DNA from: a virus
Length of the DNA stretch: 64,000 bases
Direction: 5' to 3' (one strand)
Virus record (IMG/VR): IMGVR_UViG_3300020159_002453
Span: 15,879-79,878 of that record
Made by a program: the position numbers and the translations under genes
The notes under the pieces: model-generated
The model's input: the letters and a program-made list of their open reading frames with translations, nothing else
Databases searched by the model: none
What the model was told of the DNA's origin: nothing
In this document: positions 1 to 64,000 of the stretch, piece after piece
How positions within the stretch are numbered: the stretch's first letter is position 1
Layout of the letters: each line of letters starts with the position of its first letter

Positions 1-829
1 CGGTATGCACGACAGTACCGTTTTGTACAGGGCTGTTAACAGCCCGTATACGAGAAAAATTAATGCCAATACCATAACGATTGGCAGTAGCAAAACCAAT
101 AGCATCATTACTCGCAAAAATCGATCTGAGTGTGTCATCTACAGTGATGAGCATGCACGAAGCATAACTCTTAAGTGTTGTACGCACCCCGGCCATAAGC
201 GGTGTCGGTAGATTAATCTTATGTTTGCTAAATGCATTGTAAGCTTTTTTAATATAATCTAAACGACGCTCTTTGTAATTTTTAAAGAGGGTCATCGCAA
301 TAAGCATGTATGCAAATTGCGGGGTCTCGAATATAGTCTTACTTACACGGTCTTGTACTAAATACTTCTCACAAAGTTGCTTAATACCGGCATAAGCAAA
401 GTCAAAGTCTCTATTATGATCAATAAAGTCGTTTAGCTTATCAAACTCTTTCTTGTCATACCAGTTTAGGATATCTGAATCATAAACTTTATTGTCTTCA
501 ATATTAACCTTTACAAAATCATAAAGCCTGGGTGCCCCTTTGCCGCCCCACACCTCTTTACGCAATTGGTAGTTAAGTAAACGAGATGCAACTTCTTGAT
601 ATTGAGGGGTTTGTTCAGAAATCAAACCAGCAGCAGCTTCAATAAGCGTGTTGTGAATATCTTTAGAGGTAATCCCGTCAAAGAATTGAAGGTGAGCATT
701 CATAGCGACTTGCTCAAAGGAAATACCTTTGATGTCGGTACAGGCCCATTGAAGTATTTTGTTAATTTTATCAGCAGAGAATTTCTCTCTCTTACCTGAG
801 CGTTTAACAATAGTAATTTCTTTCGACAT
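1..829 (-). CDS. nrdA: Ribonucleotide reductase class Ia alpha subunit, N-terminal part (runs off the window start)
   Basis: Manual translation (not in the ORF track): MSKEITIVKRSG (ATP cone) ... YLVQDR, ETPQF, LPTPLMAG, ASC, GIGINFSRIRA. Alternative in-frame ATG at 841. Confidence 0.93.
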   Translation of the reverse strand, partial: MSKEITIVKRSGKREKFSADKINKILQWACTDIKGISFEQVAMNAHLQFFDGITSKDIHNTLIEAAAGLISEQTPQYQEVASRLLNYQLRKEVWGGKGAPRLYDFVKVNIEDNKVYDSDILNWYDKKEFDKLNDFIDHNRDFDFAYAGIKQLCEKYLVQDRVSKTIFETPQFAYMLIAMTLFKNYKERRLDYIKKAYNAFSKHKINLPTPLMAGVRTTLKSYASCMLITVDDTLRSIFASNDAIGFATANRYGIGINFSRIRAVNSPVQNGTVVHT

Positions 830-897
830 AGGAGACGTCATGATAGTGGGGTTCTGAAAAAGTTCTAGCTCTTTCAGAGGAATATTATTTACTCAGC

Positions 898-1656
898 TTA
901 TACTTTTTTGTTGTACAACTCGAGCTTCTTAACTATGTATCTAACTATTTCACTTCGAACAATGTCTTCTTCGGTCAAATAAAATACATGAATTCCCTTG
1001 TTGGTGCTCTCTTCGTCGTTAAAAACGTTACACATTTTTTCAAAACCAGATTTGCCATTAATATCTGATTGCATTGGGTCCCCGCATATAAACAGTTTGC
1101 TAAAATGACCAACACGAGTGAGTAAGGTAGTGAGCTCTTTAAAGGTACTGTTTTGAGCTTCATCCATAATAATACCCTTAGCATTCCAACTTAAACCACG
1201 AAGATAACCAGTTGGCTTAGCGGCAATACGCTTCTCTTTTTGAAGTGTGTTTATATCGGATGTATCCAGCATTTCTTCAAGCTTTTCTAGTAATGGCTCA
1301 AGATATGGAGACAGTTTTTCGTTCGCGTCTCCTGGAAGAAATCCCATTTTGTTATCACTACTTTCAACAATACTTCGAATATATATTAAATCACTTACTT
1401 TTTTAAGATTCATTAGCTCAAGTACAGCTAAAACCGAGAGAAAGCTCTTACTACTGCCTGATGGACCGGATAAAAATACTACCTTAGTATTGTTATCTAA
1501 AGCAAGTTTTAAAAACTCTTTTTGCTTGTTTGTTAAATCCGGTCTTTGTCGAATAATTATTTGTCGAGTCAATTTCTCATTTTGGTGCACTATAAGACTT
1601 TTGTCTTTAGCAGGCAAATGGCTGTTCTGTTTAGAGGCCTTCTTTTTTTTGCTCAT
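898..1656 (-). CDS. phoH: PhoH-like ATPase
   Basis: GPSGSSKS P-loop, MGFLPG, YLRG, IMDEAQN, GDPMQSD, DIVRS motifs. Confidence 0.95.
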   Translation of the reverse strand: MSKKKKASKQNSHLPAKDKSLIVHQNEKLTRQIIIRQRPDLTNKQKEFLKLALDNNTKVVFLSGPSGSSKSFLSVLAVLELMNLKKVSDLIYIRSIVESSDNKMGFLPGDANEKLSPYLEPLLEKLEEMLDTSDINTLQKEKRIAAKPTGYLRGLSWNAKGIIMDEAQNSTFKELTTLLTRVGHFSKLFICGDPMQSDINGKSGFEKMCNVFNDEESTNKGIHVFYLTEEDIVRSEIVRYIVKKLELYNKKV

Positions 1657-1692
1657 CTGCTTAATACTTATACAAAAGACTAAATATTATAT

Positions 1693-1998
1693 ATGCTATT
1701 CGAAAATTTTAATACAAGAGTGAACGAGCTCTTAAAAGAATTTACCGAAACTTTTCCTGTAGAAGAGCAAAGCGGACGCTGCACTAAAGTTACCGGTCAA
1801 ATGTCTTCTACCCGTAAAGATAAAAAGTATATGCGCTGTACCCGAGTGAACGGTAAATTAAAACGGGTACACTACGGCGATCCTAACTTACGCATTAAGA
1901 AATCTAACCCATCTAAACGTAAGTCATTTAGAGCGCGCCATAAATGCTCTACTGCAAAGCCAGGCACCGCTAAATATTTTAGCTGTAAGAACTGGTAA
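1693..1998 (+). CDS. Small basic hypothetical protein, probably late/virion-associated
   Basis: 101 aa, KRKSFRARHKC motif. TAAATA lies 6 nt upstream of the ATG. Confidence 0.7.
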   Translation: MLFENFNTRVNELLKEFTETFPVEEQSGRCTKVTGQMSSTRKDKKYMRCTRVNGKLKRVHYGDPNLRIKKSNPSKRKSFRARHKCSTAKPGTAKYFSCKNW

Positions 1999-2682
1999 TT
2001 ACTGCTTAAAGTAACGGTCATGTATTATCATATGACCTCTTTGAGCTAAATTGAGACCTACTTCTCCAAAAGAGCCTTGGCCTTTATGATAGGCCGGAAA
2101 TGTAGTTATGTATCTATTGTTTTCTTTATCTCTGATCCGTTCTCCGACTGCTTGTAATTTGTAACCGGCGTTAACAGTCTTAAAACAAAAGTCTATATCT
2201 TCTCCATAACCTGGACTAAAGATTTCATCTAGATAGTTAAATTTCTCTAATATACTCTTTTGTAGACCCACACAAAAGAATGGGAAATATAGTTTACCAC
2301 CTGCATACATGTCAGCAGCGCAGGTAACTGACACTTGAGAGTCTTCTCTCAATGGGCTAATAAGCTGGTTTACCCATTCATGCCTTGGGGCATAAGTTAA
2401 AAACGTCACATCGGTGTTTAACAGTACAATATACGGGGTAGAAGCATGCTTTAATCCTATATTAGCTGCTTTAGTAAAACCAAGTGCATCTTTATACCAA
2501 ATAAAGTTTATATTCTTATGATCTAAACTTAAGAGATATTCAGCACTCTCTTTATCACTACCATTGCACACCACCAACACGTTTATAGAATCCATATGAG
2601 TTGTATCAATAATAGATTGTATACACTCTTTTAATAAGCTTACAGGCTTGTAAGCCGGTATTACTATAGTAACGTCATTCAT
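1999..2682 (-). CDS. GT2 family glycosyltransferase
   Basis: VTIVIPAY, LGFTKAANIGL, LLNTD, GEDIDFC. Likely start MNDVT at 2682. Confidence 0.9.
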   Translation of the reverse strand: MNDVTIVIPAYKPVSLLKECIQSIIDTTHMDSINVLVVCNGSDKESAEYLLSLDHKNINFIWYKDALGFTKAANIGLKHASTPYIVLLNTDVTFLTYAPRHEWVNQLISPLREDSQVSVTCAADMYAGGKLYFPFFCVGLQKSILEKFNYLDEIFSPGYGEDIDFCFKTVNAGYKLQAVGERIRDKENNRYITTFPAYHKGQGSFGEVGLNLAQRGHMIIHDRYFKQ

Positions 2683-2750
2683 GTAGTTAATTACAATAGG
2701 GTTACAAATATACAATAAGAGTAAAGATAAAGCCTGTTTTATACTTGTTC

Positions 2751-4247
2751 TTAGTATTCTGCGGTCCAATCAAATAGCATGTGACCGGAGTCGAATACTC
2801 TGTAGTGCTTATTATTGTACATATTCTGTACTTCAGTTAATTTAGAGTCAAAATGTTTTAATTTTTTATTTAAAACGGATTTACGAAAGTTAAACCGATG
2901 ATGTCTTTCTTTATAGCTTGGACCTAAACAGTACCAATAATTAGGCACGGTGTTTTTTACAAATTTAAAGCCTATTTTTTTGTATACATCCCCTTGGGAC
3001 CACCTTAAATCGCAGTAACTGTATACCCGAGTTGGTTTTTGCAATTCAATAAAACCTTTAAATAATTTACCGGCCGCCCCTAAAATATAAAAACTATTAA
3101 TTGAAGCAAATCTACTAAGCTCCCAACCGGCATCCATATTAACATAACCTAAAACTCGGCGCGGTCTAGCAAAAGTCATAACCGATACAAGTCTATTCTT
3201 CCAAAATAAGCCTAGATTAATCTGAGATTTATCCGCGCCCTGTATATGATATTTATTAAGAAATTTATTCTTAATAACGTTATCTATTTTTTTAACCACA
3301 CACACTCGCGCGCCAATTTTATATTTAACTTTTTGCAAGATATTTCTTAAACGAAAGAAAACAATATCCAGAGATTTATCGATTTCATCAGTAAAAATTT
3401 GCAGTAGTCTTATTTCTTGTTTGTTACAATCCTCGAGTTTATTGTATATATTTTGTGCTTCACTATGCCAATATAAACCATTAATTTCAATACCTATTTT
3501 TTGTTCCGGTAAATAAATATCTAATTCTTTTTTATTATTTAGTACAGCTCTCGTATTTTTTTCATAAGGCGTATTGAGTCTACATAAGCAGTCTCTTATT
3601 ATTTTTTCATAATTTGATGTCTTTGTATGACAATCCCAACACAGAGACTGAAAACGAAGCCTAGTGGTTTCGTCCTTGTTATTGTATCTAGGGGAAATCG
3701 AAACGTGATTAATCTTACAGTTATCACACTTAGGTACTGCTTTTAAATCTCTTTTAATTATATGTATTTTTTCTTCCCCTGTTAATTGCTCAGAATTAAT
3801 TTCAGTGTTACTATTAATGTATAGACTTAATCTTGCGTTCCATTTTTCACTTTTTGTAATATTTTTACATGTTGGGCGAGCTTTAATTTCTTGTACTACA
3901 TCAAAATCCGATAACGATAATATATCTATTTTTTCTGGCCAATTGCCAGTTATTTGACTACTGCCTTGACATTTTTTTGAGCAAAACTTCTGTAATCTAT
4001 TTGCCCCTTTAGCCAAATTTACTATCTGTTTATTACATACTATACATTGTGGTATATTTTTAATATCATTACGAATATAATACAAATACGTCTGTATAGT
4101 TGTTTCTTCATTAAATAAATTGTTATTTTTTGTATATTGTAATATCTTTTTAGAGAAAAAAGAATCCTTCTTTAGACCACGAAAATGGTCAACTGATTTA
4201 ATATATTCTTTAAATTCGCTATCGGACATAGTCTCTACTGGTTTCAT
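2751..4247 (-). CDS. Hef-like free-standing endonuclease with Zn-finger repeats
   Basis: ELDIYLP..KIGIEINGLYWHSE PD-(D/E)XK-type domain, FLNKYHIQG, WELSRFA, SYCDLRWS, several CxxC motifs. Very AT-rich and directly downstream of gp23. Confidence 0.75.
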   Translation of the reverse strand: MKPVETMSDSEFKEYIKSVDHFRGLKKDSFFSKKILQYTKNNNLFNEETTIQTYLYYIRNDIKNIPQCIVCNKQIVNLAKGANRLQKFCSKKCQGSSQITGNWPEKIDILSLSDFDVVQEIKARPTCKNITKSEKWNARLSLYINSNTEINSEQLTGEEKIHIIKRDLKAVPKCDNCKINHVSISPRYNNKDETTRLRFQSLCWDCHTKTSNYEKIIRDCLCRLNTPYEKNTRAVLNNKKELDIYLPEQKIGIEINGLYWHSEAQNIYNKLEDCNKQEIRLLQIFTDEIDKSLDIVFFRLRNILQKVKYKIGARVCVVKKIDNVIKNKFLNKYHIQGADKSQINLGLFWKNRLVSVMTFARPRRVLGYVNMDAGWELSRFASINSFYILGAAGKLFKGFIELQKPTRVYSYCDLRWSQGDVYKKIGFKFVKNTVPNYWYCLGPSYKERHHRFNFRKSVLNKKLKHFDSKLTEVQNMYNNKHYRVFDSGHMLFDWTAEY

Positions 4248-4290
4248 ATAATATAATTATACCATATCTAGTCAATATCAATATTAGTAC

Positions 4291-4322
4291 AATAAGAAAC
4301 CTCACTATTTCTAGTGAGGTTT
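4291..4322 (-). terminator. Intrinsic terminator after the major capsid gene
   Basis: AAACCTCACTA/TAGTGAGGTTT inverted repeat at 4297-4322. Confidence 0.75.
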
Positions 4323-4362
4323 GTAAAAATAATAACGTTAATTAACGTTAATATTGAATTAA

Positions 4363-5811
4363 TTAAAGAAACACAGACTGTGTTCCTGGTACGAAGCTTG
4401 TGCCAAGACCAGTCACGATAATGAGATGGTAGTAGAGATTTGCGCCGAAAATATGATCAATTACACCATAACGGGTCATTAAACCAACTCTTGGAGCGAA
4501 ATCGTTAGGACCAACGGTGCGTTGTACCAATACTGGGATGTATGGGCAGTAAACGATACCGGTGTCATAGTACTCTGTACCCTTATAGCCAAGAAGAGCA
4601 TATTCAAGAGCGGTACCACGGGTACCTACTTGATATTGAGCTTCGGTGCGGGTATCACGGTAAACGTTGAAACGGCCACCAACGGTACCAACTTTAGCGA
4701 TACCTACTGGTTGTGTGTTGACGTTACCTTGTACGGAGAACCATTGGAATTCTGGGAGCATTTCTAACATTGCGCAAACACGTGGGGTTGCGACGATGAA
4801 GTTTGCTGCACCACGACGATTACGGATAGCAACGCGGTTAGCTTCAACGATAATCTTGGCGTAGAAGTCACGATTACGTTCACCTAACCAACGGCCGTCA
4901 GCTGATACTGGAGACCAGACTGAGTAACCTTGACCGAAGCCAGCATTGATTGCTACTTGGCACATACGGATTACCATTTCGCGGTCGATTTCAGCTTGGA
5001 TTTCGTAACTCATCGCATTGGTGAGTTCGTTGTCGATGTCGATACCGTTCATGTTCTTGAGATCTTGCTCAAGTTCAACGGACCAACGAGCTGCTAAACG
5101 ACGTGTACCAGCTTCAACAGCTGTCTTTTCGAAAGCAACAACCATTTGCGGGATGTTACTTGAAAGCTCGAAGTTAGCTAAGAGATTTGCAACACCTTGG
5201 TCATTACCAACGATATTGAAAGCTTCAGAGCCTGTGATTGCTGTTGCGCCACCAGATAACCAACTTGCGGAAGTACCGGTAAAGCGGGTATTCATGTAAT
5301 TCCAGCCTACTTCGGTACCGTCTGTTGGTACTGTCCAACCTTGTGGGCTGTTAGAAGCTGCGCCGTAAGCGCCGTCTGGACTTGTTGCGCCGAGTGGGTC
5401 TGCTTCGTATTTGTAACGAAGAGCAAACGCAAGACCTACTGGACCACTCATTGGTTGAACGCCAACGATTTCGTTGGTGATCAATTCTGGGAAGGTACGG
5501 CGGATCATTGGAATAAGGATCTTCGGTAAGCGGGCATCACCAGAAGCGTAGAAGTCGCTAGATGGTTTACCGCCGAAGCCCATGGATGCAGCAGAACCGA
5601 AAGAGCCGCCCGCGCCAGCTGTGTTGCTAGCTTCTCTTAAGCACCATTGTTCTTGATTTTCAAGAAGAATAGCGGTGTTTAAGCGAGTGTGGTCGTCTTT
5701 GATTGCTGGGGTTGCTTCATCAGCATGGTCGAGCAATGGGGCCCACTTTTTAAGAAGGCTTGATGCACGATCTTGATTGATGTAAGATTGTGATGGTTTT
5801 ACTGATTTCAT
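4363..5811 (-). CDS. gp23: T4-like major capsid protein gp23
   Basis: KKWAPLL, TAILLENQ, GVQPMSGPVGLAFALR, ELEQDLK, YCPYIP, GLMTRYG. Confidence 0.98.
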   Translation of the reverse strand: MKSVKPSQSYINQDRASSLLKKWAPLLDHADEATPAIKDDHTRLNTAILLENQEQWCLREASNTAGAGGSFGSAASMGFGGKPSSDFYASGDARLPKILIPMIRRTFPELITNEIVGVQPMSGPVGLAFALRYKYEADPLGATSPDGAYGAASNSPQGWTVPTDGTEVGWNYMNTRFTGTSASWLSGGATAITGSEAFNIVGNDQGVANLLANFELSSNIPQMVVAFEKTAVEAGTRRLAARWSVELEQDLKNMNGIDIDNELTNAMSYEIQAEIDREMVIRMCQVAINAGFGQGYSVWSPVSADGRWLGERNRDFYAKIIVEANRVAIRNRRGAANFIVATPRVCAMLEMLPEFQWFSVQGNVNTQPVGIAKVGTVGGRFNVYRDTRTEAQYQVGTRGTALEYALLGYKGTEYYDTGIVYCPYIPVLVQRTVGPNDFAPRVGLMTRYGVIDHIFGANLYYHLIIVTGLGTSFVPGTQSVFL

Positions 5812-5884
5812 ATTGTAATAATATTTGTTTTAACTGACATACCTCAAGTTCTTGACAGAACTTCAACGATTAGAAATATACTTA

Positions 5885-5915
5885 TAAAAAAAGCCCCCTG
5901 TTTTAGGGGGCTTTT
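5885..5915 (-). terminator. Intrinsic terminator (potentially bidirectional) between gp22 and gp23
   Basis: AAAAGCCCCCT/AGGGGGCTTTT hairpin with A/T runs on both sides. The late promoter TATAAGTA of gp23 follows immediately on the minus strand. Confidence 0.85.
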
Positions 5916-5934
5916 GTAAAATAATCCGGATTGC

Positions 5935-6885
5935 TTAGTAAGCTTTCTTAGTAAGCTCTGTTACGTAAGCATTTGCTACGAAAGAAGCTCCGTCATTATC
6001 ATCTGCAGTTGAGAATGACTTAGATTCGTTAAGGGTTTCAACTGGAGCTGAAACATCTACCCCACGGGTCTTTGGCTTAGCGGATTCTTTAAGAGTGATG
6101 TTTTCATCTTCTTCTTTTTTGTCATACATCTCAGAGACGTAATTGAAGTTTTCTTTAATAGCTTCCATTTTCTTTTCAGAAAGAACACGGAGCATATAGT
6201 TTTTCTTAGCAGATGGAAAGTTTTCTAACTTCTTTTCTAAGAAAAGTTGTTTTTCAGCATTTGCGGCTCTTTCAGTAACAACTTGAAGTTGTTTTTCGAG
6301 TTGCTTTGAACGTACGACTGCTTCGTCAATTTGTTGCTTACCATCGATAAGTGCTTCTTTAACGCTTTCGTTTACAAACTCGTCACTAAGACCCACTAAA
6401 CGCTTAACTTCGTTAACAATCTTACGGGAACGAGCATTTTCAGTAGCTTCTTGAATTTGTTGAGCAGGAATTGCTTTGTCGATATAAAGGTCGATATAGT
6501 TTGAAAGCTGTTCAACTAATGTATTCTTAAAGTTACTAGCTTCTTGTTGAAGGGCATTTTCGTAAACATTAATAAGGTTACCAAGCTTTTCAGATTGGCC
6601 CTCATCAAGTACAGTAAGGGCATGTTGAAACTTAGCAGAGTGTGTTTCGTCAATACGAGCAACGATCTTATCGAGCTTTTCGGTATGATCAGCGTCGATA
6701 GCTTCTAATACTTGCTCAAGTTTGGTTGCGTATTCTTCGTCTTGTTTAACAAGAGCAGCTTCAACTGCGAGCTGAACTTTTTCCTCAGCTTTATTTTGAA
6801 TTGCTTCGGAGATAACTTTAAGGGTTTCTTCAGAAAGAAAGTCTTTAGTAGCTTCTTTCAAGAGAGTATTAATGTCTTTGCTCAT
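5935..6885 (-). CDS. gp22: Prohead core scaffold protein gp22
   Basis: Acidic coiled-coil protein between gp21 and gp23, with many L-x-E sites. Confidence 0.85.
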   Translation of the reverse strand: MSKDINTLLKEATKDFLSEETLKVISEAIQNKAEEKVQLAVEAALVKQDEEYATKLEQVLEAIDADHTEKLDKIVARIDETHSAKFQHALTVLDEGQSEKLGNLINVYENALQQEASNFKNTLVEQLSNYIDLYIDKAIPAQQIQEATENARSRKIVNEVKRLVGLSDEFVNESVKEALIDGKQQIDEAVVRSKQLEKQLQVVTERAANAEKQLFLEKKLENFPSAKKNYMLRVLSEKKMEAIKENFNYVSEMYDKKEEDENITLKESAKPKTRGVDVSAPVETLNESKSFSTADDNDGASFVANAYVTELTKKAY

Positions 6886-6968
6886 ATGATAATGTATTTA
6901 TATTTATTGTTCTAAGGGTCAAAATCCCAGTTAATCTTAAATTAAATCCTAAATTGGATAAAATGGGG

Positions 6969-7118
6969 TTATTTCTTAGCAGTTAATTTTTGTTGCGCAA
7001 CGCGAATACGGTGCTTAAGCTTTTCATTAACAATTTCAGCTAATGAGGAATCAGCTTTTTTAAAATTGTTACTACCAACATTGTTAATAAAATTGATGAT
7101 GTGGTTCTTTTCTTTCAT
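6969..7118 (-). CDS. Small prohead core protein (gp67-like)
   Basis: Manual ORF of 49 aa, MKEKNHIINFINNVGSNNFKKADSSLAEIVNEKLKHRI.., inside the head module. Confidence 0.55.
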   Translation of the reverse strand: MKEKNHIINFINNVGSNNFKKADSSLAEIVNEKLKHRIRVAQQKLTAKK

Positions 7119-7119
7119 A

Positions 7120-7779
7120 TTATTTAAGGTTGTTAATAAAGCGAATAATTTGCTCTCTTAAATAGAGATCTACGTCTTTACGTGGTAGCTTTGAAAGCTT
7201 ACCTTCAAATTGGTCATATACTTCTTCAAAGCGGCCATCTTGCTTAACAATAAAGCTCTTTGATTCGAGAATACCGTTAACAAATGCGCCGGGAGCTGAA
7301 GGATCAGCTACACAGTCAATAGTGATAAGCTTCATGTTCTCAACATGGTTAACACCTTCTTTGTTTTCTAATTGACCTAAAGCTCTTGAAGACATGCCCA
7401 TTTTTACACCGTCTTGTATAAGTGTACGCATAATCTCTCCCATTGGGGTACGTAAAATTTTGCTTTTGCCTTTAACCATGTTGCCTTCCATTCTTAATTC
7501 TGTGATTAAGTGGCAAGCACGTTCACTATTAACCGTAGCACTTTGTGGGTGCTCTAACTCTCCTAAAGCCCGGTTTTTAGAAACGAACTCTTCATTGTAA
7601 CGAGCTACCTCTTGGGCCATCTCGTTTCTGCTATAAATACGGTTGTTGCGATTTTTTTCTTCTGCAACCATGTACACCCCTGATACATACATATTTGCAG
7701 GCTTATCTTTGTTTCCTTCTTCAATTAAGAAATCAAGACCTTCCGTGATCGGCGTTTGCGTGATAAGCTTGAGCAGCAT
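7120..7779 (-). CDS. gp21: Prohead protease gp21
   Basis: KNRNNRIY, ALGELEHP, GMSSRALG, DCVADPSAPGAFV. Confidence 0.97.
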   Translation of the reverse strand: MLLKLITQTPITEGLDFLIEEGNKDKPANMYVSGVYMVAEEKNRNNRIYSRNEMAQEVARYNEEFVSKNRALGELEHPQSATVNSERACHLITELRMEGNMVKGKSKILRTPMGEIMRTLIQDGVKMGMSSRALGQLENKEGVNHVENMKLITIDCVADPSAPGAFVNGILESKSFIVKQDGRFEEVYDQFEGKLSKLPRKDVDLYLREQIIRFINNLK

Positions 7780-7806
7780 AATGTTTAATATTATTTAGGC
7801 GATCCC

Positions 7807-7834
7807 TTGCTTTTTCCCTGTTATTTTGTAATAT
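7807..7834 (+). promoter_or_regulatory. Sigma70-like early promoter with 16-nt spacer
   Basis: TTGCTT-N16-TAATAT, 7 nt before the GTG at 7842. Confidence 0.6.
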
Positions 7835-7841
7835 AACTGTA

Positions 7842-8903
7842 GTGAAACCAAAATATAGTATAATTATACCCACCTACAACCATCTAGAGGATTTTTTGGC
7901 TCCATGCCTACAAAGCATTATTAAGTATACCGATCTTAATACTGCCGAGGTGATTGTCGTAGCAAACGGTTGTGTGGATAGCACTCACAAATATGTAGAA
8001 GAACTTAGCTTAACATATCCTAGTATTAAGCTTATAGCTGAAGAAAAGGGGTTAGGTTACACCAAAGCTACTAACTTAGGTATTAAAGCTGCCCAAGGAG
8101 ATTATTTAATATTACTCAATAATGATACTGTGCTGTTAGACCAAAAACGTAATCAATGGATAGATATTATGGAAGAGCCATTTATTGATGATCCTAAGAT
8201 GGGTATTACCGGGCCACTATTACTTGGGGATAAAATTACCCAAGGCACCTTTATTGTATTCTTTTGTGCAATGGTTCCTAAGAAGCTATTTGATGAACTT
8301 GGCATACTTGATGAGATCTTTTCACCGGGTAGTGGAGAAGATATCGATTTCTGTGTACGTGCCGGTAAAGCTGGTTATAAGCACAAGATGGTTCCCGGTG
8401 AGCCATTAGAAAAGAAAGACAAGAAGATATATGCTGGATCGTTCCCTATCTATCACTATGCTGAAGGCACATTTGAACATGAAGAGAGCTACAGTAATGT
8501 AACATTTAAGCGTAATAGTTTAGTGAACCTGAAGCGTTACAATAACAACATTAAGTTGCATTTGACCCCATATGATGATAGTAAGATCTTTCCTACCCAT
8601 GTAAGGGCGCATAAGGATAGTAAATGTAGCGATGTCATACTTGAGTGGGATAATATGGATATGGATAGTAATACGGTAAACGAGATTGCATTGTACAACT
8701 CTATACAATATGCTATGGATAATCTTGATGTTTGCACTAAAGAGTGGTTTAGAGTGTTAAAACCAACCGGTAGAGTCGTAGCTATGATGCCAATGCAGTT
8801 TGCTGCAAAAGTTAAACAATCTCTTATTGATGCTGGTTTTAGATTTAACTGCATTCAAACTCACGATAACAAGAACGCATTTTTACAAGCAACCAAACCA
8901 TGA
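7842..8903 (+). CDS. GT2 glycosyltransferase with a degenerate C-terminal SAM-methyltransferase-like domain
   Basis: SIIIPTYN, LLNND, GEDIDFC. C-terminal KEWFRVLKPTGRV. Confidence 0.88.
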   Translation: MKPKYSIIIPTYNHLEDFLAPCLQSIIKYTDLNTAEVIVVANGCVDSTHKYVEELSLTYPSIKLIAEEKGLGYTKATNLGIKAAQGDYLILLNNDTVLLDQKRNQWIDIMEEPFIDDPKMGITGPLLLGDKITQGTFIVFFCAMVPKKLFDELGILDEIFSPGSGEDIDFCVRAGKAGYKHKMVPGEPLEKKDKKIYAGSFPIYHYAEGTFEHEESYSNVTFKRNSLVNLKRYNNNIKLHLTPYDDSKIFPTHVRAHKDSKCSDVILEWDNMDMDSNTVNEIALYNSIQYAMDNLDVCTKEWFRVLKPTGRVVAMMPMQFAAKVKQSLIDAGFRFNCIQTHDNKNAFLQATKP

Positions 8904-9955
8904 CTACTGATAAAGTAACAGCTACAGTATCTACAAAAGGTAGATACCATAATACATTTCCTCTAGTACTAACCTCACTAGCCAATCAAACACTCAAGCC
9001 TTCTCGTCTTATTATATATGATGATAATGATGCCTTAGAAGATTTGAGAGAGAACGAGATTTATAAGAACCTATTTGCTCTATTAAATAGAGTGGGTATT
9101 CAATGGGAAGTTACTGTGGGTGGCCGTAAAGGACAAATACATAACCATCAACGAGCATTAACTGATGTAAAGTCTGAATGGATCTGGCGATTGGATGATG
9201 ATAATGTAATGGAGACTGATACTCTAGAACGTTTATTCAGTCATACCCTCGGAGAAGCTAATAAAGACGTCGGCGCGGTTGGCCCATTGATTCTAGACCC
9301 TAAGAACCAAATTGGTCATTCAATGGCTTCTAATAAGATGGAAGATATCTTTTTTGGTCTTAACATACAGTGGGTGGATAATGGCTCTAATAAAGTCATT
9401 GAAGTAGATCACCTACAGGGCAGCACTTTTATATTCCGTACAGAAGCTGCTAAACACGGCTATGATCTAAGACTATCTAAAGTCGGTCACCGAGAAGAAA
9501 CCATTTTTACCCACGAAATTAAACGTGCAGGTTGGAGATTACTTGTTGATACGAGTATTAAGACCTGGCATATGCGTTATGGTGCGGGTGGTATTAGAAG
9601 TCAAAACAATGTTAAGTTGTTTGAAAATGATGAAAAGATATTCCATGACTATCTTAGAAAATGGAAGATAGAGCCGACTAAGCTCAAGGTAATACCTTTA
9701 GATAGCGGTATTGGAGATCACTACGCGTTTAGATCTATATTACCAAGCATTAAAGCTAAATTTAAAGACCATAGACTTGTTATCGGGGCATGTTACCCTG
9801 AGGTATTTAAAGATGAAACTGGTATTGAAATTATTAACCTATCAGAGGCTGCATCTTTTACTGATATAAAGGAACATAATATATATGGTTGGATGGATCG
9901 TCGTAACTGGAAGAAGTCTTTATCTGAAGCCTATAGAGCAAAATATACCCAATGA
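8900..9955 (+). CDS. GT-A glycosyltransferase fused to a GT9-like N-terminal domain
   Basis: LANQT, IYDD, RLDDD, HREET. C-terminal SGIGDHYAF motif. Confidence 0.8.
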   Translation: MTTDKVTATVSTKGRYHNTFPLVLTSLANQTLKPSRLIIYDDNDALEDLRENEIYKNLFALLNRVGIQWEVTVGGRKGQIHNHQRALTDVKSEWIWRLDDDNVMETDTLERLFSHTLGEANKDVGAVGPLILDPKNQIGHSMASNKMEDIFFGLNIQWVDNGSNKVIEVDHLQGSTFIFRTEAAKHGYDLRLSKVGHREETIFTHEIKRAGWRLLVDTSIKTWHMRYGAGGIRSQNNVKLFENDEKIFHDYLRKWKIEPTKLKVIPLDSGIGDHYAFRSILPSIKAKFKDHRLVIGACYPEVFKDETGIEIINLSEAASFTDIKEHNIYGWMDRRNWKKSLSEAYRAKYTQ

Positions 9956-10428
9956 AAAAAACAGTCCTTATAAGCCCGTTTGCCCAGCACTTACGCAACG
10001 GTAAACAAAACCCTAAGAACTTTCCGTATTGGAAAGAATTGGTCGCATTATTAATAAATGCAAACATAGATGTTATTCAAATAGGTTCTAGTAAAGATAC
10101 CCCTATAGAGGGGGTTACAGATTTTAGACGTAATCTCAAGCTTGCAGAAATTAAAGATCTCGTTACCCAATGTGATATTTGGATTTCTGTAGATAGCTTT
10201 TTGCAGCATTTAAACCACTTCTATAAAGGTAAACCAGGTATTGTTATATTCTCACAATCAGACCCCCGTATCTTTGGATATAACGAGAACAATAACCTAT
10301 TAAAGAACCGATCATACCTTAGAGATAAGCAATATTGGCTCTGGGAACAATGCGATTATAATATAGATGCATTTGTTACTGCTGAAGTAGTATTTGATAC
10401 AGTTCAGAAATCACTAGAGGTAAAGTAA
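9952..10428 (+). CDS. GT9 (heptosyltransferase-like) C-terminal domain protein
   Basis: KNFPYWKELV, IQIG, CDIWISVDSFLQHL. Confidence 0.8.
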   Translation: MKKTVLISPFAQHLRNGKQNPKNFPYWKELVALLINANIDVIQIGSSKDTPIEGVTDFRRNLKLAEIKDLVTQCDIWISVDSFLQHLNHFYKGKPGIVIFSQSDPRIFGYNENNNLLKNRSYLRDKQYWLWEQCDYNIDAFVTAEVVFDTVQKSLEVK

Positions 10429-10440
10429 GTAATAGACAGT

Positions 10441-11328
10441 ATGTCTACGAACACGGTTGCACCTTCAGCATTTCTATCTACCAATCTTAATAGTAGAATT
10501 AACAGCTATGATATGCTGGCCGAGCGCATATTCTTTCAGCTTGGTGCACCTGTAATTAACCTTGAAATAGCATGCGTTGCAACGTATGACATGATTGCAT
10601 ATGCTATTGAAATGTATACTAAATTTACTCCGGGCACGGAAGAGTTGTTAGTGTTCGATAGTAAATTATATACCCCGGGTAAAGGTATCAAAGTTGATAC
10701 TATGATTAACAATACCTTGAACCCGGAATTATCTGCAATGGATTCAACATTCCAATCTGGTTGGGATGTAGATTTAGAGTCCTACAGAAAAGTTATCGAT
10801 GTCACATCCTTTACTGTGGGTACTAATAGCGGGGTTAATACTTTGTTTACTATTGAGCAATCATTAGCACAACAAATGCACTTTGCATACTCTTTAGGTA
10901 GTAAAGCGTTTGACGTAATAACTTGGCACGTATTAAAAGATTGGCTTAAGACTCGTGAAAAGCTATTTGCAATGCAGCCATACTTCCGTTTTGATGGTCG
11001 TACCCAAGTATTACGTATCACTCCTGATCCAGGTATATCTAATGTACAAGGTAGTTCAAAGTACTGGGCAGTATTAAACTGCCGTTTAGAAAGACCAATT
11101 AAGGATCTAGTTAAAGAGCGCTGGGTAATGGAATATGCTAAAGCTCTAGTAAAGATCAATATTGCCAATACTCGTGGTAAATTCGGTTCTACTCAATTAT
11201 TTGGTAGTGGCACTTTACAATACCAAGAGTTAATGACTCAGGGTACCACTGAAAAGAAAGAGCTCGAGGATCAATTGATGAATAGTAGACAAGAAGATCA
11301 AGAACCCCCAATATTCTTTTTAGGCTGA
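10441..11328 (+). CDS. gp13: Neck protein gp13-like
   Basis: LGAPVINLEI, WVMEYAKALVK, KFGSTQLFGSG, PPIFFLG C-terminus. Confidence 0.88.
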   Translation: MSTNTVAPSAFLSTNLNSRINSYDMLAERIFFQLGAPVINLEIACVATYDMIAYAIEMYTKFTPGTEELLVFDSKLYTPGKGIKVDTMINNTLNPELSAMDSTFQSGWDVDLESYRKVIDVTSFTVGTNSGVNTLFTIEQSLAQQMHFAYSLGSKAFDVITWHVLKDWLKTREKLFAMQPYFRFDGRTQVLRITPDPGISNVQGSSKYWAVLNCRLERPIKDLVKERWVMEYAKALVKINIANTRGKFGSTQLFGSGTLQYQELMTQGTTEKKELEDQLMNSRQEDQEPPIFFLG

Positions 11329-11362
11329 GTTTGTTGTTATCCAACAAGTTTTATACTATATC

Positions 11363-13183
11363 TTAACCTGTTGGTAAAGCACTAGCTGCACTACCGGCTT
11401 GTTGCGGTCCTGCTGCTGGAGCTTCTCCGCCTGCTGCAGGTGCTTCACCTTCTCCGCCTGCTGGTGCTTCACCTTCTGCACCAGCCGCTGGAGCCGCTCC
11501 GCCACCGCCACCAGGTGCTGCACCAAATGCCGGGGGTGTTCCGCCACCACCACCTGCTGCTCCGCCACCTGCGCCGCCACCAGATGTAATAGCTTGGCGC
11601 CAATTTGGACCAGAATTTGTAATTTGACCAAGCTCGAAAGTAAATGCTGCGTCTTTCTTCTGCCACTCTCTATTAGCTTTAACTTCTTCATCAGTCCAGC
11701 CCATATAACGTTTAAGAGCATAAGACTTAGAAACTGCTTCAGAAGCAGTTAAATCACTAAAGGATTTAAACTTAAGCTCTTGTATTTGAGCTTCCCGGGC
11801 TACGTGGAAGTATACTGGCGGGTTAAAAGATACATCTAAATCGTGCTCTTTAAGTTTATACTGTTCCCATAAACCCTTTAGTTTAAGGTGAGTAATATAA
11901 GTGTCTTTTAAAGAGGAAGCAAATTGACGTTGGAATCTAATAATAAGACGAGCAAATTTAAGCTCTTCTCTTAAAATTTCGGTACCATCAGCAAATTTAG
12001 CTTCAGGGTCAAGTCTACTTGTAGGCACTCTTAGGGCCTTATAAAGTTTCTTAACAAAGTAATTAAGGTCATCAAGAGTACCTAGATTTGCACCACCCGG
12101 TAAGCTAGTTACATCAGTACCTTCCCCGCCTGGTCTCTTTGCAAACCAGTAACTATCAAGCATACTTTGTGGGTCGTAAACGTTAACTGTTTTACCTTGA
12201 TCGGAATCGTAAGTTCTACGAGACCAATACGATTGCATTAAACGTTTAATATACGCTTCTGCTTTAGGGGCAGGTAAGTTACCTACATCGACTTTAAATA
12301 CAAGACGTTCTGGCGCTCTTACTAAACGGTACACTACAATACTATCTTCAATTAATGAGAGCTGTTTATACGCTCTACGGGCTACTTCAAGATAAGGTAA
12401 ACGAAGAGTCTTGTGTTCGTTCCATACATGGGAGTGGAAATAAGAAACTTGGTGACGATCTAAAGGTATAAGCTCTTGTTTAGCAGCTACTCTATTGTTA
12501 GCAGATTGATCGATAATAGGCTTACGTAACATAAACCCCTTGATAAGCATGTTTTGAATGTTATCGTAAATAGGATTAATAAGTTCAGAAGGAATTTGTA
12601 CTACACCAATAATACCAGCTTCTTTTTTCTTTTCGTTAACAACGTTTTCAAAGAAAATTTCAGCATCAATTAACAAAGCTCTAAAGTATTCAAAGCCTTT
12701 GTTTTCAATATTAAACAAGTCTACTAAATGATTAAAGTTTTTTTGAAGCTCTTTTACGATTACTTCATCTTTACTGCCAGCAACATTTAAAGTAACGTAT
12801 TTACCTTTGTCATCTTTAACTAACATCTCATCACAGATTTCATCTAGGGCATGACTAATTTCTGCATACGAAGCCATGATTCTATAATCTGCTAAACGCT
12901 TCGGTTTGTCTGTATCAATTAAAGCGTAAAGGTAATCATGGTAGCCTTTATTAATAACGATACCATCTAAAGTGGGTGAGGTTATAGGGTCACTATGAGA
13001 GGTTGAAACAGCTTGTTTATAAACTCTTTCCTTAGCAGACGAGCTTACACTATAAAAGGTCTCAAACTTTGGATTTAATTCCTTTACGTTATCAATAACC
13101 TGCGCATTACCAGAGTATGGCAAGCGATTTACAAAATTATTAAATGCTTTTGTAAAAAAATTAGGTTGTAAGTTATCGGCCAT
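11363..13183 (-). CDS. gp20: Portal protein gp20 with a Gly/Ala/Pro-rich C-terminal tail
   Basis: IEDSIVVYRLVRAPER, DVGNLPAPKAE, LPGGANLG, LYKALRVPTSRL, REELKF. Confidence 0.98.
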   Translation of the reverse strand: MADNLQPNFFTKAFNNFVNRLPYSGNAQVIDNVKELNPKFETFYSVSSSAKERVYKQAVSTSHSDPITSPTLDGIVINKGYHDYLYALIDTDKPKRLADYRIMASYAEISHALDEICDEMLVKDDKGKYVTLNVAGSKDEVIVKELQKNFNHLVDLFNIENKGFEYFRALLIDAEIFFENVVNEKKKEAGIIGVVQIPSELINPIYDNIQNMLIKGFMLRKPIIDQSANNRVAAKQELIPLDRHQVSYFHSHVWNEHKTLRLPYLEVARRAYKQLSLIEDSIVVYRLVRAPERLVFKVDVGNLPAPKAEAYIKRLMQSYWSRRTYDSDQGKTVNVYDPQSMLDSYWFAKRPGGEGTDVTSLPGGANLGTLDDLNYFVKKLYKALRVPTSRLDPEAKFADGTEILREELKFARLIIRFQRQFASSLKDTYITHLKLKGLWEQYKLKEHDLDVSFNPPVYFHVAREAQIQELKFKSFSDLTASEAVSKSYALKRYMGWTDEEVKANREWQKKDAAFTFELGQITNSGPNWRQAITSGGGAGGGAAGGGGGTPPAFGAAPGGGGGAAPAAGAEGEAPAGGEGEAPAAGGEAPAAGPQQAGSAASALPTG

Positions 13184-13221
13184 TTGTTATATTTACGCTG
13201 TTAAGTGATATTACTACTATC

Positions 13222-13920
13222 TTAAATATTAAACCATTTATTAACTAAGTAGGTTGCATTAGTAGCTACTTCTAATTGGGTTAATGCTCTATTATATACT
13301 AAAACCTCGTATACATCTCCTCTAAAGAAACCGTTAGCAGATTCTAAACCACCTATACCAAAGTATCCTTGTACTTTACTACCTAAAAAAGTACCAGTAG
13401 CAGAAGCATTTGTATAAAATGTTCCGGATGAATTACTATTAGTAGTTACAGTAACTACAGTGGGTATATTTAAAGCCATTGCACTAGTAGATTTGACTGT
13501 AGTAGTATCATTATATGTACCCCAGCCATTAAAATTACCGTCAAACTTATTATCAGTAATCGCTAATATATTTATACCCGCTTTAGCGTGATTATAATAC
13601 ATACTATACAGTCCCATCCAACTGTTAGTCCAGCTTGTCCCTGTACGAGTGGCCGCAATCATAACAGACATACTATTAAACTGTAAAAAATCATCCGCAT
13701 TTTTTTGATGTAAAAAACCATTAGAGAACCGCATAAGCGGTAAATTGTTTGGACCACCGCTAAGATAAAATGATAACCCGTAACCATCTCCACCCCAGCC
13801 TTTAGAATCAATACTATCAGGTATATTCGTTACAGTTAAATCTTGACCATTTGTGTAGCCTTGAGATAGTAATACAAGAGAGTCTAAATGATTTACTAAT
13901 CCGTCTGTTACAAGTGGCAT
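13222..13920 (-). CDS. LamG/concanavalin-like beta-sandwich virion protein
   Basis: GLVNHLDS N-terminus and FRGDVYEVLVYNRALT..YLVNKW C-terminus. Confidence 0.65.
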   Translation of the reverse strand: MPLVTDGLVNHLDSLVLLSQGYTNGQDLTVTNIPDSIDSKGWGGDGYGLSFYLSGGPNNLPLMRFSNGFLHQKNADDFLQFNSMSVMIAATRTGTSWTNSWMGLYSMYYNHAKAGINILAITDNKFDGNFNGWGTYNDTTTVKSTSAMALNIPTVVTVTTNSNSSGTFYTNASATGTFLGSKVQGYFGIGGLESANGFFRGDVYEVLVYNRALTQLEVATNATYLVNKWFNI

Positions 13921-13924
13921 AAGA

Positions 13925-14998
13925 TTATATCACCTCACTTGTTATTGGCTGCGGGGTAAAACCATAACCAGCTTCATTGTATATAATAATATACATCTCC
14001 CCTGGAATTTGTACGGTAGGGTATATTACAGTGACCTTATTATCAGAACTAATGCTATAATCTAATACCGGGGTTACATTGTATAAAGTAGGGTAATGAG
14101 CAGATAAGCTATTGGATAATGCAAAGGTAGATACTGTAACTGTATTTGTAAACATACCTGGACTACCGCTTACGTAAACAGCGTTAGTATAATTTAGCAT
14201 TTCTCCAAACACGTCTGCAGTACCTGTTAACCCTATTGTAGTGAGTTCCCGAGAGGTAAATACTGGCTGCGGACGAGCCGAAATAGTAAATGATTCAGTT
14301 AATTCAGGGTTAGTTAAGTAGTCGATGTTTTGAAGAGTGGGCGTGCCAGATACAGGGTTAAAGTTAGTATCAATTTTAAATATTCTACCGACTGGGTTAG
14401 CGTCGTATTTAAAGATCCATCCCTTTATAGTGAAGGTTGTGTCACATAGTACCCGAGCAGTCTGATTGGATTGCTGCTCTATAGGATAAGTCATAGCTAA
14501 GTTACCGCTCCATAATACCTCAGAACGAATCTCTACCCCGGGCATTCCTTCTCTAGTCCACGAAATAATAAAATACGGGTCACTGTACGGAACAAAGTTA
14601 CTTAAAATCTGATCCATATCAGATTGAAACTTAGTTAATATAGAAACAGAAACTTCTATATTGATTGGTACTGGCTGTAAATTATGTTCTGAAGAAGAAC
14701 TGTTATATGCAGCATTACTACCACTGTTCCAGTATTGACCGTACAGCTTATTAAAAACTCGAGATTGATCTCTACTAATAGAAGTAATCCAGAACGCTAC
14801 CGCTGGTAAAGTAATATGTTGTGCTTTATTAACTAAGTCATGTAACACTCTTTGTTTAGGTGAGTACACATAACGCACACCAAACGTTGCTCCAGCTGTT
14901 CTTTCGTTAGTGTACCGTTTTACGATAGCACCATCAAAGGCTTGGAGAAATTGTGTTAATAAATCCTTAACTTCCCAATGGTATGTGTATTTCTGCAC
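13925..14998 (-). CDS. gp15: Tail terminator/sheath stabiliser gp15-like with a C-terminal extension
   Basis: YSPKQR, ITLPAVAF, ISRDQSR, PVPINI, DMDQILSNFVPY, FTIKGWIF. Confidence 0.85.
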   Translation of the reverse strand: MQKYTYHWEVKDLLTQFLQAFDGAIVKRYTNERTAGATFGVRYVYSPKQRVLHDLVNKAQHITLPAVAFWITSISRDQSRVFNKLYGQYWNSGSNAAYNSSSSEHNLQPVPINIEVSVSILTKFQSDMDQILSNFVPYSDPYFIISWTREGMPGVEIRSEVLWSGNLAMTYPIEQQSNQTARVLCDTTFTIKGWIFKYDANPVGRIFKIDTNFNPVSGTPTLQNIDYLTNPELTESFTISARPQPVFTSRELTTIGLTGTADVFGEMLNYTNAVYVSGSPGMFTNTVTVSTFALSNSLSAHYPTLYNVTPVLDYSISSDNKVTVIYPTVQIPGEMYIIIYNEAGYGFTPQPITSEVI

Positions 14999-15006
14999 CC
15001 ATATAC

Positions 15007-16614
15007 TTACACGATACGGTCTAAAAAGTGTTTAGGTAAGATCCTTCTATTATCTACAATAGTCTTAAGAGATAAACCATCTAGAAGATACGTTACACTT
15101 TCATCTTCAGCACTACGGGTACATCTACCGCAAGCTTGGATGAGAGCAATAAACATGCGCATTTTGTACCAACTTGGATCCTCATCAAAGAGCTTCTTTA
15201 CTCTCTTACTTGCTAAAGACGGATATGGTAACTTAATAACTATCTGCCACTTGCCAAGATCTCCTTTAAGATCGAGACCCATGGTAAGTGAGGGGCTAAC
15301 TAATACCGTGTCGTCTTTACGGATACTGTGCTCGGTAATAATATTCTCGTTGGTAGTGCCTTCCTCTCTGAACAAATAGCGTTTACCGTTAAGCACCCGT
15401 TGGGAGGCTTGAGTAATAGCAAAAGAGTGGGTATGAATAATACCTTTCTCACTTTGATGGGTATCAGCTAAAGTTTTTGCAATCTTAAGTACCTCGGGTA
15501 GATTCTTATCCATTGTTTTATAGTTAAGCGGAAACTTACTATGACAATAAATCGGGCTCTTCTTAGAGTCAAACGTGGATTCAATCTCTACATATTCAAA
15601 GTTCTCAATACCGAGAGTCTTAGCAAATATATTACGATCAACAATGGTTGCACTCATTAGCACAACCGTATCAGCAAAGTCAAACAAACAGTTACTAAGA
15701 CGGTCAATCTTTAAAGGGGTGAATGTCGCCTTGTCCCCGTCTTTCTCTATGATATACTGAGTTTTATCCCAGTTATCAATAGTGTAGTTAATAGACTCGT
15801 AAAGGTCTTTACGGTACTGCTGCTTAATAAGCTCCATCTTGTTATTCTCGTAACGACTACGACCTGAATACGTATCAATCGCATCCTTTACGCTTGTGGA
15901 TAGATCGGTAAGCCAACCTAAAGCTTTAGCTGGTAGCTCGGTCATAAGCTTAGGGGATACAATGTTATTAACAGCTAGTTTACGGTAATCAATTACCGTG
16001 GAGAAATTCTTTACAATCTCGTCTTCAAGTTCAGAACATTCATCTGCAACAATAAATTGACGTCGTTTAAGGTGGTCAGGTAAATTAAAAAACGAAGCGT
16101 AATTAAGTACAGTGAAGCGCTCGGTTAATGCGCTATTACGATCTTCATAATAAGGGCAACGGTGCTCGTCCCAGCACTTCTTTTTCTGTCCGTGTGCAAT
16201 TACACAAGGTGCATGATCAACCGTAAAGCTGTCATCTATATCACACTGATAATTTGACTTACCTTTAAATACAGACGATTCATTAAAAAGCTGTTTATAC
16301 TGATTTTGCAATGCCTTGGTAGTAGTGAGTGCAAACAAACCATGGGGTTTAAACTTCGCCATTGCTCCTTCATAATCTTCATCGTAAGCATGGTAATTAA
16401 AAACAAGATTGCGATACTCAGTCTCGCACTCATTCGTTACATTAGACAAAGTCTTGCTAATAAAAGACTTACCAGACCCGGTCGGTGCTTGCACAATAAT
16501 ATACTTAACTCCTTTATTGATAGCATTTTCAATATCTTGGAGGCCTTTAACCTGATGCGGACGAGGGGTATACCCTTCAGGGAAGTATTCGATCAGAGGC
16601 TTTTTAAGTACCAT
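15007..16614 (-). CDS. DinG/YoaA-family SF2 helicase
   Basis: QAPTGSGKS, DECSE, MSAT, GLDLKGD, KLPYP, QACGRCTRS and Fe-S-type Cys cluster. Confidence 0.9.
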   Translation of the reverse strand: MVLKKPLIEYFPEGYTPRPHQVKGLQDIENAINKGVKYIIVQAPTGSGKSFISKTLSNVTNECETEYRNLVFNYHAYDEDYEGAMAKFKPHGLFALTTTKALQNQYKQLFNESSVFKGKSNYQCDIDDSFTVDHAPCVIAHGQKKKCWDEHRCPYYEDRNSALTERFTVLNYASFFNLPDHLKRRQFIVADECSELEDEIVKNFSTVIDYRKLAVNNIVSPKLMTELPAKALGWLTDLSTSVKDAIDTYSGRSRYENNKMELIKQQYRKDLYESINYTIDNWDKTQYIIEKDGDKATFTPLKIDRLSNCLFDFADTVVLMSATIVDRNIFAKTLGIENFEYVEIESTFDSKKSPIYCHSKFPLNYKTMDKNLPEVLKIAKTLADTHQSEKGIIHTHSFAITQASQRVLNGKRYLFREEGTTNENIITEHSIRKDDTVLVSPSLTMGLDLKGDLGKWQIVIKLPYPSLASKRVKKLFDEDPSWYKMRMFIALIQACGRCTRSAEDESVTYLLDGLSLKTIVDNRRILPKHFLDRIV

Positions 16615-16620
16615 TACATA

Positions 16621-16648
16621 ATGATAGCTTAAAACCTTATTAGTTCAA
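16621..16648 (-). promoter_or_regulatory. Early promoter with 16-nt spacer
   Basis: TTGAAC-N16-TATCAT, 6 nt before the ATG at 16614. Confidence 0.65.
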
Positions 16649-16975
16649 TGATGAAATCGTAAGAGTTGTATTATAAAACTTGCAATTTTTAACCTTAGTG
16701 ACAGTTTTGAGATTAAATAGTAACTCTTCATCGTGCTCGGCAAGTGTTTCAAAAGTGTAATCAAATACAAGCTTGCTGTTCTCAGCTCTAATTGCGTACG
16801 GGAAAGGTATTTCAAATGTCTCTCTCTTTCTTTCGGTGTGCACAATTAAAGAAATGTAACAACCGGATAACTTAAAGTTAATAAGCTTACCTCTTTTAAA
16901 AGGCTTATTTTTAAGAGTGAGTTGTACGTCTTTCTGGAAATACGCTTTAAGATTCTCGTCAAGTGGGAGTAACAT
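16640..16975 (-). CDS. Hypothetical protein
   Basis: 111-aa ORF in a tightly packed operon. Confidence 0.7.
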   Translation of the reverse strand: MLLPLDENLKAYFQKDVQLTLKNKPFKRGKLINFKLSGCYISLIVHTERKRETFEIPFPYAIRAENSKLVFDYTFETLAEHDEELLFNLKTVTKVKNCKFYNTTLTISSLN

Positions 16976-16976
16976 T

Positions 16977-17360
16977 TTATTTATCCATAAACAACATTTT
17001 GTCGGTTGTGGACATCTTACTTAATACCTCACTGAAATATTTCCAGAACTCGTCAGGCGGTGTGGTGGGTACAACACTAATTACATCAGCTGTATTGGCG
17101 GGTACCAATCTATAGTCTTGCATAAATATGTCCCATGTAAGGACTAATCCCTTTTGAGCCGGGTTAAAATCTAGACGGCCTGTAGCGGGTCTAAAGTTTA
17201 ATGCTGTTCTACCTGCAGCACTATTTAATAATAACAAATCGTTAGTTGCAAACATACGTCTAAATGCAGGTTCACCTGCAACAGGGCGACGCCGTAGAAA
17301 CTTAATTTCTACGGCGTTCTTGGACATTAATGCTGCTAACGATGATTGGGATAATTTCAT
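16977..17360 (-). CDS. Hypothetical protein
   Basis: 127-aa ORF coupled to its neighbours. Confidence 0.7.
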   Translation of the reverse strand: MKLSQSSLAALMSKNAVEIKFLRRRPVAGEPAFRRMFATNDLLLLNSAAGRTALNFRPATGRLDFNPAQKGLVLTWDIFMQDYRLVPANTADVISVVPTTPPDEFWKYFSEVLSKMSTTDKMLFMDK

Positions 17361-17821
17361 TGCTCTGGCTCTGCGACTCCGAAAATTCTATCTTCGTTTA
17401 AGAATACGATATTCTTAAGATTATTTATGTTGTTAGCTTTAAGACCAAACGTACTTGGAAAAATAACGTGTTGACCAACTTTAACTTTAGAACGAGGGCC
17501 GGCGAGTAATACTTTCGCTACTCTCCATGCTTGTTGAGCGGTATGAATAGGCATCCAAATACCACCTCTCATAATTTCGGTACCATCTGCACTAACATCA
17601 ACAAATTGACACATTAAAATGTCATCAAGCACTTGAGTTAACTTCCAACCAGTAAGATTTAAATCGCTCCCGGTATAATCCTCGAGACGTACCATGCCTT
17701 TAGTATTATCAGTATCAATTTGCTCATTAGCTTGGAGTGCTTGCTCCCGGTCTTTTGCACTAAAGTCCTTAGTTGCGTATTCAATTGCTGCTTGTGCTTT
17801 GGCTCTTGGTGAGTTTTTCAT
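17357..17821 (-). CDS. GroES-like co-chaperonin
   Basis: RGGIWMP, AKVLLAGP, VKVGQHVIF, FLNEDRIFGV. Confidence 0.8.
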   Translation of the reverse strand: MKNSPRAKAQAAIEYATKDFSAKDREQALQANEQIDTDNTKGMVRLEDYTGSDLNLTGWKLTQVLDDILMCQFVDVSADGTEIMRGGIWMPIHTAQQAWRVAKVLLAGPRSKVKVGQHVIFPSTFGLKANNINNLKNIVFLNEDRIFGVAEPEQ

Positions 17822-18194
17822 TTGGTAATTCTAGGTTAAATTGCTCTATGTAATCATTTACCTCTCTCATCGAGAGTTCAAGTGTGTTAGCTACCTTTCT
17901 AACTGTGTCCTTTTGGGTAGTATTCTTATCCGTATCTTTCTTCTTCTTAATGTAGTTCAACCGTTTAAACTTGCATGCAGGTATAACTCCATGCAAGTAA
18001 TTAAACCACATCTCGTTATCTGCTAACGAAGGCCATACCCTATTACTTGTTTGGTTTAAGAGTGTAGCAACTTCAGGAGAGTACATCGAACACCAGCGCT
18101 GTATCATGTACGGCTGGAAATCTTGACTTTCTTTTATATTAACAGTATCAGGTCCTTTAGTTTTGTAAAGGACCTTATTGAGGTAATCAAACAT
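17781..18194 (-). CDS. gp62: Clamp loader small subunit gp62-like
   Basis: FDYLNKV, FQPYMIQRWCSM, basic YIKKKK and helical C-terminus typical of T4-like gp62. Confidence 0.7.
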   Translation of the reverse strand: MFDYLNKVLYKTKGPDTVNIKESQDFQPYMIQRWCSMYSPEVATLLNQTSNRVWPSLADNEMWFNYLHGVIPACKFKRLNYIKKKKDTDKNTTQKDTVRKVANTLELSMREVNDYIEQFNLELPNEKLTKSQSTSSN

Positions 18195-19020
18195 TATAAT
18201 AATTAGCCCTGTAACCTCGGTGTTGTTTAATAATCCCGCTTTTTTGTAATTTTTTTACGATAGTTCGCACCATAGTTTCTGTTATATTGTATTGTTCTGT
18301 AAAATATTCAATTAGTTGTTTAATATTAATACTGGGGTTGTCTTGAAGGTAATTTGTAAAATCATTTTGAAACGAAAAATTAAGCGATACATATCTTCTA
18401 TCGTTAATACCAAACCAGACATGCTTAATACTGTTTGACTTAATTAGCATTTTTATTCTACTTCTATTTACAGACGCTGAAACATTTCTATTTAAAATGT
18501 GTGGTATATCTACCGCCTTAAACCATTTATTAGTACTTAAATATTCTATAATTTTCTTTTTATCTTCATCAAAAATAGTTCGATAAAAAATATTACGACT
18601 TTGCTGTATTTTTTGCTTAGTGGTAATAGAATGTTCTACTAGTCCTTTCACGCCTTTATTGTGTGGCACCTTACCTTTAAGTTTTATACTTATTTTACGA
18701 ATGGTGTCAGGGTGTAATTTACCGTTCTTACCCCCATCTCTTATATTACAAAATTCCCTATTTACAGTAGCGTTAAAGTAAGTAATCCATTCTATTTCAG
18801 CGTTATTAAGGTCGTTAATATTATTACACTTTTTTAAAATTATACGTTTCCAGTAACCTCTATACTTTTTAGAATAAAATTTACGTAAAAAAATAGTACC
18901 TGAACCAATGTACCCGTCTTCAATAGATCCTATGTGCTGTCCAATATACTTTTTGTATTTAATTGCCTCAGGGTGTTTGTTTTCCCATAGATATATGAAA
19001 CCATAATATTCGTCTGCCAT
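18187..19020 (-). CDS. GIY-YIG (Seg-like) homing endonuclease with NUMOD3-type motifs
   Basis: GFIY..YIGQH..GYIGSG..AEIEWI..NIRDGG, then TIRKISIKLKGKVPHNKG. Confidence 0.88.
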   Translation of the reverse strand: MADEYYGFIYLWENKHPEAIKYKKYIGQHIGSIEDGYIGSGTIFLRKFYSKKYRGYWKRIILKKCNNINDLNNAEIEWITYFNATVNREFCNIRDGGKNGKLHPDTIRKISIKLKGKVPHNKGVKGLVEHSITTKQKIQQSRNIFYRTIFDEDKKKIIEYLSTNKWFKAVDIPHILNRNVSASVNRSRIKMLIKSNSIKHVWFGINDRRYVSLNFSFQNDFTNYLQDNPSINIKQLIEYFTEQYNITETMVRTIVKKLQKSGIIKQHRGYRANYYNV

Positions 19021-19059
19021 ATTAATATTTATAATATGGCAGACGGTATATTTATTAAT

Positions 19060-19641
19060 TTATAAAGATATTTTGCAGGTCGCAATAAAGATATTATCTA
19101 CCATGCTATAAAACTGCTCATGTACTTCGGTCTGAAACTTAGCAGCTTGAGATGGGGTAAGATTAGTACTAAATGCAAAAGCAGGTGCATCTTTACCAGC
19201 AGTAATATTGATACCGGTATGTCCAATAGCGACATTATCCTTCGAGTAAGTAATACTCACTGAGGCTTTACCTTTTTGCTGCACAACACCACCTTGAGCA
19301 TGCTCGGCATGAACCATAATGTCATCTCCCTTCATCTCAATAGGTTTGTTAATAATCTTTTGCAAGATGCCTGCAATAGAGGTATTAAATAGGCGTTGGA
19401 AGCAAACCGCTCCAAATGGATCAAGATTTGGAATCTCCCAGCAGAAGTTAATCATTGATTCACTATAAATGTAGTCTTTCTCGATAGAATCTTCTAAGTC
19501 GATAAGGTTAAGAGTAACCTCAACTGGAGCTACAAAAGATACGATATTACCAATAGGTAAAGTCCGGTCTCGGAAGTACTTATAAGCAAAGCGTTTGTGA
19601 ATAAAAGCCCCGTCGTATGTTTTTTGATCGTTAATAATCAT
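19060..19641 (-). CDS. DUF366-like protein (biotin/lipoate-ligase-like fold)
   Basis: YDGAFI, LIDLED, IYSESMINF, FQRLF, GDDI, KASVSI, HTGINI. Confidence 0.7.
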   Translation of the reverse strand: MIINDQKTYDGAFIHKRFAYKYFRDRTLPIGNIVSFVAPVEVTLNLIDLEDSIEKDYIYSESMINFCWEIPNLDPFGAVCFQRLFNTSIAGILQKIINKPIEMKGDDIMVHAEHAQGGVVQQKGKASVSITYSKDNVAIGHTGINITAGKDAPAFAFSTNLTPSQAAKFQTEVHEQFYSMVDNIFIATCKISL

Positions 19642-19662
19642 ATGTGTATAATAATGTAAAAA

Positions 19663-20343
19663 TTAATATTCTCCACGGTTGTATTTGTTAATAAACCAGT
19701 GTTGACCATCTTCCCATTCTTGGGTAAAGTTTTTAAGTCCAGGGGAACTATGAATCACATCGATACTAGTAGTACCTAGCTTTAATTTAGCTTTGTTGCA
19801 AGCTAGACTAAAATCAATGTCATAAAAATGAGCAATACAAGGATTGGTCTCGTCAAAAGTAACACCTGCATCTAAAATAGTCTTAATCTTAAATGCTAAA
19901 AACAAACCATCTAGTAAGAGTACTCTACCAGGTTTACCGAAGTGGGTCTTGTATGTGCTTCTATTAGCGGTATCAACATGAGTAACAGCGCCACTATGAG
20001 ATTCCCGGTTGCACATTAAGTGCCACAAACAGGGTTGACGAATAGTTACATCTCTACCACCAGCAAGACCGACTACATCGTAAGACTCTAATGCTTTAAC
20101 TAATTTAGAAGTCCAATTTCTATCTGTAATAACTATATCATCGTGAGCGAGTACAAGTATACCGTCTTCTTTAGAAAGACGCATTATGGTTTCATTATAC
20201 CGCTTAGGTAAAGGGGTACTATTACCATAATAAGGAACAATAGTGTGATTTTTAATACCAACACTATTAAGTATGTTGTACTCACCCTTACTATGTTCAA
20301 GATCGTATTGACCGGAATGCTGGGAGCAAAACGAAACAAACAT
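19663..20343 (-). CDS. Glycosyltransferase-like protein (GT-A fold)
   Basis: LAHDDI, DVVGLAG, LLDGLFLA, HFYDIDFSL, IHSSPG. Confidence 0.8.
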   Translation of the reverse strand: MFVSFCSQHSGQYDLEHSKGEYNILNSVGIKNHTIVPYYGNSTPLPKRYNETIMRLSKEDGILVLAHDDIVITDRNWTSKLVKALESYDVVGLAGGRDVTIRQPCLWHLMCNRESHSGAVTHVDTANRSTYKTHFGKPGRVLLLDGLFLAFKIKTILDAGVTFDETNPCIAHFYDIDFSLACNKAKLKLGTTSIDVIHSSPGLKNFTQEWEDGQHWFINKYNRGEY

Positions 20344-20344
20344 A

Positions 20345-20608
20345 TTAATCAGTAATTACACTATTACGAGGAAGATTAGGAAAAAGCTCTTTAGTGGCTT
20401 CAGCCATTTTGGGGTTATCAAAAACCCCGCCTTCAAATAAATATATATTATATAGTTTTGAATCTTCACTATTTAAGCGTTTAGCAAGATCAATCATTAA
20501 TTGATTCTGTTTATCGGTCCATTCAGCGCAAATATCTGTAACACTAGAAAACAATAAAGCTTCAACTAGTAGTTGCTTTTCTTCAGACGTAAATTGTATA
20601 CCCTTCAT
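20345..20608 (-). CDS. Hypothetical protein
   Basis: 87-aa ORF with an upstream promoter-like element. Confidence 0.65.
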   Translation of the reverse strand: MKGIQFTSEEKQLLVEALLFSSVTDICAEWTDKQNQLMIDLAKRLNSEDSKLYNIYLFEGGVFDNPKMAEATKELFPNLPRNSVITD

Positions 20609-20647
20609 ATTTGTGAAGAGTATAAGATTTATTTTTAATAAATCTAC

Positions 20648-20980
20648 TTAATTTTTAGTATAATGTATAAAGATAGAGGTAAGACTGGTAATAAAAGCAA
20701 CAATTATAGCTGATCTATACTGCCAAGGCATATCTTCTTTATTACTATGTTGTGCTTTGCAAGCTGCAACTTTAGCATGTAAGCTGTCTAGTTCTTGAGT
20801 CAAAGTATGTTCTATATTTTCAACTTTACCACTTATACTAGCAACCTGTTGTATTAAACTTGGTTGTCCATTACCATCCCGTACCAGTTTACTTAATATG
20901 TGTAACTCGTTTTTTACGTTAACTATATCCCGATTGATATAATCTATAGCAGAATTTCTATCGGTTGCTGTTTTTGCCAT
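20648..20980 (-). CDS. Coiled-coil protein with one C-terminal TM helix (holin-like candidate)
   Basis: AIIVAFITSLTSIFI hydrophobic tail. TAAGTA late motif 6 nt upstream. Confidence 0.5.
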   Translation of the reverse strand: MAKTATDRNSAIDYINRDIVNVKNELHILSKLVRDGNGQPSLIQQVASISGKVENIEHTLTQELDSLHAKVAACKAQHSNKEDMPWQYRSAIIVAFITSLTSIFIHYTKN

Positions 20981-20989
20981 ACCTCATAC

Positions 20990-21643
20990 TTACAATATAA
21001 AGTATGGGGATTTGGACTCTATTTTTACTGGTAAATCTACTAGCTTGCCATCAGATAAAGTATATACAGTATTTTCCTCTAATAATTTACTACCTTCAAA
21101 CTCAGTAGAAGAAAAGTCCCCGGTATCGGTGTTAGCATACAAAGTACACGAGTTACGAGCCAAGTATATTGTGTTGTATACTTCGTCATAAGCCCAAATT
21201 GCGAAAGTACCTTCAATTTTACTTAAACCTGCAGTTAAACCAAACTTATGTATTAATCGAGGTATAATACAGCTATCAGTAGCCCCGGTAAAATCTTCTT
21301 CAAGAAAGTGTTCTTTAGCAAGTTTTTCAAAATTACTCACAATACCGTTATGAGCTACAATCCAATTTTTATACTGAAACGGGTGATTGTGGGCAGGATT
21401 AAATTGTTTTGTTTCTACAGTCGGTCCCCGAGAATGATATAGAGTATACTGTATAGGGGTTGAATACTCAGGAAACTCCGGCTCATGGTGATTAAATGTA
21501 CCAAGTGTTTTACTTACCTCTATGTAGTTTTGACCCCAACCCCCTACGGTCATTAATCCAGTACTATAACTACCTCGAACCAAATTACTTTGATATAATT
21601 TAAACGCTCTCTTAGAATTAGTAGATCCCGCTATGCCGCACAT
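20990..21643 (-). CDS. Class II (Ntn) glutamine amidotransferase
   Basis: N-terminal MCGIAG, HSRGPT, HPF, AHNGIV, TDS, LARN. Lies 3 nt downstream of queC. Confidence 0.9.
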   Translation of the reverse strand: MCGIAGSTNSKRAFKLYQSNLVRGSYSTGLMTVGGWGQNYIEVSKTLGTFNHHEPEFPEYSTPIQYTLYHSRGPTVETKQFNPAHNHPFQYKNWIVAHNGIVSNFEKLAKEHFLEEDFTGATDSCIIPRLIHKFGLTAGLSKIEGTFAIWAYDEVYNTIYLARNSCTLYANTDTGDFSSTEFEGSKLLEENTVYTLSDGKLVDLPVKIESKSPYFIL

Positions 21644-21646
21644 ATA

Positions 21647-22366
21647 TTAAAGGTATGTAAGTTCTTTGCAGTTATACTTTGACCACGGTATATCTTTGGA
21701 GTATCCAATAGGATCAATAGTCTTATTGTCGATAAAGGCTTTAATACGAGCTGAACACGATACACACTCTCCGCATGCTGGATCGGTACCTTCATAACAG
21801 GTGTGAGTTTGTCTAAAGTCTACTTGTAGATCAATGCCTTTCTTGACGACAAGGTCTTTAGAATAAGACATAAACGGTGCATTAACCTTAATCGTATTCT
21901 TACGATTTAAGTTGTACACATCGTTAACCTTATTCAGAAAAAGAGACGTACAATCCCAATAACCGGAGAAGTCATCAGTTTGTACAGCACCGTAGTGTAG
22001 ATCGCTTGCGCCAATGCTTTCAGCCCATCCAGCTGCGGTCGTAAGTAATAATAGATTTCTAAAGGGTACATAGCTTAAAGGTTGTGCGTTGCCGATATCA
22101 TCCCGGGCTTTTGGAATAGCAAGGTTGGTGTTAGTTAGTGCAGACATTGTAGAGATGTCTCTAAAGAAATCCATATTAACAATCTTATGTTCTTTCACTT
22201 TGCATACTTTAGCTTGGTACTTAGCGCATTCAATCTCCCGTACAATGCGTTGACCATAATTAAAGGTAATAGCGTAAATCTCATCGTAATTGAGTTCTTT
22301 TGCTACATAATGAAGTAATATAGAGCTATCCATACCGCCTGATAGGATTACGAGTGCTTTTGACAT
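21647..22366 (-). CDS. queC: 7-cyano-7-deazaguanine synthase
   Basis: SGGMDS, FNYGQR, YVPFRN, YWDC, TCY..CGECVSC. Confidence 0.96.
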   Translation of the reverse strand: MSKALVILSGGMDSSILLHYVAKELNYDEIYAITFNYGQRIVREIECAKYQAKVCKVKEHKIVNMDFFRDISTMSALTNTNLAIPKARDDIGNAQPLSYVPFRNLLLLTTAAGWAESIGASDLHYGAVQTDDFSGYWDCTSLFLNKVNDVYNLNRKNTIKVNAPFMSYSKDLVVKKGIDLQVDFRQTHTCYEGTDPACGECVSCSARIKAFIDNKTIDPIGYSKDIPWSKYNCKELTYL

Positions 22367-22425
22367 AAAGGTATTTTAGGGTATAAACGAGAAAACTCAA
22401 TTAGATTTAATAAATAATAGTACAT

Positions 22426-23079
22426 ATGTCTAAGTTTGCAAACACATTTTTTAAATCCCTTAATGAAGAAATCGAGAAAGAAGGCAACGCTTTTACAAAA
22501 GGTCTCGCTAAAACTCCAAAGGGCGGTAAGTTTAAAGTCGGCGACAAAGAGGTTACAGATACCAGCAGTTACGATAATAAGGAAGTGTCTGAAGATAAAC
22601 AACTACAGTTTAAGCTTAAAAATAAAAAACCAAAGCAATTAAAGTTTAAACTTAAAGAAAATCTCGATATGGAAGCTGCCCCAGTTGCTTCATCTCCTGA
22701 GAATGCACCTGATGAAGATCCAGAAGGGTATGCTGCAGCTTACCAAAAGACCCTCGATAAAGGTACCGACCCAAAAGCTTTCGATACTCCAGATAATCCA
22801 CAATTAGAGGTTGATGCATCTGGTATTGAAGCTTGCAAAAGATGGATTGAAGAGCTTAAAAAAATGGCAGATTTTGTTAATGGCACCAATACAGACAGTC
22901 TTAACTCTCAAATCAATCAACTCGAATTAAAGAACTCTGTACCCTTCCGTGGTCTAGTTCGTCGTGAAGAAAAACGTATCGTCAAAGTTGCGGAGAATCT
23001 TAGCGGTCTAATTCAAGTATTCCAAGGTGTAATCAACAGCTCTGAAAAGAAAATTAAAGATGCTTCTGCGCCACGTTAA
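22426..23079 (+). CDS. Hypothetical late protein (possible internal head protein)
   Basis: TAAATA 9 nt upstream. EGNAFTKGLAK..FKVGDK motif and KQL(Q/K)FKLK duplication. Confidence 0.7.
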   Translation: MSKFANTFFKSLNEEIEKEGNAFTKGLAKTPKGGKFKVGDKEVTDTSSYDNKEVSEDKQLQFKLKNKKPKQLKFKLKENLDMEAAPVASSPENAPDEDPEGYAAAYQKTLDKGTDPKAFDTPDNPQLEVDASGIEACKRWIEELKKMADFVNGTNTDSLNSQINQLELKNSVPFRGLVRREEKRIVKVAENLSGLIQVFQGVINSSEKKIKDASAPR

Positions 23080-23749
23080 TTTCGTTTAATTCTTTAATAG
23101 CTTTAAACGTCTCGGGAAATAATAGCTCGAGACGTTTTTTTATGTCCAGAGCTATGTCTCTGTGTTCTTTTTGGGTTTCAACCGAACAACGAAGATCCAA
23201 ATAATGAATCCAGCTACGTAGTGTGCCAGTCATGTAAATAGTGGTGCTAGTATTAAGCGGTAGGATCATTCGCGCACATTCTTTAGCAATACCGTTCTGA
23301 ATAAGTGTGTCGTATGTACCTTTAATAAGTTTCTGTAAATTAAATACCGTACTCTTAAGATGGTTTTCAAGCTCTATTGGTTCGTCACCAACTTGGCGAT
23401 TAGTTTTACCTTGCATACGCCATTCAATCTCTTCCAACTCGGTTACTTCAGCATAGCGCTGACTAAACTCTTGAAAAGTAAATGAACGATGGCGTAAAAT
23501 TTGAGCCGCAATCGCTCTAGAAGTCTTAATCTCAAACGTACATGATACATGTTCAAAAGGGCTATAATGCTTATGTTTAATGAGATAACGGAGAAGCTTG
23601 TGGCCTGTCTCAACGTTCATTTGATTAGCCGGATTACTGACCCGAGCTATATACACAATAAATTCTTCAGGGCTAAGAGCGCTGTATTCCCGGCCAATAC
23701 TCGTCGCCACAATTTGAGTGCCCGTGTAAGCTATTAATTTAGTTTGCAT
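23054..23749 (-). CDS. thyX: Flavin-dependent thymidylate synthase
   Basis: HYSPFEH, QILRHRSFTFQEFSQRY, ECARMILP, LRSWIHY. Confidence 0.97.
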   Translation of the reverse strand: MQTKLIAYTGTQIVATSIGREYSALSPEEFIVYIARVSNPANQMNVETGHKLLRYLIKHKHYSPFEHVSCTFEIKTSRAIAAQILRHRSFTFQEFSQRYAEVTELEEIEWRMQGKTNRQVGDEPIELENHLKSTVFNLQKLIKGTYDTLIQNGIAKECARMILPLNTSTTIYMTGTLRSWIHYLDLRCSVETQKEHRDIALDIKKRLELLFPETFKAIKELNEINVAQKHL

Positions 23750-24761
23750 TTTTAATTTGTGAAAATTGTAAGAGACCTGACATGCCTTTATAAGTGTGTT
23801 TAACTATAAACTCCCATCTGATCTCGTCTTTATTAAGATGTACACAAAGATCATTTAAGTCTTTAAATTTAATAAGTTCTTTAGGCCAAATAAACACGCT
23901 CTCTCCTTTATTAAGAAGTTCTCTAGTGACGGTATAAGCAGTTTTATCTACCCATTGGTTGTCCAATGTGTATATTACATTATGCATTGGAAACAATGTA
24001 TTAATACGGTCTAATTGATCTTGAGTGGGTTGAATACCGGCAAGAGCTACACTATTGCGTAAAAACATCGCATCAATCGGTCCTTCTTGTAAGAATATGT
24101 AATCAATATCGTGAGTCACCTTGTCTATATTAAAAATACCCTTATCTGAGTTACTTTTAGATAGATACTTGGCAATGTCTTCATCAGCCCTATAAAGAGC
24201 ACGGGATTGATAGAACTCAACCTTAGCTCCCCCATTAGGGCTATAAAACGGAAACACAACTCTATTCTTATGAGTATAATCGGTTAGACTCAACCACAAT
24301 GCCTTTGGTTTATTAACGGATGTATCCAGACGTCTCTTTCTTATAAACTCAAGTGCATCCTTAACCACAGGGGTGTCTTTATAAAACGAGACTTGATTGT
24401 TATCAAATAGATTAATACTATCTTCAGGTAGACTCTTAGGATTAACCTTTTTATAGTGAGAAGTCTGTTTGATAATGTCTTCCACAGTAGAAGTATGCAC
24501 TTCAGACTCTACCATTATCTCTCCTAAAGACATCCCGGTCTGATCTTTAATAAAGTCAATGCCGTTCTTACTCGCGTTACAGTTATGGCAATACAAGTGG
24601 TCTTCATCTGGCATATAAAAGAACCGACGCTTTTTACCAGCACTCTTGCCCTCATGGCAGTACGGGCACTCAGCCCCGTACGTACCTGCATTCTTTTTAA
24701 ATGTAGGTCGTTTGCAGTATTGAAAAAATACTTGTATAACTAAGTTTTGAGTTATTGCCAC
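23739..24761 (-). CDS. gp61: DNA primase gp61
   Basis: CPYC..CHNC Zn ribbon, YQSR, EGPIDAMF, LDN, KDLND. GTG at 24761 lies downstream of a promoter. Confidence 0.93.
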   Translation of the reverse strand: MAITQNLVIQVFFQYCKRPTFKKNAGTYGAECPYCHEGKSAGKKRRFFYMPDEDHLYCHNCNASKNGIDFIKDQTGMSLGEIMVESEVHTSTVEDIIKQTSHYKKVNPKSLPEDSINLFDNNQVSFYKDTPVVKDALEFIRKRRLDTSVNKPKALWLSLTDYTHKNRVVFPFYSPNGGAKVEFYQSRALYRADEDIAKYLSKSNSDKGIFNIDKVTHDIDYIFLQEGPIDAMFLRNSVALAGIQPTQDQLDRINTLFPMHNVIYTLDNQWVDKTAYTVTRELLNKGESVFIWPKELIKFKDLNDLCVHLNKDEIRWEFIVKHTYKGMSGLLQFSQIKNAN

Positions 24762-24780
24762 AGATGAGTAACTATAGTAT

Positions 24781-25236
24781 ATGTGTGCTTCTAAAAATAA
24801 CAAGTATCTTCAAGGTCTTTATAACCCTGTTAATAAAGACAAATACAAAGGAAATACTAACCCTTCGTATCGCTCGTCTTTAGAAAGAAAGTTCTTTTAT
24901 TTTTTTGATAATAATCCTAATGTGATTGCGTGGGCGAGTGAATCAATAGTGGTACCGTATTATAACAGCGTTGACAACAAGGTACATAGATATTATGTCG
25001 ATTTAATAGCAGCCATTAAAGGAGACAATGGAGAGATACAAAAGTATCTTATTGAATTAAAGCCGCACAGTCAAACACAGCCCCCAATACAGTCCAATAA
25101 AAAGAAATCGAGTACAGTTCTTTATGAGAACTTAATGTACCATCAAAATCAGTGCAAATGGAAAGCCGCAACTGAATATGCGGCTAAACAAGGAATGAAG
25201 TTTGTAGTGTTAACTGAAAAGTATTTAAACTCTTAG
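24781..25236 (+). CDS. gp4: Head completion nuclease gp4
   Basis: YNPVNKDKYKG, YRSSLE, WASE, HRYYVD, IELKP, NQCKWKAA. Confidence 0.93.
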   Translation: MCASKNNKYLQGLYNPVNKDKYKGNTNPSYRSSLERKFFYFFDNNPNVIAWASESIVVPYYNSVDNKVHRYYVDLIAAIKGDNGEIQKYLIELKPHSQTQPPIQSNKKKSSTVLYENLMYHQNQCKWKAATEYAAKQGMKFVVLTEKYLNS

Positions 25237-25934
25237 TTTCGCTCTACTTGCTCTGGCTCGTCGTCTGTATCATCGTAAGCTTTTTTCTTCATTGTACTTA
25301 CATAGTGTGAAACGTGCGGGTCAATCTCAATATCTTCTTCGTCAGAACCTAAATCTCTACCAACTACATCGTCTGTCTTACTTTTACGAGCTAAATACGC
25401 ATCCCGTTGGGCACGTGGCATCATCATAAATTTACGAAGTTTAGCAAATTTACCTGTCTTTTCTGAATCGATATCAGCTACTGAAGGTTCCATTGGAACT
25501 GAAATTCCTTCTTCTCCTTTAGCAATACTAATCATTTTCATCACATCTGTGGGGGTTGTAACGTAACCGGTTTTAATACCGACTGGACCAGAATTGAGAG
25601 ATTTAAGATGAGCAACAACATCTTCCGGGGAAGCATCGGGGTTTGTGGCAATAAAGTCGTCAATAGCTGCTTGAGTCTTGGCAACACCCCGTCCAACCGG
25701 TCCTGCTACAGATCCATCAGTGTCAACTGGATCAGCATCCGGTGCAGAACTTCGAGTGGCGGCTGTAGGTGTAGAACCACCCTTTCTTAACATTGCGTAA
25801 TATTGGGCACCAGTCTTGCCTGGGTTGGCTGCAAGCCATGCAGCGCGGGCACCTGGTGCACGTCCTTCAACGTCAAGTTGTACAGGCGCTGAAAGAGACT
25901 CATTAATTTTGTTAGCTAGCTTATCGAAGTTCAT
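25233..25934 (-). CDS. Hypothetical late protein
   Basis: 233 aa, upstream TAAGTA, acidic C-terminus. Confidence 0.7.
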   Translation of the reverse strand: MNFDKLANKINESLSAPVQLDVEGRAPGARAAWLAANPGKTGAQYYAMLRKGGSTPTAATRSSAPDADPVDTDGSVAGPVGRGVAKTQAAIDDFIATNPDASPEDVVAHLKSLNSGPVGIKTGYVTTPTDVMKMISIAKGEEGISVPMEPSVADIDSEKTGKFAKLRKFMMMPRAQRDAYLARKSKTDDVVGRDLGSDEEDIEIDPHVSHYVSTMKKKAYDDTDDEPEQVERN

Positions 25935-25960
25935 AAATGTATTATCTATACTTACATAAA

Positions 25961-26641
25961 TTAAGTCAAGTTTTTTCTTAAAAATTCTTGTTGTACGTGA
26001 TCGGATATGAGTGAGTCGCTTTCCCCGTAAAACTCTCCTTTATCATTAATATACATACTCAGTAAAGCTAGACGCTCTTGACGACTACCATACAATGGTA
26101 TAAAAGCCGGGCAATCATCAGTATCAAAGAAACGAGAGCCAGTCTTTTCCCATGCTTTATAAATACCTTCAAATAAATGCCCGATTTCTGAACGATATAG
26201 CGGGTCAATATCCCTATTGGTCTTTGCTGTTAAAAGTACGTCGTTTTCAGCGCAAAACGGAATATAAAATATAACCGAGTAGAATTTAATAGAATTACGA
26301 ACTAAGCTTACTGTTTTATCAATAAAAGCTTCATCTACGTTCGAAGTACCTTTGTCAAACAGCCACAACGAATACACCAAGTTATCAATTGGTGTGCGAT
26401 CGTAAATGATTTTTTTCTTACCAACACTTTCCATTGCCTCATCTACAAGAAAATTAAGGATAGCCTCTTGAGACTCCTTAGTGCCTTCTTTGTTAATCGG
26501 AAGGTTTTTTTCTTTAATTAAATCTCTGTAAGACTTATTAGGAGATGAAAACATTGGCCACTTGTCTTTCATATCCTGAATAAGAGTAGACTTACCAACA
26601 CACTGAGTACCGATAATACCGATTTTATTAAGCTTTTCCAT
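25961..26641 (-). CDS. P-loop nucleotide kinase-like protein (AAA_28/NadR-like)
   Basis: IGTQCVGKST, YDRTPIDNLVY. Downstream of queE. Confidence 0.8.
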   Translation of the reverse strand: MEKLNKIGIIGTQCVGKSTLIQDMKDKWPMFSSPNKSYRDLIKEKNLPINKEGTKESQEAILNFLVDEAMESVGKKKIIYDRTPIDNLVYSLWLFDKGTSNVDEAFIDKTVSLVRNSIKFYSVIFYIPFCAENDVLLTAKTNRDIDPLYRSEIGHLFEGIYKAWEKTGSRFFDTDDCPAFIPLYGSRQERLALLSMYINDKGEFYGESDSLISDHVQQEFLRKNLT

Positions 26642-26868
26642 TATGGTGTAGACTTAGGTTCATCAGTGTCGTTATCAACGTAATCAAGATGAGCATTCTC
26701 AGGTGGAAAATACCCAATACCTTTCATGAAAAGATTAAACTCTTCTAGCAATTCAGATATAGTTATATCCCCAGGCAATTCAACTATAAGTTTCCGTGGA
26801 GTGCCGGAGGGACCCGCAAAGATATCAGTGTACTCGTTTTCGTAGATTAATGTAATTTTTTGTTTCAT
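26641..26868 (-). CDS. Hypothetical protein
   Basis: 75 aa, LLEEFNLFMKGIGY. Confidence 0.65.
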   Translation of the reverse strand: MKQKITLIYENEYTDIFAGPSGTPRKLIVELPGDITISELLEEFNLFMKGIGYFPPENAHLDYVDNDTDEPKSTP

Positions 26869-26876
26869 ATTTTTAA

Positions 26877-27686
26877 TTAAACCTTAAGTGCTCGATCCCA
26901 AACTTGTAAATGCATTCTATTAGAGAATTTAAGGTTATACTTCTTACAGATATCAGCTACAGCAGGACCAATCTTAATAAGTTCATCTCTAGAGCCGCAC
27001 ATTGGCATAATCCAGATTAGCTCTTCTGGAAGATTAATCTCTGGGTTGTTTACAAACTTTTCATACATTTCATCTAGATCTGATTCCTGTTTAGCAACAA
27101 ACTTAAAGCATGCTTTGTGCTTGATAAGGTAACGAATAACTTCTGGTTTAAAACGCTTGTCTTCCGGGTCACCGTTAACAGAAAGCTTAGGAGAAGTGGT
27201 ATAGGTTACTTCGCAGCCAGTTGTCAGCCAACCTGGGTCAGGTAAAATAGTACCATTAGTTTCAAAGTCTATATTTAAAGTTGGTCCGAGCGGTTTATCG
27301 ACAGAAGTGTCAAGTGCCTTGCTATAATCAACAAAGCCCCAGCGGTCTCTAATAAAGTGCACAAACTCCAAGAGGTTTTTTTGCTGAATAAAGGGCTCTC
27401 CGCCGGTAAGCTTGAGAAGGGCACCCTCCTTAAGACGACTATGATAATCGTTCTTTTCAAAGTATTGGGCAATCTCTTCGAATGTCATTTTGTTCTTCTT
27501 AGACCAAGAAACGTAGCTATCACAGCCAAACGGTGCGTCTGGGCTCTTGAATCCAATACAAGTAAGATTGCACATTGACAATCTCATAAACACCGATGGA
27601 TAACCAATATATTTACCTTCGCCCTCTAGGGTATAAAATACAAAGTCGTCACTTAAAAAAAGGGTCTTATTTGAATCAATAGTCAT
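26877..27686 (-). CDS. queE: 7-carboxy-7-deazaguanine synthase (radical SAM)
   Basis: FYTLEGEG, FMRLSMCNLTC(x11)CDS, TGGEP, ETNGT, SPKL, RMHLQVW. Confidence 0.95.
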   Translation of the reverse strand: MTIDSNKTLFLSDDFVFYTLEGEGKYIGYPSVFMRLSMCNLTCIGFKSPDAPFGCDSYVSWSKKNKMTFEEIAQYFEKNDYHSRLKEGALLKLTGGEPFIQQKNLLEFVHFIRDRWGFVDYSKALDTSVDKPLGPTLNIDFETNGTILPDPGWLTTGCEVTYTTSPKLSVNGDPEDKRFKPEVIRYLIKHKACFKFVAKQESDLDEMYEKFVNNPEINLPEELIWIMPMCGSRDELIKIGPAVADICKKYNLKFSNRMHLQVWDRALKV

Positions 27687-27740
27687 ATGTTATTATACGC
27701 TGTTAAATTAGCTTTTCCAGACGTGATCAGGGGAAGTCTT

Positions 27741-28187
27741 TTAAATCCTTTCATAAATTGCACTATTTCCTTCGTGTTCCCACACTTCTACCCTCTGTAC
27801 CCAGCAACGGCCTTGAGTGATATCGTTGATGTACTCATCTGCTGTACTAAAACAATAGTTTGCAAAGCGCTCAATACCTACTCCTTCAGGCATTACCACA
27901 AGTTCAATCATCTTACGCTTTTCAAGTTCCTTAAACATATCAAGATCCGGATCAACACCTGATACTACAGTCTTATGGTCGAACGTCTCTTCAAGGATAG
28001 TCTTAAGACCTTTAAGTGCACCAAAGTCGACTACCCAACTGTTGTTATCAAGTACATTACAAGTAAACCAAAACTTAGCTTGTAAACGGTAGCCGTGAAT
28101 AAACCGGCAATGACTTTCAGCAAATGGCTGTCTAAATGCACAAGAACCAAGCGGAATAACTTTAGTGGAAACGTATCTATTGCTCAT
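27741..28187 (-). CDS. queD: 6-carboxy-5,6,7,8-tetrahydropterin synthase
   Basis: HCRFIHGY, WVVDFG, FDHK, VWEHEGNSA. Confidence 0.93.
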   Translation of the reverse strand: MSNRYVSTKVIPLGSCAFRQPFAESHCRFIHGYRLQAKFWFTCNVLDNNSWVVDFGALKGLKTILEETFDHKTVVSGVDPDLDMFKELEKRKMIELVVMPEGVGIERFANYCFSTADEYINDITQGRCWVQRVEVWEHEGNSAIYERI

Positions 28188-28224
28188 AATGGTATAATAC
28201 CGTATAAGCTTTTTTTTTCAACCG

Positions 28225-28581
28225 CTATTGTGCAAGTTTGTGAACATTTTTATTAATCCAGTCGTGAAGTACATCCTCGTTTATATCCCTTGGGCTACAC
28301 AACATTGCATTATTTTCATCAACGTCGTTGTCAAAAAGATTCTTTTGTAAAGTCCTTTTTTCGTCTATGTTGTCAATACTAAAGTAAATTTTTGCTCTTT
28401 TGTCTTTAACTAAAACACTACCAGCTAATATAGCATGCATACAATCGACTTCTTTGTATGTGCCGAGTTTGTACTCACTTAAAACAGTAATAAATTCTTT
28501 TCGGTTTCGATTAGTTTTAAAAAAAACAAATAATGGAACATCGTCGCTACTATAAATTTTGTTGCGATACTTTATATTCAC
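28225..28581 (-). CDS. Hypothetical protein
   Basis: 118-aa ORF. Confidence 0.6.
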   Translation of the reverse strand: MNIKYRNKIYSSDDVPLFVFFKTNRNRKEFITVLSEYKLGTYKEVDCMHAILAGSVLVKDKRAKIYFSIDNIDEKRTLQKNLFDNDVDENNAMLCSPRDINEDVLHDWINKNVHKLAQ

Positions 28582-28615
28582 TTTTTAATTACTTATTTAG
28601 GGGTAAGTAATAATA

Positions 28616-29269
28616 ATGCAATCGAAGATAAGAAATACAAAATTAGTAAGTACTAAAGAAGCGATAGACACCCCACCCCCTATTACCTTTAACATACCAC
28701 CCCCACCCCCTGCACATGCGCAGCATGTTGATCCGTCGTCTTCGACCGCGGCCCGTGGGAGCTTTAAAAATTTCTATCACAGTAATATATCCTCGTTCAA
28801 TGCAGATTCTTCTTTTATACATAAAGCTGCAAACTACATAAAAAAGAACGAAGGTGTCCGTAACAAACTTTACAAAGACAGCAAGGGGCTATGGACCATA
28901 GGGATAGGTCATTTAGTTAAGCCTGAAGAAATGATATTGTTTAAAGGTAAAACCCTTTCAGATAAACAAGTTGAAGATTTATTTAAAAAGGATGTTGATC
29001 AAAAAATGTCTTTAATACGAAAACATTTTGGTAGTACCTTTAATAGTTTTCCAGAAGCTGTTAAAATTGCAGTATTAGATGGCTACTTTAGGGGGGATTT
29101 ATCTGGGTCTCCAAATGCAAGAAATCTACTTAAAGCTGGTAAATTTAGTTTAGCAGCAAAAGAGTACCTCAACAACAAGGAGTACAGACAAGCTGTATTA
29201 ACAGGGTCGGGTGTTGCATCGCGTATGCAACGTAATGCAGAATTGTTTAAATCAGCTGAAAAGTCTTAA
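28616..29269 (+). CDS. GH24 (T4-type) lysozyme with a Pro-rich N-terminal extension
   Basis: EGVRNKLYKDSKGLWTIGIGH, which has the E-x8-D-x5-T catalytic pattern. Confidence 0.9.
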   Translation: MQSKIRNTKLVSTKEAIDTPPPITFNIPPPPPAHAQHVDPSSSTAARGSFKNFYHSNISSFNADSSFIHKAANYIKKNEGVRNKLYKDSKGLWTIGIGHLVKPEEMILFKGKTLSDKQVEDLFKKDVDQKMSLIRKHFGSTFNSFPEAVKIAVLDGYFRGDLSGSPNARNLLKAGKFSLAAKEYLNNKEYRQAVLTGSGVASRMQRNAELFKSAEKS

Positions 29270-29592
29270 AGGCCCTCTACGAGATTGCGAATGCGTTCAG
29301 CAACTTCATTGGCATTTTCAGTAGTGACCTGGGTTTCAAAAATTGCTTTGTCAACTTCAGATAATTGATCCGGATTCACAGATAAAGCTTTTAGTGCTAA
29401 CTCTACTAAGAACTTTTTGCCTTCTGAACTTAAAACCGGGGCTTCGGCTGGAGCAGGGGGGGCAGGAGGCTCAGCTGGTTCAGGGGCAGTAGCGCCACCA
29501 TCTTGTGGCATCGCAGCAGGCGCGGGTATAGCATCCGCCTCTAAAAGAATGTTAGAGTAAATATTGTTTACTAACTTATTAAATTTGCTCAT
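29266..29592 (-). CDS. Hypothetical Pro/Ala-rich late protein
   Basis: 108 aa, MSKFNKL..ILLE N-terminus. Confidence 0.7.
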   Translation of the reverse strand: MSKFNKLVNNIYSNILLEADAIPAPAAMPQDGGATAPEPAEPPAPPAPAEAPVLSSEGKKFLVELALKALSVNPDQLSEVDKAIFETQVTTENANEVAERIRNLVEGL

Positions 29593-29598
29593 TTGAAA

Positions 29599-29934
29599 TT
29601 AGTTGGCTGTTGGAGTTCCTGTACCAGTACCAGTACCAGTTGTTTGCGCTGGTAGTATACCTTTTTTAAGTTTTTCAATTTCGTTTTGATGATACGCTTG
29701 CATAGCTTTAATTACCTGCTGATCAGCAGTAGCCTTAGCTTTATTGGCTTTATCTGCCATAGCCTGGGCTTGTAAAGCCTTAGGATCTAATTGTTGCTGT
29801 TGACCAGCGACTGGTTGGGTTGGTTGTGCACCCATTGCAGTAGTTGGGGTTGCGCCAGCCGGTGTCGGAAGGGCTTCTTTGAGAGCCTTTAAGAATTTGC
29901 TTTTAGCGTTAACTTTATCGTGTACTGACTCCAT
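29599..29934 (-). CDS. Hypothetical low-complexity late protein
   Basis: 111 aa. TAAATA 7 nt upstream. Confidence 0.7.
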   Translation of the reverse strand: MESVHDKVNAKSKFLKALKEALPTPAGATPTTAMGAQPTQPVAGQQQQLDPKALQAQAMADKANKAKATADQQVIKAMQAYHQNEIEKLKKGILPAQTTGTGTGTGTPTAN

Positions 29935-30158
29935 TTGTGTATATTTACTACGTTACAACAAATTTATAAGGTTAATAGTTGATTTATTTAAATCCGAACT
30001 ATATAATATACAGGGGGGAGAAAGAAATACTCTATACATATTCCCAGGTGAATAAGTATTGTTGTTTTAAGATTCGGGTGTTTCTTTGTAGCCTTTTTAA
30101 TAGGTTCGCTTCGCTCACCTAATATATTATATATATTATATATCTCGCTGGGGATATA

Positions 30159-30620
30159 TCAAATAGGGAAGGTGAGTTTGATTTGATATTTGTCTAGAAA
30201 AGCTTTTACTTTTCGAGCCGTAAACTTGCTAAAGTCGAAATTAAAGCGGTATTCTTTTATCAAAAGGGTCAGCTCATCACAACACCCACTGGTTTGCTCT
30301 AGACAATTAAAATCAAGGGTGTTTGTATAAACTATTACTGGAAACGTTTTGCGTATTTTTTCGAGTACTTTTAAAAACCGGAAACCTATAGAGGTGTTTG
30401 AATTAATATAAAATACAACGTTTTTACGGTTATCACTATCTTTAAAACAATTAATAAGACGACTCAAAGTATGATACAAGTATAATTTGTCAGCATCTTT
30501 GTCTTTAATCTCAAAACCGTATATTTCAACTAAATCGTGAGTGTAGCTTTTTTCAACATCAGCTGCGAACGTTTCAACATCCACCACCGTCAGTCCAAGT
30601 GCTATTTTCTGTACTCTCAT
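30159..30620 (-). CDS. Hypothetical protein
   Basis: 153 aa. Promoter TTGAAC-N16-TATAAT at 30629-30656. Confidence 0.7.
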   Translation of the reverse strand: MRVQKIALGLTVVDVETFAADVEKSYTHDLVEIYGFEIKDKDADKLYLYHTLSRLINCFKDSDNRKNVVFYINSNTSIGFRFLKVLEKIRKTFPVIVYTNTLDFNCLEQTSGCCDELTLLIKEYRFNFDFSKFTARKVKAFLDKYQIKLTFPI

Positions 30621-31074
30621 TATTTTTTATTATAGCTTGTAACTTAGATTGTTCAAATAGTTTCTTTAACAAAGCATCTGGCGCTCTACCGATTCGGCAA
30701 TTAATAATACCGTTATAAAATCCGTCTTTTAAGAGTACATCGTTATCGAACTGTTTTTTAGCTTCATAATAAGCGAGCTCAAACTTACTTTCGCAAAGCC
30801 ACACTATTTCAAACGTAAACTTGTCTTTACCTATAGCCTGGATATCGGCATTTAACTCATTGGAAGAGGACATATAAGTCTTCCAATCGGTTTCAATGTC
30901 AAAATGGCGTTTATTCTTTTTACCTTTTAAAGGTTTAAGCTTTTTAACAGACTTCATCTGCTTTTTGCCAATATACTGTTTACCAGACACAGTATTAGTA
31001 ATAACGTATATAAAACCGTAAGGTAAATTATTTTCGTCTATTGTAAGCTTAGTTATCCAATGACCTAAATCCAT
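30574..31074 (-). CDS. Short GIY-YIG-like nuclease-domain protein
   Basis: GFIYVITN..YIGKK..WKTYMSS..YYEAK..YNGII. Confidence 0.8.
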   Translation of the reverse strand: MDLGHWITKLTIDENNLPYGFIYVITNTVSGKQYIGKKQMKSVKKLKPLKGKKNKRHFDIETDWKTYMSSSNELNADIQAIGKDKFTFEIVWLCESKFELAYYEAKKQFDNDVLLKDGFYNGIINCRIGRAPDALLKKLFEQSKLQAIIKNNESTENSTWTDGGGC

Positions 31075-31086
31075 TAACCCTACTTA

Positions 31087-31326
31087 TTACATTCCTGGAA
31101 ATGTTCTACGGATTACCTTACCCTTTTTAAAACCGGGCGGTTTAAACTTTGTTTTTTTCTTCTTAGACGTTCCAAACAAATTACGGCTATCACCTGGTGC
31201 ATAAAAATCTCCACTTTTACCAATTTGGTCGGAATGAGCCTGCCCTGGACCAAAAGCTGCTGAGGTAGTATTGGCCCCGCCCATGTCTTCAAGTAGCTGG
31301 TAGTATTTTTTATTAAACAATTTCAC
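31087..31326 (-). CDS. Hypothetical small late protein
   Basis: 79 aa, DFYAPGDSR motif. Confidence 0.65.
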   Translation of the reverse strand: MKLFNKKYYQLLEDMGGANTTSAAFGPGQAHSDQIGKSGDFYAPGDSRNLFGTSKKKKTKFKPPGFKKGKVIRRTFPGM

Positions 31327-31368
31327 GTTGATAATTATATATTATACATTATACTTATCAGGTTAGCT

Positions 31369-31770
31369 ATGGAATTACCCGATATAGACAATATAATGAA
31401 AATTTATCAGGCAGAACTACTGTCTGATCTTAAAGTTGATGAGTTATCCCTGAAGGATAAAGCCATGCTAGTACCTACCCTAAAGCATAAGTGGGTAGCA
31501 CGTACTATGACTTGGAAGAGTAAAATTAAAAGACTTAATGATGCTAAAAAGAAAGCTATGAAAGAGTTTGCTGAAAAGCACTCGGTAGCATTGAGTAAAT
31601 CTCTTATGGAGCAAGCCGCATTAAGTGACCCTCGTATTGGTCAAATACATGAAACTATAGACCAAATTGAACTCCTTATTGAGTATCTAGAAAAGATTGA
31701 AAAATTAACCGGTACATTGACCTGGGACTGCAAGAACCTTATAGACTTACAACGTCTTGAAACAACCTGA
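31369..31770 (+). CDS. uvsY: UvsY recombination mediator
   Basis: DLKVDELSL, PTLKHKW, helical, W..KNLID end. Coupled to uvsW. Confidence 0.8.
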   Translation: MELPDIDNIMKIYQAELLSDLKVDELSLKDKAMLVPTLKHKWVARTMTWKSKIKRLNDAKKKAMKEFAEKHSVALSKSLMEQAALSDPRIGQIHETIDQIELLIEYLEKIEKLTGTLTWDCKNLIDLQRLETT

Positions 31771-33221
31771 TGAGAGTAGAGTTTCAATACGAACCTAAAA
31801 AGAAAGAAGTAAAGATTGTTTCTGATTATCTCAGTAACATTAAGGAACGATTCTCTGTAAAGAATCCAGGGGCTAGATTTAACAAATATGCTCGGTTTAT
31901 GCCTCAGCGTATGTATGCAATTACCCCCACCGGTTATTGCGGTATAGGTCTTGTACCAGAAATTATAAAATATCTTAACGGGCTTGATATACCTTTTGAA
32001 ATTGTATTAAATGCAGAATTTGAACAGTTAATTAAAGAATTACAATTTAATACCACCGTCACAGATGCATTACAGAGCGGGGTATATCAGTTAAGAGATT
32101 ATCAACAAGAAGCTATCACTAAAGCTTTAAGCCGAGGGTACGGTATAATTGAATTGGCTACGGGTGGTGGAAAGACTTTTATTATAGCTAATTTAATTTA
32201 CACTATAATGCAAATTATAGATAAAAAAGAAAGAGTATTAATTGTAGTGCCTGATATCGGCTTGGTTGAACAAACGTATAAAGATTTTGTAAGTTACAAT
32301 TTTCCGATGGAAAAGGTAACCAAGTGGTCAGGTAATAACGAAATTAATACCGATGCACAGGTTATTATTGCCAACATGGGCATTTTACAGAGTGAAAAAT
32401 CTGACTTAAGCTGGTTTAAAGAAGTAGGCTTGTTAATTATAGATGAGTGTCATAAGCTCCGTAGAGGTAATAAAGTTAATAAGCTAATTGATAAGATACC
32501 AACCTTGAGACGGTTCGGCTTTACTGGTACTTTACCGGAAAGTGACATTGATATATGGAACATTAATAATTTTATTGGACCGGTAATTTTTAAAAAGACT
32601 ACTACCGATCTCAGAGAAGCAGCAGGTGGAGAGTATATTGCAAATGCCCAGGCTTTAGCAATACATGTCGAATACGGGTTTAAACCTGATTATACTGCTG
32701 TATCAGCCGCGCAACGATATTTAACCGAGTTAGATTTTATTCATAACAATAACTTTAGAAGTAAGGTTATTAAAAATATAGTTAACCGTTTAAACAACAA
32801 CGTACTTATACTTGTTGATCATATTGCACACGGAACTAATATGTACGATTCCCTCAAAGGTATTGAGGGTAAGCAAGTCTACTTCATACAGGGCAGTGTT
32901 GAAATTGAAGAGCGTCGTAGTATCCAGGCTTTAATGGAAAGAGACAACAATGTTGTATGTATTGCAATAAGTAAGATTTTCTCCACTGGCATTTCTATAA
33001 AAAACATACATTATATCGTGTTTGCAGCTGGAGGTAAATCTAAGATCAAAACGTTACAATCGATTGGTCGTGGTTTACGCACCCACGAAAATAAGGATGT
33101 ATTAACGATTATTGATATTGTTGATGAACTAATTTATGGCAGCAAACATTTTGATAAACGTAAAGAATTCTATGACCTTGAAAAAATTAAAATTCAAAAT
33201 AAAACCATCACCGAAGCTTAA
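31770..33221 (+). CDS. uvsW: UvsW DNA helicase
   Basis: LRDYQ, ATGGGKT, DECH, GFTGTLP, FSTGISI, LQSIGRGLR. Confidence 0.96.
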   Translation: MRVEFQYEPKKKEVKIVSDYLSNIKERFSVKNPGARFNKYARFMPQRMYAITPTGYCGIGLVPEIIKYLNGLDIPFEIVLNAEFEQLIKELQFNTTVTDALQSGVYQLRDYQQEAITKALSRGYGIIELATGGGKTFIIANLIYTIMQIIDKKERVLIVVPDIGLVEQTYKDFVSYNFPMEKVTKWSGNNEINTDAQVIIANMGILQSEKSDLSWFKEVGLLIIDECHKLRRGNKVNKLIDKIPTLRRFGFTGTLPESDIDIWNINNFIGPVIFKKTTTDLREAAGGEYIANAQALAIHVEYGFKPDYTAVSAAQRYLTELDFIHNNNFRSKVIKNIVNRLNNNVLILVDHIAHGTNMYDSLKGIEGKQVYFIQGSVEIEERRSIQALMERDNNVVCIAISKIFSTGISIKNIHYIVFAAGGKSKIKTLQSIGRGLRTHENKDVLTIIDIVDELIYGSKHFDKRKEFYDLEKIKIQNKTITEA

Positions 33222-33687
33222 AGTAGAAAAAATTAAGCCTGTCAAGGTAAAAAAAGAGCTTAGCCCGTCCGCTAAAGCTAAAAAGATCTATTATGTAAGC
33301 CCTAAAGACTTTACAGACGAGCTGAGAAAGTATTATGAATCAGATATTATTACTAATGAACTCGCATTAATGATTAAAAACATCGCATACGGATTAGCAC
33401 ATGCGTCTAATTTTATTAATTACACTTTCAAGGAAGATGCTATTGGGGATTCGTTAATTAATATGTTTAATGCACTTAAGCAAAAGAAATATAACTTTAA
33501 CAAAGGCAGTAACCCGTTTTCGTATTTTAACTCTATTTCATTTAACTGCTGGCGTAGCCGTATTAAAAAAGAGAAACGTATGAGAGATACACTTGCAGCG
33601 TATCAAGAAGAGGTTTATAGTATTGTAGGGCCCGATATTGGAGTCGATAACCCAGTAAATCCAGCCAAGCGTAATGAAAATCTTTAA
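33136..33687 (+). CDS. gp55: Late transcription sigma factor gp55
   Basis: YYVSPKDF, NFINYTFKEDAIGD, NPFSYFNSI..RIKKEK. The true start is probably a downstream ATG. Confidence 0.9.
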   Translation: MAANILINVKNSMTLKKLKFKIKPSPKLKVEKIKPVKVKKELSPSAKAKKIYYVSPKDFTDELRKYYESDIITNELALMIKNIAYGLAHASNFINYTFKEDAIGDSLINMFNALKQKKYNFNKGSNPFSYFNSISFNCWRSRIKKEKRMRDTLAAYQEEVYSIVGPDIGVDNPVNPAKRNENL

Positions 33688-34726
33688 CTCAGAAGTCGGT
33701 ATTTTTTCCGATCCACACTACGGTGTACATCGCAATAGTCCGATGTGGCACAAAATTGCTCTGGACCACGCTAAGTGGGCAGCTGAGCAATTTAATCTTA
33801 AAGGTATCAAAGACATTATTATACCTGGAGATATTTTTCACGACCGTAATGATATCGCGGTTAATACACTCCATATTGTTACCGATATTTTTGATATTCT
33901 TAAAAACTTCAACATTATTATTACTGTCGGTAATCACGATGCTTTTTACCGGGACAATTCTACCGTCAATTCTGTTTCTATTTTGCGTGGCTGGTCTAAT
34001 ATTACTGTTGTTGATACTCTCACTATACTGGAAACCCACGGTAAAAAAATAGCTTTATGCCCTTGGGGGCAAGATATTAACGAGGTACCCTCGTGTGATC
34101 TTATTGTGGGTCATTTTGAAATTAATAGTTTTAAAATGAACTCGTATAAGGTATGTACGAATGGTCTTAAATCTACTGACCTTACCAGTCGTGCTAAGTT
34201 AACTATTTCCGGTCACTTCCATCATAAAGAAGAACGCAAATACAAAGATGGTACTATTATGTATGTAGGTTGCCCATACCAGCAAGATTGGGGCGACTAT
34301 GAAACAACTAAAGGTCTTTATATCTTAGATTTAGACACCTTAAAATATGAATTCATTGAAAATAACATATCCCCGCAATACAACAAGATTAGATATTCTG
34401 AAATTGCGAACGGTACACTTAATGCTGAAAAGTTAAAGAAAATTATACCAGGTAATATTATTAAGCTTTACATTGATAAAAAGCTTGAGCCGGATGCAGT
34501 AGATGTACTTGTAAGAAAGCTTGTGTCAGTTAAACCTGTAGAGTTTACTATTGAGTATGATTTTGTAGATACTGTTAACGTAGATAATGAAGCCGCTAAT
34601 AAAAAAGACTTCACAGTAAGCGTAGAAACTTCAATTAATGAATTTATTGATTTATTGGATATTAAGCATAAAGATAAGGTGAAAGAGTATGTTATTGAGT
34701 TATATAATAAATCTAATAAAACATGA
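33674..34726 (+). CDS. gp47: Recombination nuclease gp47 (Mre11/SbcD-like)
   Basis: FSDPHYG, GDIFHDR, VGNHD, GHFEI, SGHFH. Confidence 0.95.
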   Translation: MKIFNSEVGIFSDPHYGVHRNSPMWHKIALDHAKWAAEQFNLKGIKDIIIPGDIFHDRNDIAVNTLHIVTDIFDILKNFNIIITVGNHDAFYRDNSTVNSVSILRGWSNITVVDTLTILETHGKKIALCPWGQDINEVPSCDLIVGHFEINSFKMNSYKVCTNGLKSTDLTSRAKLTISGHFHHKEERKYKDGTIMYVGCPYQQDWGDYETTKGLYILDLDTLKYEFIENNISPQYNKIRYSEIANGTLNAEKLKKIIPGNIIKLYIDKKLEPDAVDVLVRKLVSVKPVEFTIEYDFVDTVNVDNEAANKKDFTVSVETSINEFIDLLDIKHKDKVKEYVIELYNKSNKT

Positions 34727-35556
34727 AAATAGGAGTAGCAATTATTGCCTGCGATAGATTGGAATACACCAAAAAGTGTGTTGAAAGTGTTATTGCAAAT
34801 AAAGGACCAGTCACTGACATAATATTAGTCAATGACGGGGTTAAAATACCTGAGGGGGTATTGCCTACTGAAGTAATGGTAATGGAGAATCGCCCCCCTT
34901 ACCAGTCAGTCGGGGTTGCTAAGAACAACGCTCTAAGAACTCTTTCAAATTGGAATTGTGACCATATGTTTTTAATTGAAAACGATATTATGGTTAAATC
35001 CTCTAATGTGTGGCAGAAGTATATTGATACTGCTAATGCTACCGGTATTACTCATTTAAATTTCGGTTATCACGGGCCTGCTAATCGCACCCCCGACTAT
35101 ACTAAACCTAACCCGCGAACAATTGTAGAATACCCTGTAACTGTAAAAACCGCTTTTCAGACAATTGAATCAGTGAAGGTAGCACTGAACATGCATAGTG
35201 TTGGTGCTTTTTCTTATTATAGTCCTTTGTTTGTTAAGACTGTTGGCTTACACGATGAATACTTTAAGAATGCCTGGGAACATGTTGAATTATGTCAAAG
35301 AGCTGTTAAGCTTGGAATGCTACCGGCATTTTGGTGGTTTCCAGATGTAGAAGGTAGCGATAGCCTGTTACAAGAAGTAGAAGGCTCGATTAAAAACAGT
35401 TCTATTACACATACTGAAAAATGGATTAACAATATGAGAAAAGGGGCCGCTCATTATAAGAAGCTACATGGTTGGGAACCTATTCACACTCCAGATACCC
35501 CACCTAAAGAAGTATTCGATAGACTAAAGACGATTTACAGCAAATACAAAAAGTGA
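34723..35556 (+). CDS. GT2-like glycosyltransferase
   Basis: ILVNDG, VGVAKN, FLIENDI, WEHVE. Confidence 0.8.
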   Translation: MKIGVAIIACDRLEYTKKCVESVIANKGPVTDIILVNDGVKIPEGVLPTEVMVMENRPPYQSVGVAKNNALRTLSNWNCDHMFLIENDIMVKSSNVWQKYIDTANATGITHLNFGYHGPANRTPDYTKPNPRTIVEYPVTVKTAFQTIESVKVALNMHSVGAFSYYSPLFVKTVGLHDEYFKNAWEHVELCQRAVKLGMLPAFWWFPDVEGSDSLLQEVEGSIKNSSITHTEKWINNMRKGAAHYKKLHGWEPIHTPDTPPKEVFDRLKTIYSKYKK

Positions 35557-36368
35557 AAAACCTATATTTAAAAGATAGTTCTTTCGGTCACTGCATTTAT
35601 AGTAACAACCCTACCCCGGCTGTAACATTTAGTAAGCATATAAATTGGGTTAGAGATGGTAAAGGTAAACTTGAAGATACTGTATATACTGATATGCACT
35701 TACAGGAGTGTGAAGGAGGTATCGGTTGGTTGCTTGAACCTCAAGGCATTTACCCACAAGCATATCAATATGTAATGCAGAATGCACATAAGTTTAAAGA
35801 GATCTGGACTCATGATGCATCAATGCTGTATTTGCCTAATGCTAAGTTAGTGCCTATTGGCGGGTGTTGGATAGAGAAACAAGATTACGGGATACATAAA
35901 AAGAGTAAAATGTTTTCTATAATTGCTTCATGGAAGCGAGCTTTGCCTGGCCATAAGTTAAGACACACTATTATTAGTCTAGCGGGTAAACATATTGATG
36001 CTTACGGGCCTGAGTATATACAATTTAAAAAGCACTCAATGAACAAGATTGAAGGTCTAAAAGACTATAGATATCATTTTGTTATTGAGAACTGCAAGAG
36101 AGACTTTTATTTTAGCGAAAAGCTAATTGATAGTCTTATGACTGGTACAATGCCTATATACTGGGGCTGTCCATCTATTGGAAAATACTTTAATACTGAC
36201 GGTTTTATTATATTTGATACACTTGAGGAGTTGAAAGAAAAGCTTAAGCTTTGTACCCCGGAGTATTATGACAGCAAAAAAGAAGCTATTATAGACAACT
36301 TCCAGAGAGCACAGAATTATTTGCTAGCTGAGGATTGGATGGTAGAGAACGGAGTTATTAAACTCTAG
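35553..36368 (+). CDS. GT10 (alpha-1,3-fucosyltransferase-like) glycosyltransferase
   Basis: YRYHFVIEN..YFSEKLID..PIYWG GT10 signature. Confidence 0.88.
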   Translation: MKNLYLKDSSFGHCIYSNNPTPAVTFSKHINWVRDGKGKLEDTVYTDMHLQECEGGIGWLLEPQGIYPQAYQYVMQNAHKFKEIWTHDASMLYLPNAKLVPIGGCWIEKQDYGIHKKSKMFSIIASWKRALPGHKLRHTIISLAGKHIDAYGPEYIQFKKHSMNKIEGLKDYRYHFVIENCKRDFYFSEKLIDSLMTGTMPIYWGCPSIGKYFNTDGFIIFDTLEELKEKLKLCTPEYYDSKKEAIIDNFQRAQNYLLAEDWMVENGVIKL

Positions 36369-37167
36369 TCCAGCTTTCTGGTATTAAGTCAGCCGTGCTC
36401 CAATCTTTATACATTGGACCAAACCAATTTTTCGGCGCAATTACTACCTTTTCAGGATTAGTGTTAAACCAAGCTGACCACCAGCTAAAGGTACTGTTTG
36501 CTATAATGTTGTTTTTACAGCTACTCATTGCATGCATATCAGCAAACGGGTTTTTACTGTTTGAGTACTTAACTTTTTTGTTAACACCAAATGCTTCTTT
36601 GCACCATGCAATATCATCTGAAAACACTAAATAATTTTTACTTGGTACTAACTTAGTAGCATTAAAATAGTATTCCGGAGTCATTAGGGGGTGCCAAGCT
36701 TGCTTTTTTACATAATCTCCACGTCTTACATGTATAGAGGTAGTCTCTTCTGGATCAATACCAGCTTCAATAAAAATCTCATCCGACAAAGCTACAATAG
36801 TTTCTTTAAACTGTAAATGCTCAAGTATGTACTCTCTATTATGGTTAAAGTACTTTTCACTTTGAAAATAACCAGTTAAATCAGTGTTATCCGATATGTT
36901 AAACACATCTTTAGTAAAATGAAATGCGGGGTCCTGGTATTGATTAGTAACACCATCTGACTCTTCTTTAGTAATGTAAGGAGCCTTTACGTTAAATCCC
37001 TGGGACAAGTTGAAATTCATAGCCTGACAGTAGTTATCATAATGTGTCGGGTTATTAGGGATTTTAACAGTATATCCGTTGTCTTTACCTACGGACAATA
37101 GAGTGGAGTACTGAAATAGAGCATTACCCACATTACCATTACGACCTAGCAGTTTATATGTAATCAT
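36358..37167 (-). CDS. GT11 (alpha-1,2-fucosyltransferase-like) glycosyltransferase
   Basis: GNALFQY, GYFQSEKYF, SIHVRRGDY, FSDDIAWC, IIANSTFSWW. Confidence 0.92.
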   Translation of the reverse strand: MITYKLLGRNGNVGNALFQYSTLLSVGKDNGYTVKIPNNPTHYDNYCQAMNFNLSQGFNVKAPYITKEESDGVTNQYQDPAFHFTKDVFNISDNTDLTGYFQSEKYFNHNREYILEHLQFKETIVALSDEIFIEAGIDPEETTSIHVRRGDYVKKQAWHPLMTPEYYFNATKLVPSKNYLVFSDDIAWCKEAFGVNKKVKYSNSKNPFADMHAMSSCKNNIIANSTFSWWSAWFNTNPEKVVIAPKNWFGPMYKDWSTADLIPESWTRV

Positions 37168-37913
37168 TTCCAGTTCCAGCCTTCGACCTCTTTAAGCAGC
37201 TGCTCGTTAGATAGTTCTCCTATACGATGTAACTCTAAGCGATTGGATTCTAAATGAGGATTGTGATTGTAAGAAGCCTCAAGTCTTACATGATTTAAAT
37301 GGTAAAGGGGTCCACTAATACGCGCGAATTCACATCCAAGCTTTTTAAAACGGAAGAATATTTCGTTATCTTCATACCCTAAACCTTTAAAGTTTTCATT
37401 AGCCCCTCCACATTTCCAGAAAGTATTTGTGTCAAAGAATACTGCACCCCCCACTGATCCAGTATGAAAGCAGGTACACTCATTAAGATCTACCATTCCT
37501 GTGTTTTTTGCTTTTTTAATAAGACTATGATACTTTTTAGGTACATCATAAAAATGTCCATCAAACGGGTATACAACCGTAGCTTTACCACTCAAAATTA
37601 CCTCTGTAGCTTTTTTAATTTGATTTGGAGTTAATAAGATATCAGCATCATAGTGGGCTACAACCGGGGTATCAGCAGCTTTTGCAGCTAAGTTTACCCC
37701 GCGTTGTCTGTTAAAAAACTCATTTGTCTCTTTAAAAATATACTTGCAATTATAACGATCTTTAAGTTTAGGGATAGTATCCTGTTCACATATTACAATA
37801 TTGGTGTTTAAGTTGCTTTGGAGGAAATCCATAGTTATGTCCAAGTTGTTTAAACGATCCTGACTATCAACCTTTAAAGCTATCAAAATGGTTAGGTCTT
37901 TTAAATCTATCAT
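37164..37913 (-). CDS. GT7/GT2-like (galactosyltransferase-like) glycosyltransferase
   Basis: FNRQRGVN, YDAD, GGANENFKGLGYEDNE, LYHLNH. Confidence 0.85.
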   Translation of the reverse strand: MIDLKDLTILIALKVDSQDRLNNLDITMDFLQSNLNTNIVICEQDTIPKLKDRYNCKYIFKETNEFFNRQRGVNLAAKAADTPVVAHYDADILLTPNQIKKATEVILSGKATVVYPFDGHFYDVPKKYHSLIKKAKNTGMVDLNECTCFHTGSVGGAVFFDTNTFWKCGGANENFKGLGYEDNEIFFRFKKLGCEFARISGPLYHLNHVRLEASYNHNPHLESNRLELHRIGELSNEQLLKEVEGWNWK

Positions 37914-37986
37914 AATAAATTCTACTTACTTTGATTTTAATTTTTATCTCGTAGATTAAATTGGATACTCATATAGAATTACAATA

Positions 37987-39810
37987 ATGCGTTACATCCA
38001 TTTTAAGCGGGTTAGTATTGTTAACTTTTTATCGGTAGGCAAGAAAGCTGTTGAGATTAATTTTAAACCAGGTCTTAACATTATCACAGGTAAAAACTAT
38101 GATAAGGCAGACCGTGCAAACGGCGTGGGTAAATCTACTATCGCAGATGCAGTGCATTTTGCTCTTTACGGTAGTACCATTCGAGATGTTAAGAAAGAAA
38201 ATATTGTTAACGACCAAGCACCAGACAGTCTGTGTGAAGTAGAGCTAGAGTTTAATTTTGTACTAAACGACCGCACAAGCGAGTGTAAGATTATTCGTAC
38301 TCTTAATCCTACTAAGTGCTTATTTTTTATTAACGGAGAAGATGTAACCCGCTCTGGGGTACCTCAAACAACCGAATTTATTACAGAGACTATTAAGACT
38401 TCATCTGAAGTGTTTCAGAATAGTGTGGTAATGACAATTAATAATACTATACCGTTTATGGCTCAAAAGAAGGTCGAAAAACGCAAATTTATTGAAGGCA
38501 TTCTTGGGCTAGAAGTCTTTGGGGATATGTTGCTGTTAGCTCGTTCTCAATTTAACGAATCTAAACGCAATCTTGATATTGAATCCACCAAGCACGATGA
38601 GACTGCTCGTTCTTTAATCGAAGCTACCAAGCAAAGAGATAATTATGAGGTTTCTAAAAAAACTCGTCTTGACTCTCTTTTACAACGTCAAAGCAACAAC
38701 ACACAAGAATTAGCGATTTTAAATCAAAAGATCGGTAAACTTGAGTCTGTTGATACAGAAGCTCAAAACAAAATTGAAGAGGATTTAAAGGTACTTAAAG
38801 AAGCAGAAAGAGCTCACTCTAAGAAGACCGATGCTATTGTTAAACTTATTACTGAAGCCCAAGCCCATGTTAAGTTTAACACTGACCGTATTAAAAAGCT
38901 CAAAAAGGTTGATAGTAAGTGTCTGCATTGCGGTAAAGATCTTGCAGAGGCCGCTAACACTCAGTACGAAAAAGATAAAGATGAATGTGGAAAAGAGGTG
39001 TTTAAGTATACAGAAGTGCTTAATAGAGAAAATCCTCGTTTAGCTGAAGCGCGTAAAAATGTAGAAAAACTAGAAAAGTCTATCCCTGATTTGGAACGCA
39101 AATTACACGAGTTTGCACTCCGCAAAAAGGAAGTAGAAAGTCTTAACTCTCGGGTTCTTCAAATAGAAAGCTGGCAGCAATCTCTTTTGTCTGATATCGA
39201 AGAGATTAACAAAGACTCTAACAATTTTCAAGAAATTATTGACAAAGTGTTAGAACGTCAAAAGTCAATTAAAGACGGTATTGAAGCATTACAGGTACGT
39301 CTCGATATTATCGAGAGTGCAAAGTTTATTACCTCTGAAGAAGGGGTTAAATCGTTTATTGTTAAGAAGATTATACAAGTACTCAATACAAGACTTGAAC
39401 ATTATTTACGTAGACTGGAAGGTAATAGTATAGTTAAATTTAATGAGTTTTTTGAAGAAACTATTACCAATGAACGTGGTAAAGAGTGTAGCTATTTTAA
39501 CTTCTCCGGGGCGGAGCGTAAATCTATAGATCTTGCAATGTTATTTACCTTTCAAGATATTCGCCGCGCACAAGCAGATGTTTCTATTAACTTGAGCATG
39601 TTTGATGAGTTGTTCGATTCATCTTTAGACGATAAAGGTATTGAGTTAGTACTTGATATTCTTAAAGAAAGGGTAGATATGTATAATGAAGCAATTTATA
39701 TTATTTCTCATCGTAATGAGAGTAAGAAGTATTGCAGCGGTGGAGAAATTATCTACCTCGAAAAGAAAAACGGTATAACAACCAGAACAACTAATTATGA
39801 CATTTCCTAA
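37987..39810 (+). CDS. gp46: Recombination ATPase gp46 (Rad50/SbcC-like)
   Basis: NFLSVG, NGVGKST, CLHCG Zn hook, FSGAE, FDELFDSSLD, ISH. Confidence 0.96.
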   Translation: MRYIHFKRVSIVNFLSVGKKAVEINFKPGLNIITGKNYDKADRANGVGKSTIADAVHFALYGSTIRDVKKENIVNDQAPDSLCEVELEFNFVLNDRTSECKIIRTLNPTKCLFFINGEDVTRSGVPQTTEFITETIKTSSEVFQNSVVMTINNTIPFMAQKKVEKRKFIEGILGLEVFGDMLLLARSQFNESKRNLDIESTKHDETARSLIEATKQRDNYEVSKKTRLDSLLQRQSNNTQELAILNQKIGKLESVDTEAQNKIEEDLKVLKEAERAHSKKTDAIVKLITEAQAHVKFNTDRIKKLKKVDSKCLHCGKDLAEAANTQYEKDKDECGKEVFKYTEVLNRENPRLAEARKNVEKLEKSIPDLERKLHEFALRKKEVESLNSRVLQIESWQQSLLSDIEEINKDSNNFQEIIDKVLERQKSIKDGIEALQVRLDIIESAKFITSEEGVKSFIVKKIIQVLNTRLEHYLRRLEGNSIVKFNEFFEETITNERGKECSYFNFSGAERKSIDLAMLFTFQDIRRAQADVSINLSMFDELFDSSLDDKGIELVLDILKERVDMYNEAIYIISHRNESKKYCSGGEIIYLEKKNGITTRTTNYDIS

Positions 39811-40984
39811 CAACAACGGCGTTATTGGCGCCCCACAAGTTCCATTCGGTGCACCTATGGTAGGTAACCCTATGGTGCAATCTGCCCCTGTGCAGGTACC
39901 TATCTCTATGAATCCAATGATAAGTGGGTTAAAAAGAGCAGTTAGCTTTGCAGCTGATCATCAAGGGTGTGGTTTTTGGAGAATGCACTGGCCGGAATCC
40001 GTTATTAATGGCCAACAATTGGGGGTTATTAGTAATAATAATTTTATGCTTTTGCAGGAAAACTTTTATGAAGGTATTGAAAGTATAAGAATCCAGCGTC
40101 AAGTTACCCCTACCCAATTAAGTTTCGTTAAATTTTTAAAGGCAGTCTCAAAAAAGAAAAATAATTTTAAGATTTATTACGAGATTGATGATGTTATTTT
40201 TCCTGAAGATATTCCTGTTTACAATAAAGCTAGAGAAGCGTTTACTGACCCCTCTATTATTGCTTCTGCAATAGAAATTATGAAATTGTGTGATGGTATT
40301 ACCACCCCTACCGACTACATGTCAAAGTATTACGAGGAAAAGACCGGGGTTAAAGGTATAACTCTACCCAATTATATGCCAAAGTTTTGGATGGATCGCT
40401 TTTATAATAAAGCTAAAATTGTAGAAAATTTTGATTTTAATAAACGCCGACCACGAGTTGGTTACATTGGTAGTCCTACCCATTTTAACGTAGGGGAGGT
40501 AGCTGGGGCAAAAGACGATTTTGCTGATATTTCCAACATAATTATTAAGACAGTTAAGAACTTTAAGTGGGTAATTATGGGTGGTTGCCCACGGGAACTT
40601 GCACCTTATGTAAGAAGCGGGGATATTGAATATTACCCTTGGGTTCGTATTTGGGATTATCCTACTGCTTTTAATAATCTCAATATTAACGTCGCGATTG
40701 CACCATTACAGAATAATAGATTCAATCTAGCTAAAGCGCCCATCAAATATCTTGAAGCAGGCGCGCTTGGTATACCTTGTGTATGTCAAGATCTTGCTCC
40801 TTATAATACCAACCCAGTTGCTCCACTTAGATTTAATACTGCTGATGAAATGATAGAGATTATTAAAAAAGTTACCGGGGATCGTCGATATTACCTCAAT
40901 GAATCTGATAAAGCACGTAAAGTTGCTACTGGATACTGGCTTGAAGATCATATTAAGGAATTTACTAATTTGTATTTTGGTTAA
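39797..40984 (+). CDS. GT-B (GT4-like) glycosyltransferase
   Basis: GCGFWRM, YEIDD, GSPTH, IAPLQNNRFNLAKAPIKYLE. Confidence 0.85.
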   Translation: MTFPNNNGVIGAPQVPFGAPMVGNPMVQSAPVQVPISMNPMISGLKRAVSFAADHQGCGFWRMHWPESVINGQQLGVISNNNFMLLQENFYEGIESIRIQRQVTPTQLSFVKFLKAVSKKKNNFKIYYEIDDVIFPEDIPVYNKAREAFTDPSIIASAIEIMKLCDGITTPTDYMSKYYEEKTGVKGITLPNYMPKFWMDRFYNKAKIVENFDFNKRRPRVGYIGSPTHFNVGEVAGAKDDFADISNIIIKTVKNFKWVIMGGCPRELAPYVRSGDIEYYPWVRIWDYPTAFNNLNINVAIAPLQNNRFNLAKAPIKYLEAGALGIPCVCQDLAPYNTNPVAPLRFNTADEMIEIIKKVTGDRRYYLNESDKARKVATGYWLEDHIKEFTNLYFG

Positions 40985-41028
40985 TTTTAACCTTGATAAA
41001 ATTTAGAAACGATACACAATACTAGACT

Positions 41029-43593
41029 GTGTATCGTAACATTTATTATAGTTCTAGGGATAGTACTTGCCATCTTTTTAAGTGGGACGAGCATGGCAAC
41101 CGGGTAATTGAAAGAAGCCCTTACTTACCGTACTTTTATATTGAGACTAATGCTGAGACGGCTGATGCACTATCTATCTTTAATACTAAGTTAAAGAAGA
41201 AAGTATTTCGTAATAACTACGAACGCAATAAGTCTGCTCAAGATGGTGCTATCAAACGGCTCTATCACAATATTCAGGTCGAGCAGCAATTCTTAATTGA
41301 GCAATACAAAGACGTTTACGATAAGCCTGAATTTTCTAATAATCCGCTTAAAGTATGCTTTCTTGATATCGAAGTGTACTCCCCGGATGAGTTCCCTCAA
41401 GCTAAGGATGCTAAGCACCCAATTAACTTAATTACCGTTTACGATACGCTTTCGGAAACATTTTACTCGTTTGGTGCTAAGCCCTATACCCCCACTCGTA
41501 AGAACGTAGTGTATACTGAGTGTACAAGTGAGCACGATCTATTAGAAAAGTTCTTAGAGTTTTGGGAGAAAGACTACTACCCTGATATTCTTTCAGGTTG
41601 GAATACAGATTTTTTCGATTTTCCTTACCTCATTAACCGCATTAATAATCTTTTAGGAGAAGATGCTGCAAAACGGCTTTCGCCGGTACAGAGTCTGTGG
41701 TGCCGTAAAGGTATTTTTGTTAAAGGTCAAGAGCTCGATCGTTGGTATATTCACGGTATTTCTGCAATGGATTACATGGAAGTGTATAAGGGCTTTGCAC
41801 GTGGTTTGCTTGAATCTTACGCACTTAACTTTGTCGCACAACATGAGCTTGGAGAAGGTAAGCTAGCTATTAACGCCACTAACTTAGCCGATCTTTCTGA
41901 GTCTGACTGGAACAATTTTGTTGAGTATAATATTCAGGACGTCGATCTACTTGTGAGAATGGAGAAGAAACTCCAGTTCTTTAAGATTATTCGAATGCTT
42001 GCTTATAAAGGGTTGACTAGCTTTGAAGCTGCTCTTGGTAAAGTATCTATTGTTACTGGGTGTGTTGCATTAGAAGCCTATAAGCATGGTATGGTTATAC
42101 CTACCTTTGTGGAAGGACCTACCCGGGAAGCTATTGAGGGTGGATACGTTAGAGACCCTGAAAGAGGTCTTCAAACCTCTATTGTAAGTTATGACGCTAA
42201 TTCACTATACCCTAATACTATTATTACCCTGAATATATCCCCGGAGACAAAGGTCGGTAAGATAGTTGCTAAGGATGATGAGAGTGTTACGTTACGCTTA
42301 GCTAATAATAAGGATTTCAAGCTTACTAACGAGAAGTTTATTCAGTTTGTTCAATCCGAAAAGCTTACGATATCCAAAGCTAACGTACTTTACACACAAA
42401 AGAAGAAAGGTGTGGTGCCCTCGCTTATCGATGGTCTTTATAGTGAGCGGGTTGTTAATAAGAATCAATACGTGGATTTAAAAAAGAAACTCAGTAAGTT
42501 AGATATAGCCACTGATGAATATCGAATCTGCAAAGCGAACATGGAAAGAGCTGACACTATTCAGCATGTTATCAAGATTTTGCTTAACTCTATATACGGT
42601 GTTTTTGCTAATAAGTTTAGTCCTATTTGCGATAGCGATCATGCTGGTAGTATTACTCTCACGGGTCAAGCTGTTGTTAAGCAGGCTAGTGAAATACTGG
42701 ATCAATACGCACGAGAAGTCCTTAGCTACCAGGGTAAGTCCCTCACAATCTACAACGATACTGATAGTACTCATATTACTATACAGCCTCTCCTGGACAA
42801 GAAGAATTTAAACATCTTTACAGACGGTAAAGTTAATAAAGAGGGTCTTAAGTTTATTGATGATGAACTCGGGGTCTATCTCAACGCTAAAATTAAAGAA
42901 TGGGCTAAGGACAAGTTAAACTCAATTGACCCGCGGTATTATTTTAAACGGGAATCAATTTGTGATGTTGCAGTTTACCTTGAAAAGAAACGTTACATTA
43001 TCCACGTTATTAATGATGAAGGGGCAGATGTAAGCAAGTTTAAATATGTCGGGGTTGAGATTGCCCGTTCTACCACACCTAAGAAAGCTAAAGAGCTTAT
43101 TAAAAAGGTAATTGAAAGTAGTTTATTAGTACAAGATCAGATTAAAGCTAATACTATTTATCGAGACGTGTATGATACGTTTAAAAAGCTTTCGATTGAT
43201 GATATTGCCATTAGAGGTGGGTTGAGCGATATTGAAAAACATCAAGTACGTGCAGATGGGTTTAAAATTGCTAAAGGCACCCCGAATCATGTCAAAGGCG
43301 CTATTTGGTATAATCAATTGCTTAAGCACCGTAACTTAGAAACAAAATACGAACGCATTACTTCAGGCGGTAAAGTTAAGAAGATTTATATTGCGCCGAA
43401 CAAGTATAACATCGACACACTTTGCTTCCCAGTAAGTTTTCCACCAGAATTTAAGGACTTTGAAGTTGATTACGAAGAGATGTTCGATACAATTATTAAA
43501 CCACCAGTAATTGCAGTTTATACCGCTCTCAACTGGCGTTTACCTGAAGTTAACAACCAAGCACAAACCGATCTATTTGACCTATTTACATAA
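41029..43593 (+). CDS. gp43: Family B DNA polymerase gp43
   Basis: Exo motifs FLDIE, GWNTDFFD, YNIQD. Pol motifs YDANSLYP, KILLNSIYG, YNDTDS, KKRY. Confidence 0.97.
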   Translation: MYRNIYYSSRDSTCHLFKWDEHGNRVIERSPYLPYFYIETNAETADALSIFNTKLKKKVFRNNYERNKSAQDGAIKRLYHNIQVEQQFLIEQYKDVYDKPEFSNNPLKVCFLDIEVYSPDEFPQAKDAKHPINLITVYDTLSETFYSFGAKPYTPTRKNVVYTECTSEHDLLEKFLEFWEKDYYPDILSGWNTDFFDFPYLINRINNLLGEDAAKRLSPVQSLWCRKGIFVKGQELDRWYIHGISAMDYMEVYKGFARGLLESYALNFVAQHELGEGKLAINATNLADLSESDWNNFVEYNIQDVDLLVRMEKKLQFFKIIRMLAYKGLTSFEAALGKVSIVTGCVALEAYKHGMVIPTFVEGPTREAIEGGYVRDPERGLQTSIVSYDANSLYPNTIITLNISPETKVGKIVAKDDESVTLRLANNKDFKLTNEKFIQFVQSEKLTISKANVLYTQKKKGVVPSLIDGLYSERVVNKNQYVDLKKKLSKLDIATDEYRICKANMERADTIQHVIKILLNSIYGVFANKFSPICDSDHAGSITLTGQAVVKQASEILDQYAREVLSYQGKSLTIYNDTDSTHITIQPLLDKKNLNIFTDGKVNKEGLKFIDDELGVYLNAKIKEWAKDKLNSIDPRYYFKRESICDVAVYLEKKRYIIHVINDEGADVSKFKYVGVEIARSTTPKKAKELIKKVIESSLLVQDQIKANTIYRDVYDTFKKLSIDDIAIRGGLSDIEKHQVRADGFKIAKGTPNHVKGAIWYNQLLKHRNLETKYERITSGGKVKKIYIAPNKYNIDTLCFPVSFPPEFKDFEVDYEEMFDTIIKPPVIAVYTALNWRLPEVNNQAQTDLFDLFT

Positions 43594-44343
43594 ATAGCAT
43601 TTCCAGCCTCTCCAGTTATTTTTTTTATATTTACAACTTTTTTTAGCTATTTCTCTCATCGTCCACACCGGCAAGTTATGTTTCTTACAAAATGTTTCAG
43701 ATTCTCCGATAATATCGTATTTTTCTCCAGCGGGATCAATAAAAAGCCAATGCTTAGCTCTTGAATTATATTTCCCTTTAACTGAAAGCACCCCCTCTGC
43801 AAATAAGCGCTTTCTAGTGAGACTTATTTGGCTCCCATTGTTATCGTGCGGAACCATTAATCCTTTTTTTAACTTACTATTTTTTGCGTAATAAAGTACT
43901 TTCATACGCTTTGAATGCTGCTTACGTCGCTCGAAGGTCCAAGCTTTTTTTTGCGCCTCCTGTCTTTTTTGCATAACTTCTAGAGAAGAAGTACGACCAC
44001 CCTTTTCGATTATATTTGTTAATGGACCATTATTTTTAATAACTTGACCTATTTCAGATATTAACTTTGCTTCAAGTGCGATAGATCTATCGTGAGTTAG
44101 TCCTTTCTCTACAAACACTATATAATCTTTTAAGTTAAATGTTTTTAAGTTATTAAGTACTGTTTGTTTTAACTTATTATTACCCCCGCTACCTTTCCAA
44201 ATATGTCTATATGCACGACTTCCGGTACCTTTACCCACATAAAAGGGTTCGTATTTAAACGAAGCTGAATCATAGTTAAAGCTTCCAGGCTTTAAAGGAT
44301 TAGTATAAACATACACATAAAAGGTTGATTTAACATAGTTCAT
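43582..44343 (-). CDS. GIY-YIG homing endonuclease (antisense)
   Basis: FYVYVY..PFYVGKG..R..H..LEAKLI..GPLTN. Confidence 0.85.
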   Translation of the reverse strand: MNYVKSTFYVYVYTNPLKPGSFNYDSASFKYEPFYVGKGTGSRAYRHIWKGSGGNNKLKQTVLNNLKTFNLKDYIVFVEKGLTHDRSIALEAKLISEIGQVIKNNGPLTNIIEKGGRTSSLEVMQKRQEAQKKAWTFERRKQHSKRMKVLYYAKNSKLKKGLMVPHDNNGSQISLTRKRLFAEGVLSVKGKYNSRAKHWLFIDPAGEKYDIIGESETFCKKHNLPVWTMREIAKKSCKYKKNNWRGWKCYLCK

Positions 44344-44374
44344 ATATATAATTACTAAACTAGTAACTATATTT

Positions 44375-45190
44375 ATGATTAAAATATCTCACGAATCACC
44401 TTTAAGCATGCTCGAAATGTCTCGTACGTATAATGATTATGATTATGCCCTCACACATTTGTTCGAGATTTACCCGCAGTATTATAAGTTTTTTCAAGAT
44501 AGTCTTGAACAAGGTAGATGCGTATTATTAGATTGCTCAACATTTGAGCTTGGTACTGCTTTTGATTCGGAACGATACGCATATTGGATTAACAAACTTT
44601 TACCCACCGAATACATTATTCCAGATGTGCTAGAGGATTGTAATGGTACGATTAAATCTGCTATGGACTGGAATTTTAGACTAGATTGGAATAACGTACC
44701 TCACACACAGAGTAGAATGATTGGGGTAGTGCAGGGTAAAAATTACGGGGAGCTGGTTAAATGTTATACCCATATGGATCAAGTAATGAATGTAGATAAG
44801 CTCGCTATTTCATTTGACTACTCTTATTACCGAGAAGTGTTTCCTCATCCTAACAAGTGGGTATCGTTTATGATGGGCCGAGTGATGACTCTTACTCGCT
44901 TAATGAACGATGGTGTTATTAATAAAGGTAAGCCTCACCATCTTCTTGGTTGCGCACACCCTAGAGAGTTCAGCTTTTATCAAGGACCAGAGTTTAGCTG
45001 GATTGACTCTTTGGATACCTCTTCACCTATAGTGCATGGTATCAAGAAGATCGCATACTCTGATAAGATCGGTATTTGGAATAAAGAGAGTACTAAACTG
45101 GTTGATCTACTTGATTCGGTACCAGATGCTGCTCAAGAGAAATGTATTGCAGACAACCTTGCTGCTTTCCGTAGCTACGTGAATGGATGA
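44375..45190 (+). CDS. dpdA: TGT-fold guanine transglycosylase (DpdA-like, probably DpdA3-type)
   Basis: TGT motifs in order: LLDCSTFE, IIPDVL, GVVQG, HHLLG, SLDTSS. No C-terminal Zn site. Context is que genes and the DNA polymerase. Confidence 0.75.
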   Translation: MIKISHESPLSMLEMSRTYNDYDYALTHLFEIYPQYYKFFQDSLEQGRCVLLDCSTFELGTAFDSERYAYWINKLLPTEYIIPDVLEDCNGTIKSAMDWNFRLDWNNVPHTQSRMIGVVQGKNYGELVKCYTHMDQVMNVDKLAISFDYSYYREVFPHPNKWVSFMMGRVMTLTRLMNDGVINKGKPHHLLGCAHPREFSFYQGPEFSWIDSLDTSSPIVHGIKKIAYSDKIGIWNKESTKLVDLLDSVPDAAQEKCIADNLAAFRSYVNG

Positions 45191-45422
45191 ATTAACTGAT
45201 ATTGAGGCTATTACACATAATGTGTCAATAGCTTACCCACACTTGCTTCGAGACGGGGTAACTGTAAAGGATTATTACTTTATTGATTGCCAGAAAAATG
45301 AAGTACTTCCAGTAACAGAATTTAAAGCTGTAAAGGATTACATAAAAAGTGCTGAGATCAAAGACTTTGCTATGGTAATTTCTTTTAGTAATAATATAAT
45401 AGGTTACCGCTTAAATGTATGA
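45183..45422 (+). CDS. Hypothetical protein inside the modification cassette
   Basis: 79 aa, overlaps both neighbours. Confidence 0.65.
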   Translation: MDELTDIEAITHNVSIAYPHLLRDGVTVKDYYFIDCQKNEVLPVTEFKAVKDYIKSAEIKDFAMVISFSNNIIGYRLNV

Positions 45423-46009
45423 AAAGAAGAAGCACATGGGGAGTATTATTTTCGCAATCTGGTTCAGAGATTTTAGAAGTCTCTAAACATCTTAACTGTG
45501 TGCCTGATGTTATTGTAACTAATAAGCCGGTTGAGGATATACATAAGATTAACCCAGAATTACTTGCAATAGCATTTGAAAAGTTTATCTTTTTACCTAA
45601 AAAACCCACTGTGGAAGAGTATGTTACTGCTTTAAAGCATACTGGCTTTGTTACACTACACGGATTTTTAAGAGTGTTACCCCCGGAAATTTGTTTCCGG
45701 TACAATATTTATAATGGTCATCCTGGTTTAATAACTAAGTATCCGGAGTTAAAAGGTAAAGACCCTCAAGCTAAGGTGTGGGATTCTAATGTTAATTATA
45801 GATACCATGGGCATGTTATACATAAAGTAGTTGCTGAAGTGGATGCCGGGGAAGTAACAGCATCAGCATACTTTATGAGTGAAGACATTAAAAAAGAGTT
45901 TGGTAGTTTAGATAACTACATTAAGCACTTACACCGGGTTTCAGTTAGAAATTGGGTAGCCTTTTTGAAGAAAAAAGATATACTCAACGCATCAATTTAT
46001 GGACAATAA
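45419..46009 (+). CDS. PurN-like formyltransferase (predicted preQ1 formyltransferase, DpdN-like)
   Basis: FSQSGS, LHGFLRVL, YNGHPG, HKVVAEVDAG (N/H/D catalytic residues). Confidence 0.85.
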   Translation: MKRRSTWGVLFSQSGSEILEVSKHLNCVPDVIVTNKPVEDIHKINPELLAIAFEKFIFLPKKPTVEEYVTALKHTGFVTLHGFLRVLPPEICFRYNIYNGHPGLITKYPELKGKDPQAKVWDSNVNYRYHGHVIHKVVAEVDAGEVTASAYFMSEDIKKEFGSLDNYIKHLHRVSVRNWVAFLKKKDILNASIYGQ

Positions 46010-46571
46010 CTATAAAGTAGTAATTTGTGGAGCACATTCACAAGGAAAAACTACTCTGGTAAATAAGCTAAAAGAAAATGTCGAGCTTACGCACGACTTT
46101 AAGTTTTCTTTTAGGACCAATCTTACTAGAGACTTAAGCAAACTATTGCCTATTAACGAAGCAGGAGATTCTGTTTCGCAGTATTTAATTATGGCTCGCC
46201 ATCTAGAATTTGCTTTGACTCCAGGGCGTTGGATTATGGATCGGGGTGCCTTGGATGGAGCTGCTTATAGCCGCTACTTCTATGATGAGAATAAAGTGAG
46301 TAAGAACATTATGGATGCAATTGATGAGGTATATGAACAGTGTGTACCTTATTACAATAAAGTGTTTTACATCGCACCTGAGCTACCTCTAGTAGAAGAT
46401 GGAGAACGTAGTGTAAATAAAGAATTCTTTGATGGGGTTGTAAAGCAATTTGATTTTTACACGAGACATTTTAGTGTTAGTAATAAAGTAGTATTTTTAA
46501 CTGGTTCTGTATCAGAACGTGCAAATACTGTGATTAACGCAATTAGAACCGATTTCAACAATGAGCTATAA
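45999..46571 (+). CDS. P-loop nucleotide kinase-like protein (AAA_28)
   Basis: GAHSQGKTT, MDRGALDGAAY, EDGER. Confidence 0.8.
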   Translation: MDNNYKVVICGAHSQGKTTLVNKLKENVELTHDFKFSFRTNLTRDLSKLLPINEAGDSVSQYLIMARHLEFALTPGRWIMDRGALDGAAYSRYFYDENKVSKNIMDAIDEVYEQCVPYYNKVFYIAPELPLVEDGERSVNKEFFDGVVKQFDFYTRHFSVSNKVVFLTGSVSERANTVINAIRTDFNNEL

Positions 46572-47478
46572 TACAAATAATATCGATAAAGTACTCGGAC
46601 AGAGAGTTGATTCTCCGTCTACGTATTCCCCTGACATCCTTGTACGTGAAGAACGTCAACGTAATCGCACGCATCTTGACTTGCAAAATGAATCCCTTCC
46701 TTTTGTCGGTTATGATATCTGGAACGGTTATGAATGTAGTGCAGTAACAGATGCCGGTCTACCAGTGTCTTTTGTTGCTAAAGTAGTTTATGCTGCTACT
46801 AACCCATACATTGTAGAGTCTAAGTCAATGAAGCTTTACTGGAACGGGTTTAACATGCAACCATCCGGTAAGACCCCTAAAGAAGTTCTTAAGAACGTTA
46901 AAGCTACTGCCGAAAAAGATCTTTCTGCATTGCTTGAGACGCCGGTTAAGGTAGAGTTTTACACTCAAAAATTAGAGGGGGATTACTTAAAAGAAAATGA
47001 GTGGTTTAATAGTTACGGTGGCTGGGACGTTCTTGAAGAAATTCCTGAAGCAAAGAAAATGAAATTTACTGTATTTAACGAGACCGCTGATTTGTTAAAG
47101 TTAGACGGAAAAGTTGATATAGGTTGGGTTGAGGAGCGCTATATGAGTACCCTTCTTCGTTCTAACTGCAAAATTACTAAGCAGCCAGACTCTGGGGATA
47201 TTTTTATCTATTATAAAGGTTCTAAAGCAGTAACAGAGCGCTCTCTATTAGAGTGGATTGTCTCGTTCCGTAATGAATGTCACTTCCACGAGGAGATAGT
47301 TGAGTGTGCGTTCAAACGATTATATGATTTAATAACCCCTGATGAGTTACTAGTAACAGCTTTTTATGCACGTCGTGGTGGTTGGGATATCGTACCCACA
47401 CGTGCTACCCACAAGCATCTTTTAGATAAAAATCTTATTAACGCTAAAAAACCATACTTTAAGTTCCCTAGACAGTAA
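46561..47478 (+). CDS. queF: NADPH-dependent preQ0 reductase, two-domain type
   Basis: DIWNGYE, VESKSMKLYWN, LRSNCKITKQPD, FHEEIVE, YARRGG. Confidence 0.95.
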   Translation: MSYNTNNIDKVLGQRVDSPSTYSPDILVREERQRNRTHLDLQNESLPFVGYDIWNGYECSAVTDAGLPVSFVAKVVYAATNPYIVESKSMKLYWNGFNMQPSGKTPKEVLKNVKATAEKDLSALLETPVKVEFYTQKLEGDYLKENEWFNSYGGWDVLEEIPEAKKMKFTVFNETADLLKLDGKVDIGWVEERYMSTLLRSNCKITKQPDSGDIFIYYKGSKAVTERSLLEWIVSFRNECHFHEEIVECAFKRLYDLITPDELLVTAFYARRGGWDIVPTRATHKHLLDKNLINAKKPYFKFPRQ

Positions 47479-47479
47479 T

Positions 47480-48166
47480 TCAATTTAGATATTCTACAAA
47501 CCACCCGAAACTACAACCCCGGGTGGTTTTTTTTTGGTTTTTTAAAATATAACGCATAATACTATATTCAAGTTTATGTTCGTTTACAAATTTTTTAAAA
47601 GCACCTTCACAAATATATGTTTTACCTTTTGGGTCAGTAAATAGATATTTTTTAGCTCCAGGGTTATTGATACCTTGTCTGTTTTTAGAAAGCATATTTT
47701 TATATTCAACAGATCGCTTTATACCTGTCATAGTTTTTGATATCTTTTGACGTGTTTCTAAAGAACGAACTTTACCGGCATTGCCTTTAGCAATTGCTTT
47801 ACGGTATTCTTCCCCAAACCCGTTATTTTCTAACCCACCACTATTTTTATTAGTTAATGGTCCGTCCCTATTATCCGTTCTACCTATTTTTTTGATAAGT
47901 TCGTTTTCCTGTATAAGTGCATCTCTTTCAGATAACTCACAATATACTTTTCTACTAACTATACTGTACTCACTATTTTTAATTTTATTTATTTTTGCGA
48001 TTTTATGTTTATTGTACTTCATATTGCACTCACATGTATGAGCTTTGTGTCTATTACCACAACCTTTACCAACATAAAACGGTTCGTATTCGAATTCAAC
48101 ATCTTTATATTGGTATTTTCCAGGCTTACGGCTATCCAATAATACATATACATAAAACTTATTCAT
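47480..48166 (-). CDS. GIY-YIG homing endonuclease with NUMOD3-type motif (antisense)
   Basis: FYVYVL..PFYVGKG..R..H..ENELI..GPLTN, ETRQKISK. Start MNKFY at 48166. Confidence 0.87.
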   Translation of the reverse strand: MNKFYVYVLLDSRKPGKYQYKDVEFEYEPFYVGKGCGNRHKAHTCECNMKYNKHKIAKINKIKNSEYSIVSRKVYCELSERDALIQENELIKKIGRTDNRDGPLTNKNSGGLENNGFGEEYRKAIAKGNAGKVRSLETRQKISKTMTGIKRSVEYKNMLSKNRQGINNPGAKKYLFTDPKGKTYICEGAFKKFVNEHKLEYSIMRYILKNQKKTTRGCSFGWFVEYLN

Positions 48167-48242
48167 AACAATACTTATCATTTTCATGAAGACAACCCCT
48201 TATTTTAGTTGAATTTTACAAAAACTATATTAATATAACACT

Positions 48243-48593
48243 ATGGACTCAAAAATCATCGTATTCCTCGATAATATTCAACGCACAATTGTTGCAACTC
48301 TTGTTAAGCAAGACAACGATACCATTACTATTACTAAACCAGCTATTCTTAATGTGGCTCCAACCAACGAAAAGAAACTTCAAGTACAACTCTACCCTCT
48401 TATGTTTAGAGAGTTTCTTAAAGACCGAGACGTGTTTCCGTCCTGGACTTATGCTAAGCAATCTGTCGTAGTTGCTAATGGCTGTGAACTTGAAGCAAAT
48501 TTGGTTGCCCAATACGTAGAGATGTTTAAAGCGATTAAGAACGAGCCAGCTCCTACGATCAAGCTGTTTGACGCTGACGAAGACACCAAGTAA
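48243..48593 (+). CDS. Hypothetical protein
   Basis: 116 aa. Promoter TTGAAT-N16-TAATAT. Confidence 0.75.
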   Translation: MDSKIIVFLDNIQRTIVATLVKQDNDTITITKPAILNVAPTNEKKLQVQLYPLMFREFLKDRDVFPSWTYAKQSVVVANGCELEANLVAQYVEMFKAIKNEPAPTIKLFDADEDTK

Positions 48594-48594
48594 T

Positions 48595-49752
48595 ATGGCA
48601 CGTAAACCTTCTACCGAGAATAATAATAGTGAAACTAAGATGTCGTCTCTTACTGACATTTTTGAAGCTGTTGATGCTCTTAATGCAGATGCATCTTTGC
48701 TTTCAGATGCCAATTCACTCTCTATTGTAGGGGATTGGATCGACACTGGCTCATATGCTCTTAATGCTATCTTTTCTGGTTCCCTTTATAGGGGCATTCC
48801 TGTTGGCCGCATTACTGGTTTTTCCGGTCCTTCGGGCGCTGGAAAGACACTTATTGTTAACAAGATCATCGCCAACGCGCAAAAGAAAGGCTATTTTGCG
48901 GCTGTTTGGGATACCGAAGCTGCAGTCGACCGTCAATCCGCTGAAGGTGTTGGTATTGATCCTAAAAGGCTTAAATATTATCCTGTTGAGACCGTGGAAG
49001 ACTGCCGCAATCAGATTGCTACGTTTCTTGATAAGATTATTGCGGCAAATGATCCAAACCTCAAAGTAATCATTGCTATTGATAGTTTAGGTAACTTGGC
49101 TAGCGCTAAAGAGTTGAGAGACGTTACTGAAGGTAAAGATGCAGCAGATATGGGTACTAAAGCGAAAGCTATGAAATCTATGATGCGAGCCCTTACCTTT
49201 AAAGCCGCTAAAGCTCGGGTACCAATCTTGTTTACCAATCATATCTATGATAATCCTACTTCCCTTTATCCAGAATTAGTTAAGAAGCAATCAGGTGGTT
49301 CTGGTCCAGTTTATCTTGCTTCTTTACTTGTTCAACTTGCCACTCGCAACGAAAAAATAGACAAGAACGAAGGAGAAGAGTCAATTGGTGTGGCCCACAA
49401 TGTAAGCGGAGTGACCTTGTCAGCAATGACAGTTAAGAATCGCTTCGTACCTTCGTTCCTTAAAGCCGAGCTTTATAATAACTTCCGTACTGGCTTGAGT
49501 CGTTATGCTGGTCTTGCTGATATGGCAATTGCTATGGGAGTTGTAACCGGAGATAAATCTTACTTCCTCGGTACTGAAAAGATTGGTTATAAGAAGAACT
49601 GGGAGAATGACGTTGAGTTTTGGGAAAAGAAAGCATTACCCGCTCTAGAGCAGACCCTTAAAGAAAAGGTTTGCTACGGTGGGCAGGGTAGTACTGTAGC
49701 AGACGCAATCGATGGTCTCATCGAAAGCGACGAAAATGTTGCTGCAGAATAA
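48595..49752 (+). CDS. uvsX: UvsX RecA-like recombinase
   Basis: IDTGSYALN, GPSGAGKT, WDTE, IDSLG, TNH, SGGSG, KNRF. Confidence 0.96.
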   Translation: MARKPSTENNNSETKMSSLTDIFEAVDALNADASLLSDANSLSIVGDWIDTGSYALNAIFSGSLYRGIPVGRITGFSGPSGAGKTLIVNKIIANAQKKGYFAAVWDTEAAVDRQSAEGVGIDPKRLKYYPVETVEDCRNQIATFLDKIIAANDPNLKVIIAIDSLGNLASAKELRDVTEGKDAADMGTKAKAMKSMMRALTFKAAKARVPILFTNHIYDNPTSLYPELVKKQSGGSGPVYLASLLVQLATRNEKIDKNEGEESIGVAHNVSGVTLSAMTVKNRFVPSFLKAELYNNFRTGLSRYAGLADMAIAMGVVTGDKSYFLGTEKIGYKKNWENDVEFWEKKALPALEQTLKEKVCYGGQGSTVADAIDGLIESDENVAAE

Positions 49753-49759
49753 TTAAAAT

Positions 49760-49788
49760 AAAAGCTAAGGGCAACCTTAGCTTTTTTT
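49760..49788 (+). terminator. Intrinsic terminator after uvsX
   Basis: AAAAGCTAAGG-GCAA-CCTTAGCTTTT followed by a T run. Confidence 0.88.
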
Positions 49789-49812
49789 ATATAGTACGAT
49801 ATAATGTCCCTT

Positions 49813-51156
49813 ATGAAGAATAAACTTCAGGTTAACTCTGAATACTTTGAAAACGTTATTGCCTGTCAAGCTTTAACGAATTCTTACTATACTTCTTTAG
49901 TGTTAGAATATTTAGAGCCAGAGAACTTTAAACAGCCTGGCAATCGACTAATAATTAGCATTATTAAAGATTTTTACCTTAAAAGACGTGCTTTACCTAC
50001 CATTACGGAAATTAAAACATACCTTAAAAAGGAAGAGGATACTAAGTTAATAAAAGATACACTTACGTCTTATAAGCAAATCGATCTTAATGGTAATATC
50101 GATGAACTAATCCAAAACACTGAAACGTTCTTTAAAGAAAAGACTGTTTATAACACTGTACTTAAAATTGTCGATGACTTCACTAATGATAAAGCCGATT
50201 ATGGTAAATTCTTACAGATGTTTGAGAAAGCTTGTAACATTAAATTGGTTAATGAGATTGGCTTAGACTTTTACGGGGAATACGATAAAATACTTAAAGA
50301 GCTTGGTACAGACAGTGAAGTAATACCCACTGGTTGGAACTTTATTGATGAAAAGATCGGTGGTGGCTTAGCTAAGAAGGGCCGTGCTTTGTACTTGTTC
50401 TTAGGACCAACCAACGTGGGTAAGAGTATCTTTCTAGGTAATGTAGCTAGTAATATGGCAGCAAAAGACATTACCACGGTACTTATTTCTTTAGAAATGC
50501 CTGAAATGATGTATGCTAAGAGAATAAGCAGCCATGTATCTAAGATTCCAATTAACGGTATTAGAGATCAAATCGGTGCACTTGAGGGATATTTTAAAGA
50601 GGTATCTGAACAACGTAAACGTAAGCTTATTATTAAAGAGTTCCCGCCTAAAAGCGTGACTATAGGTAGTATTAAGGCTTACTTGGAGTCCCTCATTAAA
50701 AACGGGATTAAACCAGAGGTATTAGTGATTGACTACTTAGGTCTACTCAAGGCTAGCTCGGGCGATAACTCTTATGAGCAAGGTAAGTCTACAGCTGAAG
50801 ATCTAAGAGCTTTATCTTATTTCTTTAACATACCTATTGTAAGTGCAATTCAAACGAATAGAGAAGGTATGGATAACCCAAGTCTTGATACTGTATCTGA
50901 ATCCCTTGGTGTAGCCTTTACTGCAGATGTGGTTTGGTCTATTCATCAAGAAGAAGGAGACCAGGACCTTGGCATTATTAAAGTAGGTGGTATTAAGAAC
51001 CGGGTCGGACCTAAGCACGGTGCAACTGCAATGCGGATTGATTATACAACTCTATCGCTTTCCGAAGAAAAAGACTATATTGGACTCACTACTAATAATG
51101 GCAAGGATGCCGATGAAATGACAGCTTTGGAAAGAAAGCTGGAAAACTTGTCATAA
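49813..51156 (+). CDS. gp41: Replicative helicase gp41
   Basis: GPTNVGKS, ISLEM, IKEFP, IDYL, AIQTNR, SES, KNR. Confidence 0.95.
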   Translation: MKNKLQVNSEYFENVIACQALTNSYYTSLVLEYLEPENFKQPGNRLIISIIKDFYLKRRALPTITEIKTYLKKEEDTKLIKDTLTSYKQIDLNGNIDELIQNTETFFKEKTVYNTVLKIVDDFTNDKADYGKFLQMFEKACNIKLVNEIGLDFYGEYDKILKELGTDSEVIPTGWNFIDEKIGGGLAKKGRALYLFLGPTNVGKSIFLGNVASNMAAKDITTVLISLEMPEMMYAKRISSHVSKIPINGIRDQIGALEGYFKEVSEQRKRKLIIKEFPPKSVTIGSIKAYLESLIKNGIKPEVLVIDYLGLLKASSGDNSYEQGKSTAEDLRALSYFFNIPIVSAIQTNREGMDNPSLDTVSESLGVAFTADVVWSIHQEEGDQDLGIIKVGGIKNRVGPKHGATAMRIDYTTLSLSEEKDYIGLTTNNGKDADEMTALERKLENLS

Positions 51157-51173
51157 TAAGTTAAATAAGCATT

Positions 51174-52091
51174 GTGATCGCTAAGAACATATACGTTTTT
51201 ACAGATATAGATTTAGACGGTGCAACCAGTTTATTAGTACTACATTGGGCATTAAACGCCAAGCCTGGGGATATAAAATTCACCCCGGTTACTGTTTCCA
51301 ATTTTAGAAAAGAGTATTTAAAGTGGCTGGAAAGCGACAGCATCAGCAATTACGACAACGTAGTGTTTTTAGATTTAGATGTCAGTAATCATATTGATCT
51401 CATCGATAATAAGAAGTCTCTTGTAATCGACCACCATTCAACACATGTACGGGCATTATCGGGTTACAATCAAGCTGATGTTAGCCATGTAGTAGAGACA
51501 ACCTCTTGTGCAAAGTTAATGTATGTCGCATATAAAGACTCTTTAAAATTATCTGATAAGCAAAAATATCTTGTCGCATTAGCTAATGATTATGATTGTT
51601 ATCAACTTAAATTAGCTGAGACATACGATCTAAATTGCGCATTCAGTAACACCCAGCGCACACTCGAGAATACTCGCACTCATAAATTTGTTGAAAGATT
51701 CTATAACGGCTTTGATGAGTTGAATACTCAAGAGAAAAATATCGTTAAAGAGTATAAGACCGGTAGAGATGCTCTTATTAACAGTCTACAAGTGTTTTCC
51801 GGTAACGTAAGCATTAGCAAACAAAATATATTAGTTACTGGTACTACCGGCACCAAATATACTAATGATGTTTGCGATTATCTTTTAAAGAAATACAATT
51901 CTGACATAGTATTTTTTGTTAATACAAGTAGTACTCATGTTTCGTTTAGAAAAAAGAAAGAGTGTACTATAGATATGTCAAAGCTAGCCACCAAGCTCTG
52001 TGAAGGTGGTGGTCATGAATATGCTGCTGGTGGTAAGATTACAGACGCGTTTATGGAATTTGTAAAACAATTAACCCCGGTAAGCCAATAA
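51174..52091 (+). CDS. DHH-family phosphoesterase
   Basis: DIDLDG, FLD, IDHH, GGGH..AAG. Confidence 0.9.
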   Translation: MIAKNIYVFTDIDLDGATSLLVLHWALNAKPGDIKFTPVTVSNFRKEYLKWLESDSISNYDNVVFLDLDVSNHIDLIDNKKSLVIDHHSTHVRALSGYNQADVSHVVETTSCAKLMYVAYKDSLKLSDKQKYLVALANDYDCYQLKLAETYDLNCAFSNTQRTLENTRTHKFVERFYNGFDELNTQEKNIVKEYKTGRDALINSLQVFSGNVSISKQNILVTGTTGTKYTNDVCDYLLKKYNSDIVFFVNTSSTHVSFRKKKECTIDMSKLATKLCEGGGHEYAAGGKITDAFMEFVKQLTPVSQ

Positions 52092-52092
52092 C

Positions 52093-52389
52093 ATGTCCGG
52101 GGTAATTGGAGCTTTAGAACAAGCAATTCATGATAACCCGTTAGACTCATTGTCTTACGAGGAAATCGAGACTGAGTTAATTAAGTTTAGTTCTTTTTGC
52201 TCTATTATTCATAATAAGAAACTCAATAACGTAGCAGTTTTTTCGTTAATAGTCAAAAATAAAATTTATAAGAAGATCTACATGAAAATGGTTCATTTAG
52301 ATAATGATAGAGAAGCTTTACTACTGTTTTTGAAGTATAATTCCAACTTATGTCGTAGCAAAGTTGTGAGAGAGGTGTTACAATCGTAA
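52093..52389 (+). CDS. Hypothetical protein
   Basis: 98-aa ORF. Confidence 0.65.
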   Translation: MSGVIGALEQAIHDNPLDSLSYEEIETELIKFSSFCSIIHNKKLNNVAVFSLIVKNKIYKKIYMKMVHLDNDREALLLFLKYNSNLCRSKVVREVLQS

Positions 52390-52395
52390 CACTAA

Positions 52396-53040
52396 ATGAC
52401 TGTACCTGAAATATACAACACTTACCTTTCCGTTTCTAGGGGCTCAAAGAATGCGCCGTGGAGACCGCGTAAGAACTTTGATAAATTCGAAGACACCCCA
52501 GACGGTTTTATATGTCAAAAGCTTGAACTGTTTTTTAAGAAGTTTCCTCAGCTTTCACCTTACGAATTTTTTCGCGCACCTTATGAGATATATAAAGATG
52601 AAGATCATTTTCCTTTAAGCTTTTATACCACTCAAAAAGCAATTGCAGTATACTCTAACTTTCAGAAACAGAAGAAAGAAGAATCTCCGGATACAGAAGA
52701 TCAAATTGCCGATATTAAGAAATCACTGAAGGCAATTGCTTGTAAGTGTATAGAAGAAAAAATTACACTTGAGCAATACTGCACCGGTAAAGACGGGTAT
52801 ACCTACCGACCAGTTGTGGACTTTGCTAACAAAATGATTAACGTGTATGTGTTAATTAAGTTGCCTTTTTTTGAGTCCCAGCTAAACTCTCTTAACCTTC
52901 AAGATAAAGAACTTTACTTAAAAGGTGTGTACAATAGCATTTCAAAATATAAAATGAGATTGAACACGTCTACTAGAGCTAAGAACGTAATCGATGAAGG
53001 TATCAAAATAATAACTAAAATAACTAATCGTATTGATTAA
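52396..53040 (+). CDS. Possible helicase loader gp59
   Basis: 214 aa, directly upstream of gp32. EIYNTYLS N-terminus resembles gp59-like proteins. Confidence 0.45.
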   Translation: MTVPEIYNTYLSVSRGSKNAPWRPRKNFDKFEDTPDGFICQKLELFFKKFPQLSPYEFFRAPYEIYKDEDHFPLSFYTTQKAIAVYSNFQKQKKEESPDTEDQIADIKKSLKAIACKCIEEKITLEQYCTGKDGYTYRPVVDFANKMINVYVLIKLPFFESQLNSLNLQDKELYLKGVYNSISKYKMRLNTSTRAKNVIDEGIKIITKITNRID

Positions 53041-53072
53041 AACTAATAATAAACTAAAATTAAACTATATAT

Positions 53073-54005
53073 ATGAAACCTACATTCAACAGTAATATGT
53101 TCGAAAGCATTAAGAGCGCTCTTGAGAGTGCTAAAAATAAAACGGGGGGTTCTGCTTATAAGAACATTCTCTCTATTGCCGGCCCAGCCACTTACGTAGT
53201 CCGCCTTCTTCCTAATCTTAAGAAGCCTGCCGAGACTTTCGTCCACTATTACCATCACGGCTGGAATAGCATTGCTACCGGTCAATACGCTAGCGTAAAC
53301 TCACCTTCTACTTGGGGAGAGCGTTGCCCGGTTAGCGAGCTTTACTTCAAGATTCTCCGGGAAGGATCTCCAGAAGAGATCGAACGCGCTAAAGCTAATC
53401 TCCGCCGTAAAGAAAACTGGCTCGTTAATGTTCTAGTCGTAAGTGACCCCAAGAATCCTGAAAATAACGGCACTGTTAAAGTTCTTCGCTACGGCAAACA
53501 ACTTAACAAGATTATTGATTCGGCTATTAAAGGCGATGATTCAGCTGAATTCGGTGCTAAGATCTTTGATCTTTCCGCAAACGGTTGCAGTCTTCGCATC
53601 AAAGCCGAGCTTGTTTCTGATAAGCCAGGTGCCCCTAAATATCCGACCTATACTGCTTCGAAGTTCCTGAGCCCTGGCCCCGTTGAGAACTTTGACGAAA
53701 ATAAGATTTCTGAAATTTACGAAAGCATTCACGATCTTAATACTCTTGTTGAGCACAAGACCGCTGCAGAAATCCAAACCTTTATCGAGACTAACTTTTA
53801 CGGTAAAGATGCCGCTGCAGCAGAAAAGCCAGATGCTGGTATCGAGGTTGTTGAAGAAGACGTTCCATACGTTGCCCCTAAACCAGTTGTTAAGGCTAGT
53901 GCACCGGCACCAGCCCCTAAACCAGCTACTAAACCCGTAGACGTAGATACAGCTATTAACGACGATAAAGTTAAGTCAATCCTTGACGGTCTCGACGACC
54001 TATAA
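53073..54005 (+). CDS. gp32: Single-stranded DNA-binding protein gp32
   Basis: VRLLP, HGW, CPVSE, NVLVVSDPKNPENNG, YGK, IFD, acidic tail. Confidence 0.93.
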   Translation: MKPTFNSNMFESIKSALESAKNKTGGSAYKNILSIAGPATYVVRLLPNLKKPAETFVHYYHHGWNSIATGQYASVNSPSTWGERCPVSELYFKILREGSPEEIERAKANLRRKENWLVNVLVVSDPKNPENNGTVKVLRYGKQLNKIIDSAIKGDDSAEFGAKIFDLSANGCSLRIKAELVSDKPGAPKYPTYTASKFLSPGPVENFDENKISEIYESIHDLNTLVEHKTAAEIQTFIETNFYGKDAAAAEKPDAGIEVVEEDVPYVAPKPVVKASAPAPAPKPATKPVDVDTAINDDKVKSILDGLDDL

Positions 54006-54007
54006 GA

Positions 54008-54604
54008 ATGACTGAACAACAAAGAAGACAACAAATTATGCAAGCGCGTCAGCAGGCCGATCAAACTCGGTCTGCTGCACCGCATATGTCTGATCAAGAG
54101 GCTGAACGTATTGCGTCTCAAGGTCAAGGTCTCACTCAAGAGCAAGTAATTGCTATTGCTATGATGGGTAAATTCGTGCAAAACGATATTACCGGAGTGA
54201 AGAAATCTTCTTTGGGAGACTTGAAAGTGAGTGATGTAGATATGGCTAAGGTAATGCCTTCGGGTATTGCTAAAGCTATGGGAGCGTCGCCGCAACAGCA
54301 GATGCAACCCCCACAGCCACTCACACATCAGATTTCTCTTGCATCTCCGGGGGTGGATCTTTCTTCTATCCCCAGTCTACCACCCGGGGTAGTAAATTTA
54401 CCTTATATTGAGCCAAAACCGTCTGATAATAATCAACTTGAGCTTGATTTTGATAAAAAAGTTCGGTACGAAGATATCATGCAGGCTATTGATAAAATCG
54501 AGAACAAGATTATACTCCTTACGGACAAGATTAACGAACTCTCTACCTTAGTAGATAAAAAAAAACTGAAGAAAGCCCAAGACAATGGAACTCAAGCTGG
54601 TTAA
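54008..54604 (+). CDS. Hypothetical protein
   Basis: 198 aa, Gln/Pro-rich, QLELDF motif. Confidence 0.7.
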   Translation: MTEQQRRQQIMQARQQADQTRSAAPHMSDQEAERIASQGQGLTQEQVIAIAMMGKFVQNDITGVKKSSLGDLKVSDVDMAKVMPSGIAKAMGASPQQQMQPPQPLTHQISLASPGVDLSSIPSLPPGVVNLPYIEPKPSDNNQLELDFDKKVRYEDIMQAIDKIENKIILLTDKINELSTLVDKKKLKKAQDNGTQAG

Positions 54605-55319
54605 AAAAGATTTTGCGGATAACTACCTAAGTGTAATTAGTAAAGCAGTTGATGTTGCTTCTATTAAAGTCACTAAGGAAGGTCTGTATGTAGTGTGTAA
54701 TAAACCTGATACTAGTATTATACTACTAGGCAAGTATAATCACCCTATCGATATAGAAGAAGAGCAAACTCTTAATATTGGTGACATTAAAAAGCTTCTA
54801 CGAGTTATAGATTGTATTGAAGAAGATGATCTAGTGTTTAAGCTTAATAGTAATCACCTAACTTATAAGTCACCTTCTATACAATTTAAGTATCATTTCC
54901 TAGATGATGCTGTTGTACCTAAAGTCACTCTTAAGAAGGAAAAGATTGAGTCTCTTGAGCTTGATACCTTTTTTGATATCGAGTACAAGAAACTACAAGA
55001 GATTCTTAAAGCGAGTTCTTTTACTACCGACACGAACAAGATATACCTCTACGGACAACCTGATGGGGTATATTGCGAACTTGGGGATAAAGAAAAGAGT
55101 AACACAGACAACATCTCTCTTAAGGTAGCCGACAAAGTAGAGGGTCAACCACTATCGCAAGTGCTTCCTTTTAATTTAGATATATTTAGAGTGCTTACCG
55201 GGGTACGCTTTGAACGTGCCCGGGTAGGTATTAATCTTAAGTTTAAAGTGATGTCATTTTACGTTAAACCGACAGATGACACAGAATTTAAGTTTATTAT
55301 TTCTGGATTGGTCAAATAA
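54585..55319 (+). CDS. gp45: Sliding clamp gp45-like
   Basis: 244 aa, two-domain beta/alpha pattern, NIGDIKKLL, FIISGLV end. Confidence 0.7.
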   Translation: MELKLVKKDFADNYLSVISKAVDVASIKVTKEGLYVVCNKPDTSIILLGKYNHPIDIEEEQTLNIGDIKKLLRVIDCIEEDDLVFKLNSNHLTYKSPSIQFKYHFLDDAVVPKVTLKKEKIESLELDTFFDIEYKKLQEILKASSFTTDTNKIYLYGQPDGVYCELGDKEKSNTDNISLKVADKVEGQPLSQVLPFNLDIFRVLTGVRFERARVGINLKFKVMSFYVKPTDDTEFKFIISGLVK

Positions 55320-55642
55320 TGTCTAATAAGATTACAACTCAGAGTTACTTCGTTAAAAGACTTAAAGACTCCGGTTATATCGTCTATAAGATATTTGATG
55401 AGTATAGTGAAGCAGATCCTCGTAGTTGGACGGTAATGATCGATCCTGGTCATGCGTCTATCTTTTGTACCTGTTACGTTAATCACGAAGGTATGTTCGG
55501 GGAAACCTTTTTTGAATTTTATGATGGGGGACAGTATATTCCTGAGAAGTTTAAGTTGAAAACTGACTCGATCGAGGTTATAATATCGTACCTCTTCAAA
55601 TATGGAATCAATAACAAATCAGACAACTACAGTAGCAGATAA
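55319..55642 (+). CDS. Hypothetical protein
   Basis: 107 aa, coupled to gp45. Confidence 0.7.
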   Translation: MSNKITTQSYFVKRLKDSGYIVYKIFDEYSEADPRSWTVMIDPGHASIFCTCYVNHEGMFGETFFEFYDGGQYIPEKFKLKTDSIEVIISYLFKYGINNKSDNYSSR

Positions 55643-56675
55643 AAATTTGACATTTAAATTTATGAATAATTCTAAACCATACGATTGGCTCGGAGAAGAC
55701 GTGGAGGGTAAACAGCCTTTATTTGATGCTGTTAACCACAAGTATATGGAGTCAGATCGTAACTACGACACTAACCTTAAGCCTGATAATGCTTATATTG
55801 CTACTTTGCCCGATTTGCAGAACGGCCCTTCATCTCTTATTCAAGGTGCAAATGTTGCTATTCAACAAGTAGGTATTCACAACTTTAAGCTCCCGCTTAA
55901 ATGGACTCGTCCAGATGGTACTATTATTGAACTTGAAACAGCTGTAACCGGTACTGTATCTCTTGATGCCGATAAGAAGGGTATCAATATGTCTCGTATC
56001 ATTCGTTCATTCTATGAGCATAAAGATAACGTATTTGATGCTAACTACATTGAAGACGTATTAAAGCTCTATAAGAAGAACCTCGGCACTTTTGATGCTA
56101 AGATCATTCTTAAGATCTCTTACCCTATTATTCAAAAGAGTCTTCGTTCCGGTAACGAGGGGTATCAATACTACAATATCGCTATTGAATGTAACCTTAA
56201 CCAGCAAGGTGTGTTTGACAAGATTATTCACTTTGACTTTGTATATTCTTCAGCCTGTCCCTGCTCTTTTGAACTAGGAGAACATGCCCGTAAGTACCGT
56301 AATAAAGCGGTTGTATCTCACTCGCAGCGTTCTACAGCCCGTATTTCAATAAAGTATACTGACCACATTTGGTTTGAAGAAATTCAGGCAATGTGTCTTA
56401 ATGCCCTTAAGACTGAAACTCAAGTCATGGTCAAAAGAGAAGACGAGCAAGCGTTTGCTGAACTTAACGGGGCATACTTGAAGTTTGTTGAAGACGCAAC
56501 CCGTCTACTTTATAATGAGCTTGATAAAGATAGTCGAATTATTGACTTTAAGATTGTGTGCTCTCACTTAGAATCTCTTCACTCTCACGACGCGATTGGT
56601 TGCATTGTTAAAGGGGTTATTGATGGATTTACTGCGACCGTTTCTGAGGCTGAGCTCCGTAGCTTAGTGCGTTAA
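55602..56675 (+). CDS. folE2: GTP cyclohydrolase I type B
   Basis: LPDLQ, QQVGI, KGINMSR, SACPCS, HSQRS, VKREDEQ, FVED, ESLHSHDA. Confidence 0.95.
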   Translation: MESITNQTTTVADKNLTFKFMNNSKPYDWLGEDVEGKQPLFDAVNHKYMESDRNYDTNLKPDNAYIATLPDLQNGPSSLIQGANVAIQQVGIHNFKLPLKWTRPDGTIIELETAVTGTVSLDADKKGINMSRIIRSFYEHKDNVFDANYIEDVLKLYKKNLGTFDAKIILKISYPIIQKSLRSGNEGYQYYNIAIECNLNQQGVFDKIIHFDFVYSSACPCSFELGEHARKYRNKAVVSHSQRSTARISIKYTDHIWFEEIQAMCLNALKTETQVMVKREDEQAFAELNGAYLKFVEDATRLLYNELDKDSRIIDFKIVCSHLESLHSHDAIGCIVKGVIDGFTATVSEAELRSLVR

Positions 56676-56685
56676 GTTTATAAAT

Positions 56686-57132
56686 ATGATAGTGAGTAAA
56701 AAAACAAAAACTGTAAAGTCTAAAAAGAAAAGTCCGTTAATGACTACTTCAACAGCTTCTGTTTCTGCCGCCGCCGCAGCAGTGATTTCTTCTAATAACA
56801 CAGTAGATCTTATTAATTTAACTGAAGTTGAGCAACGGAAAATCCAGGAGATGGTTAGCCTTGCTCAATTTGAATTTTCTAAAATAAAAACTAGTATTAT
56901 TAAGGAAAAGAAAAAAGAAATCGACACACTTGAGACTGTAGTTAAAGAGTTTATGGGCCCGTTTATGTTAATGGGTTACGACCTTAATGATAATCCAATT
57001 GAAATGGTATCGGCTAATTCTCCTGCAGAATATGATGCCCTACTTGAAAGATTGCGTAGAGTGGTATTTAAGATTAACCAAAATCTCGCAAACTCGAGCG
57101 GAAACGATCCGTATGGTTTCAGCTCTAATTAA
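56686..57132 (+). CDS. Hypothetical protein
   Basis: 148 aa. TATAAATA overlaps the annotated ATG, so the true start may be the GTG at 56692. Confidence 0.7.
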   Translation: MIVSKKTKTVKSKKKSPLMTTSTASVSAAAAAVISSNNTVDLINLTEVEQRKIQEMVSLAQFEFSKIKTSIIKEKKKEIDTLETVVKEFMGPFMLMGYDLNDNPIEMVSANSPAEYDALLERLRRVVFKINQNLANSSGNDPYGFSSN

Positions 57133-57430
57133 GTCACTTAAAATTAGGTTTTTACCTAAAAAACGCCGGCTTTATGTAGTACTTGAAGGAAAGTACAAAG
57201 GGGAATGGCTTTTGCTAATTAAAACTAGTGAAAAAGAAGATACGTATTTTTCTTTACCTGATAAACACATACGAGTCATACCTAAGACCGAATTTGTTTG
57301 GGGGTTATCTAAAAAGGTGGTAGAAGTAGTAGATGTTCTACCTAAGAGTGTATATAATGTCTGTTTAGCAGAATATAACTACACGGCCACTGATGCACAA
57401 CGAAATAACACTCTTAATCGACGGGAATAA
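57113..57430 (+). CDS. Hypothetical protein
   Basis: ORF between its neighbours, likely start at 57113. Confidence 0.6.
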   Translation: MVSALIKSLKIRFLPKKRRLYVVLEGKYKGEWLLLIKTSEKEDTYFSLPDKHIRVIPKTEFVWGLSKKVVEVVDVLPKSVYNVCLAEYNYTATDAQRNNTLNRRE

Positions 57431-58340
57431 CACCCTTCATCGTACTTACTGGATTGCAAACAATACTGGCCGTACTTTAATTAATTCTAAAGGAGTAAAC
57501 ACCGGTAATGCGTTTACTTTCGTAAAAACGATCAAATCATATGTTGATCAGTTTAACGCGAACAAAGTTTATATTGCTTGGGATAAGAAATTACTCTCAG
57601 AAGTAAGTTTTAGAAACACACTTACTGAGGGTTCGTATAAAGGCACCCGAGATCAAGATAGAAATAAAGCTGTGTACGAAAGTGCTGATGCTATTGTTAG
57701 CATGGTTGATAGTCTTGGGGTTAAGAGCATTTTTCCGGGTAAATTAGAAGCCGACGATGTAATCAGCTGGTTGAGTAAGACCATTCCTGGTAAAAAAATC
57801 ATTATTAGTGTCGATAAAGACTTTATTCAACTTGTTGCAAAGGATATATCCTACTATAACCCTATTAAAAAGCTGCTCGTAGATGAGCTTAATTTTAAAG
57901 AGACTTACAATGTAGAGCCCAAGGAATACTTGTACTATAAAGCTATTCTAGGGGATGTTTCAGATAATATACCTGGAATTGAGGGCTTTGGTAAGGTAAA
58001 AGGGCTAAAATTAGCAATTGCATACAATCAGTATATAAAAACTGGCACTTGTAATGAAAAAGACCTACAAGTTATTAAAGAGAACGAGCATATCATTAAT
58101 AATAACCTTAAATTAATGGATTTATCGTATGGTCTTGAACAATTCAAAGAAGAAACCGAGTTATACAGCTCTCAACTTATAGAGCTCAATAAAAAGGGTA
58201 CAGATTTTAAGAAATTTAAGGAAATATGTACTGATATGGAGTTTAATTCTATTTTAGAAAAGATAGACACTTGGCAAGCGACCTTTAACAAGGATTTGAA
58301 TAACAATATTTTAGCCGGGTATTTTAAGTCTTTTGAGTAA
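57393..58340 (+). CDS. rnh: T4 RNase H-like 5'-3' exonuclease
   Basis: LIDGNN, AWD, YKGTR, EADDVI, SVDKDFIQL, GDVSDNIPG. Confidence 0.93.
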   Translation: MHNEITLLIDGNNTLHRTYWIANNTGRTLINSKGVNTGNAFTFVKTIKSYVDQFNANKVYIAWDKKLLSEVSFRNTLTEGSYKGTRDQDRNKAVYESADAIVSMVDSLGVKSIFPGKLEADDVISWLSKTIPGKKIIISVDKDFIQLVAKDISYYNPIKKLLVDELNFKETYNVEPKEYLYYKAILGDVSDNIPGIEGFGKVKGLKLAIAYNQYIKTGTCNEKDLQVIKENEHIINNNLKLMDLSYGLEQFKEETELYSSQLIELNKKGTDFKKFKEICTDMEFNSILEKIDTWQATFNKDLNNNILAGYFKSFE

Positions 58341-58352
58341 GTATTGGTCAAT

Positions 58353-58547
58353 ATGTATAAGAATGTAGAACCTCGCGCACAAAGCTGCACTACATGCGGC
58401 CAACCTTCAGTACATCCTAGAATCATGCAAGTGCAGCGTGGTAAAGATGTTATTACAGAAGCACATTGGGTTTGCCCAAGATGTTCCAATAGATTCATGA
58501 CCGGGACACTAAATATACAACAAGCCGGTGAAAAAAAGCAAAACTAA
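58353..58547 (+). CDS. Small Zn-ribbon protein
   Basis: CTTC and CPRC motifs. TAAGTA 9 nt upstream. Confidence 0.7.
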   Translation: MYKNVEPRAQSCTTCGQPSVHPRIMQVQRGKDVITEAHWVCPRCSNRFMTGTLNIQQAGEKKQN

Positions 58548-58926
58548 AAAGATTTTAGACGAAGCGTCTTACTATACTGGTGCCCAGAGTGGTGGTTCAT
58601 CTACCCCTGAGACAGCTTCACCGTATGAATTTAGCAAAGATAGCGTTCCCACTCTTAATAAAGTGGGAGGATTAAAGAATCAAGGTAATAATTATGGTAC
58701 CCCTCAAGAACTTCCGTACCCGCTTCAAGATTCTATTAGACAGCTTGCCGATCTTTATTTGAAAGCGCAGGAATTAAGAAATGCTGCTCGTAAAGCTAAT
58801 GAGCTTCCGTTTTTTAAGGGTAGAGAAGCAAAGCTTGAAGCATTTCGAAAGCAGTTAAATGGTATTATGGTTGAGTGTAAAAAATTAGCTACAAGTTTAC
58901 ACGACTTTTCTCTTGCACCAAAGTAA
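58528..58926 (+). CDS. Hypothetical protein
   Basis: 132-aa ORF. Confidence 0.7.
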   Translation: MKKSKTKKILDEASYYTGAQSGGSSTPETASPYEFSKDSVPTLNKVGGLKNQGNNYGTPQELPYPLQDSIRQLADLYLKAQELRNAARKANELPFFKGREAKLEAFRKQLNGIMVECKKLATSLHDFSLAPK

Positions 58927-58951
58927 TAAAAGAGCCTAATATATAGGCTTT

Positions 58952-59380
58952 ATGAAACGTACTATATTGAACTTGGCTAGATCGATAGCCATTACTGCAG
59001 TTATTTCGACTGCTGTTGGAGGGGCAGCGTATTACACCAATCACTCTTTTGTGCTTTGGGCTGTAATTGCTTTTTTTACACAGTTTGCATTATTCTATCT
59101 TACTAATATGTATCTAGAATATAAAACTATTCGAGAGATTAGATTCTTACAAATTAAAGAAGCCGAGCTTGTTGCCCAGAATTCTATTAAAGTTGCATGC
59201 GCTTCTTGTAAAAAGGAGAGCGATGTTATTATACGTACCGACAAAGAAAATCGTTACACTTGCGGTTTTTGTGGAGATAAAAATTCTATATATTTAGTTG
59301 CAGAGACTGCAATTATTACCGAGCCTCTTTACGAACAGGAACCAATACCTAACACTGCTTCTACTAACAGAACCGCTTAA
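58952..59380 (+). CDS. Two-TM membrane protein with a C-terminal Zn ribbon
   Basis: Two hydrophobic helices, then CASC and CGFC. Confidence 0.7.
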   Translation: MKRTILNLARSIAITAVISTAVGGAAYYTNHSFVLWAVIAFFTQFALFYLTNMYLEYKTIREIRFLQIKEAELVAQNSIKVACASCKKESDVIIRTDKENRYTCGFCGDKNSIYLVAETAIITEPLYEQEPIPNTASTNRTA

Positions 59381-59384
59381 TAAC

Positions 59385-59681
59385 ATGGATAAAGAAAATA
59401 CAGTAACTAACACGATTTCCCTTTACGAATTCGCCCGTTGGGCCTCTCTACTAGAGGCAGTAGATATTATTGCCGAAAAATGCGAGGATCGTGGAATCGA
59501 CTTTGATAGTGATGAAGGTATTAAATATATTAAACCTCTAGATATTCAGGACTACGTCAATACTCGTACTGATACACTATTAATGAAAATTAAAACTGCC
59601 CGGAATATTGAAAACAATCTTAAAAGTATCAAATGCCTACAAATCGAAAATCAATTAAAGCGCTTGGTAGTTGTCGAGTAG
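59385..59681 (+). CDS. Possible gp33-like late transcription co-activator
   Basis: SLLEAV..KCEDRGIDFD..IKP resembles the gp33 core. Size is consistent. Confidence 0.4.
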   Translation: MDKENTVTNTISLYEFARWASLLEAVDIIAEKCEDRGIDFDSDEGIKYIKPLDIQDYVNTRTDTLLMKIKTARNIENNLKSIKCLQIENQLKRLVVVE

Positions 59682-60196
59682 TCCAACTGTTTGGCGAGAT
59701 TGACGAAAAACTCGCCCAACAAGTTATTACTAACCTTATTGCGTTAGATAAACGCGGTAGCAGAGATATTCTACTCATGATTGATACTGTAGGTGGAGAT
59801 CTCGATGCAGCTATCTCTATTTATCAAGTTGCATGCTTACTTAAAAGTCAAGTTGCAACCTTAGCTTTGTCTAATGTGAGTTCTGCGGGAACTATTCTTC
59901 TGGCGTGTGGGGCAGCCGGTAAACGTATGGTAATGGAGCAAAGTATTGTAATGCTACACGATATTAGCTCTGAGCTTTCTAACGATTACCATCAAGTACT
60001 AGAAAATGAGATCTTGTCTTTACGTTGTTCTAAGAGAGCAGTTTCAGAAATGCTTACTGCAAACAATGCAACGCCCGCTATTGAATTAATTAAACCGGCA
60101 CCGACTTATCTTTTGGGTAAAGAAGTACTGGAATATAAGATAGCCGACATAGTCATAAAAAACCTTGAAGATCTACATAAAGTAGTTAAAATCTAA
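59633..60196 (+). CDS. ClpP-like protease subunit
   Basis: LFGEID, IDTVGG, SSAGTILLACG, KR, MLHD. Confidence 0.85.
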   Translation: MPTNRKSIKALGSCRVVQLFGEIDEKLAQQVITNLIALDKRGSRDILLMIDTVGGDLDAAISIYQVACLLKSQVATLALSNVSSAGTILLACGAAGKRMVMEQSIVMLHDISSELSNDYHQVLENEILSLRCSKRAVSEMLTANNATPAIELIKPAPTYLLGKEVLEYKIADIVIKNLEDLHKVVKI

Positions 60197-60198
60197 AT

Positions 60199-60735
60199 AT
60201 GAATACATTATACCGCACCAAGTGTTACACGATTGGTGCAATGGAATACGCCGACGGAAGTGATTGGCGTACTACAGTGGAGACAGCACTTAAACCACGG
60301 GATATTACCGTGTTTAACCCATACACTAAGCCATTTATTAATGACTGTGACGAATCACCAGATGTACGCGTTCGCATGAGAAATCATATGGTTCATGAGG
60401 AGTATGACTCGGTAACTAAGTGGGCTAGAGATATTCGTCGTTATGATCTTAATTTGGTAGATCGCTCTGACTTTATTATTGCTTATATTATTCCTTCAAC
60501 TGCAAGTTGGGGTACTGCTGAAGAACTTTCCACTGCAGTATCATCTCGTAAACCTATCTTTACAGTTATTGAAGGTGGTAAGGTTAATTGCCCGTTATGG
60601 CTTATGGGGCAACTTAAACATAAGTATATGTATAATTCTATTCAAGAAGCACTTGATATGATTATTAGTATTGACGAGGGAATTGTACCAATTGATAGCC
60701 CAGCGTGGAGATTACTCAAACCCGAACTAAGATAA
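60199..60735 (+). CDS. Nucleoside 2-deoxyribosyltransferase / NMP glycosidase-like protein
   Basis: YTIGAM..WR..FNP..DLNLVDRSD..SWGTAEEL. Confidence 0.82.
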   Translation: MNTLYRTKCYTIGAMEYADGSDWRTTVETALKPRDITVFNPYTKPFINDCDESPDVRVRMRNHMVHEEYDSVTKWARDIRRYDLNLVDRSDFIIAYIIPSTASWGTAEELSTAVSSRKPIFTVIEGGKVNCPLWLMGQLKHKYMYNSIQEALDMIISIDEGIVPIDSPAWRLLKPELR

Positions 60736-60738
60736 TTT

Positions 60739-60933
60739 ATGGCATACTCAGCAAGACCAACAGGCGACTTCTTACAATTCTTTAATGCTCTTACCGGCGC
60801 TCCTTATTTTTCTATTCATACCGGGGCAAGAGGGCTTCAAAATTACTCTATGAGTGGTAATACAGTTACGGTTACCTATAAAACAGGGATTACCGAGGTA
60901 TGGGACCTATCTAAACGTAGTAAGATTCGTTAA
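60739..60933 (+). CDS. Hypothetical protein
   Basis: 64-aa ORF in an operon. Confidence 0.6.
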   Translation: MAYSARPTGDFLQFFNALTGAPYFSIHTGARGLQNYSMSGNTVTVTYKTGITEVWDLSKRSKIR

Positions 60934-61178
60934 TGACAACCGAATATATCATAGTAGACGCTTCTATCAAGTATATGAATGCTCGGAATGCTATAGAAGA
61001 AGGCTTACTATATACCGCTGAAACTAAGTGGGGTCGTAAGTTAAATCTAGCCACTAAATTTACGGATACTGATAGTGCGATTAAAGTTGCTAGAGAACTC
61101 AATCAAGAGCTTCCCGTGAAGATATTAATGCTTCAAACCGAGGGCAATAGAATTGGGGTAGGAGAAGTTAAATTCTGA
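60933..61178 (+). CDS. Hypothetical protein
   Basis: 81 aa, TAATG coupling to the previous ORF. Confidence 0.6.
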   Translation: MTTEYIIVDASIKYMNARNAIEEGLLYTAETKWGRKLNLATKFTDTDSAIKVARELNQELPVKILMLQTEGNRIGVGEVKF

Positions 61179-61202
61179 GGGCGGATAGCATAAGTATTAA
61201 AT

Positions 61203-61418
61203 ATGGCGCACACATTAAAGCTTTTAGCGGAAAAATATTCTCAAGTTACTGACAACACAAGCGATTGTGAAATGGAAGAAAATCATGACGAAACAGACAT
61301 GTCCAATCCTGAAGAAAGAACTGAAGTGCATATTGCTAATGAAATTTTAAGCGCTACTGATATGGAAAAAGTTAAGACTTTAGCTCAAGAGCTTTTAAAG
61401 ATGCACGGCCAGGAATAA
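61203..61418 (+). CDS. Small acidic late protein
   Basis: 71 aa. TAAGTA 6 nt upstream. Confidence 0.65.
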   Translation: MAHTLKLLAEKYSQVTDNTSDCEMEENHDETDMSNPEERTEVHIANEILSATDMEKVKTLAQELLKMHGQE

Positions 61419-61469
61419 TAGAGCAACATTAGGCTTGCTTTTTAGAGTTAAGAGCCCATTATAGGGCTA

Positions 61470-62138
61470 ATGAAATTAGTGGACACAACTACACAAGTAG
61501 TAGAACCAACTACCCGTACTACCCTTCTCCTTAACCGGAACCATCAAGCGTTCTCGTTTTGTTCTGCACGTGCAGCTATGAGACACTTAATTACCGGGCG
61601 TATTAAAGGTATGGATGCAGACGGCAATATCGTATCATGGGATGGTGCTGATATGGATCAATACCCATCTGTAGAATCATCTCTTTCTTGGTGTGCAAAC
61701 AATGTAGCTTTGTTCGATAATCACCCTTACTTAAGAAGTGCTCCAAATGCAGTTACCGGAGAAGAATCCCGTAGATACATACCTACCATAGCACTATGTA
61801 GCCATCACTTTGGTTTTCATGTAAGACGTGGTGAAACCGTATCTTTAAAGTCTTTATATTCAATATATAAAGGTACTTGTCAGTACTGCTTAAATCCGAT
61901 ACCTTTTAACAGTGCTACCAAGGACCATGTTATCCCTAAATCTAAAGGTGGTACTAACCACGATTTTAATTTAGTTTTAGCGTGTCGTAAATGTAACAAC
62001 GAAAAGGATAACATTTTTCCGTATTTTGACATTGAAGGTAACGAAGTTAAGCCTCGTAAGATGCTCCGTACCGGGGTGTTTGTGCCTGATGCTGACAACG
62101 TTAGAGAAGAATGGAAGCCTTATCTTTACATAGATTAA
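61470..62138 (+). CDS. HNH endonuclease (McrA-like)
   Basis: TLLLN N-terminus, CQYC, DHVIPKSKGG, NLVLACRKCNNEK. Confidence 0.9.
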   Translation: MKLVDTTTQVVEPTTRTTLLLNRNHQAFSFCSARAAMRHLITGRIKGMDADGNIVSWDGADMDQYPSVESSLSWCANNVALFDNHPYLRSAPNAVTGEESRRYIPTIALCSHHFGFHVRRGETVSLKSLYSIYKGTCQYCLNPIPFNSATKDHVIPKSKGGTNHDFNLVLACRKCNNEKDNIFPYFDIEGNEVKPRKMLRTGVFVPDADNVREEWKPYLYID

Positions 62139-62157
62139 AAAATATTAAAAATAAAGC

Positions 62158-62194
62158 TTGTAATTAAGGAAAAATAAGCTACTATGTATAAGTA
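62158..62194 (+). promoter_or_regulatory. Tandem early and late promoters of the tRNA array
   Basis: TTGTAA-N16-TACTAT (62158-62185) followed by TATAAGTA (62187-62194). Confidence 0.65.
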
Positions 62195-62205
62195 TTAATT
62201 AACAA

Positions 62206-62286
62206 ATGTCAATACGCACAATCAGTACCCAATTTAATCCATGCTACTCAACAGTAGCTAAAGGAGAAGATTTGGTTCGGGTTTAA
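62206..62286 (+). CDS. Putative attenuator leader peptide MSIRTISTQFNPCYSTVAKGEDLVRV
   Basis: 26-codon ORF just downstream of the promoters. Its stop codon is inside the antiterminator arm. Confidence 0.6.
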   Translation: MSIRTISTQFNPCYSTVAKGEDLVRV

Positions 62287-62345
62287 AGTCAATTTTCATA
62301 AAAAACTTTAAACCCTAAGACCTAAAAAGCTTAGGGTTTTTTATT
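62279..62345 (+). terminator. Terminator/antiterminator switch upstream of the tRNA array
   Basis: Terminator AAACCCTAAG (62310-19)/CTTAGGGTTT (62330-39) plus T run. Competing 11-bp stem GGGTTTAAAGT (62279-89)/ACTTTAAACCC (62305-15). Confidence 0.75.
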
Positions 62346-62628
62346 ATTTGACATTTTATTTTTGACTTTGGTAAAAGCGTACCAAGAAACGCCTAAAATA
62401 ACCACCACATCCTTTATCGGGTAGTGTTTTGTGGGACCCAATAACAGAAGACATCTATTCTGTGAGGACGAAGTGAATCAATAAGTTAGAGTTCTTTGAG
62501 ACGAGCCCCGGACGTCTTTAAATAAATTGCCGGGCTCATTTAAGGTCTAAGTGTTAGATAAAAACGAAATGCCGACTGCACCTTCGGATGCAGCCAGAAC
62601 ACTGAGCTATCGTTACCTTTCCAATTTT

Positions 62629-62693
62629 TCCTACCTGCACTGAATGTCGGGTTCATCCGTGAAAGCAGCAATGCTTCTAGGTGCATGGTGGGA
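62629..62693 (+). ncRNA. SRP (4.5S) domain IV-like hairpin RNA
   Basis: GTCGGGTTCA-TCCG-TGAAAGCAGC versus the SRP core GUCAGGUCC-GGAA-GGAAGCAGC. Closed by TCCTACC/GGTGGGA. Confidence 0.4.
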
Positions 62694-62703
62694 TGTTAGT
62701 TTT

Positions 62704-62779
62704 GCCCTTGTAGCTCAGTTGGTAGAGCGCTTGCTTTGTAAGCATGATGTCGTCAGTTCAAATCTGTCCGAGGGCTCCA
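62704..62779 (+). tRNA. tRNA-Thr(UGU)
   Basis: Cloverleaf, anticodon loop TTTGTAA, GTTCAAATC T-arm, encoded CCA. Confidence 0.93.
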
Positions 62780-62785
62780 TTTTAA

Positions 62786-62877
62786 GGAAGGGTGGCTGAG
62801 CATGGCTTAAGGCGCTAGTCTTGAAAACTTGAGTTGCCTAAAAACGACCGTGGGTTCGAATCCCACCCCTTCCTCCA
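62786..62877 (+). tRNA. tRNA-Ser(UGA)
   Basis: Anticodon loop CTTGAAA, long variable arm, GTTCGAATC, CCA. Confidence 0.93.
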
Positions 62878-62882
62878 GTTTA

Positions 62883-62972
62883 GGAAATATGGCTGAGTGG
62901 TTTATGGCAAGACTTTGCTAAAGTCTCGGGTCCTAAAAAGCCCCGAAGGTTCGAATCCTTCTATTTCCGCCA
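62883..62972 (+). tRNA. tRNA-Ser(GCU)
   Basis: AGACT-TTGCTAA-AGTCT, long variable arm, CCA. Confidence 0.93.
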
Positions 62973-63118
62973 ATTTGCAAACGCCACGTCATTGGCGAAA
63001 TTGAGGTTGCCTCAAATGACAATTTTAACGGCCTTAAACGTAAACAAAAACGTTATGTTAGAAGCACTGTACACGCTCGACTAACAAAGTGACAGATGGA
63101 GAGACATCACCAATTTTT

Positions 63119-63227
63119 GGGCCGAAACTGATCTTAACACTTACGGGTGTTAATACGTTGAACATTCAACATGACGATAAAGCATGGCTAAGAATGTCGA
63201 TAGGTTTGATTCCTATACGGTCCACTA
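63119..63227 (+). ncRNA. tRNA-like RNA with G3:U70 acceptor stem (tmRNA TLD-like)
   Basis: GGGCCG/CGGTCC-A-CTA acceptor and ATAGG-TTTGATT-CCTAT T-arm. No normal D or anticodon arm. Confidence 0.45.
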
Positions 63228-63233
63228 TTTTAT

Positions 63234-63326
63234 GGGTAAGAGGCTACTATTGGTTGTGTGGCAACGCACTGTAAATGCGTTCTCTTTTGAGTAACACTGG
63301 GGGTTCAATTCCCTCCTTACCCACCA
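63234..63326 (+). tRNA. tRNA-Tyr(GUA)
   Basis: ACGCA-CTGTAAA-TGCGT, variable arm, GTTCAATTC, CCA. Confidence 0.9.
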
Positions 63327-63509
63327 TTTTTTGCATATCGGGACGGCAAGGCGTCAGTGAAAACTCTACCGCATCAGGGTAGCGATTAACGGATAATTAC
63401 AGAAGTAACTAATTTTTTATCTTAGCAAAAATTTTATTCGGTTAACGGTAAAAGTCCGTGTTGTTGTAATCCACTTTACGACGTAGAGGACGGTTTAGTG
63501 AGCCTGAGA

Positions 63510-63554
63510 TGCAGCAAGCGCACTGCAGCAATTATCTGTAGCAAGCGCACTGCA
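63510..63554 (+). repeat. Tandem near-identical hairpins with loop CAAGCGCA
   Basis: TGCAG-CAAGCGCA-CTGCA (63510-27) and TGTAG-CAAGCGCA-CTGCA (63537-54). Confidence 0.85.
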
Positions 63555-63589
63555 TTAATATTGAAGTTCCGACCGAATAATTAATTTAC

Positions 63590-63664
63590 GGACCCGTAGT
63601 GAAACGTATATCACGCAAAGCTACGAACTTTGTATTGAAGGTTAGATTCCTTCCGGGTCCACCA
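63590..63664 (+). tRNA. tRNA-Arg(ACG)
   Basis: CAAAG-CTACGAA-CTTTG, acceptor GGACCCG/CGGGTCC, CCA. Confidence 0.9.
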
Positions 63665-63669
63665 TTTTA

Positions 63670-63745
63670 GGGAGTTTGGTGAAGCAGGTGCTCACGTGCC
63701 GCTGAAGACGGCAAGAATCTGGATCGTTACCAGAAGCTCCCACCA
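63670..63745 (+). tRNA. tRNA-Phe(GAA)
   Basis: TGCCG-CTGAAGA-CGGCA, acceptor GGGAGTT/AGCTCCC, CCA. Atypical T-loop. Confidence 0.85.
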
Positions 63746-63835
63746 TTTTTCAAGTTTCTGAGAGGTGCTGGCCTGACAACCGGCGTGCCGATAATATCAG
63801 TTATTTGACGGGCAGGTAAAAGCCCACTATTTTAT

Positions 63836-63906
63836 CAGTGTGGTAACCGTGTTCAATGAACTCGGTGATATGCAATCTGGGTGAATGTAACCTAGCACAC
63901 TGTCCA
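63836..63906 (+). ncRNA. 71-nt tRNA mimic ending in CCA
   Basis: Perfect 7-bp stem CAGTGTG/CACACTG followed by T-CCA. T-arm-like hairpin and only one other arm. Confidence 0.5.
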
Positions 63907-64000
63907 ATTTATTATATGACAACTGCGGAGATAGTAATTCCAATAAAGTTGTTACTGTATGAGTACATTAGTTATGCTCGTTAATTACTATAGAGCATAG

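Follow-up and report, generated by a model that had tools for sequence, protein, structure and literature searches.

Is the modified guanine of phages carrying the fdPreQ1 system made as a free nucleotide and then incorporated, or is it installed in finished DNA? The question is raised by a window of 64,000 nt (positions 15,879 to 79,878 of IMG/VR record IMGVR_UViG_3300020159_002453) from an uncultured T4-like phage whose contig is 37% complete, with 80 kb available. The window encodes a DpdA3/DpdN-type fdPreQ1 system in full, a gene set already known from published systems, by which formyl-preQ1 takes the place of guanine in the DNA. The literature model for DpdA3 is post-replicative, with finished DNA as the substrate (PMC10516641), and it was still cited in December 2025 (PMC12783734). 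We describe here the genes, folds, operon structure, and tight evolutionary coupling of the DpdA3 set. Because DpdA3 travels with small nucleotide kinases, the set suggests assembly of the modified G at the free-nucleotide level before DNA copying. This reading contradicts the published model; we favor it with modest confidence, all of the evidence being comparative.

The core of the system follows the polymerase gene (coordinates are those of the window):

41029-43593, plus strand: family-B DNA polymerase, gp43-like (PF00136 3e-21, PF03104 2.4e-18), motif C YNDTDS at aa 574-579
43582-44343, minus strand: GIY-YIG homing-endonuclease-like gene between PolB and the cassette (weak PF22945 match)
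44325-44352, plus strand: sigma-70-like promoter TTGATT-16-TATAAT, 22 nt 5' of the DpdA3 start (consensus match only)
44375-45190, plus strand: DpdA3-type 7-deazaguanine transglycosylase, 271 aa (51.5% identity to immuto DpdA3, 42% to CP220)
45183-45422, plus strand: orf79, conserved 79-aa ORF overlapping DpdA3 by 8 nt and DpdN by 4 nt
45419-46009, plus strand: DpdN, PurN-like formyltransferase (preQ1-moiety N-formylase; PF00551 28.1 bits, cut-off 26.1)
45999-46571, plus strand: Kin1, AAA_28 nucleoside/nucleotide kinase (PF13521 6.5e-13) overlapping DpdN and QueF by 11 nt each
46561-47478, plus strand: QueF, bimodular preQ0-to-preQ1 reductase (PF14819 8e-25, PF14489 1e-17)
47480-48187, minus strand: second GIY-YIG homing-endonuclease gene, at the far end of the cassette (PF22945 1.1e-12)

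The operon order after PolB is DpdA3-orf79-DpdN-Kin1-QueF, five genes with overlaps of 4 to 11 nt behind one promoter-like site (10/12 positions, the best match within 43400-48400), and this arrangement is consistent with the pre-replicative reading. Copies of orf79 that are 39 to 80% identical occupy the same place in relatives; orf79 had no match in Pfam or PHROG. Kin1 does lie between the formyltransferase gene and queF, as the initial annotation had it, and the 11-nt overlaps on both sides make the translational coupling claimed there plausible. The same annotation had the cassette directly abutting gp43, but the first GIY-YIG gene intervenes; most relatives lack that gene, since their PolB match ends at the DpdA3 start. 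Nor can polymerase adjacency serve as evidence. DpdA1 genes likewise adjoin polymerase and clamp genes, and because such adjacency is common to DNA-acting DpdA1 phages (9g, Iggy, and BcepGomr), the pre-replicative reading is weakened on this point. The YNDTDS motif C is present but is not linked to the cassette and varies among cassette-bearing relatives: six-frame translations of the collected loci, mostly relatives with the same cassette and with redundant copies included, gave YNDTDS 23 times versus YGDTDS 49 times.

The remaining genes that bear on the pathway are as follows:

21647-22366, minus strand: QueC (PF06508 3e-60)
25233-25934, minus strand: orf233, directly after Kin2 (in 25/26 relatives, 30-45% identical)
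25961-26641, minus strand: Kin2, AAA_28 kinase and Kin1 paralogue in the queD-queE...queC block (PF13521 1.2e-7)
26641-26868, minus strand: orf75, small ORF between QueE and Kin2 (in 19/26 relatives)
26877-27686, minus strand: QueE-like radical-SAM enzyme (weak PF13353 match)
27741-28187, minus strand: QueD (PTPS; PF01242 2.2e-16)
55602-56675, plus strand: FolE2-type GTP cyclohydrolase I (PF02649 3.5e-66)
60199-60735, plus strand: NDT/DNPH1-like protein (PF05014 38.1 bits, cut-off 28.8)

All genes named by the initial annotation were found where it had placed them, except that Kin2 is encoded on the minus strand; read in its direction of transcription, it does follow QueE. The QueE-like assignment also drew on tblastn matches of 22 to 28% where QueE lies in immuto and immuto-like loci. 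The order QueD-QueE-(orf75)-Kin2-orf233...QueC was kept in all 26 relatives with sequence extending into the flanking genes. We found no family match for orf75 and no lead for orf233 from Pfam, PHROG, or Atlas.

With these genes, a pre-replicative route could run as follows. FolE2, QueD, QueE, QueC, and QueF, whose enzyme families are established, would convert GTP to the free base preQ1. DpdA3 would then put the 7-deazaguanine base in place of guanine in a free deoxyguanosine nucleotide or nucleoside; dGMP released when host DNA is degraded would be the simplest donor. On the 5'-phosphorylated nucleotide so formed, DpdN would formylate the aminomethyl group, Kin1 and Kin2 would phosphorylate the product toward the di- and triphosphate, with host NDK finishing, and the phage polymerase would use the modified product instead of dGTP. 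The order of base exchange on dGMP, formylation, and phosphorylation, put forward in the initial annotation, is one that we can only infer.

A lack of linkage between the kinase and dpdA in relatives had been set beforehand as a possible refuter of this idea, and the test for linkage came out strongly positive. The DpdA3-DpdN-Kin1-QueF order was kept in 58 of 58 nonredundant IMG/VR loci extending 2 kb past DpdA3, among them non-T4 backbones in which Kin1 was merely 37 to 38% identical. In the phage collection, a small Walker-A kinase-like gene adjoined DpdA3 in 7/7 lineages (this window's lineage, immuto, CP220, CC_R7, phiST, MA9V-3, and BSTP12/Youna2), versus an adjacent Walker-A gene in 0/6 DpdA1/DpdA2 controls (Fisher estimate, about 6e-4). 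The flanking kinases fall into three unrelated, nonorthologous sequence families (AAA_28, AAA_18/33, and BSTP12-type), and the partnership recurs in unrelated sipho- and myovirus backbones. Verified fusions of the deazaguanine-pathway enzyme DpdL to a kinase (loci L142 and L143), of DpdA3 to QueF, and of DpdA3 to DpdN tie the gene set together. Synteny, kinase adjacency, and fusions all argue for a pre-replicative route, which is weakened by two distant loci: in L143 the kinase is 2.8 kb from DpdA3 rather than directly adjacent, and in L145 no kinase was found within 17 kb of it.

The proteins themselves point the same way in part. An AF2 model of Kin1 (pLDDT 89.6) matched TMPK, NadR-RNK, and dNK in fold (E about 2e-7), and its profile retrieved NadR RNK (5.6e-6), dNK (3e-5), and TMPK (2e-4) from the PDB. 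Walker A, R44, Q61, D81, and R137 are invariant and R82 is nearly so; the Gln aligns with the dNK Gln, the D-R motif aligns with dNK DRS and thymidylate kinase DR, and a lid-region Arg is also kept. Modeled fold and profile match the small-molecule kinase kind (thymidylate, deoxynucleoside, and NadR ribosylnicotinamide kinases) and, with these residues, favor action on free nucleotides. Kin2 is 28% identical to Kin1. DpdN is a single PurN-like domain that keeps the PurN catalytic Asn-His-Asp triad, and its invariant N-terminal loop SQ[ST]GSE aligns with SGNGSN of E. coli PurN, which we take to be the GAR phosphate-binding loop. Triad and loop are in keeping with a nucleotide substrate. As claimed, DpdA3 is a bare barrel of about 270 aa: it had no Pfam match, but its AF2 model (pLDDT 89) is a (beta/alpha)8 barrel whose top fold match is TGT (Foldseek E 1.5e-7; VIA Z 17.5 to Z. 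mobilis TGT), with invariant D53, D84, Q120-G121, H189-LLGC193, and D214. Isoelectric point fails to separate DpdA3 from DpdA1, which weakens the case.

Known systems show both resemblances and differences. Immuto has the same order of DpdA3, small ORF, DpdN, AAA_28 kinase, and QueF (51.5%, 49%, 33%, and 40% identity for DpdA3, DpdN, kinase, and QueF), and fdPreQ1 makes up 100% of its G; the published account of that system does not mention the kinase. Unlike immuto, with its family-A polymerase and FolE, this phage has a T4-like backbone, a family-B polymerase, FolE2, the second kinase paralogue Kin2, and two homing-endonuclease genes flanking the cassette, and its available 80 kb yielded no PRA-PH/MazG or phosphoribosyltransferase gene. 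CP220 (Campylobacter, dADG) and phiST (Cellulophaga, dDG) also place a DpdA3 barrel of ~260 aa directly beside a small P-loop kinase. Their bases, ADG and DG, differ from fdPreQ1, and both phages are without DpdN and QueF; the phiST kinase is of a different family (AAA_18), phiST adds a MazG-like gene, and CP220 adds an HD-kinase fusion. G replacement is complete in CP220 and phiST and reaches 100% in all three DpdA3 phages measured, E. coli coexpression of DpdA3 with pathway genes yielded no modified DNA, and ADG nucleoside was detected in CP220-infected cells (PMC10516641); these three observations favor the pre-replicative reading. Bacterial DpdA/DpdB and phage DpdA1/DpdA2 (9g, Iggy, and Rosebush-type) share the TGT-fold transglycosylase and preQ0 pathway genes, but they act on DNA and modify G partially, at 0.1 to 30% (PMC10516641). 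These transglycosylases are also longer, that of 9g having 317 aa, and the partner, where present, is a ParB-like ATPase rather than a nucleotide kinase. Such an ATPase pairs with the DNA-acting DpdA2 of mycobacteriophages and, as DpdB, with DNA-acting bacterial DpdA, which requires it (PMC10164549). ParB_N was found neither in this contig nor in four relatives, again in favor of nucleotide-level synthesis.

The weakest point of the nucleotide-level proposal is clearance of the canonical nucleotide. No MazG, PRA-PH, MazG-like, or HD gene turned up in the 37%-complete contig or in four relative contigs that are 40 to 65% complete, and the predicted enzyme removing dGTP or dGMP was not found in the contig, so the evidence for this lineage does not include the dGTP-exclusion step that one would expect. 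Immuto, CP220, and phiST, the three measured phages, do have a hydrolase gene of the MazG/PRA-PH or HD kind next to the DpdA3 cluster, which supports the proposal. The NDT-like gene exists, but its claimed early promoter matches at 9/12 positions only, and the surrounding region has fewer matches than its shuffles. The gene is lineage specific and outside the conserved DpdA3 core, present in 1/5 relative contigs and missing in immuto, CP220, and phiST as well as in a 96%-complete immuto-like contig, and we do not count it as evidence. Thus, the nucleotide-level idea kept its support from kinase linkage, fusions, the Kin1 fold, and the DpdN loop and lost that from the NDT-like gene, polymerase adjacency, motif C, and dGTP/dGMP removal.

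Modification after replication is the principal alternative, and we consider it rather unlikely. The polymerase would make G-DNA, DpdA3 would then swap every guanine in the polymer, DpdN would formylate dPreQ1 in DNA, and the P-loop neighbor would either be an ATP-using accessory, functionally analogous to DpdB, or recycle released products. To our knowledge, every TGT or DpdA enzyme characterized so far has a polymer, RNA or DNA, as its substrate, which weakens the pre-replicative reading, and T4 glucosylation is a precedent for complete modification after replication. That no dGTP-clearing enzyme was found in this contig or its relatives and that DpdA1 has polymerase and clamp neighbors also fit, as does the ATPase requirement of bacterial DpdA (PMC10164549). 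However, the partner found here has a thymidylate/deoxynucleoside kinase fold with acceptor-site motifs, neither ParB nor DNA-motor; three nonorthologous kinase families hold the same position, kinases are fused to DpdL, and the ParB-like partners of DNA-level enzymes were not found in this contig or four relatives. The hydrolases of phiST, immuto, and CP220 and the failure in E. coli (PMC10516641) also speak against it.

Two other explanations concern the kinases. They could be housekeeping enzymes, a T4 gp1-like dNMP kinase or an NAD-salvage ribosylnicotinamide kinase, that neighbor the deazaguanine genes simply because all belong to early nucleotide metabolism: T4-like phages require a dNMP kinase, within AAA_28 it is the NadR ribosylnicotinamide kinase domain that has been characterized, and several homologues carry the JGI label "nicotinamide riboside kinase." Given the 58/58 synteny, the 7/7 versus 0/6 adjacency, the recurrence across unrelated backbones, the DpdL fusions, and the embedding of both Kin1 and Kin2 in deazaguanine gene blocks, we regard this as improbable. 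We give even less weight to a hybrid in which a modified deoxynucleoside comes from the NDT-like enzyme or from DpdA3 working on deoxyguanosine, Kin1 and Kin2 serve as nucleoside and NMP kinases, and DpdA3 may also clear residual G in DNA. Two paralogous kinases here, two kinase domains in CP220, and the likeness of Kin1 to NadR-RNK and dNK would suit it, and a Glu of the NDT-like protein aligns, weakly, at the ELGYA segment of Lactobacillus leichmannii NDT, presumably the site of the catalytic Glu; yet immuto, CP220, phiST, and the 96%-complete contig lack the gene, and the immuto lineage has one AAA_28 kinase only.

Complete base replacement at the nucleotide level is known from the T4 hmC system (gp56, gp42, and gp1) and the Z-genome system, which includes MazZ and DatZ. 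In the latter, PurZ acts and dZMP is phosphorylated before incorporation (PMC12783734). The pre-replicative route would share this logic of a mononucleotide-modifying enzyme plus a phage kinase, and the NTP hydrolase has its counterpart in phiST, immuto, and CP220, although no canonical-dNTP hydrolase was found in this phage's 37%-complete contig. The modifying enzyme, unlike those of the T4 hmC and Z-genome systems, would be a base-exchanging TGT-fold barrel, and, if the route is correct, such a barrel working at the nucleotide level would be without precedent.

The window comes from an 80-kb contig (37% complete by CheckV, ~37% G+C) of an uncultured T4-like phage; UvsY, UvsW, gp46/47-like genes, gp43, UvsX, gp41, gp32, and a clamp loader are among its genes. 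Five plus-strand genes form a cassette in which successive genes (DpdA3, orf79, DpdN, Kin1, and QueF) overlap by 8, 4, 11, and 11 nt.

PolB and the cassette region of the window.
41029-43593, plus strand, PolB
43582-44343, minus strand, GIY-YIG homing-endonuclease-like gene
44375-45190, plus strand, DpdA3, transglycosylase (271 aa, no Pfam match)
45183-45422, plus strand, orf79
45419-46009, plus strand, DpdN, PF00551 formyltransferase
45999-46571, plus strand, Kin1, AAA_28 kinase
46561-47478, plus strand, QueF, bimodular
47480-48187, minus strand, second GIY-YIG homing-endonuclease-like gene

The gene observations of the initial annotation were real, with three corrections. A kinase gene does lie between the formyltransferase gene and queF, overlapping both, and a second kinase gene, Kin2, is present at 25961-26641, but on the minus strand. 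The cassette does not abut gp43 as had been described, since an endonuclease gene intervenes between PolB and the cassette, and the early promoter assigned to the gene for a nucleoside 2-deoxyribosyltransferase (NDT)-like protein was no better than chance. The two minus-strand GIY-YIG genes bracket the cassette; the first is missing in most relatives, where PolB runs directly into DpdA3. The region's best sigma-70-like match, TTGATT-16-TATAAT at 44325-44352, is located just upstream of the cassette. A megablast search of the phage collection returned no DNA nearly identical to the cassette.

FolE2, QueD, QueE, QueC, and QueF constitute a complete 7-deazaguanine base pathway encoded within the window.

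Base-pathway and related genes elsewhere in the window.
Minus-strand block: QueD, QueE, orf75, Kin2 (25961-26641), orf233, QueC, class-II amidotransferase
55602-56675, FolE2
60199-60735, NDT-like gene

Directly after Kin2 comes orf233 (25233-25934, minus strand). Of 26 relatives, 25 carry it, with identities of just 30 to 45%; it has no detectable family, and an Atlas search gave sub-threshold matches only. In the minus-strand stretch 19060-22366, a stand-alone class-II glutamine amidotransferase comes after QueC, which it adjoins in relatives as well; next are a glycosyltransferase and a DUF366 protein. Many glycosyltransferase genes lie among the replication genes (19663-20343, 34723-37913, and 39797-40984), four of them between the gp47-like and gp46-like genes.

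Judged by sequence, the 271-aa protein belongs to the subfamily that Cui, Hutinet et al. called DpdA3 (PMC10516641), which includes the immuto and CP220 proteins. In full-length tblastn alignments, it was 51.5% identical (1e-82) to DpdA3 of Flavobacterium phage immuto and 42% identical (6e-47) to DpdA3 of CP220-type Campylobacter phages. Beyond its subfamily, fold comparison alone is informative and sequence methods are not: Pfam gave no match, searching PDB sequences with a profile turned up noise only, and hhalign against E. coli Tgt gave 5.5% probability, with only the VVQG and HLLG motifs aligned. The AF2 model (pLDDT 89) is an eight-stranded (beta/alpha)8 barrel and nothing besides, which bears out the earlier description of a bare barrel of ~270 aa. 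The top 50 Foldseek matches were all tRNA-guanine transglycosylases (TGT; best E value, 1.5e-7), and VIA comparison with TGT gave a Z score of 17.5 and an rmsd of 3.2 Å over 229 residues. Three invariant aspartates, D53, D84, and D214, are placed at the ends of barrel strands 3, 4, and 8 or shortly past them and are putative counterparts of TGT D102, D156, and D280. Only two cysteines are invariant in the DpdA3 alignment, and the TGT zinc motif CxCxxC...H is therefore absent. Isoelectric point was tried as a proxy for DNA binding and set aside as nondiscriminating, since the range for DpdA3 (4.7 to 6.1) includes the value of the DNA-acting 9g DpdA1 (5.6).

A search for the DpdA3 family gave 3,220 representatives (50% identity, E ≤ 1e-3), 416 of them with E ≤ 1e-30, and 392 loci in IMG/VR. 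Among the 80 best of these 392 loci, we counted those that were nonredundant and reached 2 kb past DpdA3; DpdN, Kin1, and QueF followed in unchanged order in all of them (58/58). The set includes immuto-like backbones without PolB, in which Kin1 is only 37 to 38% identical. Every DpdA3 lineage in the phage collection likewise has a small Walker-A protein adjoining DpdA3.

Walker-A neighbors of DpdA3 in the phage collection.
immuto: AAA_28
CP220: AAA_28 downstream of DpdA3, HD-AAA_33 fusion upstream
CC_R7: AAA_28, in the order QueC, DpdA3, AAA_28, polymerase
phiST: CGPG_00066, AAA_18
Chryseobacterium phage MA9V-3: AAA_18/33
Bacillus BSTP12 and Weizmannia Youna2: third P-loop family

No Walker-A gene was found among the tested neighbors of DpdA1 or DpdA2 in six controls (9g, Iggy, BcepGomr, Dp-1, Calamitous, and ZHS). 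The kinase-dpdA linkage that the initial annotation had proposed to check in relatives thus held, in 7/7 lineages versus 0/6 controls (Fisher, ~6e-4, for few and hand-picked lineages). When five further, distant IMG/VR loci were inspected, a kinase gene lay within 1.5 kb in three and at 2.8 kb in a fourth; the fifth, a very distant DpdA-like gene, had no kinase gene nearby. The locus itself is an otherwise ordinary new member of the published DpdA3/DpdN system, in which formyl-preQ1 (fdPreQ1) replaces G. The kinase partnership and the mechanism that it implies were not in the literature searched; in the DpdA3 paper, CGPG_00066 is handled as unrelated and the word kinase is absent (PMC10516641).

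Gene fusions also connect these functions. Among three "longer" matches and the longer forms checked in the top 150 representatives, we found fusions of DpdA3 with QueF (P0223 and P0225), with DpdN (P0248 and P0358), and with homing-endonuclease/intein sequences, and no fusion of DpdA3 with a kinase; a LAGLIDADG/intein element interrupts one DpdA3 in the set P0223, P0225, P0248, P0358, and P0224. In two IMG/VR loci (L142:2530-3483 and L143:1-762), an AAA_18-type kinase carries a fused DpdL-like T-fold domain with 35 to 37% identity to DpdL of phiST, and the kinase is thereby linked to the deazaguanine pathway itself. In L142, this fusion gene sits immediately upstream of a phiST-type DpdA3; in L143, it is 2.8 kb upstream.

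The sequence and AF2 model of Kin1 (pLDDT 89.6) point to a nucleoside/nucleotide monophosphate kinase fold of the thymidylate kinase, deoxynucleoside kinase, and NadR ribosylnicotinamide kinase type. Fold matches were to these three groups, and profile matches by sequence were to NadR RNK (5.6e-6), dNK (3e-5), TMPK (2e-4), and dGK (3e-3). The Walker A motif GxxxxGKT, Q61, D81, and R137 of the lid region are invariant, and R82 is nearly so. The D-R motif follows strand 3; D81-R82 aligns with the DR of thymidylate kinase and, together with Q61, with the Gln and DRS of a deoxynucleoside kinase; in deoxynucleoside kinases, this Gln reads the base.

DpdN, which is encoded together with DpdA3 and QueF, matches PF00551 above the cutoff and is 49% identical to immuto DpdN. 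It aligns over its full length with E. coli PurN, retaining the Asn-His-Asp triad, and its invariant N-terminal loop SQ[ST]GSE falls at the position of PurN SGNGSN, the loop that binds the 5'-phosphate of GAR. The extra domain of Met-tRNA formyltransferase, which serves a polymer substrate, is absent from DpdN. Structural reasoning places the primary amine of both GAR and dPreQ1-5'-phosphate four to five bonds from C1' of the 5'-phosphoribosyl group; given this matching geometry, a PurN-like enzyme such as DpdN would be well suited to a nucleotide substrate.

The partner of bacterial DpdA is DpdB, a ParB-like ATPase, whereas that of DpdA3 has a nucleotide-kinase fold. A search for the ParB-like domain PF02195 (DpdB type) found none in the contig of the window or among four relatives, one of which is a 96%-complete contig; several of these sequences are fragments, and such a gene may have been missed. 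The DpdA1/DpdA2 control Calamitous has a ParB-like gene instead of a Walker-A kinase gene. In this mycobacteriophage (locus positions 1-1829), a ParB-like nuclease-domain gene is followed directly by DpdA2, mirroring bacterial DpdA-DpdB, and Fusobacterium phage phiFN37 carries the identical annotation pair.

Other features put forward for nucleotide-level synthesis gave it no support. The NDT-like protein matches PF05014 (nucleoside 2-deoxyribosyltransferase/DNPH1 family; 38.1 bits versus a cutoff of 28.8), and in a weak alignment (E value, 0.03 to 0.06) one of its Glu residues coincides with the L. leichmannii NDT segment ELGYA, where the catalytic Glu of that enzyme lies. Close relatives of the gene are confined to the T4-like clade of this phage; none was found in immuto, CP220, phiST, or a 96%-complete immuto-like contig, and it is not part of the conserved DpdA3 core. 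In Edwardsiella phage ZHS, a gene annotated as nucleoside 2-deoxyribosyltransferase (4218-4628) is found at a distance of three genes from a DpdA1/2-type transglycosylase, so that NDT-like genes also recur near deazaguanine clusters that are not of the DpdA3 group. Polymerase motif C, read as YNDTDS rather than YGDTDS, was rejected as evidence because it varies among six-frame translations of the fetched loci (YGDTDS, 49; YNDTDS, 23), which are mostly relatives with the same cassette. Adjacency to the polymerase was discarded as well, since DpdA1 genes also adjoin clamp and polymerase genes.

We searched for dGTP-clearing enzymes with the hydrolases of immuto, phiST, and CP220 as BLAST queries, with PHROGs on unknown ORFs, and with four Pfam families. 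A MazG, PRA-PH, MazG-like, or HD gene lies beside the DpdA3 cluster in phiST, immuto, and CP220; none turned up in the 37%-complete contig or among four relatives of 40 to 65% completeness. A dGTP exclusion step is thus missing from the evidence for this T4-like lineage, although incomplete genomes may be the sole reason. A DHH/DHHA1 phosphoesterase gene between the gp41 helicase gene and gp32 (51174-52091, plus strand) is a candidate nucleotide phosphatase. The NDT/DNPH1-like and DHH genes are candidates for the enzyme that removes canonical dGTP or dGMP.

The comparative evidence leans toward a prereplicative route in which the modified G is made as a small molecule and then polymerized, a route we judge slightly more likely than not, because the partner of DpdA3 has a nucleotide-kinase fold that was recruited independently on three occasions, because the kinase is fused to pathway enzymes, and because the DNA-level relatives have another kind of partner. 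Complete replacement of G in the measured DpdA3 phages, failure of heterologous DNA modification by DpdA3 in E. coli, and free modified nucleoside in infected cells (all from PMC10516641) favor this route as well. A nucleoside or hybrid route is very unlikely. That the kinases are unrelated housekeeping enzymes is very unlikely as well; the linkage across DpdA3 lineages and the DpdL-kinase fusions both speak against that reading.

Base exchange in finished DNA, with the P-loop protein as an accessory, is a stronger competitor, though still an unlikely one. We know of no biochemical precedent for a TGT-fold enzyme acting on a mononucleotide, and this counts against the small-molecule route, as does the published postreplicative DpdA3 model, still cited in December 2025 (PMC12783734). 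Whether DpdA3 is the first TGT-fold enzyme to perform base exchange on a deoxyguanosine nucleotide that is free, not part of a polymer, supplying the polymerase together with the kinase(s) with a fully substituted 7-deazaguanine deoxynucleoside triphosphate, seems to us evenly balanced.

Some phages replace guanine totally with a 7-deazaguanine, and the literature credits the replacement to a DNA transglycosylase whose working was never demonstrated. Action of DpdA3 and the kinase as a pair on free nucleotides would account both for 100% replacement and for the failed reconstitution in E. coli, which was done without the kinase, and would open a way to make 7-deaza-dGTP analogues enzymatically. 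The published postreplicative model would then be wrong for the DpdA3 subfamily, and the large DpdA3 family would mark a prereplicative "fifth-base" pathway comparable to those of hmC and Z genomes.

Follow-up and report, generated by a model that had tools for sequence, protein, structure and literature searches.

The main finding of this analysis is that an uncultured phage very probably carries a DpdA3/DpdN-type system for replacing guanine, which is predicted from its genes to give DNA containing 7-(formylamino)methyl-7-deazaguanine (fdPreQ1). The gene set has already been described, and the phage is a further member of this known guanine-replacement type. In the DNA of Flavobacterium phage immuto_2-6A all dG is replaced by fdPreQ1, at 345,000 per 10^6 nt with no dG (NAR 2023, PMC10516641). 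Homology supports the enzyme identities and their orthology to the immuto_2-6A cassette, whose product was measured, while for the source phage we infer both fdPreQ1 as the product and the level at which the base is swapped. An earlier note on this DNA had proposed fdPreQ1-type DNA, and homology to the immuto_2-6A cassette supports that proposal. The window analysed is the whole stretch of 64,000 nucleotides, and the contig represents 37% of a genome.

Organization and setting of the operon

Five genes on the + strand at 44375-47478 encode a DpdA3-type TGT-fold protein, a 79-aa protein, the formyltransferase DpdN, a kinase with a P-loop and a QueF of two domains. Each gene overlaps the next (by 8, 4, 11 and 11 bases), and therefore a single operon running from dpdA3 to queF is plausible. 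The same order of dpdA3, small ORF, dpdN, kinase and queF is found in immuto_2-6A, with 51, 49, 33 and 40% identity for DpdA3, DpdN, kinase and QueF, respectively, although the small ORFs are unrelated. The cassette is kept in 80 viral contigs, and all ORFs named in the earlier note are present where it had placed them. The operon does lie downstream of gp43, as the note had said, but an antisense GIY-YIG homing-endonuclease-like gene (43582-44343, - strand, PF22945), which flanks the pathway without belonging to it, intervenes between gp43 and dpdA3. About 30 relatives do not have this gene, the stop codon of PolB there directly adjoining the start of dpdA3, and a contig from an independent run skips 43589-44375. 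A second GIY-YIG gene flanks the operon after queF (47480-48187, - strand, PF22945 at 1e-12) and shares 29% identity with the first; it is missing in relatives as well, and a contig from run X2 skips 47406-48231. Both flanking genes are insertions. A promoter-like site, TTGATT-N16-TATAAT (44325-44352, + strand), lies 22 bases before dpdA3 and is the best match of the region at 10/12, but such sites are not above chance there (22 observed versus 18.3 +/- 4.1 expected), making it a weak candidate for the promoter of the dpdA3 operon. The source phage is an uncultured freshwater T4-like phage with a family B polymerase, and its lineage is abundant in freshwater.

The DpdA3-type enzyme

The first gene of the operon (44375-45190, + strand) encodes a 271-aa protein with no Pfam or NCBIfam match, which is predicted from fold and homology to be a DpdA3-type transglycosylase swapping guanine for a 7-deazaguanine base. 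Its AF2 model (pLDDT 90.5) is a TIM barrel whose top PDB matches by Foldseek are all TGTs (E 1e-7); it aligns with Z. mobilis TGT (VIA) with Z 17.6 and rmsd 3.1 A over 227 aa, and with phiST DpdA3 (M4SLA5) with TM 0.85/0.89. Identity to the DpdA3 of Campylobacter phage CP220 is 42%. The comparison with DpdA enzymes and tRNA TGTs that the earlier note had proposed places the protein in the DpdA3 clade with immuto_2-6A, inside the QueF-linked group of the tree and apart from the tRNA TGTs. Across 46 diverse DpdA3 members D53, D84 and D214 do not vary, F57 is invariant among the closer members, and L191 is invariant in both alignments. By order and spacing in the sequence, D53/F57/D84/L191/D214 would correspond to Asp95/Phe99/Asp130/Leu236/Asp256 of S. 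Montevideo DpdA. The TIM barrel is shared with bacterial DpdA/DpdB systems and tRNA TGTs (PMC10164549), as the Asp/Phe/Asp/Leu/Asp set, in the same order and spacing, probably is, and a double-displacement base exchange is expected in DpdA3 too. What differs is the C-terminal part. The chain runs on for only 57 residues beyond D214, and no Cys or His is conserved in this tail; therefore the structural Zn site (CxCx2Cx22H) and most of the large beta8/alpha8 insertion, Ins8, that TGT and bacterial DpdA possess are absent from DpdA3, Ins8 being reduced from about 60-128 residues to about 35. Both elements are described as conserved in TGTs of known structure and in bacterial DpdA, where they serve tRNA binding and dsDNA binding, respectively (PMC10164549).

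These features also bear on whether the pathway could supply preQ1 for a queuosine-type tRNA modification, with the TGT-like protein acting as a tRNA enzyme. TGT-fold enzymes were first known from tRNA, which speaks for such a function. However, we regard it as highly improbable, given that the protein groups with the DpdA3 of phages having fully modified DNA, that DpdA3 lacks both the tRNA-binding insertion and the Zn site of bacterial TGT, and that in relatives dpdA3 is fused in register to the DNA polymerase gene. Moreover, we know of no formyl-preQ1 base in tRNA. DpdA3-DpdN fusion proteins exist as well (P0137 and P0265). The module is widespread: in public data the DpdA3 family, for which Pfam has no model, forms about 2,700 clusters when grouped at 90% identity and 1,319 when grouped at 50%.

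DpdN, QueF and the small ORF

DpdN (45419-46009, + strand) is a PurN-like formyltransferase predicted to convert the aminomethyl group of preQ1 into a formylaminomethyl group, an activity that is a prediction in the literature too (PMC10516641). It exceeds the cut-off of PF00551 (Formyl_trans_N; 28.1 versus 26.1 bits), scores 31.7 bits against the cut-off of 150 for TIGR00639, and its family profile matches PurN structures with E 5e-14. All 34 aligned sequences have N99, H101 and D142, which align to the Asn-His-Asp triad of PurN (NxHPSL and DxG motifs), and an FSQxGSE loop aligns to its N-terminal phosphate loop. DpdN thus shares with PurN the fold, the triad and the phosphate-binding loop, and in the acceptors of both a primary aminomethyl group would lie within a few bonds of C1' of a (deoxy)ribose 5-phosphate. 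DpdN is shorter than PurN, and it is DpdA3, not a purine gene, that is encoded with it or fused to it. It adjoins DpdA3 in 51 of the 59 metagenomic loci and is missing from the other 8.

The last gene (46561-47478, + strand) encodes a bimodular NADPH-dependent QueF for the reduction of preQ0 to preQ1, in agreement with the earlier note. Both domains (QueF_N 8e-25, QueF 1e-17), the QueF motif ESKSMKLY at 86-93 and the catalytic Cys within SNC at 201-203 are present. Its score against TIGR03138 (214 bits) lies under the equivalog cut-off of 293, and therefore it is a divergent member. The acidic 79-aa protein between dpdA3 and dpdN (45183-45422, + strand) is translationally coupled and lineage specific; 25 contigs of this T4-like lineage have it at the corresponding position with 40-80% identity, and it has no match among protein families, the atlas or immuto_2-6A proteins.

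Precursor genes

The complete route from GTP to preQ0 and preQ1 claimed in the earlier note is supported, with a candidate gene for each step; FolE2, QueC and, by its Pfam model, QueD pass family thresholds, and QueE is divergent but consistent. FolE2, GTP cyclohydrolase IB, which takes the first step from GTP, is encoded at 55602-56675 (+ strand; PF02649 3.5e-66; 255 bits for NF010200, cut-off 215). Its use instead of FolE, which had been singled out as notable, is real but not unique, because locus L046 has FolE2 too. QueD, 6-carboxytetrahydropterin synthase (27741-28187, - strand; PTPS 2.2e-16), is 36% identical to immuto_2-6A QueD and carries the motif HCxxxHGY, with HGY replacing HGH, in common with immuto_2-6A and 47 other phage QueD proteins. 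The neighbouring gene (26877-27686, - strand) is consistent with a very divergent QueE, the radical-SAM 7-carboxy-7-deazaguanine synthase: its N-terminal third matches five QueE NCBIfam models and none other, with a best E of 1.8e-11 and scores far under the cut-offs, and it shares 22% identity with immuto_2-6A QueE (E 2e-12). QueC, preQ0 synthase, lies at 21647-22366 (- strand; PF06508 3e-60; 175 bits for TIGR00364, cut-off 150). The spread of the pathway over four loci, also pointed out before, is a stable trait of the phage lineage.

Four bases after queC there is a gene for a class-II (Ntn) glutamine amidotransferase (20990-21643, - strand; GATase_6/7, starting MCGIAG), which the earlier note had not mentioned. 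Besides the entire phage lineage, 7 unrelated DpdA3 loci have the QueC-amidotransferase pair, which in the loci seen always occurs alongside QueF and DpdN, and the amidotransferase is the probable ammonia donor for QueC. Its identity to other phage amidotransferases is 25-29%, nor is it a near relative of the one in Gat-QueC phages. We considered Gat-QueC, the dG+ synthase with an N-terminal amidotransferase fusion, but the two genes here are separate and QueC comes first.

Taken together, the system shares with immuto_2-6A the precursor pathway and the QueD motif variant. It differs in having FolE2 for FolE, an amidotransferase after QueC (absent from immuto_2-6A and CP220) and a second kinase paralogue, and in a pathway split over four loci with two homing-endonuclease genes flanking the operon. 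The immuto_2-6A polymerase belongs to family A, in contrast to family B in the T4-like source phage, and no MazG or phosphoribosyltransferase gene is seen in the source contig.

The kinases

Kinase 1 (45999-46571, + strand; AAA_28 6.5e-13) has a P-loop nucleoside/nucleotide-kinase fold. The top Foldseek matches of its AF2 model (pLDDT 89) are the ribosylnicotinamide-kinase domain of NadR, thymidylate kinases and deoxynucleoside kinases, with TM 0.6-0.7, and its profile matches nucleoside/nucleotide kinases with E 1e-5. G11, G16, K17, T19, R44, D81, R82, R137 and R174 are invariant (Walker A, DR motif, lid Arg). Kinase 1 is always the partner of DpdA3: it lies downstream of DpdA3 in 59/59 metagenomic loci, including those without DpdN, and the 18 cultured-phage records that encode it are the very ones having a close DpdA3, CP220 among them. 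The 2023 fdPreQ1 paper makes no mention of it (PMC10516641). A paralogue, kinase 2 (25961-26641, - strand; AAA_28 1.2e-7), follows queE in the queD-queE operon and keeps every invariant residue; the gene order orf118-QueD-QueE-Kin2-orf232 is conserved in 26 contigs. The earlier note had not mentioned this paralogue.

Proposed pathway and product

We propose that FolE2, QueD, QueE and QueC would convert GTP to preQ0, with the amidotransferase probably feeding ammonia to QueC, and that QueF would reduce preQ0 to preQ1. DpdA3 would swap guanine for the 7-deazaguanine base by a TGT-like double displacement, with D214 as the nucleophile and D53 as the acid/base, and DpdN would move a formyl group from 10-formyl-tetrahydrofolate onto the aminomethyl group. 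The virion DNA would then contain 7-(formylamino)methyl-7-deazaguanine for most or all G and resist G-dependent restriction.

The final base might be another one, such as plain dPreQ1, a mix with dG+ or dADG, or a further derivative, if DpdN had a different substrate or if the QueC-amidotransferase pair, the 79-aa protein or other genes altered the product. DpdN is missing in 8 of 59 loci, and therefore the core makes a preQ1-type base unaided; the amidotransferase is absent from immuto_2-6A, the 79-aa ORF is lineage specific, and in phage 9g Gat-QueC is associated with dG+. We nevertheless consider another base unlikely, as DpdN is intact and co-operonic with its catalytic triad kept, the co-occurrence of the QueC-amidotransferase pair with QueF and DpdN fits an ammonia donor better than a competing branch, and the amidotransferase is remote from that of Gat-QueC phages.

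Level of the base swap

That DpdA enzymes put the base into DNA was assumed in the earlier note. Every characterised TGT or DpdA enzyme does act on a polynucleotide, but no DpdA3 is known to exchange guanine in DNA; heterologous tests failed, and DpdA3 alone left DNA unmodified in the E. coli plasmid assay (PMC10516641). A nucleotide-level route is a serious alternative, and one through modified dGTP was once proposed for Campylobacter phages. In such a route DpdA3 would act on dGMP or a similar nucleotide, DpdN would formylate the product, kinase 1, perhaps with kinase 2, would phosphorylate it, and PolB would incorporate it. We slightly favour a swap on free deoxynucleotides over post-replicative insertion, giving it roughly an even chance. 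To our knowledge, no TGT-fold enzyme works on free nucleotides, and it is only a little short of an even bet that DpdA3 is the first TGT-fold transglycosylase to use free (deoxy)guanine nucleotides, not DNA, in a pre-replicative pathway with the kinase(s) and DpdN.

The authors who described the DpdA3 family read the swap as post-replicative. In a model of this kind, DpdA3 inserts free preQ1 or formyl-preQ1 base into finished DNA in place of guanine, and the substrate of DpdN is the base or DNA; the kinase would then be an accessory enzyme that salvages guanine to GTP or has another role in the nucleotide pool. This model is a real possibility, although we place it somewhat below even. It agrees with the polynucleotide substrates of tRNA TGT, bacterial DpdA with DpdB and phage DpdA1/2, with an active-site Asp set apparently kept in DpdA3 and with a phosphoribosyltransferase near FolE in 21 immuto-type loci. 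A salvage kinase makes sense because every swap sets one guanine free and one GTP is consumed for every new base; the kinase could thus help to return the freed guanine to GTP through the step from GMP to GDP, a role compatible with both routes. However, the resemblance of kinase 1 is to NadR-type, thymidylate and deoxynucleoside kinases and not to guanylate kinase, and its constant place beside DpdA3 together with its nucleoside/NMP-kinase fold argues for the nucleotide route, as does the loss of the Zn site and of the greater part of the insertion that binds nucleic acid. Genes for an NTP pyrophosphohydrolase or an HD protein adjoin dpdA3 in three lineages (immuto_2-6A, CP220 and phiST), and such dNTP hydrolases would oppose a mechanism requiring dG to be in DNA beforehand. 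Against the nucleotide route, no MazG, HD or phosphoribosyltransferase gene is found in the source contig, which is part of a genome. Complete replacement is unusual for a post-replicative base swap. Replacement reaches 100% in DpdA3 phages but 30% or less with other DpdA subfamilies (PMC10516641).

Other systems provide a context for these two routes. The CP220 group, whose DNA has 100% dADG and whose DpdA3 is gp056, is also a distant T4-like myovirus group in which a kinase gene of this family (30% identity) comes directly after dpdA3. In contrast to the source phage, CP220 lacks QueF and DpdN, its base is ADG, and an HD plus P-loop protein without a homologue in the source contig precedes its dpdA3. 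Bacterial DpdA works with DpdB, a ParB-like ATPase, whereas the partner of DpdA3 is a small-molecule-type kinase. Bases are replaced pre-replicatively in T4, where hmC depends on gp42, the dNMP kinase gp1 and the dCTPase gp56, and in S-2L and phiVC8, where the Z base depends on PurZ, MazZ and DatZ. In these phages, too, one base is fully replaced, a dedicated kinase is present, and an NTP hydrolase accompanies the base-making enzyme, as it does in sister lineages of the source phage; this comparison concerns a possible mode of working, not family membership.

The constant DpdA3-kinase pair and the lost nucleic-acid-binding insertion therefore bear on whether the base enters before or after replication. 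If true, building at the nucleotide level would explain why 100% replacement is seen only in DpdA3 phages, and it would represent a new enzyme activity and an enzymatic way to 7-substituted deaza-dGTPs. The cluster numbers of the DpdA3 family suggest that complete replacement of G by 7-deazaguanines is probably common in aquatic phages, including a freshwater T4-like lineage. DNA of this kind is resistant to restriction enzymes and may skew sequencing- and enzyme-based surveys.

Results

The source contig, an IMG/VR assembly of 79,878 bases from a freshwater metagenome, is estimated to represent 37% of its genome. The window encodes a T4-type replication set, including UvsX, a gp41-type helicase, gp32 and a family B polymerase (41029-43593) that is only about 31% identical to that of any cultured phage. 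On the plus strand at 44375-47478 lies a cassette of five ORFs with successive overlaps of 8, 4, 11 and 11 bases, encoding a DpdA3-type transglycosylase (44375-45190, 271 aa), a 79-aa protein, a Formyl_trans_N protein or DpdN (45419-46009, 196 aa), an AAA_28 P-loop protein, kinase 1 (45999-46571, 190 aa), and a QueF of 305 aa. The last of these has the QueF_N as well as the QueF domain, and its QueF motif and its catalytic cysteine are in place. For the 79-aa protein, Pfam, NCBIfam, PHROGs, the ESM Atlas and the proteins of Flavobacterium phage immuto_2-6A (immuto) gave no match. A promoter-like TTGATT-N16-TATAAT lies 22 bases 5' of dpdA3, although this is weak evidence. The cassette is bracketed by two antisense genes resembling GIY-YIG homing endonucleases (43582-44343 and 47480-48187, both minus strand), which share 29% identity. 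They are insertions: some 30 relatives lack both and have the polymerase stop directly against the start of dpdA3, and a 37-kb contig assembled from an independent run on freshwater is contiguous across each site, leaving out exactly 43589-44375 and 47406-48231. Among the close relatives (metagenomic loci L002-L032) dpdA3 begins in overlap with the stop codon of the polymerase gene, so that translation of the base-swapping enzyme is coupled to that of the replicative polymerase.

The pathway genes named in the earlier note prove to be real. FolE2 and QueC score above the NCBI curated cut-offs, QueD belongs to the PTPS family, and QueE matches QueE models only, if weakly. They are spread over four loci, with genes for primase, ThyX and replication proteins in between, a layout that is constant across the lineage; use of FolE2 is also seen in metagenomic locus L046. 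The QueD (27741-28187, minus strand) and 48 phage QueD proteins of the loci carry (S/T)HCxxxHGY instead of the canonical zinc motif CxxxHGH, a variant that is presumably active because immuto has it too.

Sequence searches of Pfam, NCBIfam and the PDB with the DpdA3-like protein gave nothing useful, and only the fold search succeeded. The AlphaFold model, built with 40 homologues, is confident (pLDDT 90.5), and its top PDB matches are all tRNA-guanine transglycosylases (TGTs; Foldseek E ~1e-7), the best being that of Z. mobilis (Z 17.6, rmsd 3.1 A over 227 residues). The best named match among viral models is M4SLA5 of phage phiST, the protein that defines DpdA3 (TM 0.85/0.89). In a maximum-likelihood tree the protein falls in a 26-member clade (100/100) from contigs with dpdA3 directly after the polymerase gene; this clade is nested in a QueF-linked group that holds immuto, with Campylobacter phage CP220 across a 99/92 branch. 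The family forms 2,720 clusters when grouped at 90% identity and 1,319 when grouped at 50%, none with a Pfam domain, and its median pI of 5.5 gives no means of telling a DNA from a nucleotide substrate. D53, E58, D84, H189, L191, G192 and D214 are invariant in 46 diverse members, and F57 is invariant among closer ones. Since Asp95 (acid/base), Phe99, Asp130, Leu236 and Asp256 (nucleophile) of Salmonella DpdA have the same order and spacing, we infer that D53, F57, D84, L191 and D214 are their equivalents. Six family members (P0137, P0265, P0122, P0210, P0174 and P0255) are fused forms, in which DpdA3 is joined to DpdN, a NUMOD3 tail, DUF3310 or an unassigned extension of 160-317 aa.

The same gene run, namely dpdA, a small ORF, a formyltransferase, a 'thymidylate kinase' and queF, is found in immuto, with identities of 51% for DpdA3, 49% for DpdN, 33% for the kinase and 40% for QueF; the small ORFs, however, are unrelated. 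The DNA of immuto was found to lack dG and to carry 7-(formylamino)methyl-7-deazaguanine (fdPreQ1) at 345,000 per 10^6 nucleotides (Cui, Hutinet et al., NAR 2023, PMC10516641), the study in which the names DpdA3 and DpdN were coined for the transglycosylase subfamily and the formyltransferase. This likeness supports the earlier proposal of fdPreQ1-type DNA, a prediction that we consider well grounded. Judged by its genes, the phage is a further carrier of the known DpdA3/DpdN fdPreQ1 system, in a freshwater T4-like lineage.

The DpdN family profile matches PurN structures (E 5e-14); N99, H101 and D142 do not vary across 34 sequences and fall on the catalytic motifs NxHPSL and DxG. An invariant N-terminal loop, FSQxGSE, aligns to the PurN loop that holds the 5'-phosphate of glycinamide ribonucleotide, which hints that the DpdN acceptor is phosphorylated, being a nucleotide or DNA and not a free base. 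Two metagenomic proteins of 447 aa, P0137 and P0265, fuse DpdA3 with DpdN, so the two activities are tied together.

The kinase is a constant neighbor of DpdA3. In viral loci whose sequence extends 3 kb or more past dpdA3 (59 in all), it was found within 4.5 kb downstream in every one, QueF in 58 and DpdN in 51, and the kinase is retained in loci without DpdN. In the cultured-phage collection it occurs in 18 records (4 immuto, 14 CP220-type Campylobacter phages), exactly those with a close DpdA3. CP220, whose DNA is 100% dADG and which lacks QueF and DpdN, encodes an HD-plus-P-loop protein, then DpdA3, then the kinase; the HD-plus-P-loop protein has no homologue in the window or the loci. The kinase model (pLDDT 89) matches the ribosylnicotinamide-kinase domain of NadR, thymidylate kinases and deoxynucleoside kinases (TM 0.6-0.7, profile E ~1e-5) and keeps Walker A, the DR motif and the lid arginines. 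A role for it as a DpdB-like ATPase partner was considered and rejected as less likely, because it has the fold and the motifs of a small-molecule kinase. A paralogue, kinase 2 (25961-26641, minus strand), is 25% identical to kinase 1 and belongs to an orf118-queD-queE-kinase-orf232 operon that 26 contigs of this lineage share; a pair of kinases would suit phosphorylation in two consecutive steps. The word 'kinase' is absent from the 2023 paper (PMC10516641), and our literature search found no paper that gives the kinase a role or tests DpdA3. In metagenomic locus L061 (6123-7076) the kinase has 318 aa, with a C-terminal half of unknown nature. A gene for a TnsA-like endonuclease (24781-25236, plus strand) lies on the opposite strand and separates orf232 from the primase gene; unlike the GIY-YIG genes, it is found in all 26 related contigs at 70-82% identity.

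Discussion

Whether guanine is replaced in DNA or in free nucleotides can be considered in light of these findings. In the published view all 7-deazaguanines enter DNA after replication, since every virus with such DNA carries DpdA (PMC10516641), a route that we hold to be quite possible, if short of an even chance, for this phage. A small-molecule-type kinase constantly beside DpdA3 fits instead a pre-replicative route acting on nucleotides, to which we give close to an even chance, although the kinase might return released guanine toward GTP under either route. In immuto (and 27 loci), CP220 and phiST, dpdA3 has a gene for an NTP pyrophosphohydrolase or an HD protein beside it, which also fits replacement in nucleotides. 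The same is true of complete replacement, which is restricted to the DpdA3 phages immuto, phiST and CP220, of a plasmid assay in which DpdA1 and DpdA2 work and DpdA3 fails, and of the ADG nucleoside detected in infected cells (all PMC10516641). Later work reports that a modified dGTP had already been proposed for the Campylobacter phages (by Crippen et al. 2019), which fits this route as well.

The architecture of the enzyme bears on the same question. TGTs and bacterial DpdA share a conserved insertion, Ins8, at beta8/alpha8, which is held in place by a CxCx2Cx22H zinc site and binds a tRNA stem or dsDNA, whereas DpdA3 has only 57 residues after the nucleophile Asp, with no conserved Cys or His among them. 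Such a short tail fits a route on free nucleotides. On the other side, we know of no TGT-fold enzyme that acts on mononucleotides. Searches of the 79.9-kb contig for MazG, HD and phosphoribosyltransferase families were negative, which, with 37% of the genome covered, does not imply their absence from the phage; the lack of a dNTP hydrolase in this fragment counts against the nucleotide-level route. What makes the present analysis valuable is the DpdA3-kinase rule together with the loss of the insertion that binds nucleic acid, since through them the question of route becomes directly testable.

Four bases after queC is a stand-alone class-II glutamine amidotransferase gene (20990-21643, minus strand), whose product starts MCGIAG. 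The pair also occurs in seven unrelated DpdA3 loci and in the whole lineage, always with QueF and DpdN; immuto and CP220 have no homologue of the amidotransferase. We read it as the probable ammonia donor for QueC, which may make QueC glutamine-dependent. A side branch to dG+ through this pair, as with Gat-QueC, is less likely, and the amidotransferase is not close to those of Gat-QueC phages. About 1.3 kb downstream of the pair, adjoining a family-2 glycosyltransferase, is a gene for a DUF366 protein of unknown function (19060-19641, minus strand; PF04017, 3e-21). A nucleoside 2-deoxyribosyltransferase/Rcl-like gene (60199-60735, plus strand; PF05014, 2e-9; GTAEE motif) was dropped as a core part because other DpdA3 phages do not share it; its product could exchange or take off the base of a deoxynucleoside or deoxynucleotide. 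The gene for the gp41-type helicase is followed immediately by one for a DHH/DHHA1 phosphoesterase (51174-52091, plus strand), possibly a nucleotide or oligonucleotide phosphatase.

Follow-up and report, generated by a model that had tools for sequence, protein, structure and literature searches.

What decides whether a phage transcribes the tRNA genes that it carries, and could that decision be tied to the state of translation in the infected cell? Phage tRNA genes are usually viewed as passively expressed cargo. The locus described here raises the question of whether some phages regulate them instead: directly ahead of a tRNA array, the original prediction had placed a leader-peptide attenuator spanning codons for almost every amino acid, in which a ribosome that reaches the stop codon would bring transcription to an end, while a ribosome held up earlier by depletion of almost any tRNA would permit read-through into the array. 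We addressed this proposal computationally, by dissecting the locus and comparing it with its relatives in other uncultured phages.

Genomic context and relatives

The window, i.e. the whole stretch of DNA analysed (64,000 nucleotides), makes up the final 64 kb of one contig of 79,878 bp (37.6% G+C). Judged by its genes, the source is an uncultured freshwater T4-like phage: a family-B DNA polymerase, a gp46/47-type nuclease, a Clp protease and 7-deazaguanine genes are present, and the sequence is found in freshwater and lake metagenomes. The DNA polymerase shares at most 31% identity with that of any cultured phage. Searching 50,697 phage records with the leader (megablast and blastn) gave zero matches, and the leader region of a relative matched cultured-phage records at tRNAs only.

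In the window, the parts of this locus lie on the plus strand. The leader is followed by a spacer with conserved structured RNAs (62343-62703), which are conserved in relatives as well, and by the first part of the tRNA array (62704-63745), in which ARAGORN and Rfam identify Thr(UGU), Ser(UGA), Ser(GCU), Tyr(GUA), Arg(ACG) and Phe(GAA). The contig stops 255 nt beyond the sixth tRNA and so truncates the array; in relatives, 20-25 tRNAs on the same strand stand behind the leader, with up to 25 for 18 amino acids. On the other side lies an HNH homing-endonuclease gene (61470-62138; Pfam HNH_5/HNH, E = 1e-13), which is the upstream neighbour in most lineages, is homologous in L001-L012 and is no part of the attenuator device. 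Some relatives carry an extra gene of ~1.7 kb between the endonuclease gene and the leader (L003:7372-9129, L012:8835-10620, L001/L002); the leader with its promoters therefore travels with the array and not with the HNH gene.

Relatives were gathered in four ways, namely via a neighbouring protein, via the sequence of the antiterminator hairpin (H1, see below), via a conserved small RNA downstream and via a second such RNA. The H1 search covered viral and metagenome contigs, and both downstream-RNA routes were blind to the leader itself. A 15-base scan pattern, AAACTTTAAACCCTA, was discarded as too unspecific, its 119 matches being mostly due to chance. Together, these routes yielded 23 distinct leader versions from 12 diverged lineages (A to L) of uncultured lake phages. 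The first of the downstream-RNA routes returned leader-bearing loci only, save one chance match and a deletion form in L007. The layout is constant: one or more promoters, an ORF of 23-35 codons, H1, a terminator (T) and structured RNAs precede an array whose first gene is tRNA-Thr(UGU), as holds for every member with sufficient sequence downstream.

Tandem early and late promoters had been claimed for the window, where the matches are weak; at the same places in relatives they are stronger. The putative early, sigma-70-type promoter (62158-62185) has TTGTAA as its -35 element, a 16-nt spacer and TACTAT as its -10 element (8/12 matches), and relatives show TTGACA/TTGACT-16-TACTAT/CATTAT/TATAAT in the same position. 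It is followed by a box resembling T4-type late promoters, TATAAGTA (62187-62194; consensus TATAAATA), which ends 11 nt before the ATG, and lineages E, F, H, I and J have the exact TATAAATA 6-18 nt ahead of their ATG. With the late box so near to the ATG, the late transcript would have little or no 5' leader. From T to the first tRNA, no promoter-like site was found in 8 of 10 loci, the window's interval 62343-62703 among those without one, and the other two loci have weak matches only. Further TATAAATA boxes and sigma-70-like sites occur deeper within the arrays, so that read-through may be needed for the first block alone, and later blocks may, to judge from these motifs, have promoters of their own.

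The leader ORF

The ORF occupies 62206-62286 and consists of 26 codons followed by TAA at 62284-62286. It uses 23 kinds of codon and encodes 18 kinds of amino acid, His and Trp being absent, in agreement with the coordinates and counts originally given. In folding, its start sits in an unpaired, A/U-rich stretch. There is no Shine-Dalgarno site; we rejected this as an objection to translation, since 92 of the 94 long ORFs of the phage likewise go without one (the core occurs in just 2/94 over the whole contig, and starts lie in A/T-rich contexts). The host probably initiates translation without Shine-Dalgarno pairing, though the promoters look sigma-70-like.

Upstream of related arrays, the short ORF is kept while its product changes. 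An ORF of 23-35 codons is found in 12/12 lineages, and frame 0 is free of stops in every version, as compared with a mean of ~1.5 and 2.1 stops in frames 1 and 2. Shuffles that preserve hairpin structure and composition were stop-free in just 13-32% of cases, and the chance of an open frame, taken as a product over 10 lineages, is 1.7e-7. Besides, indels between lineages preserve the frame. The peptide sequence, in turn, drifts almost neutrally: close pairs differ by ~7 synonymous and ~13 non-synonymous changes, and between lineages the peptide can barely be aligned. Pfam and PHROG searches with the leader peptide returned zero family matches.

One contig from a metatranscriptome (RNA) library spans 62235-62483 and thus crosses the terminator; being known as an assembled contig only, it may derive from DNA and is evidence neither of transcription nor of its level, and the parts it leaves uncovered are uninformative.

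Hairpins and the computed switch

Three hairpins follow one another from within the ORF to the end of the leader. The small GCTACT/AGTAGC hairpin that had been noticed in the ORF (62243-62248 and 62253-62258) does exist and turned out to be the tip of a longer, imperfect hairpin, H0 (62225-62278), whose energy of -15.4 kcal/mol compares with -7.5 +/- 2.3 kcal/mol for dinucleotide shuffles (z = -3.4). Every lineage has a hairpin in this place (z = -1.5 to -6.1 against dinucleotide shuffles), where it takes up the distal two-thirds of the ORF. H0 adjoins H1 without overlapping or competing with it, and it may be a pause or timing hairpin.

H1, the putative antiterminator (62279-62315), has a 15-nt loop and a 5' arm, GGGTTTAAAGT (62279-62289), that contains the TAA and is fully complementary to ACTTTAAACCC (62305-62315). 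The predicted intrinsic terminator T (62313-62342) is formed by CCCTAAG (62313-62319) and CTTAGGG (62330-62336), followed by six T residues (62337-62342), and its stem can be extended to AAACCCTAAG / CTTAGGGTTT from 62310 onwards. The stop codon thus lies, precisely where it had been described, inside a perfect 11-nt complement that overlaps the 5' arm of a U-tailed terminator, with CCC (62313-62315) common to both hairpins; the two structures exclude each other. As bare stems in the window, H1 (a perfect 11 bp) amounts to -11.3 kcal/mol and T to -8.4 kcal/mol; across lineages, H1 is at least as stable as T and reaches about -27 kcal/mol outside the window.

This arrangement recurs in the relatives. 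Each lineage has a predicted terminator whose stem of 7-12 bp leads into T5-T7, and H1 and T overlap by 3-5 nt, through CCC in A-G and J and through CCTCT in H, I, K and L. Lineages G, H, I, K and L have other H1 sequences, and at least five compensatory double changes support the hairpin, such as GGTTAAAAATAA / TTATCTTTAACC to GGTCAGAAGTAA / TTACTTCTGACC; compensatory variation is found in T as well (TAAG/CTTA to TAGG/CCTA, among others). Because a MAFFT alignment of the H1-T region set lineage H one column out of register, covariation was taken from folds of the individual sequences. The register between ORF and stem is conserved, too: in every lineage, the stop codon falls within the 5' arm of H1 or precedes it by 2-4 nt, even where the H1 sequence has changed. 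A TAA at position +5 of the arm is found in lineages A, C, E, F and G and in most members of B and D. Lineage H has TAA at +6, lineages I, K and L have TAA or TAG at around +12, parts of B and D have TAG at -2, and J has TGA 4 nt ahead of the arm.

To model the switch, we blocked the bases covered by a ribosome and computed pair probabilities at equilibrium for 11 lineages. With a ribosome at the stop codon, the probability of T was 0.96-0.98 in 11/11 lineages (0.96 in the window), in line with the predicted masking of the antiterminator by a ribosome that has finished the ORF. Free RNA gave a mean T probability of 0.35 over the 11 lineages (0.01 in the window), and a ribosome stalled at codon 8 or codon 15 gave means of 0.32 and 0.30, respectively (0.00 and 0.01 in the window); in the free and stalled states, H1 averaged ~0.7. 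The complementary claim, that a stall further upstream permits read-through, is thus borne out by the computation for the window, and it does not carry over to L205, L143 and L247, where T is favoured at equilibrium even without a ribosome. The switch in these three would therefore have to be kinetic, H1 being transcribed first. A hairpin of the 1:2 type that would sequester H1 was not found, and free RNA retains H1 in the window and most lineages, so that the untranslated state is expected to read through.

Amino acid breadth and codon choice

Leader peptides of the family hold 14-20 kinds of amino acid in 23-35 codons, as compared with ~13-15.8 kinds (SD ~1.4-1.8) under four null models: windows of phage proteins; Met plus codons drawn by phage usage plus the fixed tail; base-composition draws; and shuffles preserving hairpins and composition. 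For the window, 18 kinds in 26 codons correspond to P = 0.003-0.013 over the four models, with the reservation that the window was picked for its amino acid breadth, which the relatives show independently. Combined by Fisher's method, the 12 lineages give P = 6e-10, and 10 lineages represented by their least diverse member give P = 5e-7, both values overstating independence owing to shared ancestry. L050/L134 reach all 20 kinds in 28 codons, L012 does so in 30 codons and L247 has 19 kinds in 25 codons, whereas L143, L255 and L265 show chance-level diversity only. High diversity is hence a trait of the family, and the 'pan-codon' character originally claimed for the leader is a tendency, not a rule. 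We also considered whether the hairpin within the ORF might by itself cause the diversity, its reverse-complementary arms being read as different codons; structure-preserving shuffles yielded just 13.5-15.8 kinds, and this explanation was dismissed.

The composition is flattened, with rare residues enriched and common ones depleted, and runs of codons for one amino acid were found in none of the leader ORFs (12 lineages). Trp and Cys are among the enriched residues. Trp occurs in 11/12 lineages as compared with ~3 expected, the window being the exception; it often takes the form P-x(2-7)-W a few codons ahead of the stop, and its codon often pairs with CCA in H0.

Codon choice sets the leader apart as well. 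As had been proposed, its early part contains a codon for each of the six tRNAs visible downstream: codons 2-16 suffice, which under the codon usage of the phage has a chance of 4.5e-4, and the phage's genes make little use of the matching codons (ACA, TCA, AGT, CGC, among others). Over the family, leaders choose NNA for 59% (77/130) of their four-fold-box codons, where phage genes do so for 29% and gene N-termini for 33% (P = 1e-8), the background being the genes of a single genome, that of the window's phage; the bias is seen in 12/12 lineages. These NNA codons are the Watson-Crick partners of the U34 tRNAs of the arrays (Thr UGU, Ser UGA, Pro UGG, Gly UCC, Val UAC, Ala UGC). Boxes read by G34 tRNAs show no consistent leader preference for the Watson-Crick C-ending codon, so the A-ending bias may in part be a preference for A at the RNA level. 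At the four loci with at least 20 visible tRNAs, 0.74-0.86 of leader codons are decodable by the array, which exceeds the background of 0.62-0.76 only slightly. A comparison of the amino acid sets of leader and array was abandoned as non-discriminating, both covering ~18/20.

As a separate observation, codon usage in the phage's genes and the tRNA set of the array do not match. The genes favour T-ending codons in four-fold boxes (ACT 42%, TCT 33%, GCT 46%), and the first tRNA of the arrays for those boxes has U34, cognate to the A-ending codon, which phage genes use in just 15-41% of cases.

Discussion

Our analysis establishes the anatomy of this element, its conservation and covariation, its unusual composition and codon choice and its computed switch. 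The reading that we favour, with a probability of roughly 0.6, is a ribosome-mediated attenuator that heads a tRNA array and senses overall decoding speed. The comparative evidence speaks for the attenuator at the core of the original prediction; what has to be amended is the analogy with trp, as the geometry is trp-like, yet the 1:2 hairpin is missing and the leader would read through when it is not translated.

We infer that the ORF is translated, that transcription terminates at T, that H0 helps with the timing and that tRNA supply is the signal, and the device might then work as follows. Transcripts from the two promoters in tandem, one early and one late, would start 0-20 nt ahead of an AUG lacking a Shine-Dalgarno site, and a ribosome would translate the 26-codon ORF with its 18 kinds of amino acid, encoded mostly by A-ending codons that are best read by the U34 tRNAs of the array. 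If translation is fast, the ribosome at the UAA would cover the 5' arm of H1 and free the CCC for T, and the polymerase would stop before the array. If the ribosome is slow or stalled within about the first 20 codons, or was never loaded, H1 would form first and take the CCC; T would be blocked, and transcription would continue into the small RNAs and tRNA genes. The result would be negative feedback, with slow decoding leading to more tRNA and restored decoding to shut-off. More specifically, the leader might serve as a gauge of the whole tRNA pool, sampling almost every amino acid once through codons suited to the phage's U34 tRNAs, and might couple decoding speed to transcription of an array of 20-25 genes, both for a homeostatic supply in normal infection and for replacement tRNAs upon depletion of any one species by a host anticodon nuclease or toxin; this refinement is tentative, and we would rate it below an even chance. 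That the array thereby acts in counter-defence against host anticodon nucleases or toxins, as was also suggested, is conjecture.

An attenuator could also respond to something other than tRNA supply, such as ribosome availability and initiation capacity or the arrest of a nascent peptide, e.g. at the conserved Trp, in which case array output would track the general translational state or a metabolite. Read-through in the untranslated state means that the initiation rate alone could decide the outcome, and late-promoter transcripts nearly devoid of a 5' leader fit such a scheme, just as the recurrence of Trp in 11 of 12 lineages where ~3 are expected, often as P-x(2-7)-W near the stop, fits an arrest site. 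Yet the leader of the window has no Trp, the frequent pairing of the Trp codon with a CCA codon in H0 leaves room for an RNA-level reason, and neither a pure initiation sensor nor an arrest peptide hinging on a single residue predicts the amino acid diversity and the NNA bias, so that we regard a different signal as unlikely, if the most plausible of the three alternatives.

The two others dispense with the switch. Promoter, ORF and terminator make up a complete gene, the ORF is clearly selected to stay open, and Trp and Cys are enriched in its product; the locus might hence be an ordinary small gene for a functional peptide of 23-35 residues, with H1 and T as a compound, leaky terminator and the array transcribed by unregulated leak-through. 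Such a gene would be hard to reconcile with a peptide that is barely alignable between lineages, changes mostly non-synonymously between close pairs and has no family match. Besides, a plain terminator needs neither a competing hairpin upstream nor a stop codon held inside that hairpin while its sequence turns over, and the device always stands immediately before a tRNA array, from which no promoter separates it in 8 of 10 loci; we consider this reading improbable. Slightly less probable still is a non-coding structured RNA, in which H0, H1 and T would form either a small RNA or the tRNA precursor's processed 5' leader and the ORF would be a by-product. Three conserved hairpins, of which H0 is significantly stable in every lineage, and a position among other conserved small RNAs would suit it, but an open frame that runs from a conserved ATG to one place in H1 (chance ~1.7e-7) and keeps its phase through indels would not, and the amino acid diversity and third-position bias belong to the reading frame and not to the fold. 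Nor is there a match to an Rfam family.

With the attenuators of amino acid operons (trpL, hisL, pheL, leuL and the multivalent thrL and ilvL), the element shares the short ORF, the terminator and the overlapping antiterminator, as well as the principle that ribosome position picks the hairpin and that a ribosome at the stop leads to termination. It differs in being phage-encoded, in carrying nearly all amino acids once or twice in place of a run of codons for a single one, in targeting a tRNA array and not biosynthetic enzymes, and in lacking a 1:2-type hairpin, so that it would read through when untranslated. T-box riboswitches likewise control genes of translation supply by a choice between terminator and antiterminator that reports tRNA charging. 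T-boxes bind one specific uncharged tRNA directly and require no ORF, whereas the present element, at ~150 nt, has a conserved ORF and neither a T-box motif nor an Rfam match.

Stalling in the bmrCD (PMC4191407) and msrD (PMC10314930) leaders depends on a drug that acts on the ribosome. In antibiotic-responsive attenuators of this kind, including the erm and vmlR types, a slowed leader ribosome likewise relieves an intrinsic terminator and induces genes that aid translation; our element differs in having no known link to a drug and is marked by its breadth of codons and amino acids and its match to its own tRNAs. The toiL uORF of the E. coli topAI-yjhQ operon senses many translation stresses, with stalling at different codons (PMC12121999). 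It resembles the phage leader in that one short ORF serves as a general stress sensor, which in the phage would act through an intrinsic terminator and antiterminator on tRNAs. For toiL, in contrast, Rho-dependent termination reportedly does the work, and the controlled genes are said to be a toxin-antitoxin pair. The nearest parallel on the side of the target is the trn operon of Anabaena, a 26-gene tRNA array that is silent in healthy translation and induced by translational stress, under the control of the repressor TrcR on direct repeats in the promoter (PMC8421152, PMC10272220). Both are long accessory arrays, and induction by impaired translation would be common to them; the Anabaena array differs in its control by TrcR and in being bacterial and not phage-encoded, and a leader, a terminator or attenuation is nowhere mentioned in PMC8421152 (2021).

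A full-text literature search turned up no publication in which a leader peptide controls tRNA genes. If our reading is correct, phages gauge the decoding capacity of their host and dose their own tRNAs accordingly, which would widen the reach of classic attenuation from a single amino acid to almost the full set, and its targets from enzymes to the machinery of translation itself, and would make it testable why and when phages need their tRNAs. At ~190 nt, the switch could be moved into reporters or cell-free systems and might provide synthetic biology with a natural sensor of translation speed.

RNAs within and around the array

An Rfam cmscan of 61500-64000 with E-values up to 1 returned tRNAs and chance-level matches only, with no leader family or T-box. 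In most relatives, the T-run of the terminator continues directly into a conserved structured RNA. Nearly all of them have a pseudoknot-like element between leader and first tRNA, at ~62500-62540 in the window (L051:2640-2680, among others), which consists of a hairpin with the loop GCCCCGGA, then TTTAAA and then a GCCGGGC able to pair with the loop and matches no Rfam family. Directly ahead of tRNA-Thr lies another hairpin RNA (62629-62693, CTGCACTGAATGTCGGGTTCATCCGTGAAAGCAGCAATGCTTCTA), the core of which is identical in distinct viral contigs of higher G+C content (L259, L261, L263, L268-L270), where it follows protein-coding genes and stands without the leader; this distribution suggests a small RNA that is mobile among phages. 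Within the array, two spacers of ~260 nt, 62973-63233 between Ser(GCU) and Tyr and 63327-63589 between Tyr and Arg, contain neither a tRNA nor a long ORF, and relatives lack parts of them or have other sequence there (L003); the spacers probably represent additional small RNAs or what is left of such.

The deletion form mentioned above (L007:8700-8790, on the same contig as L250) joins codons 1-8 of the leader to the T-run and has lost H0, H1 and the T stem. With everything from codon 9 through the T stem gone, the promoter reads directly into the array, and the form may be either an allele with constitutive expression or an error of assembly. Finally, a tRNA-Leu(UAA), often together with a tRNA-Met(CAU), lies upstream of the leader and hence outside the gated block in L205, L231, L237, L130, L247 and L255.
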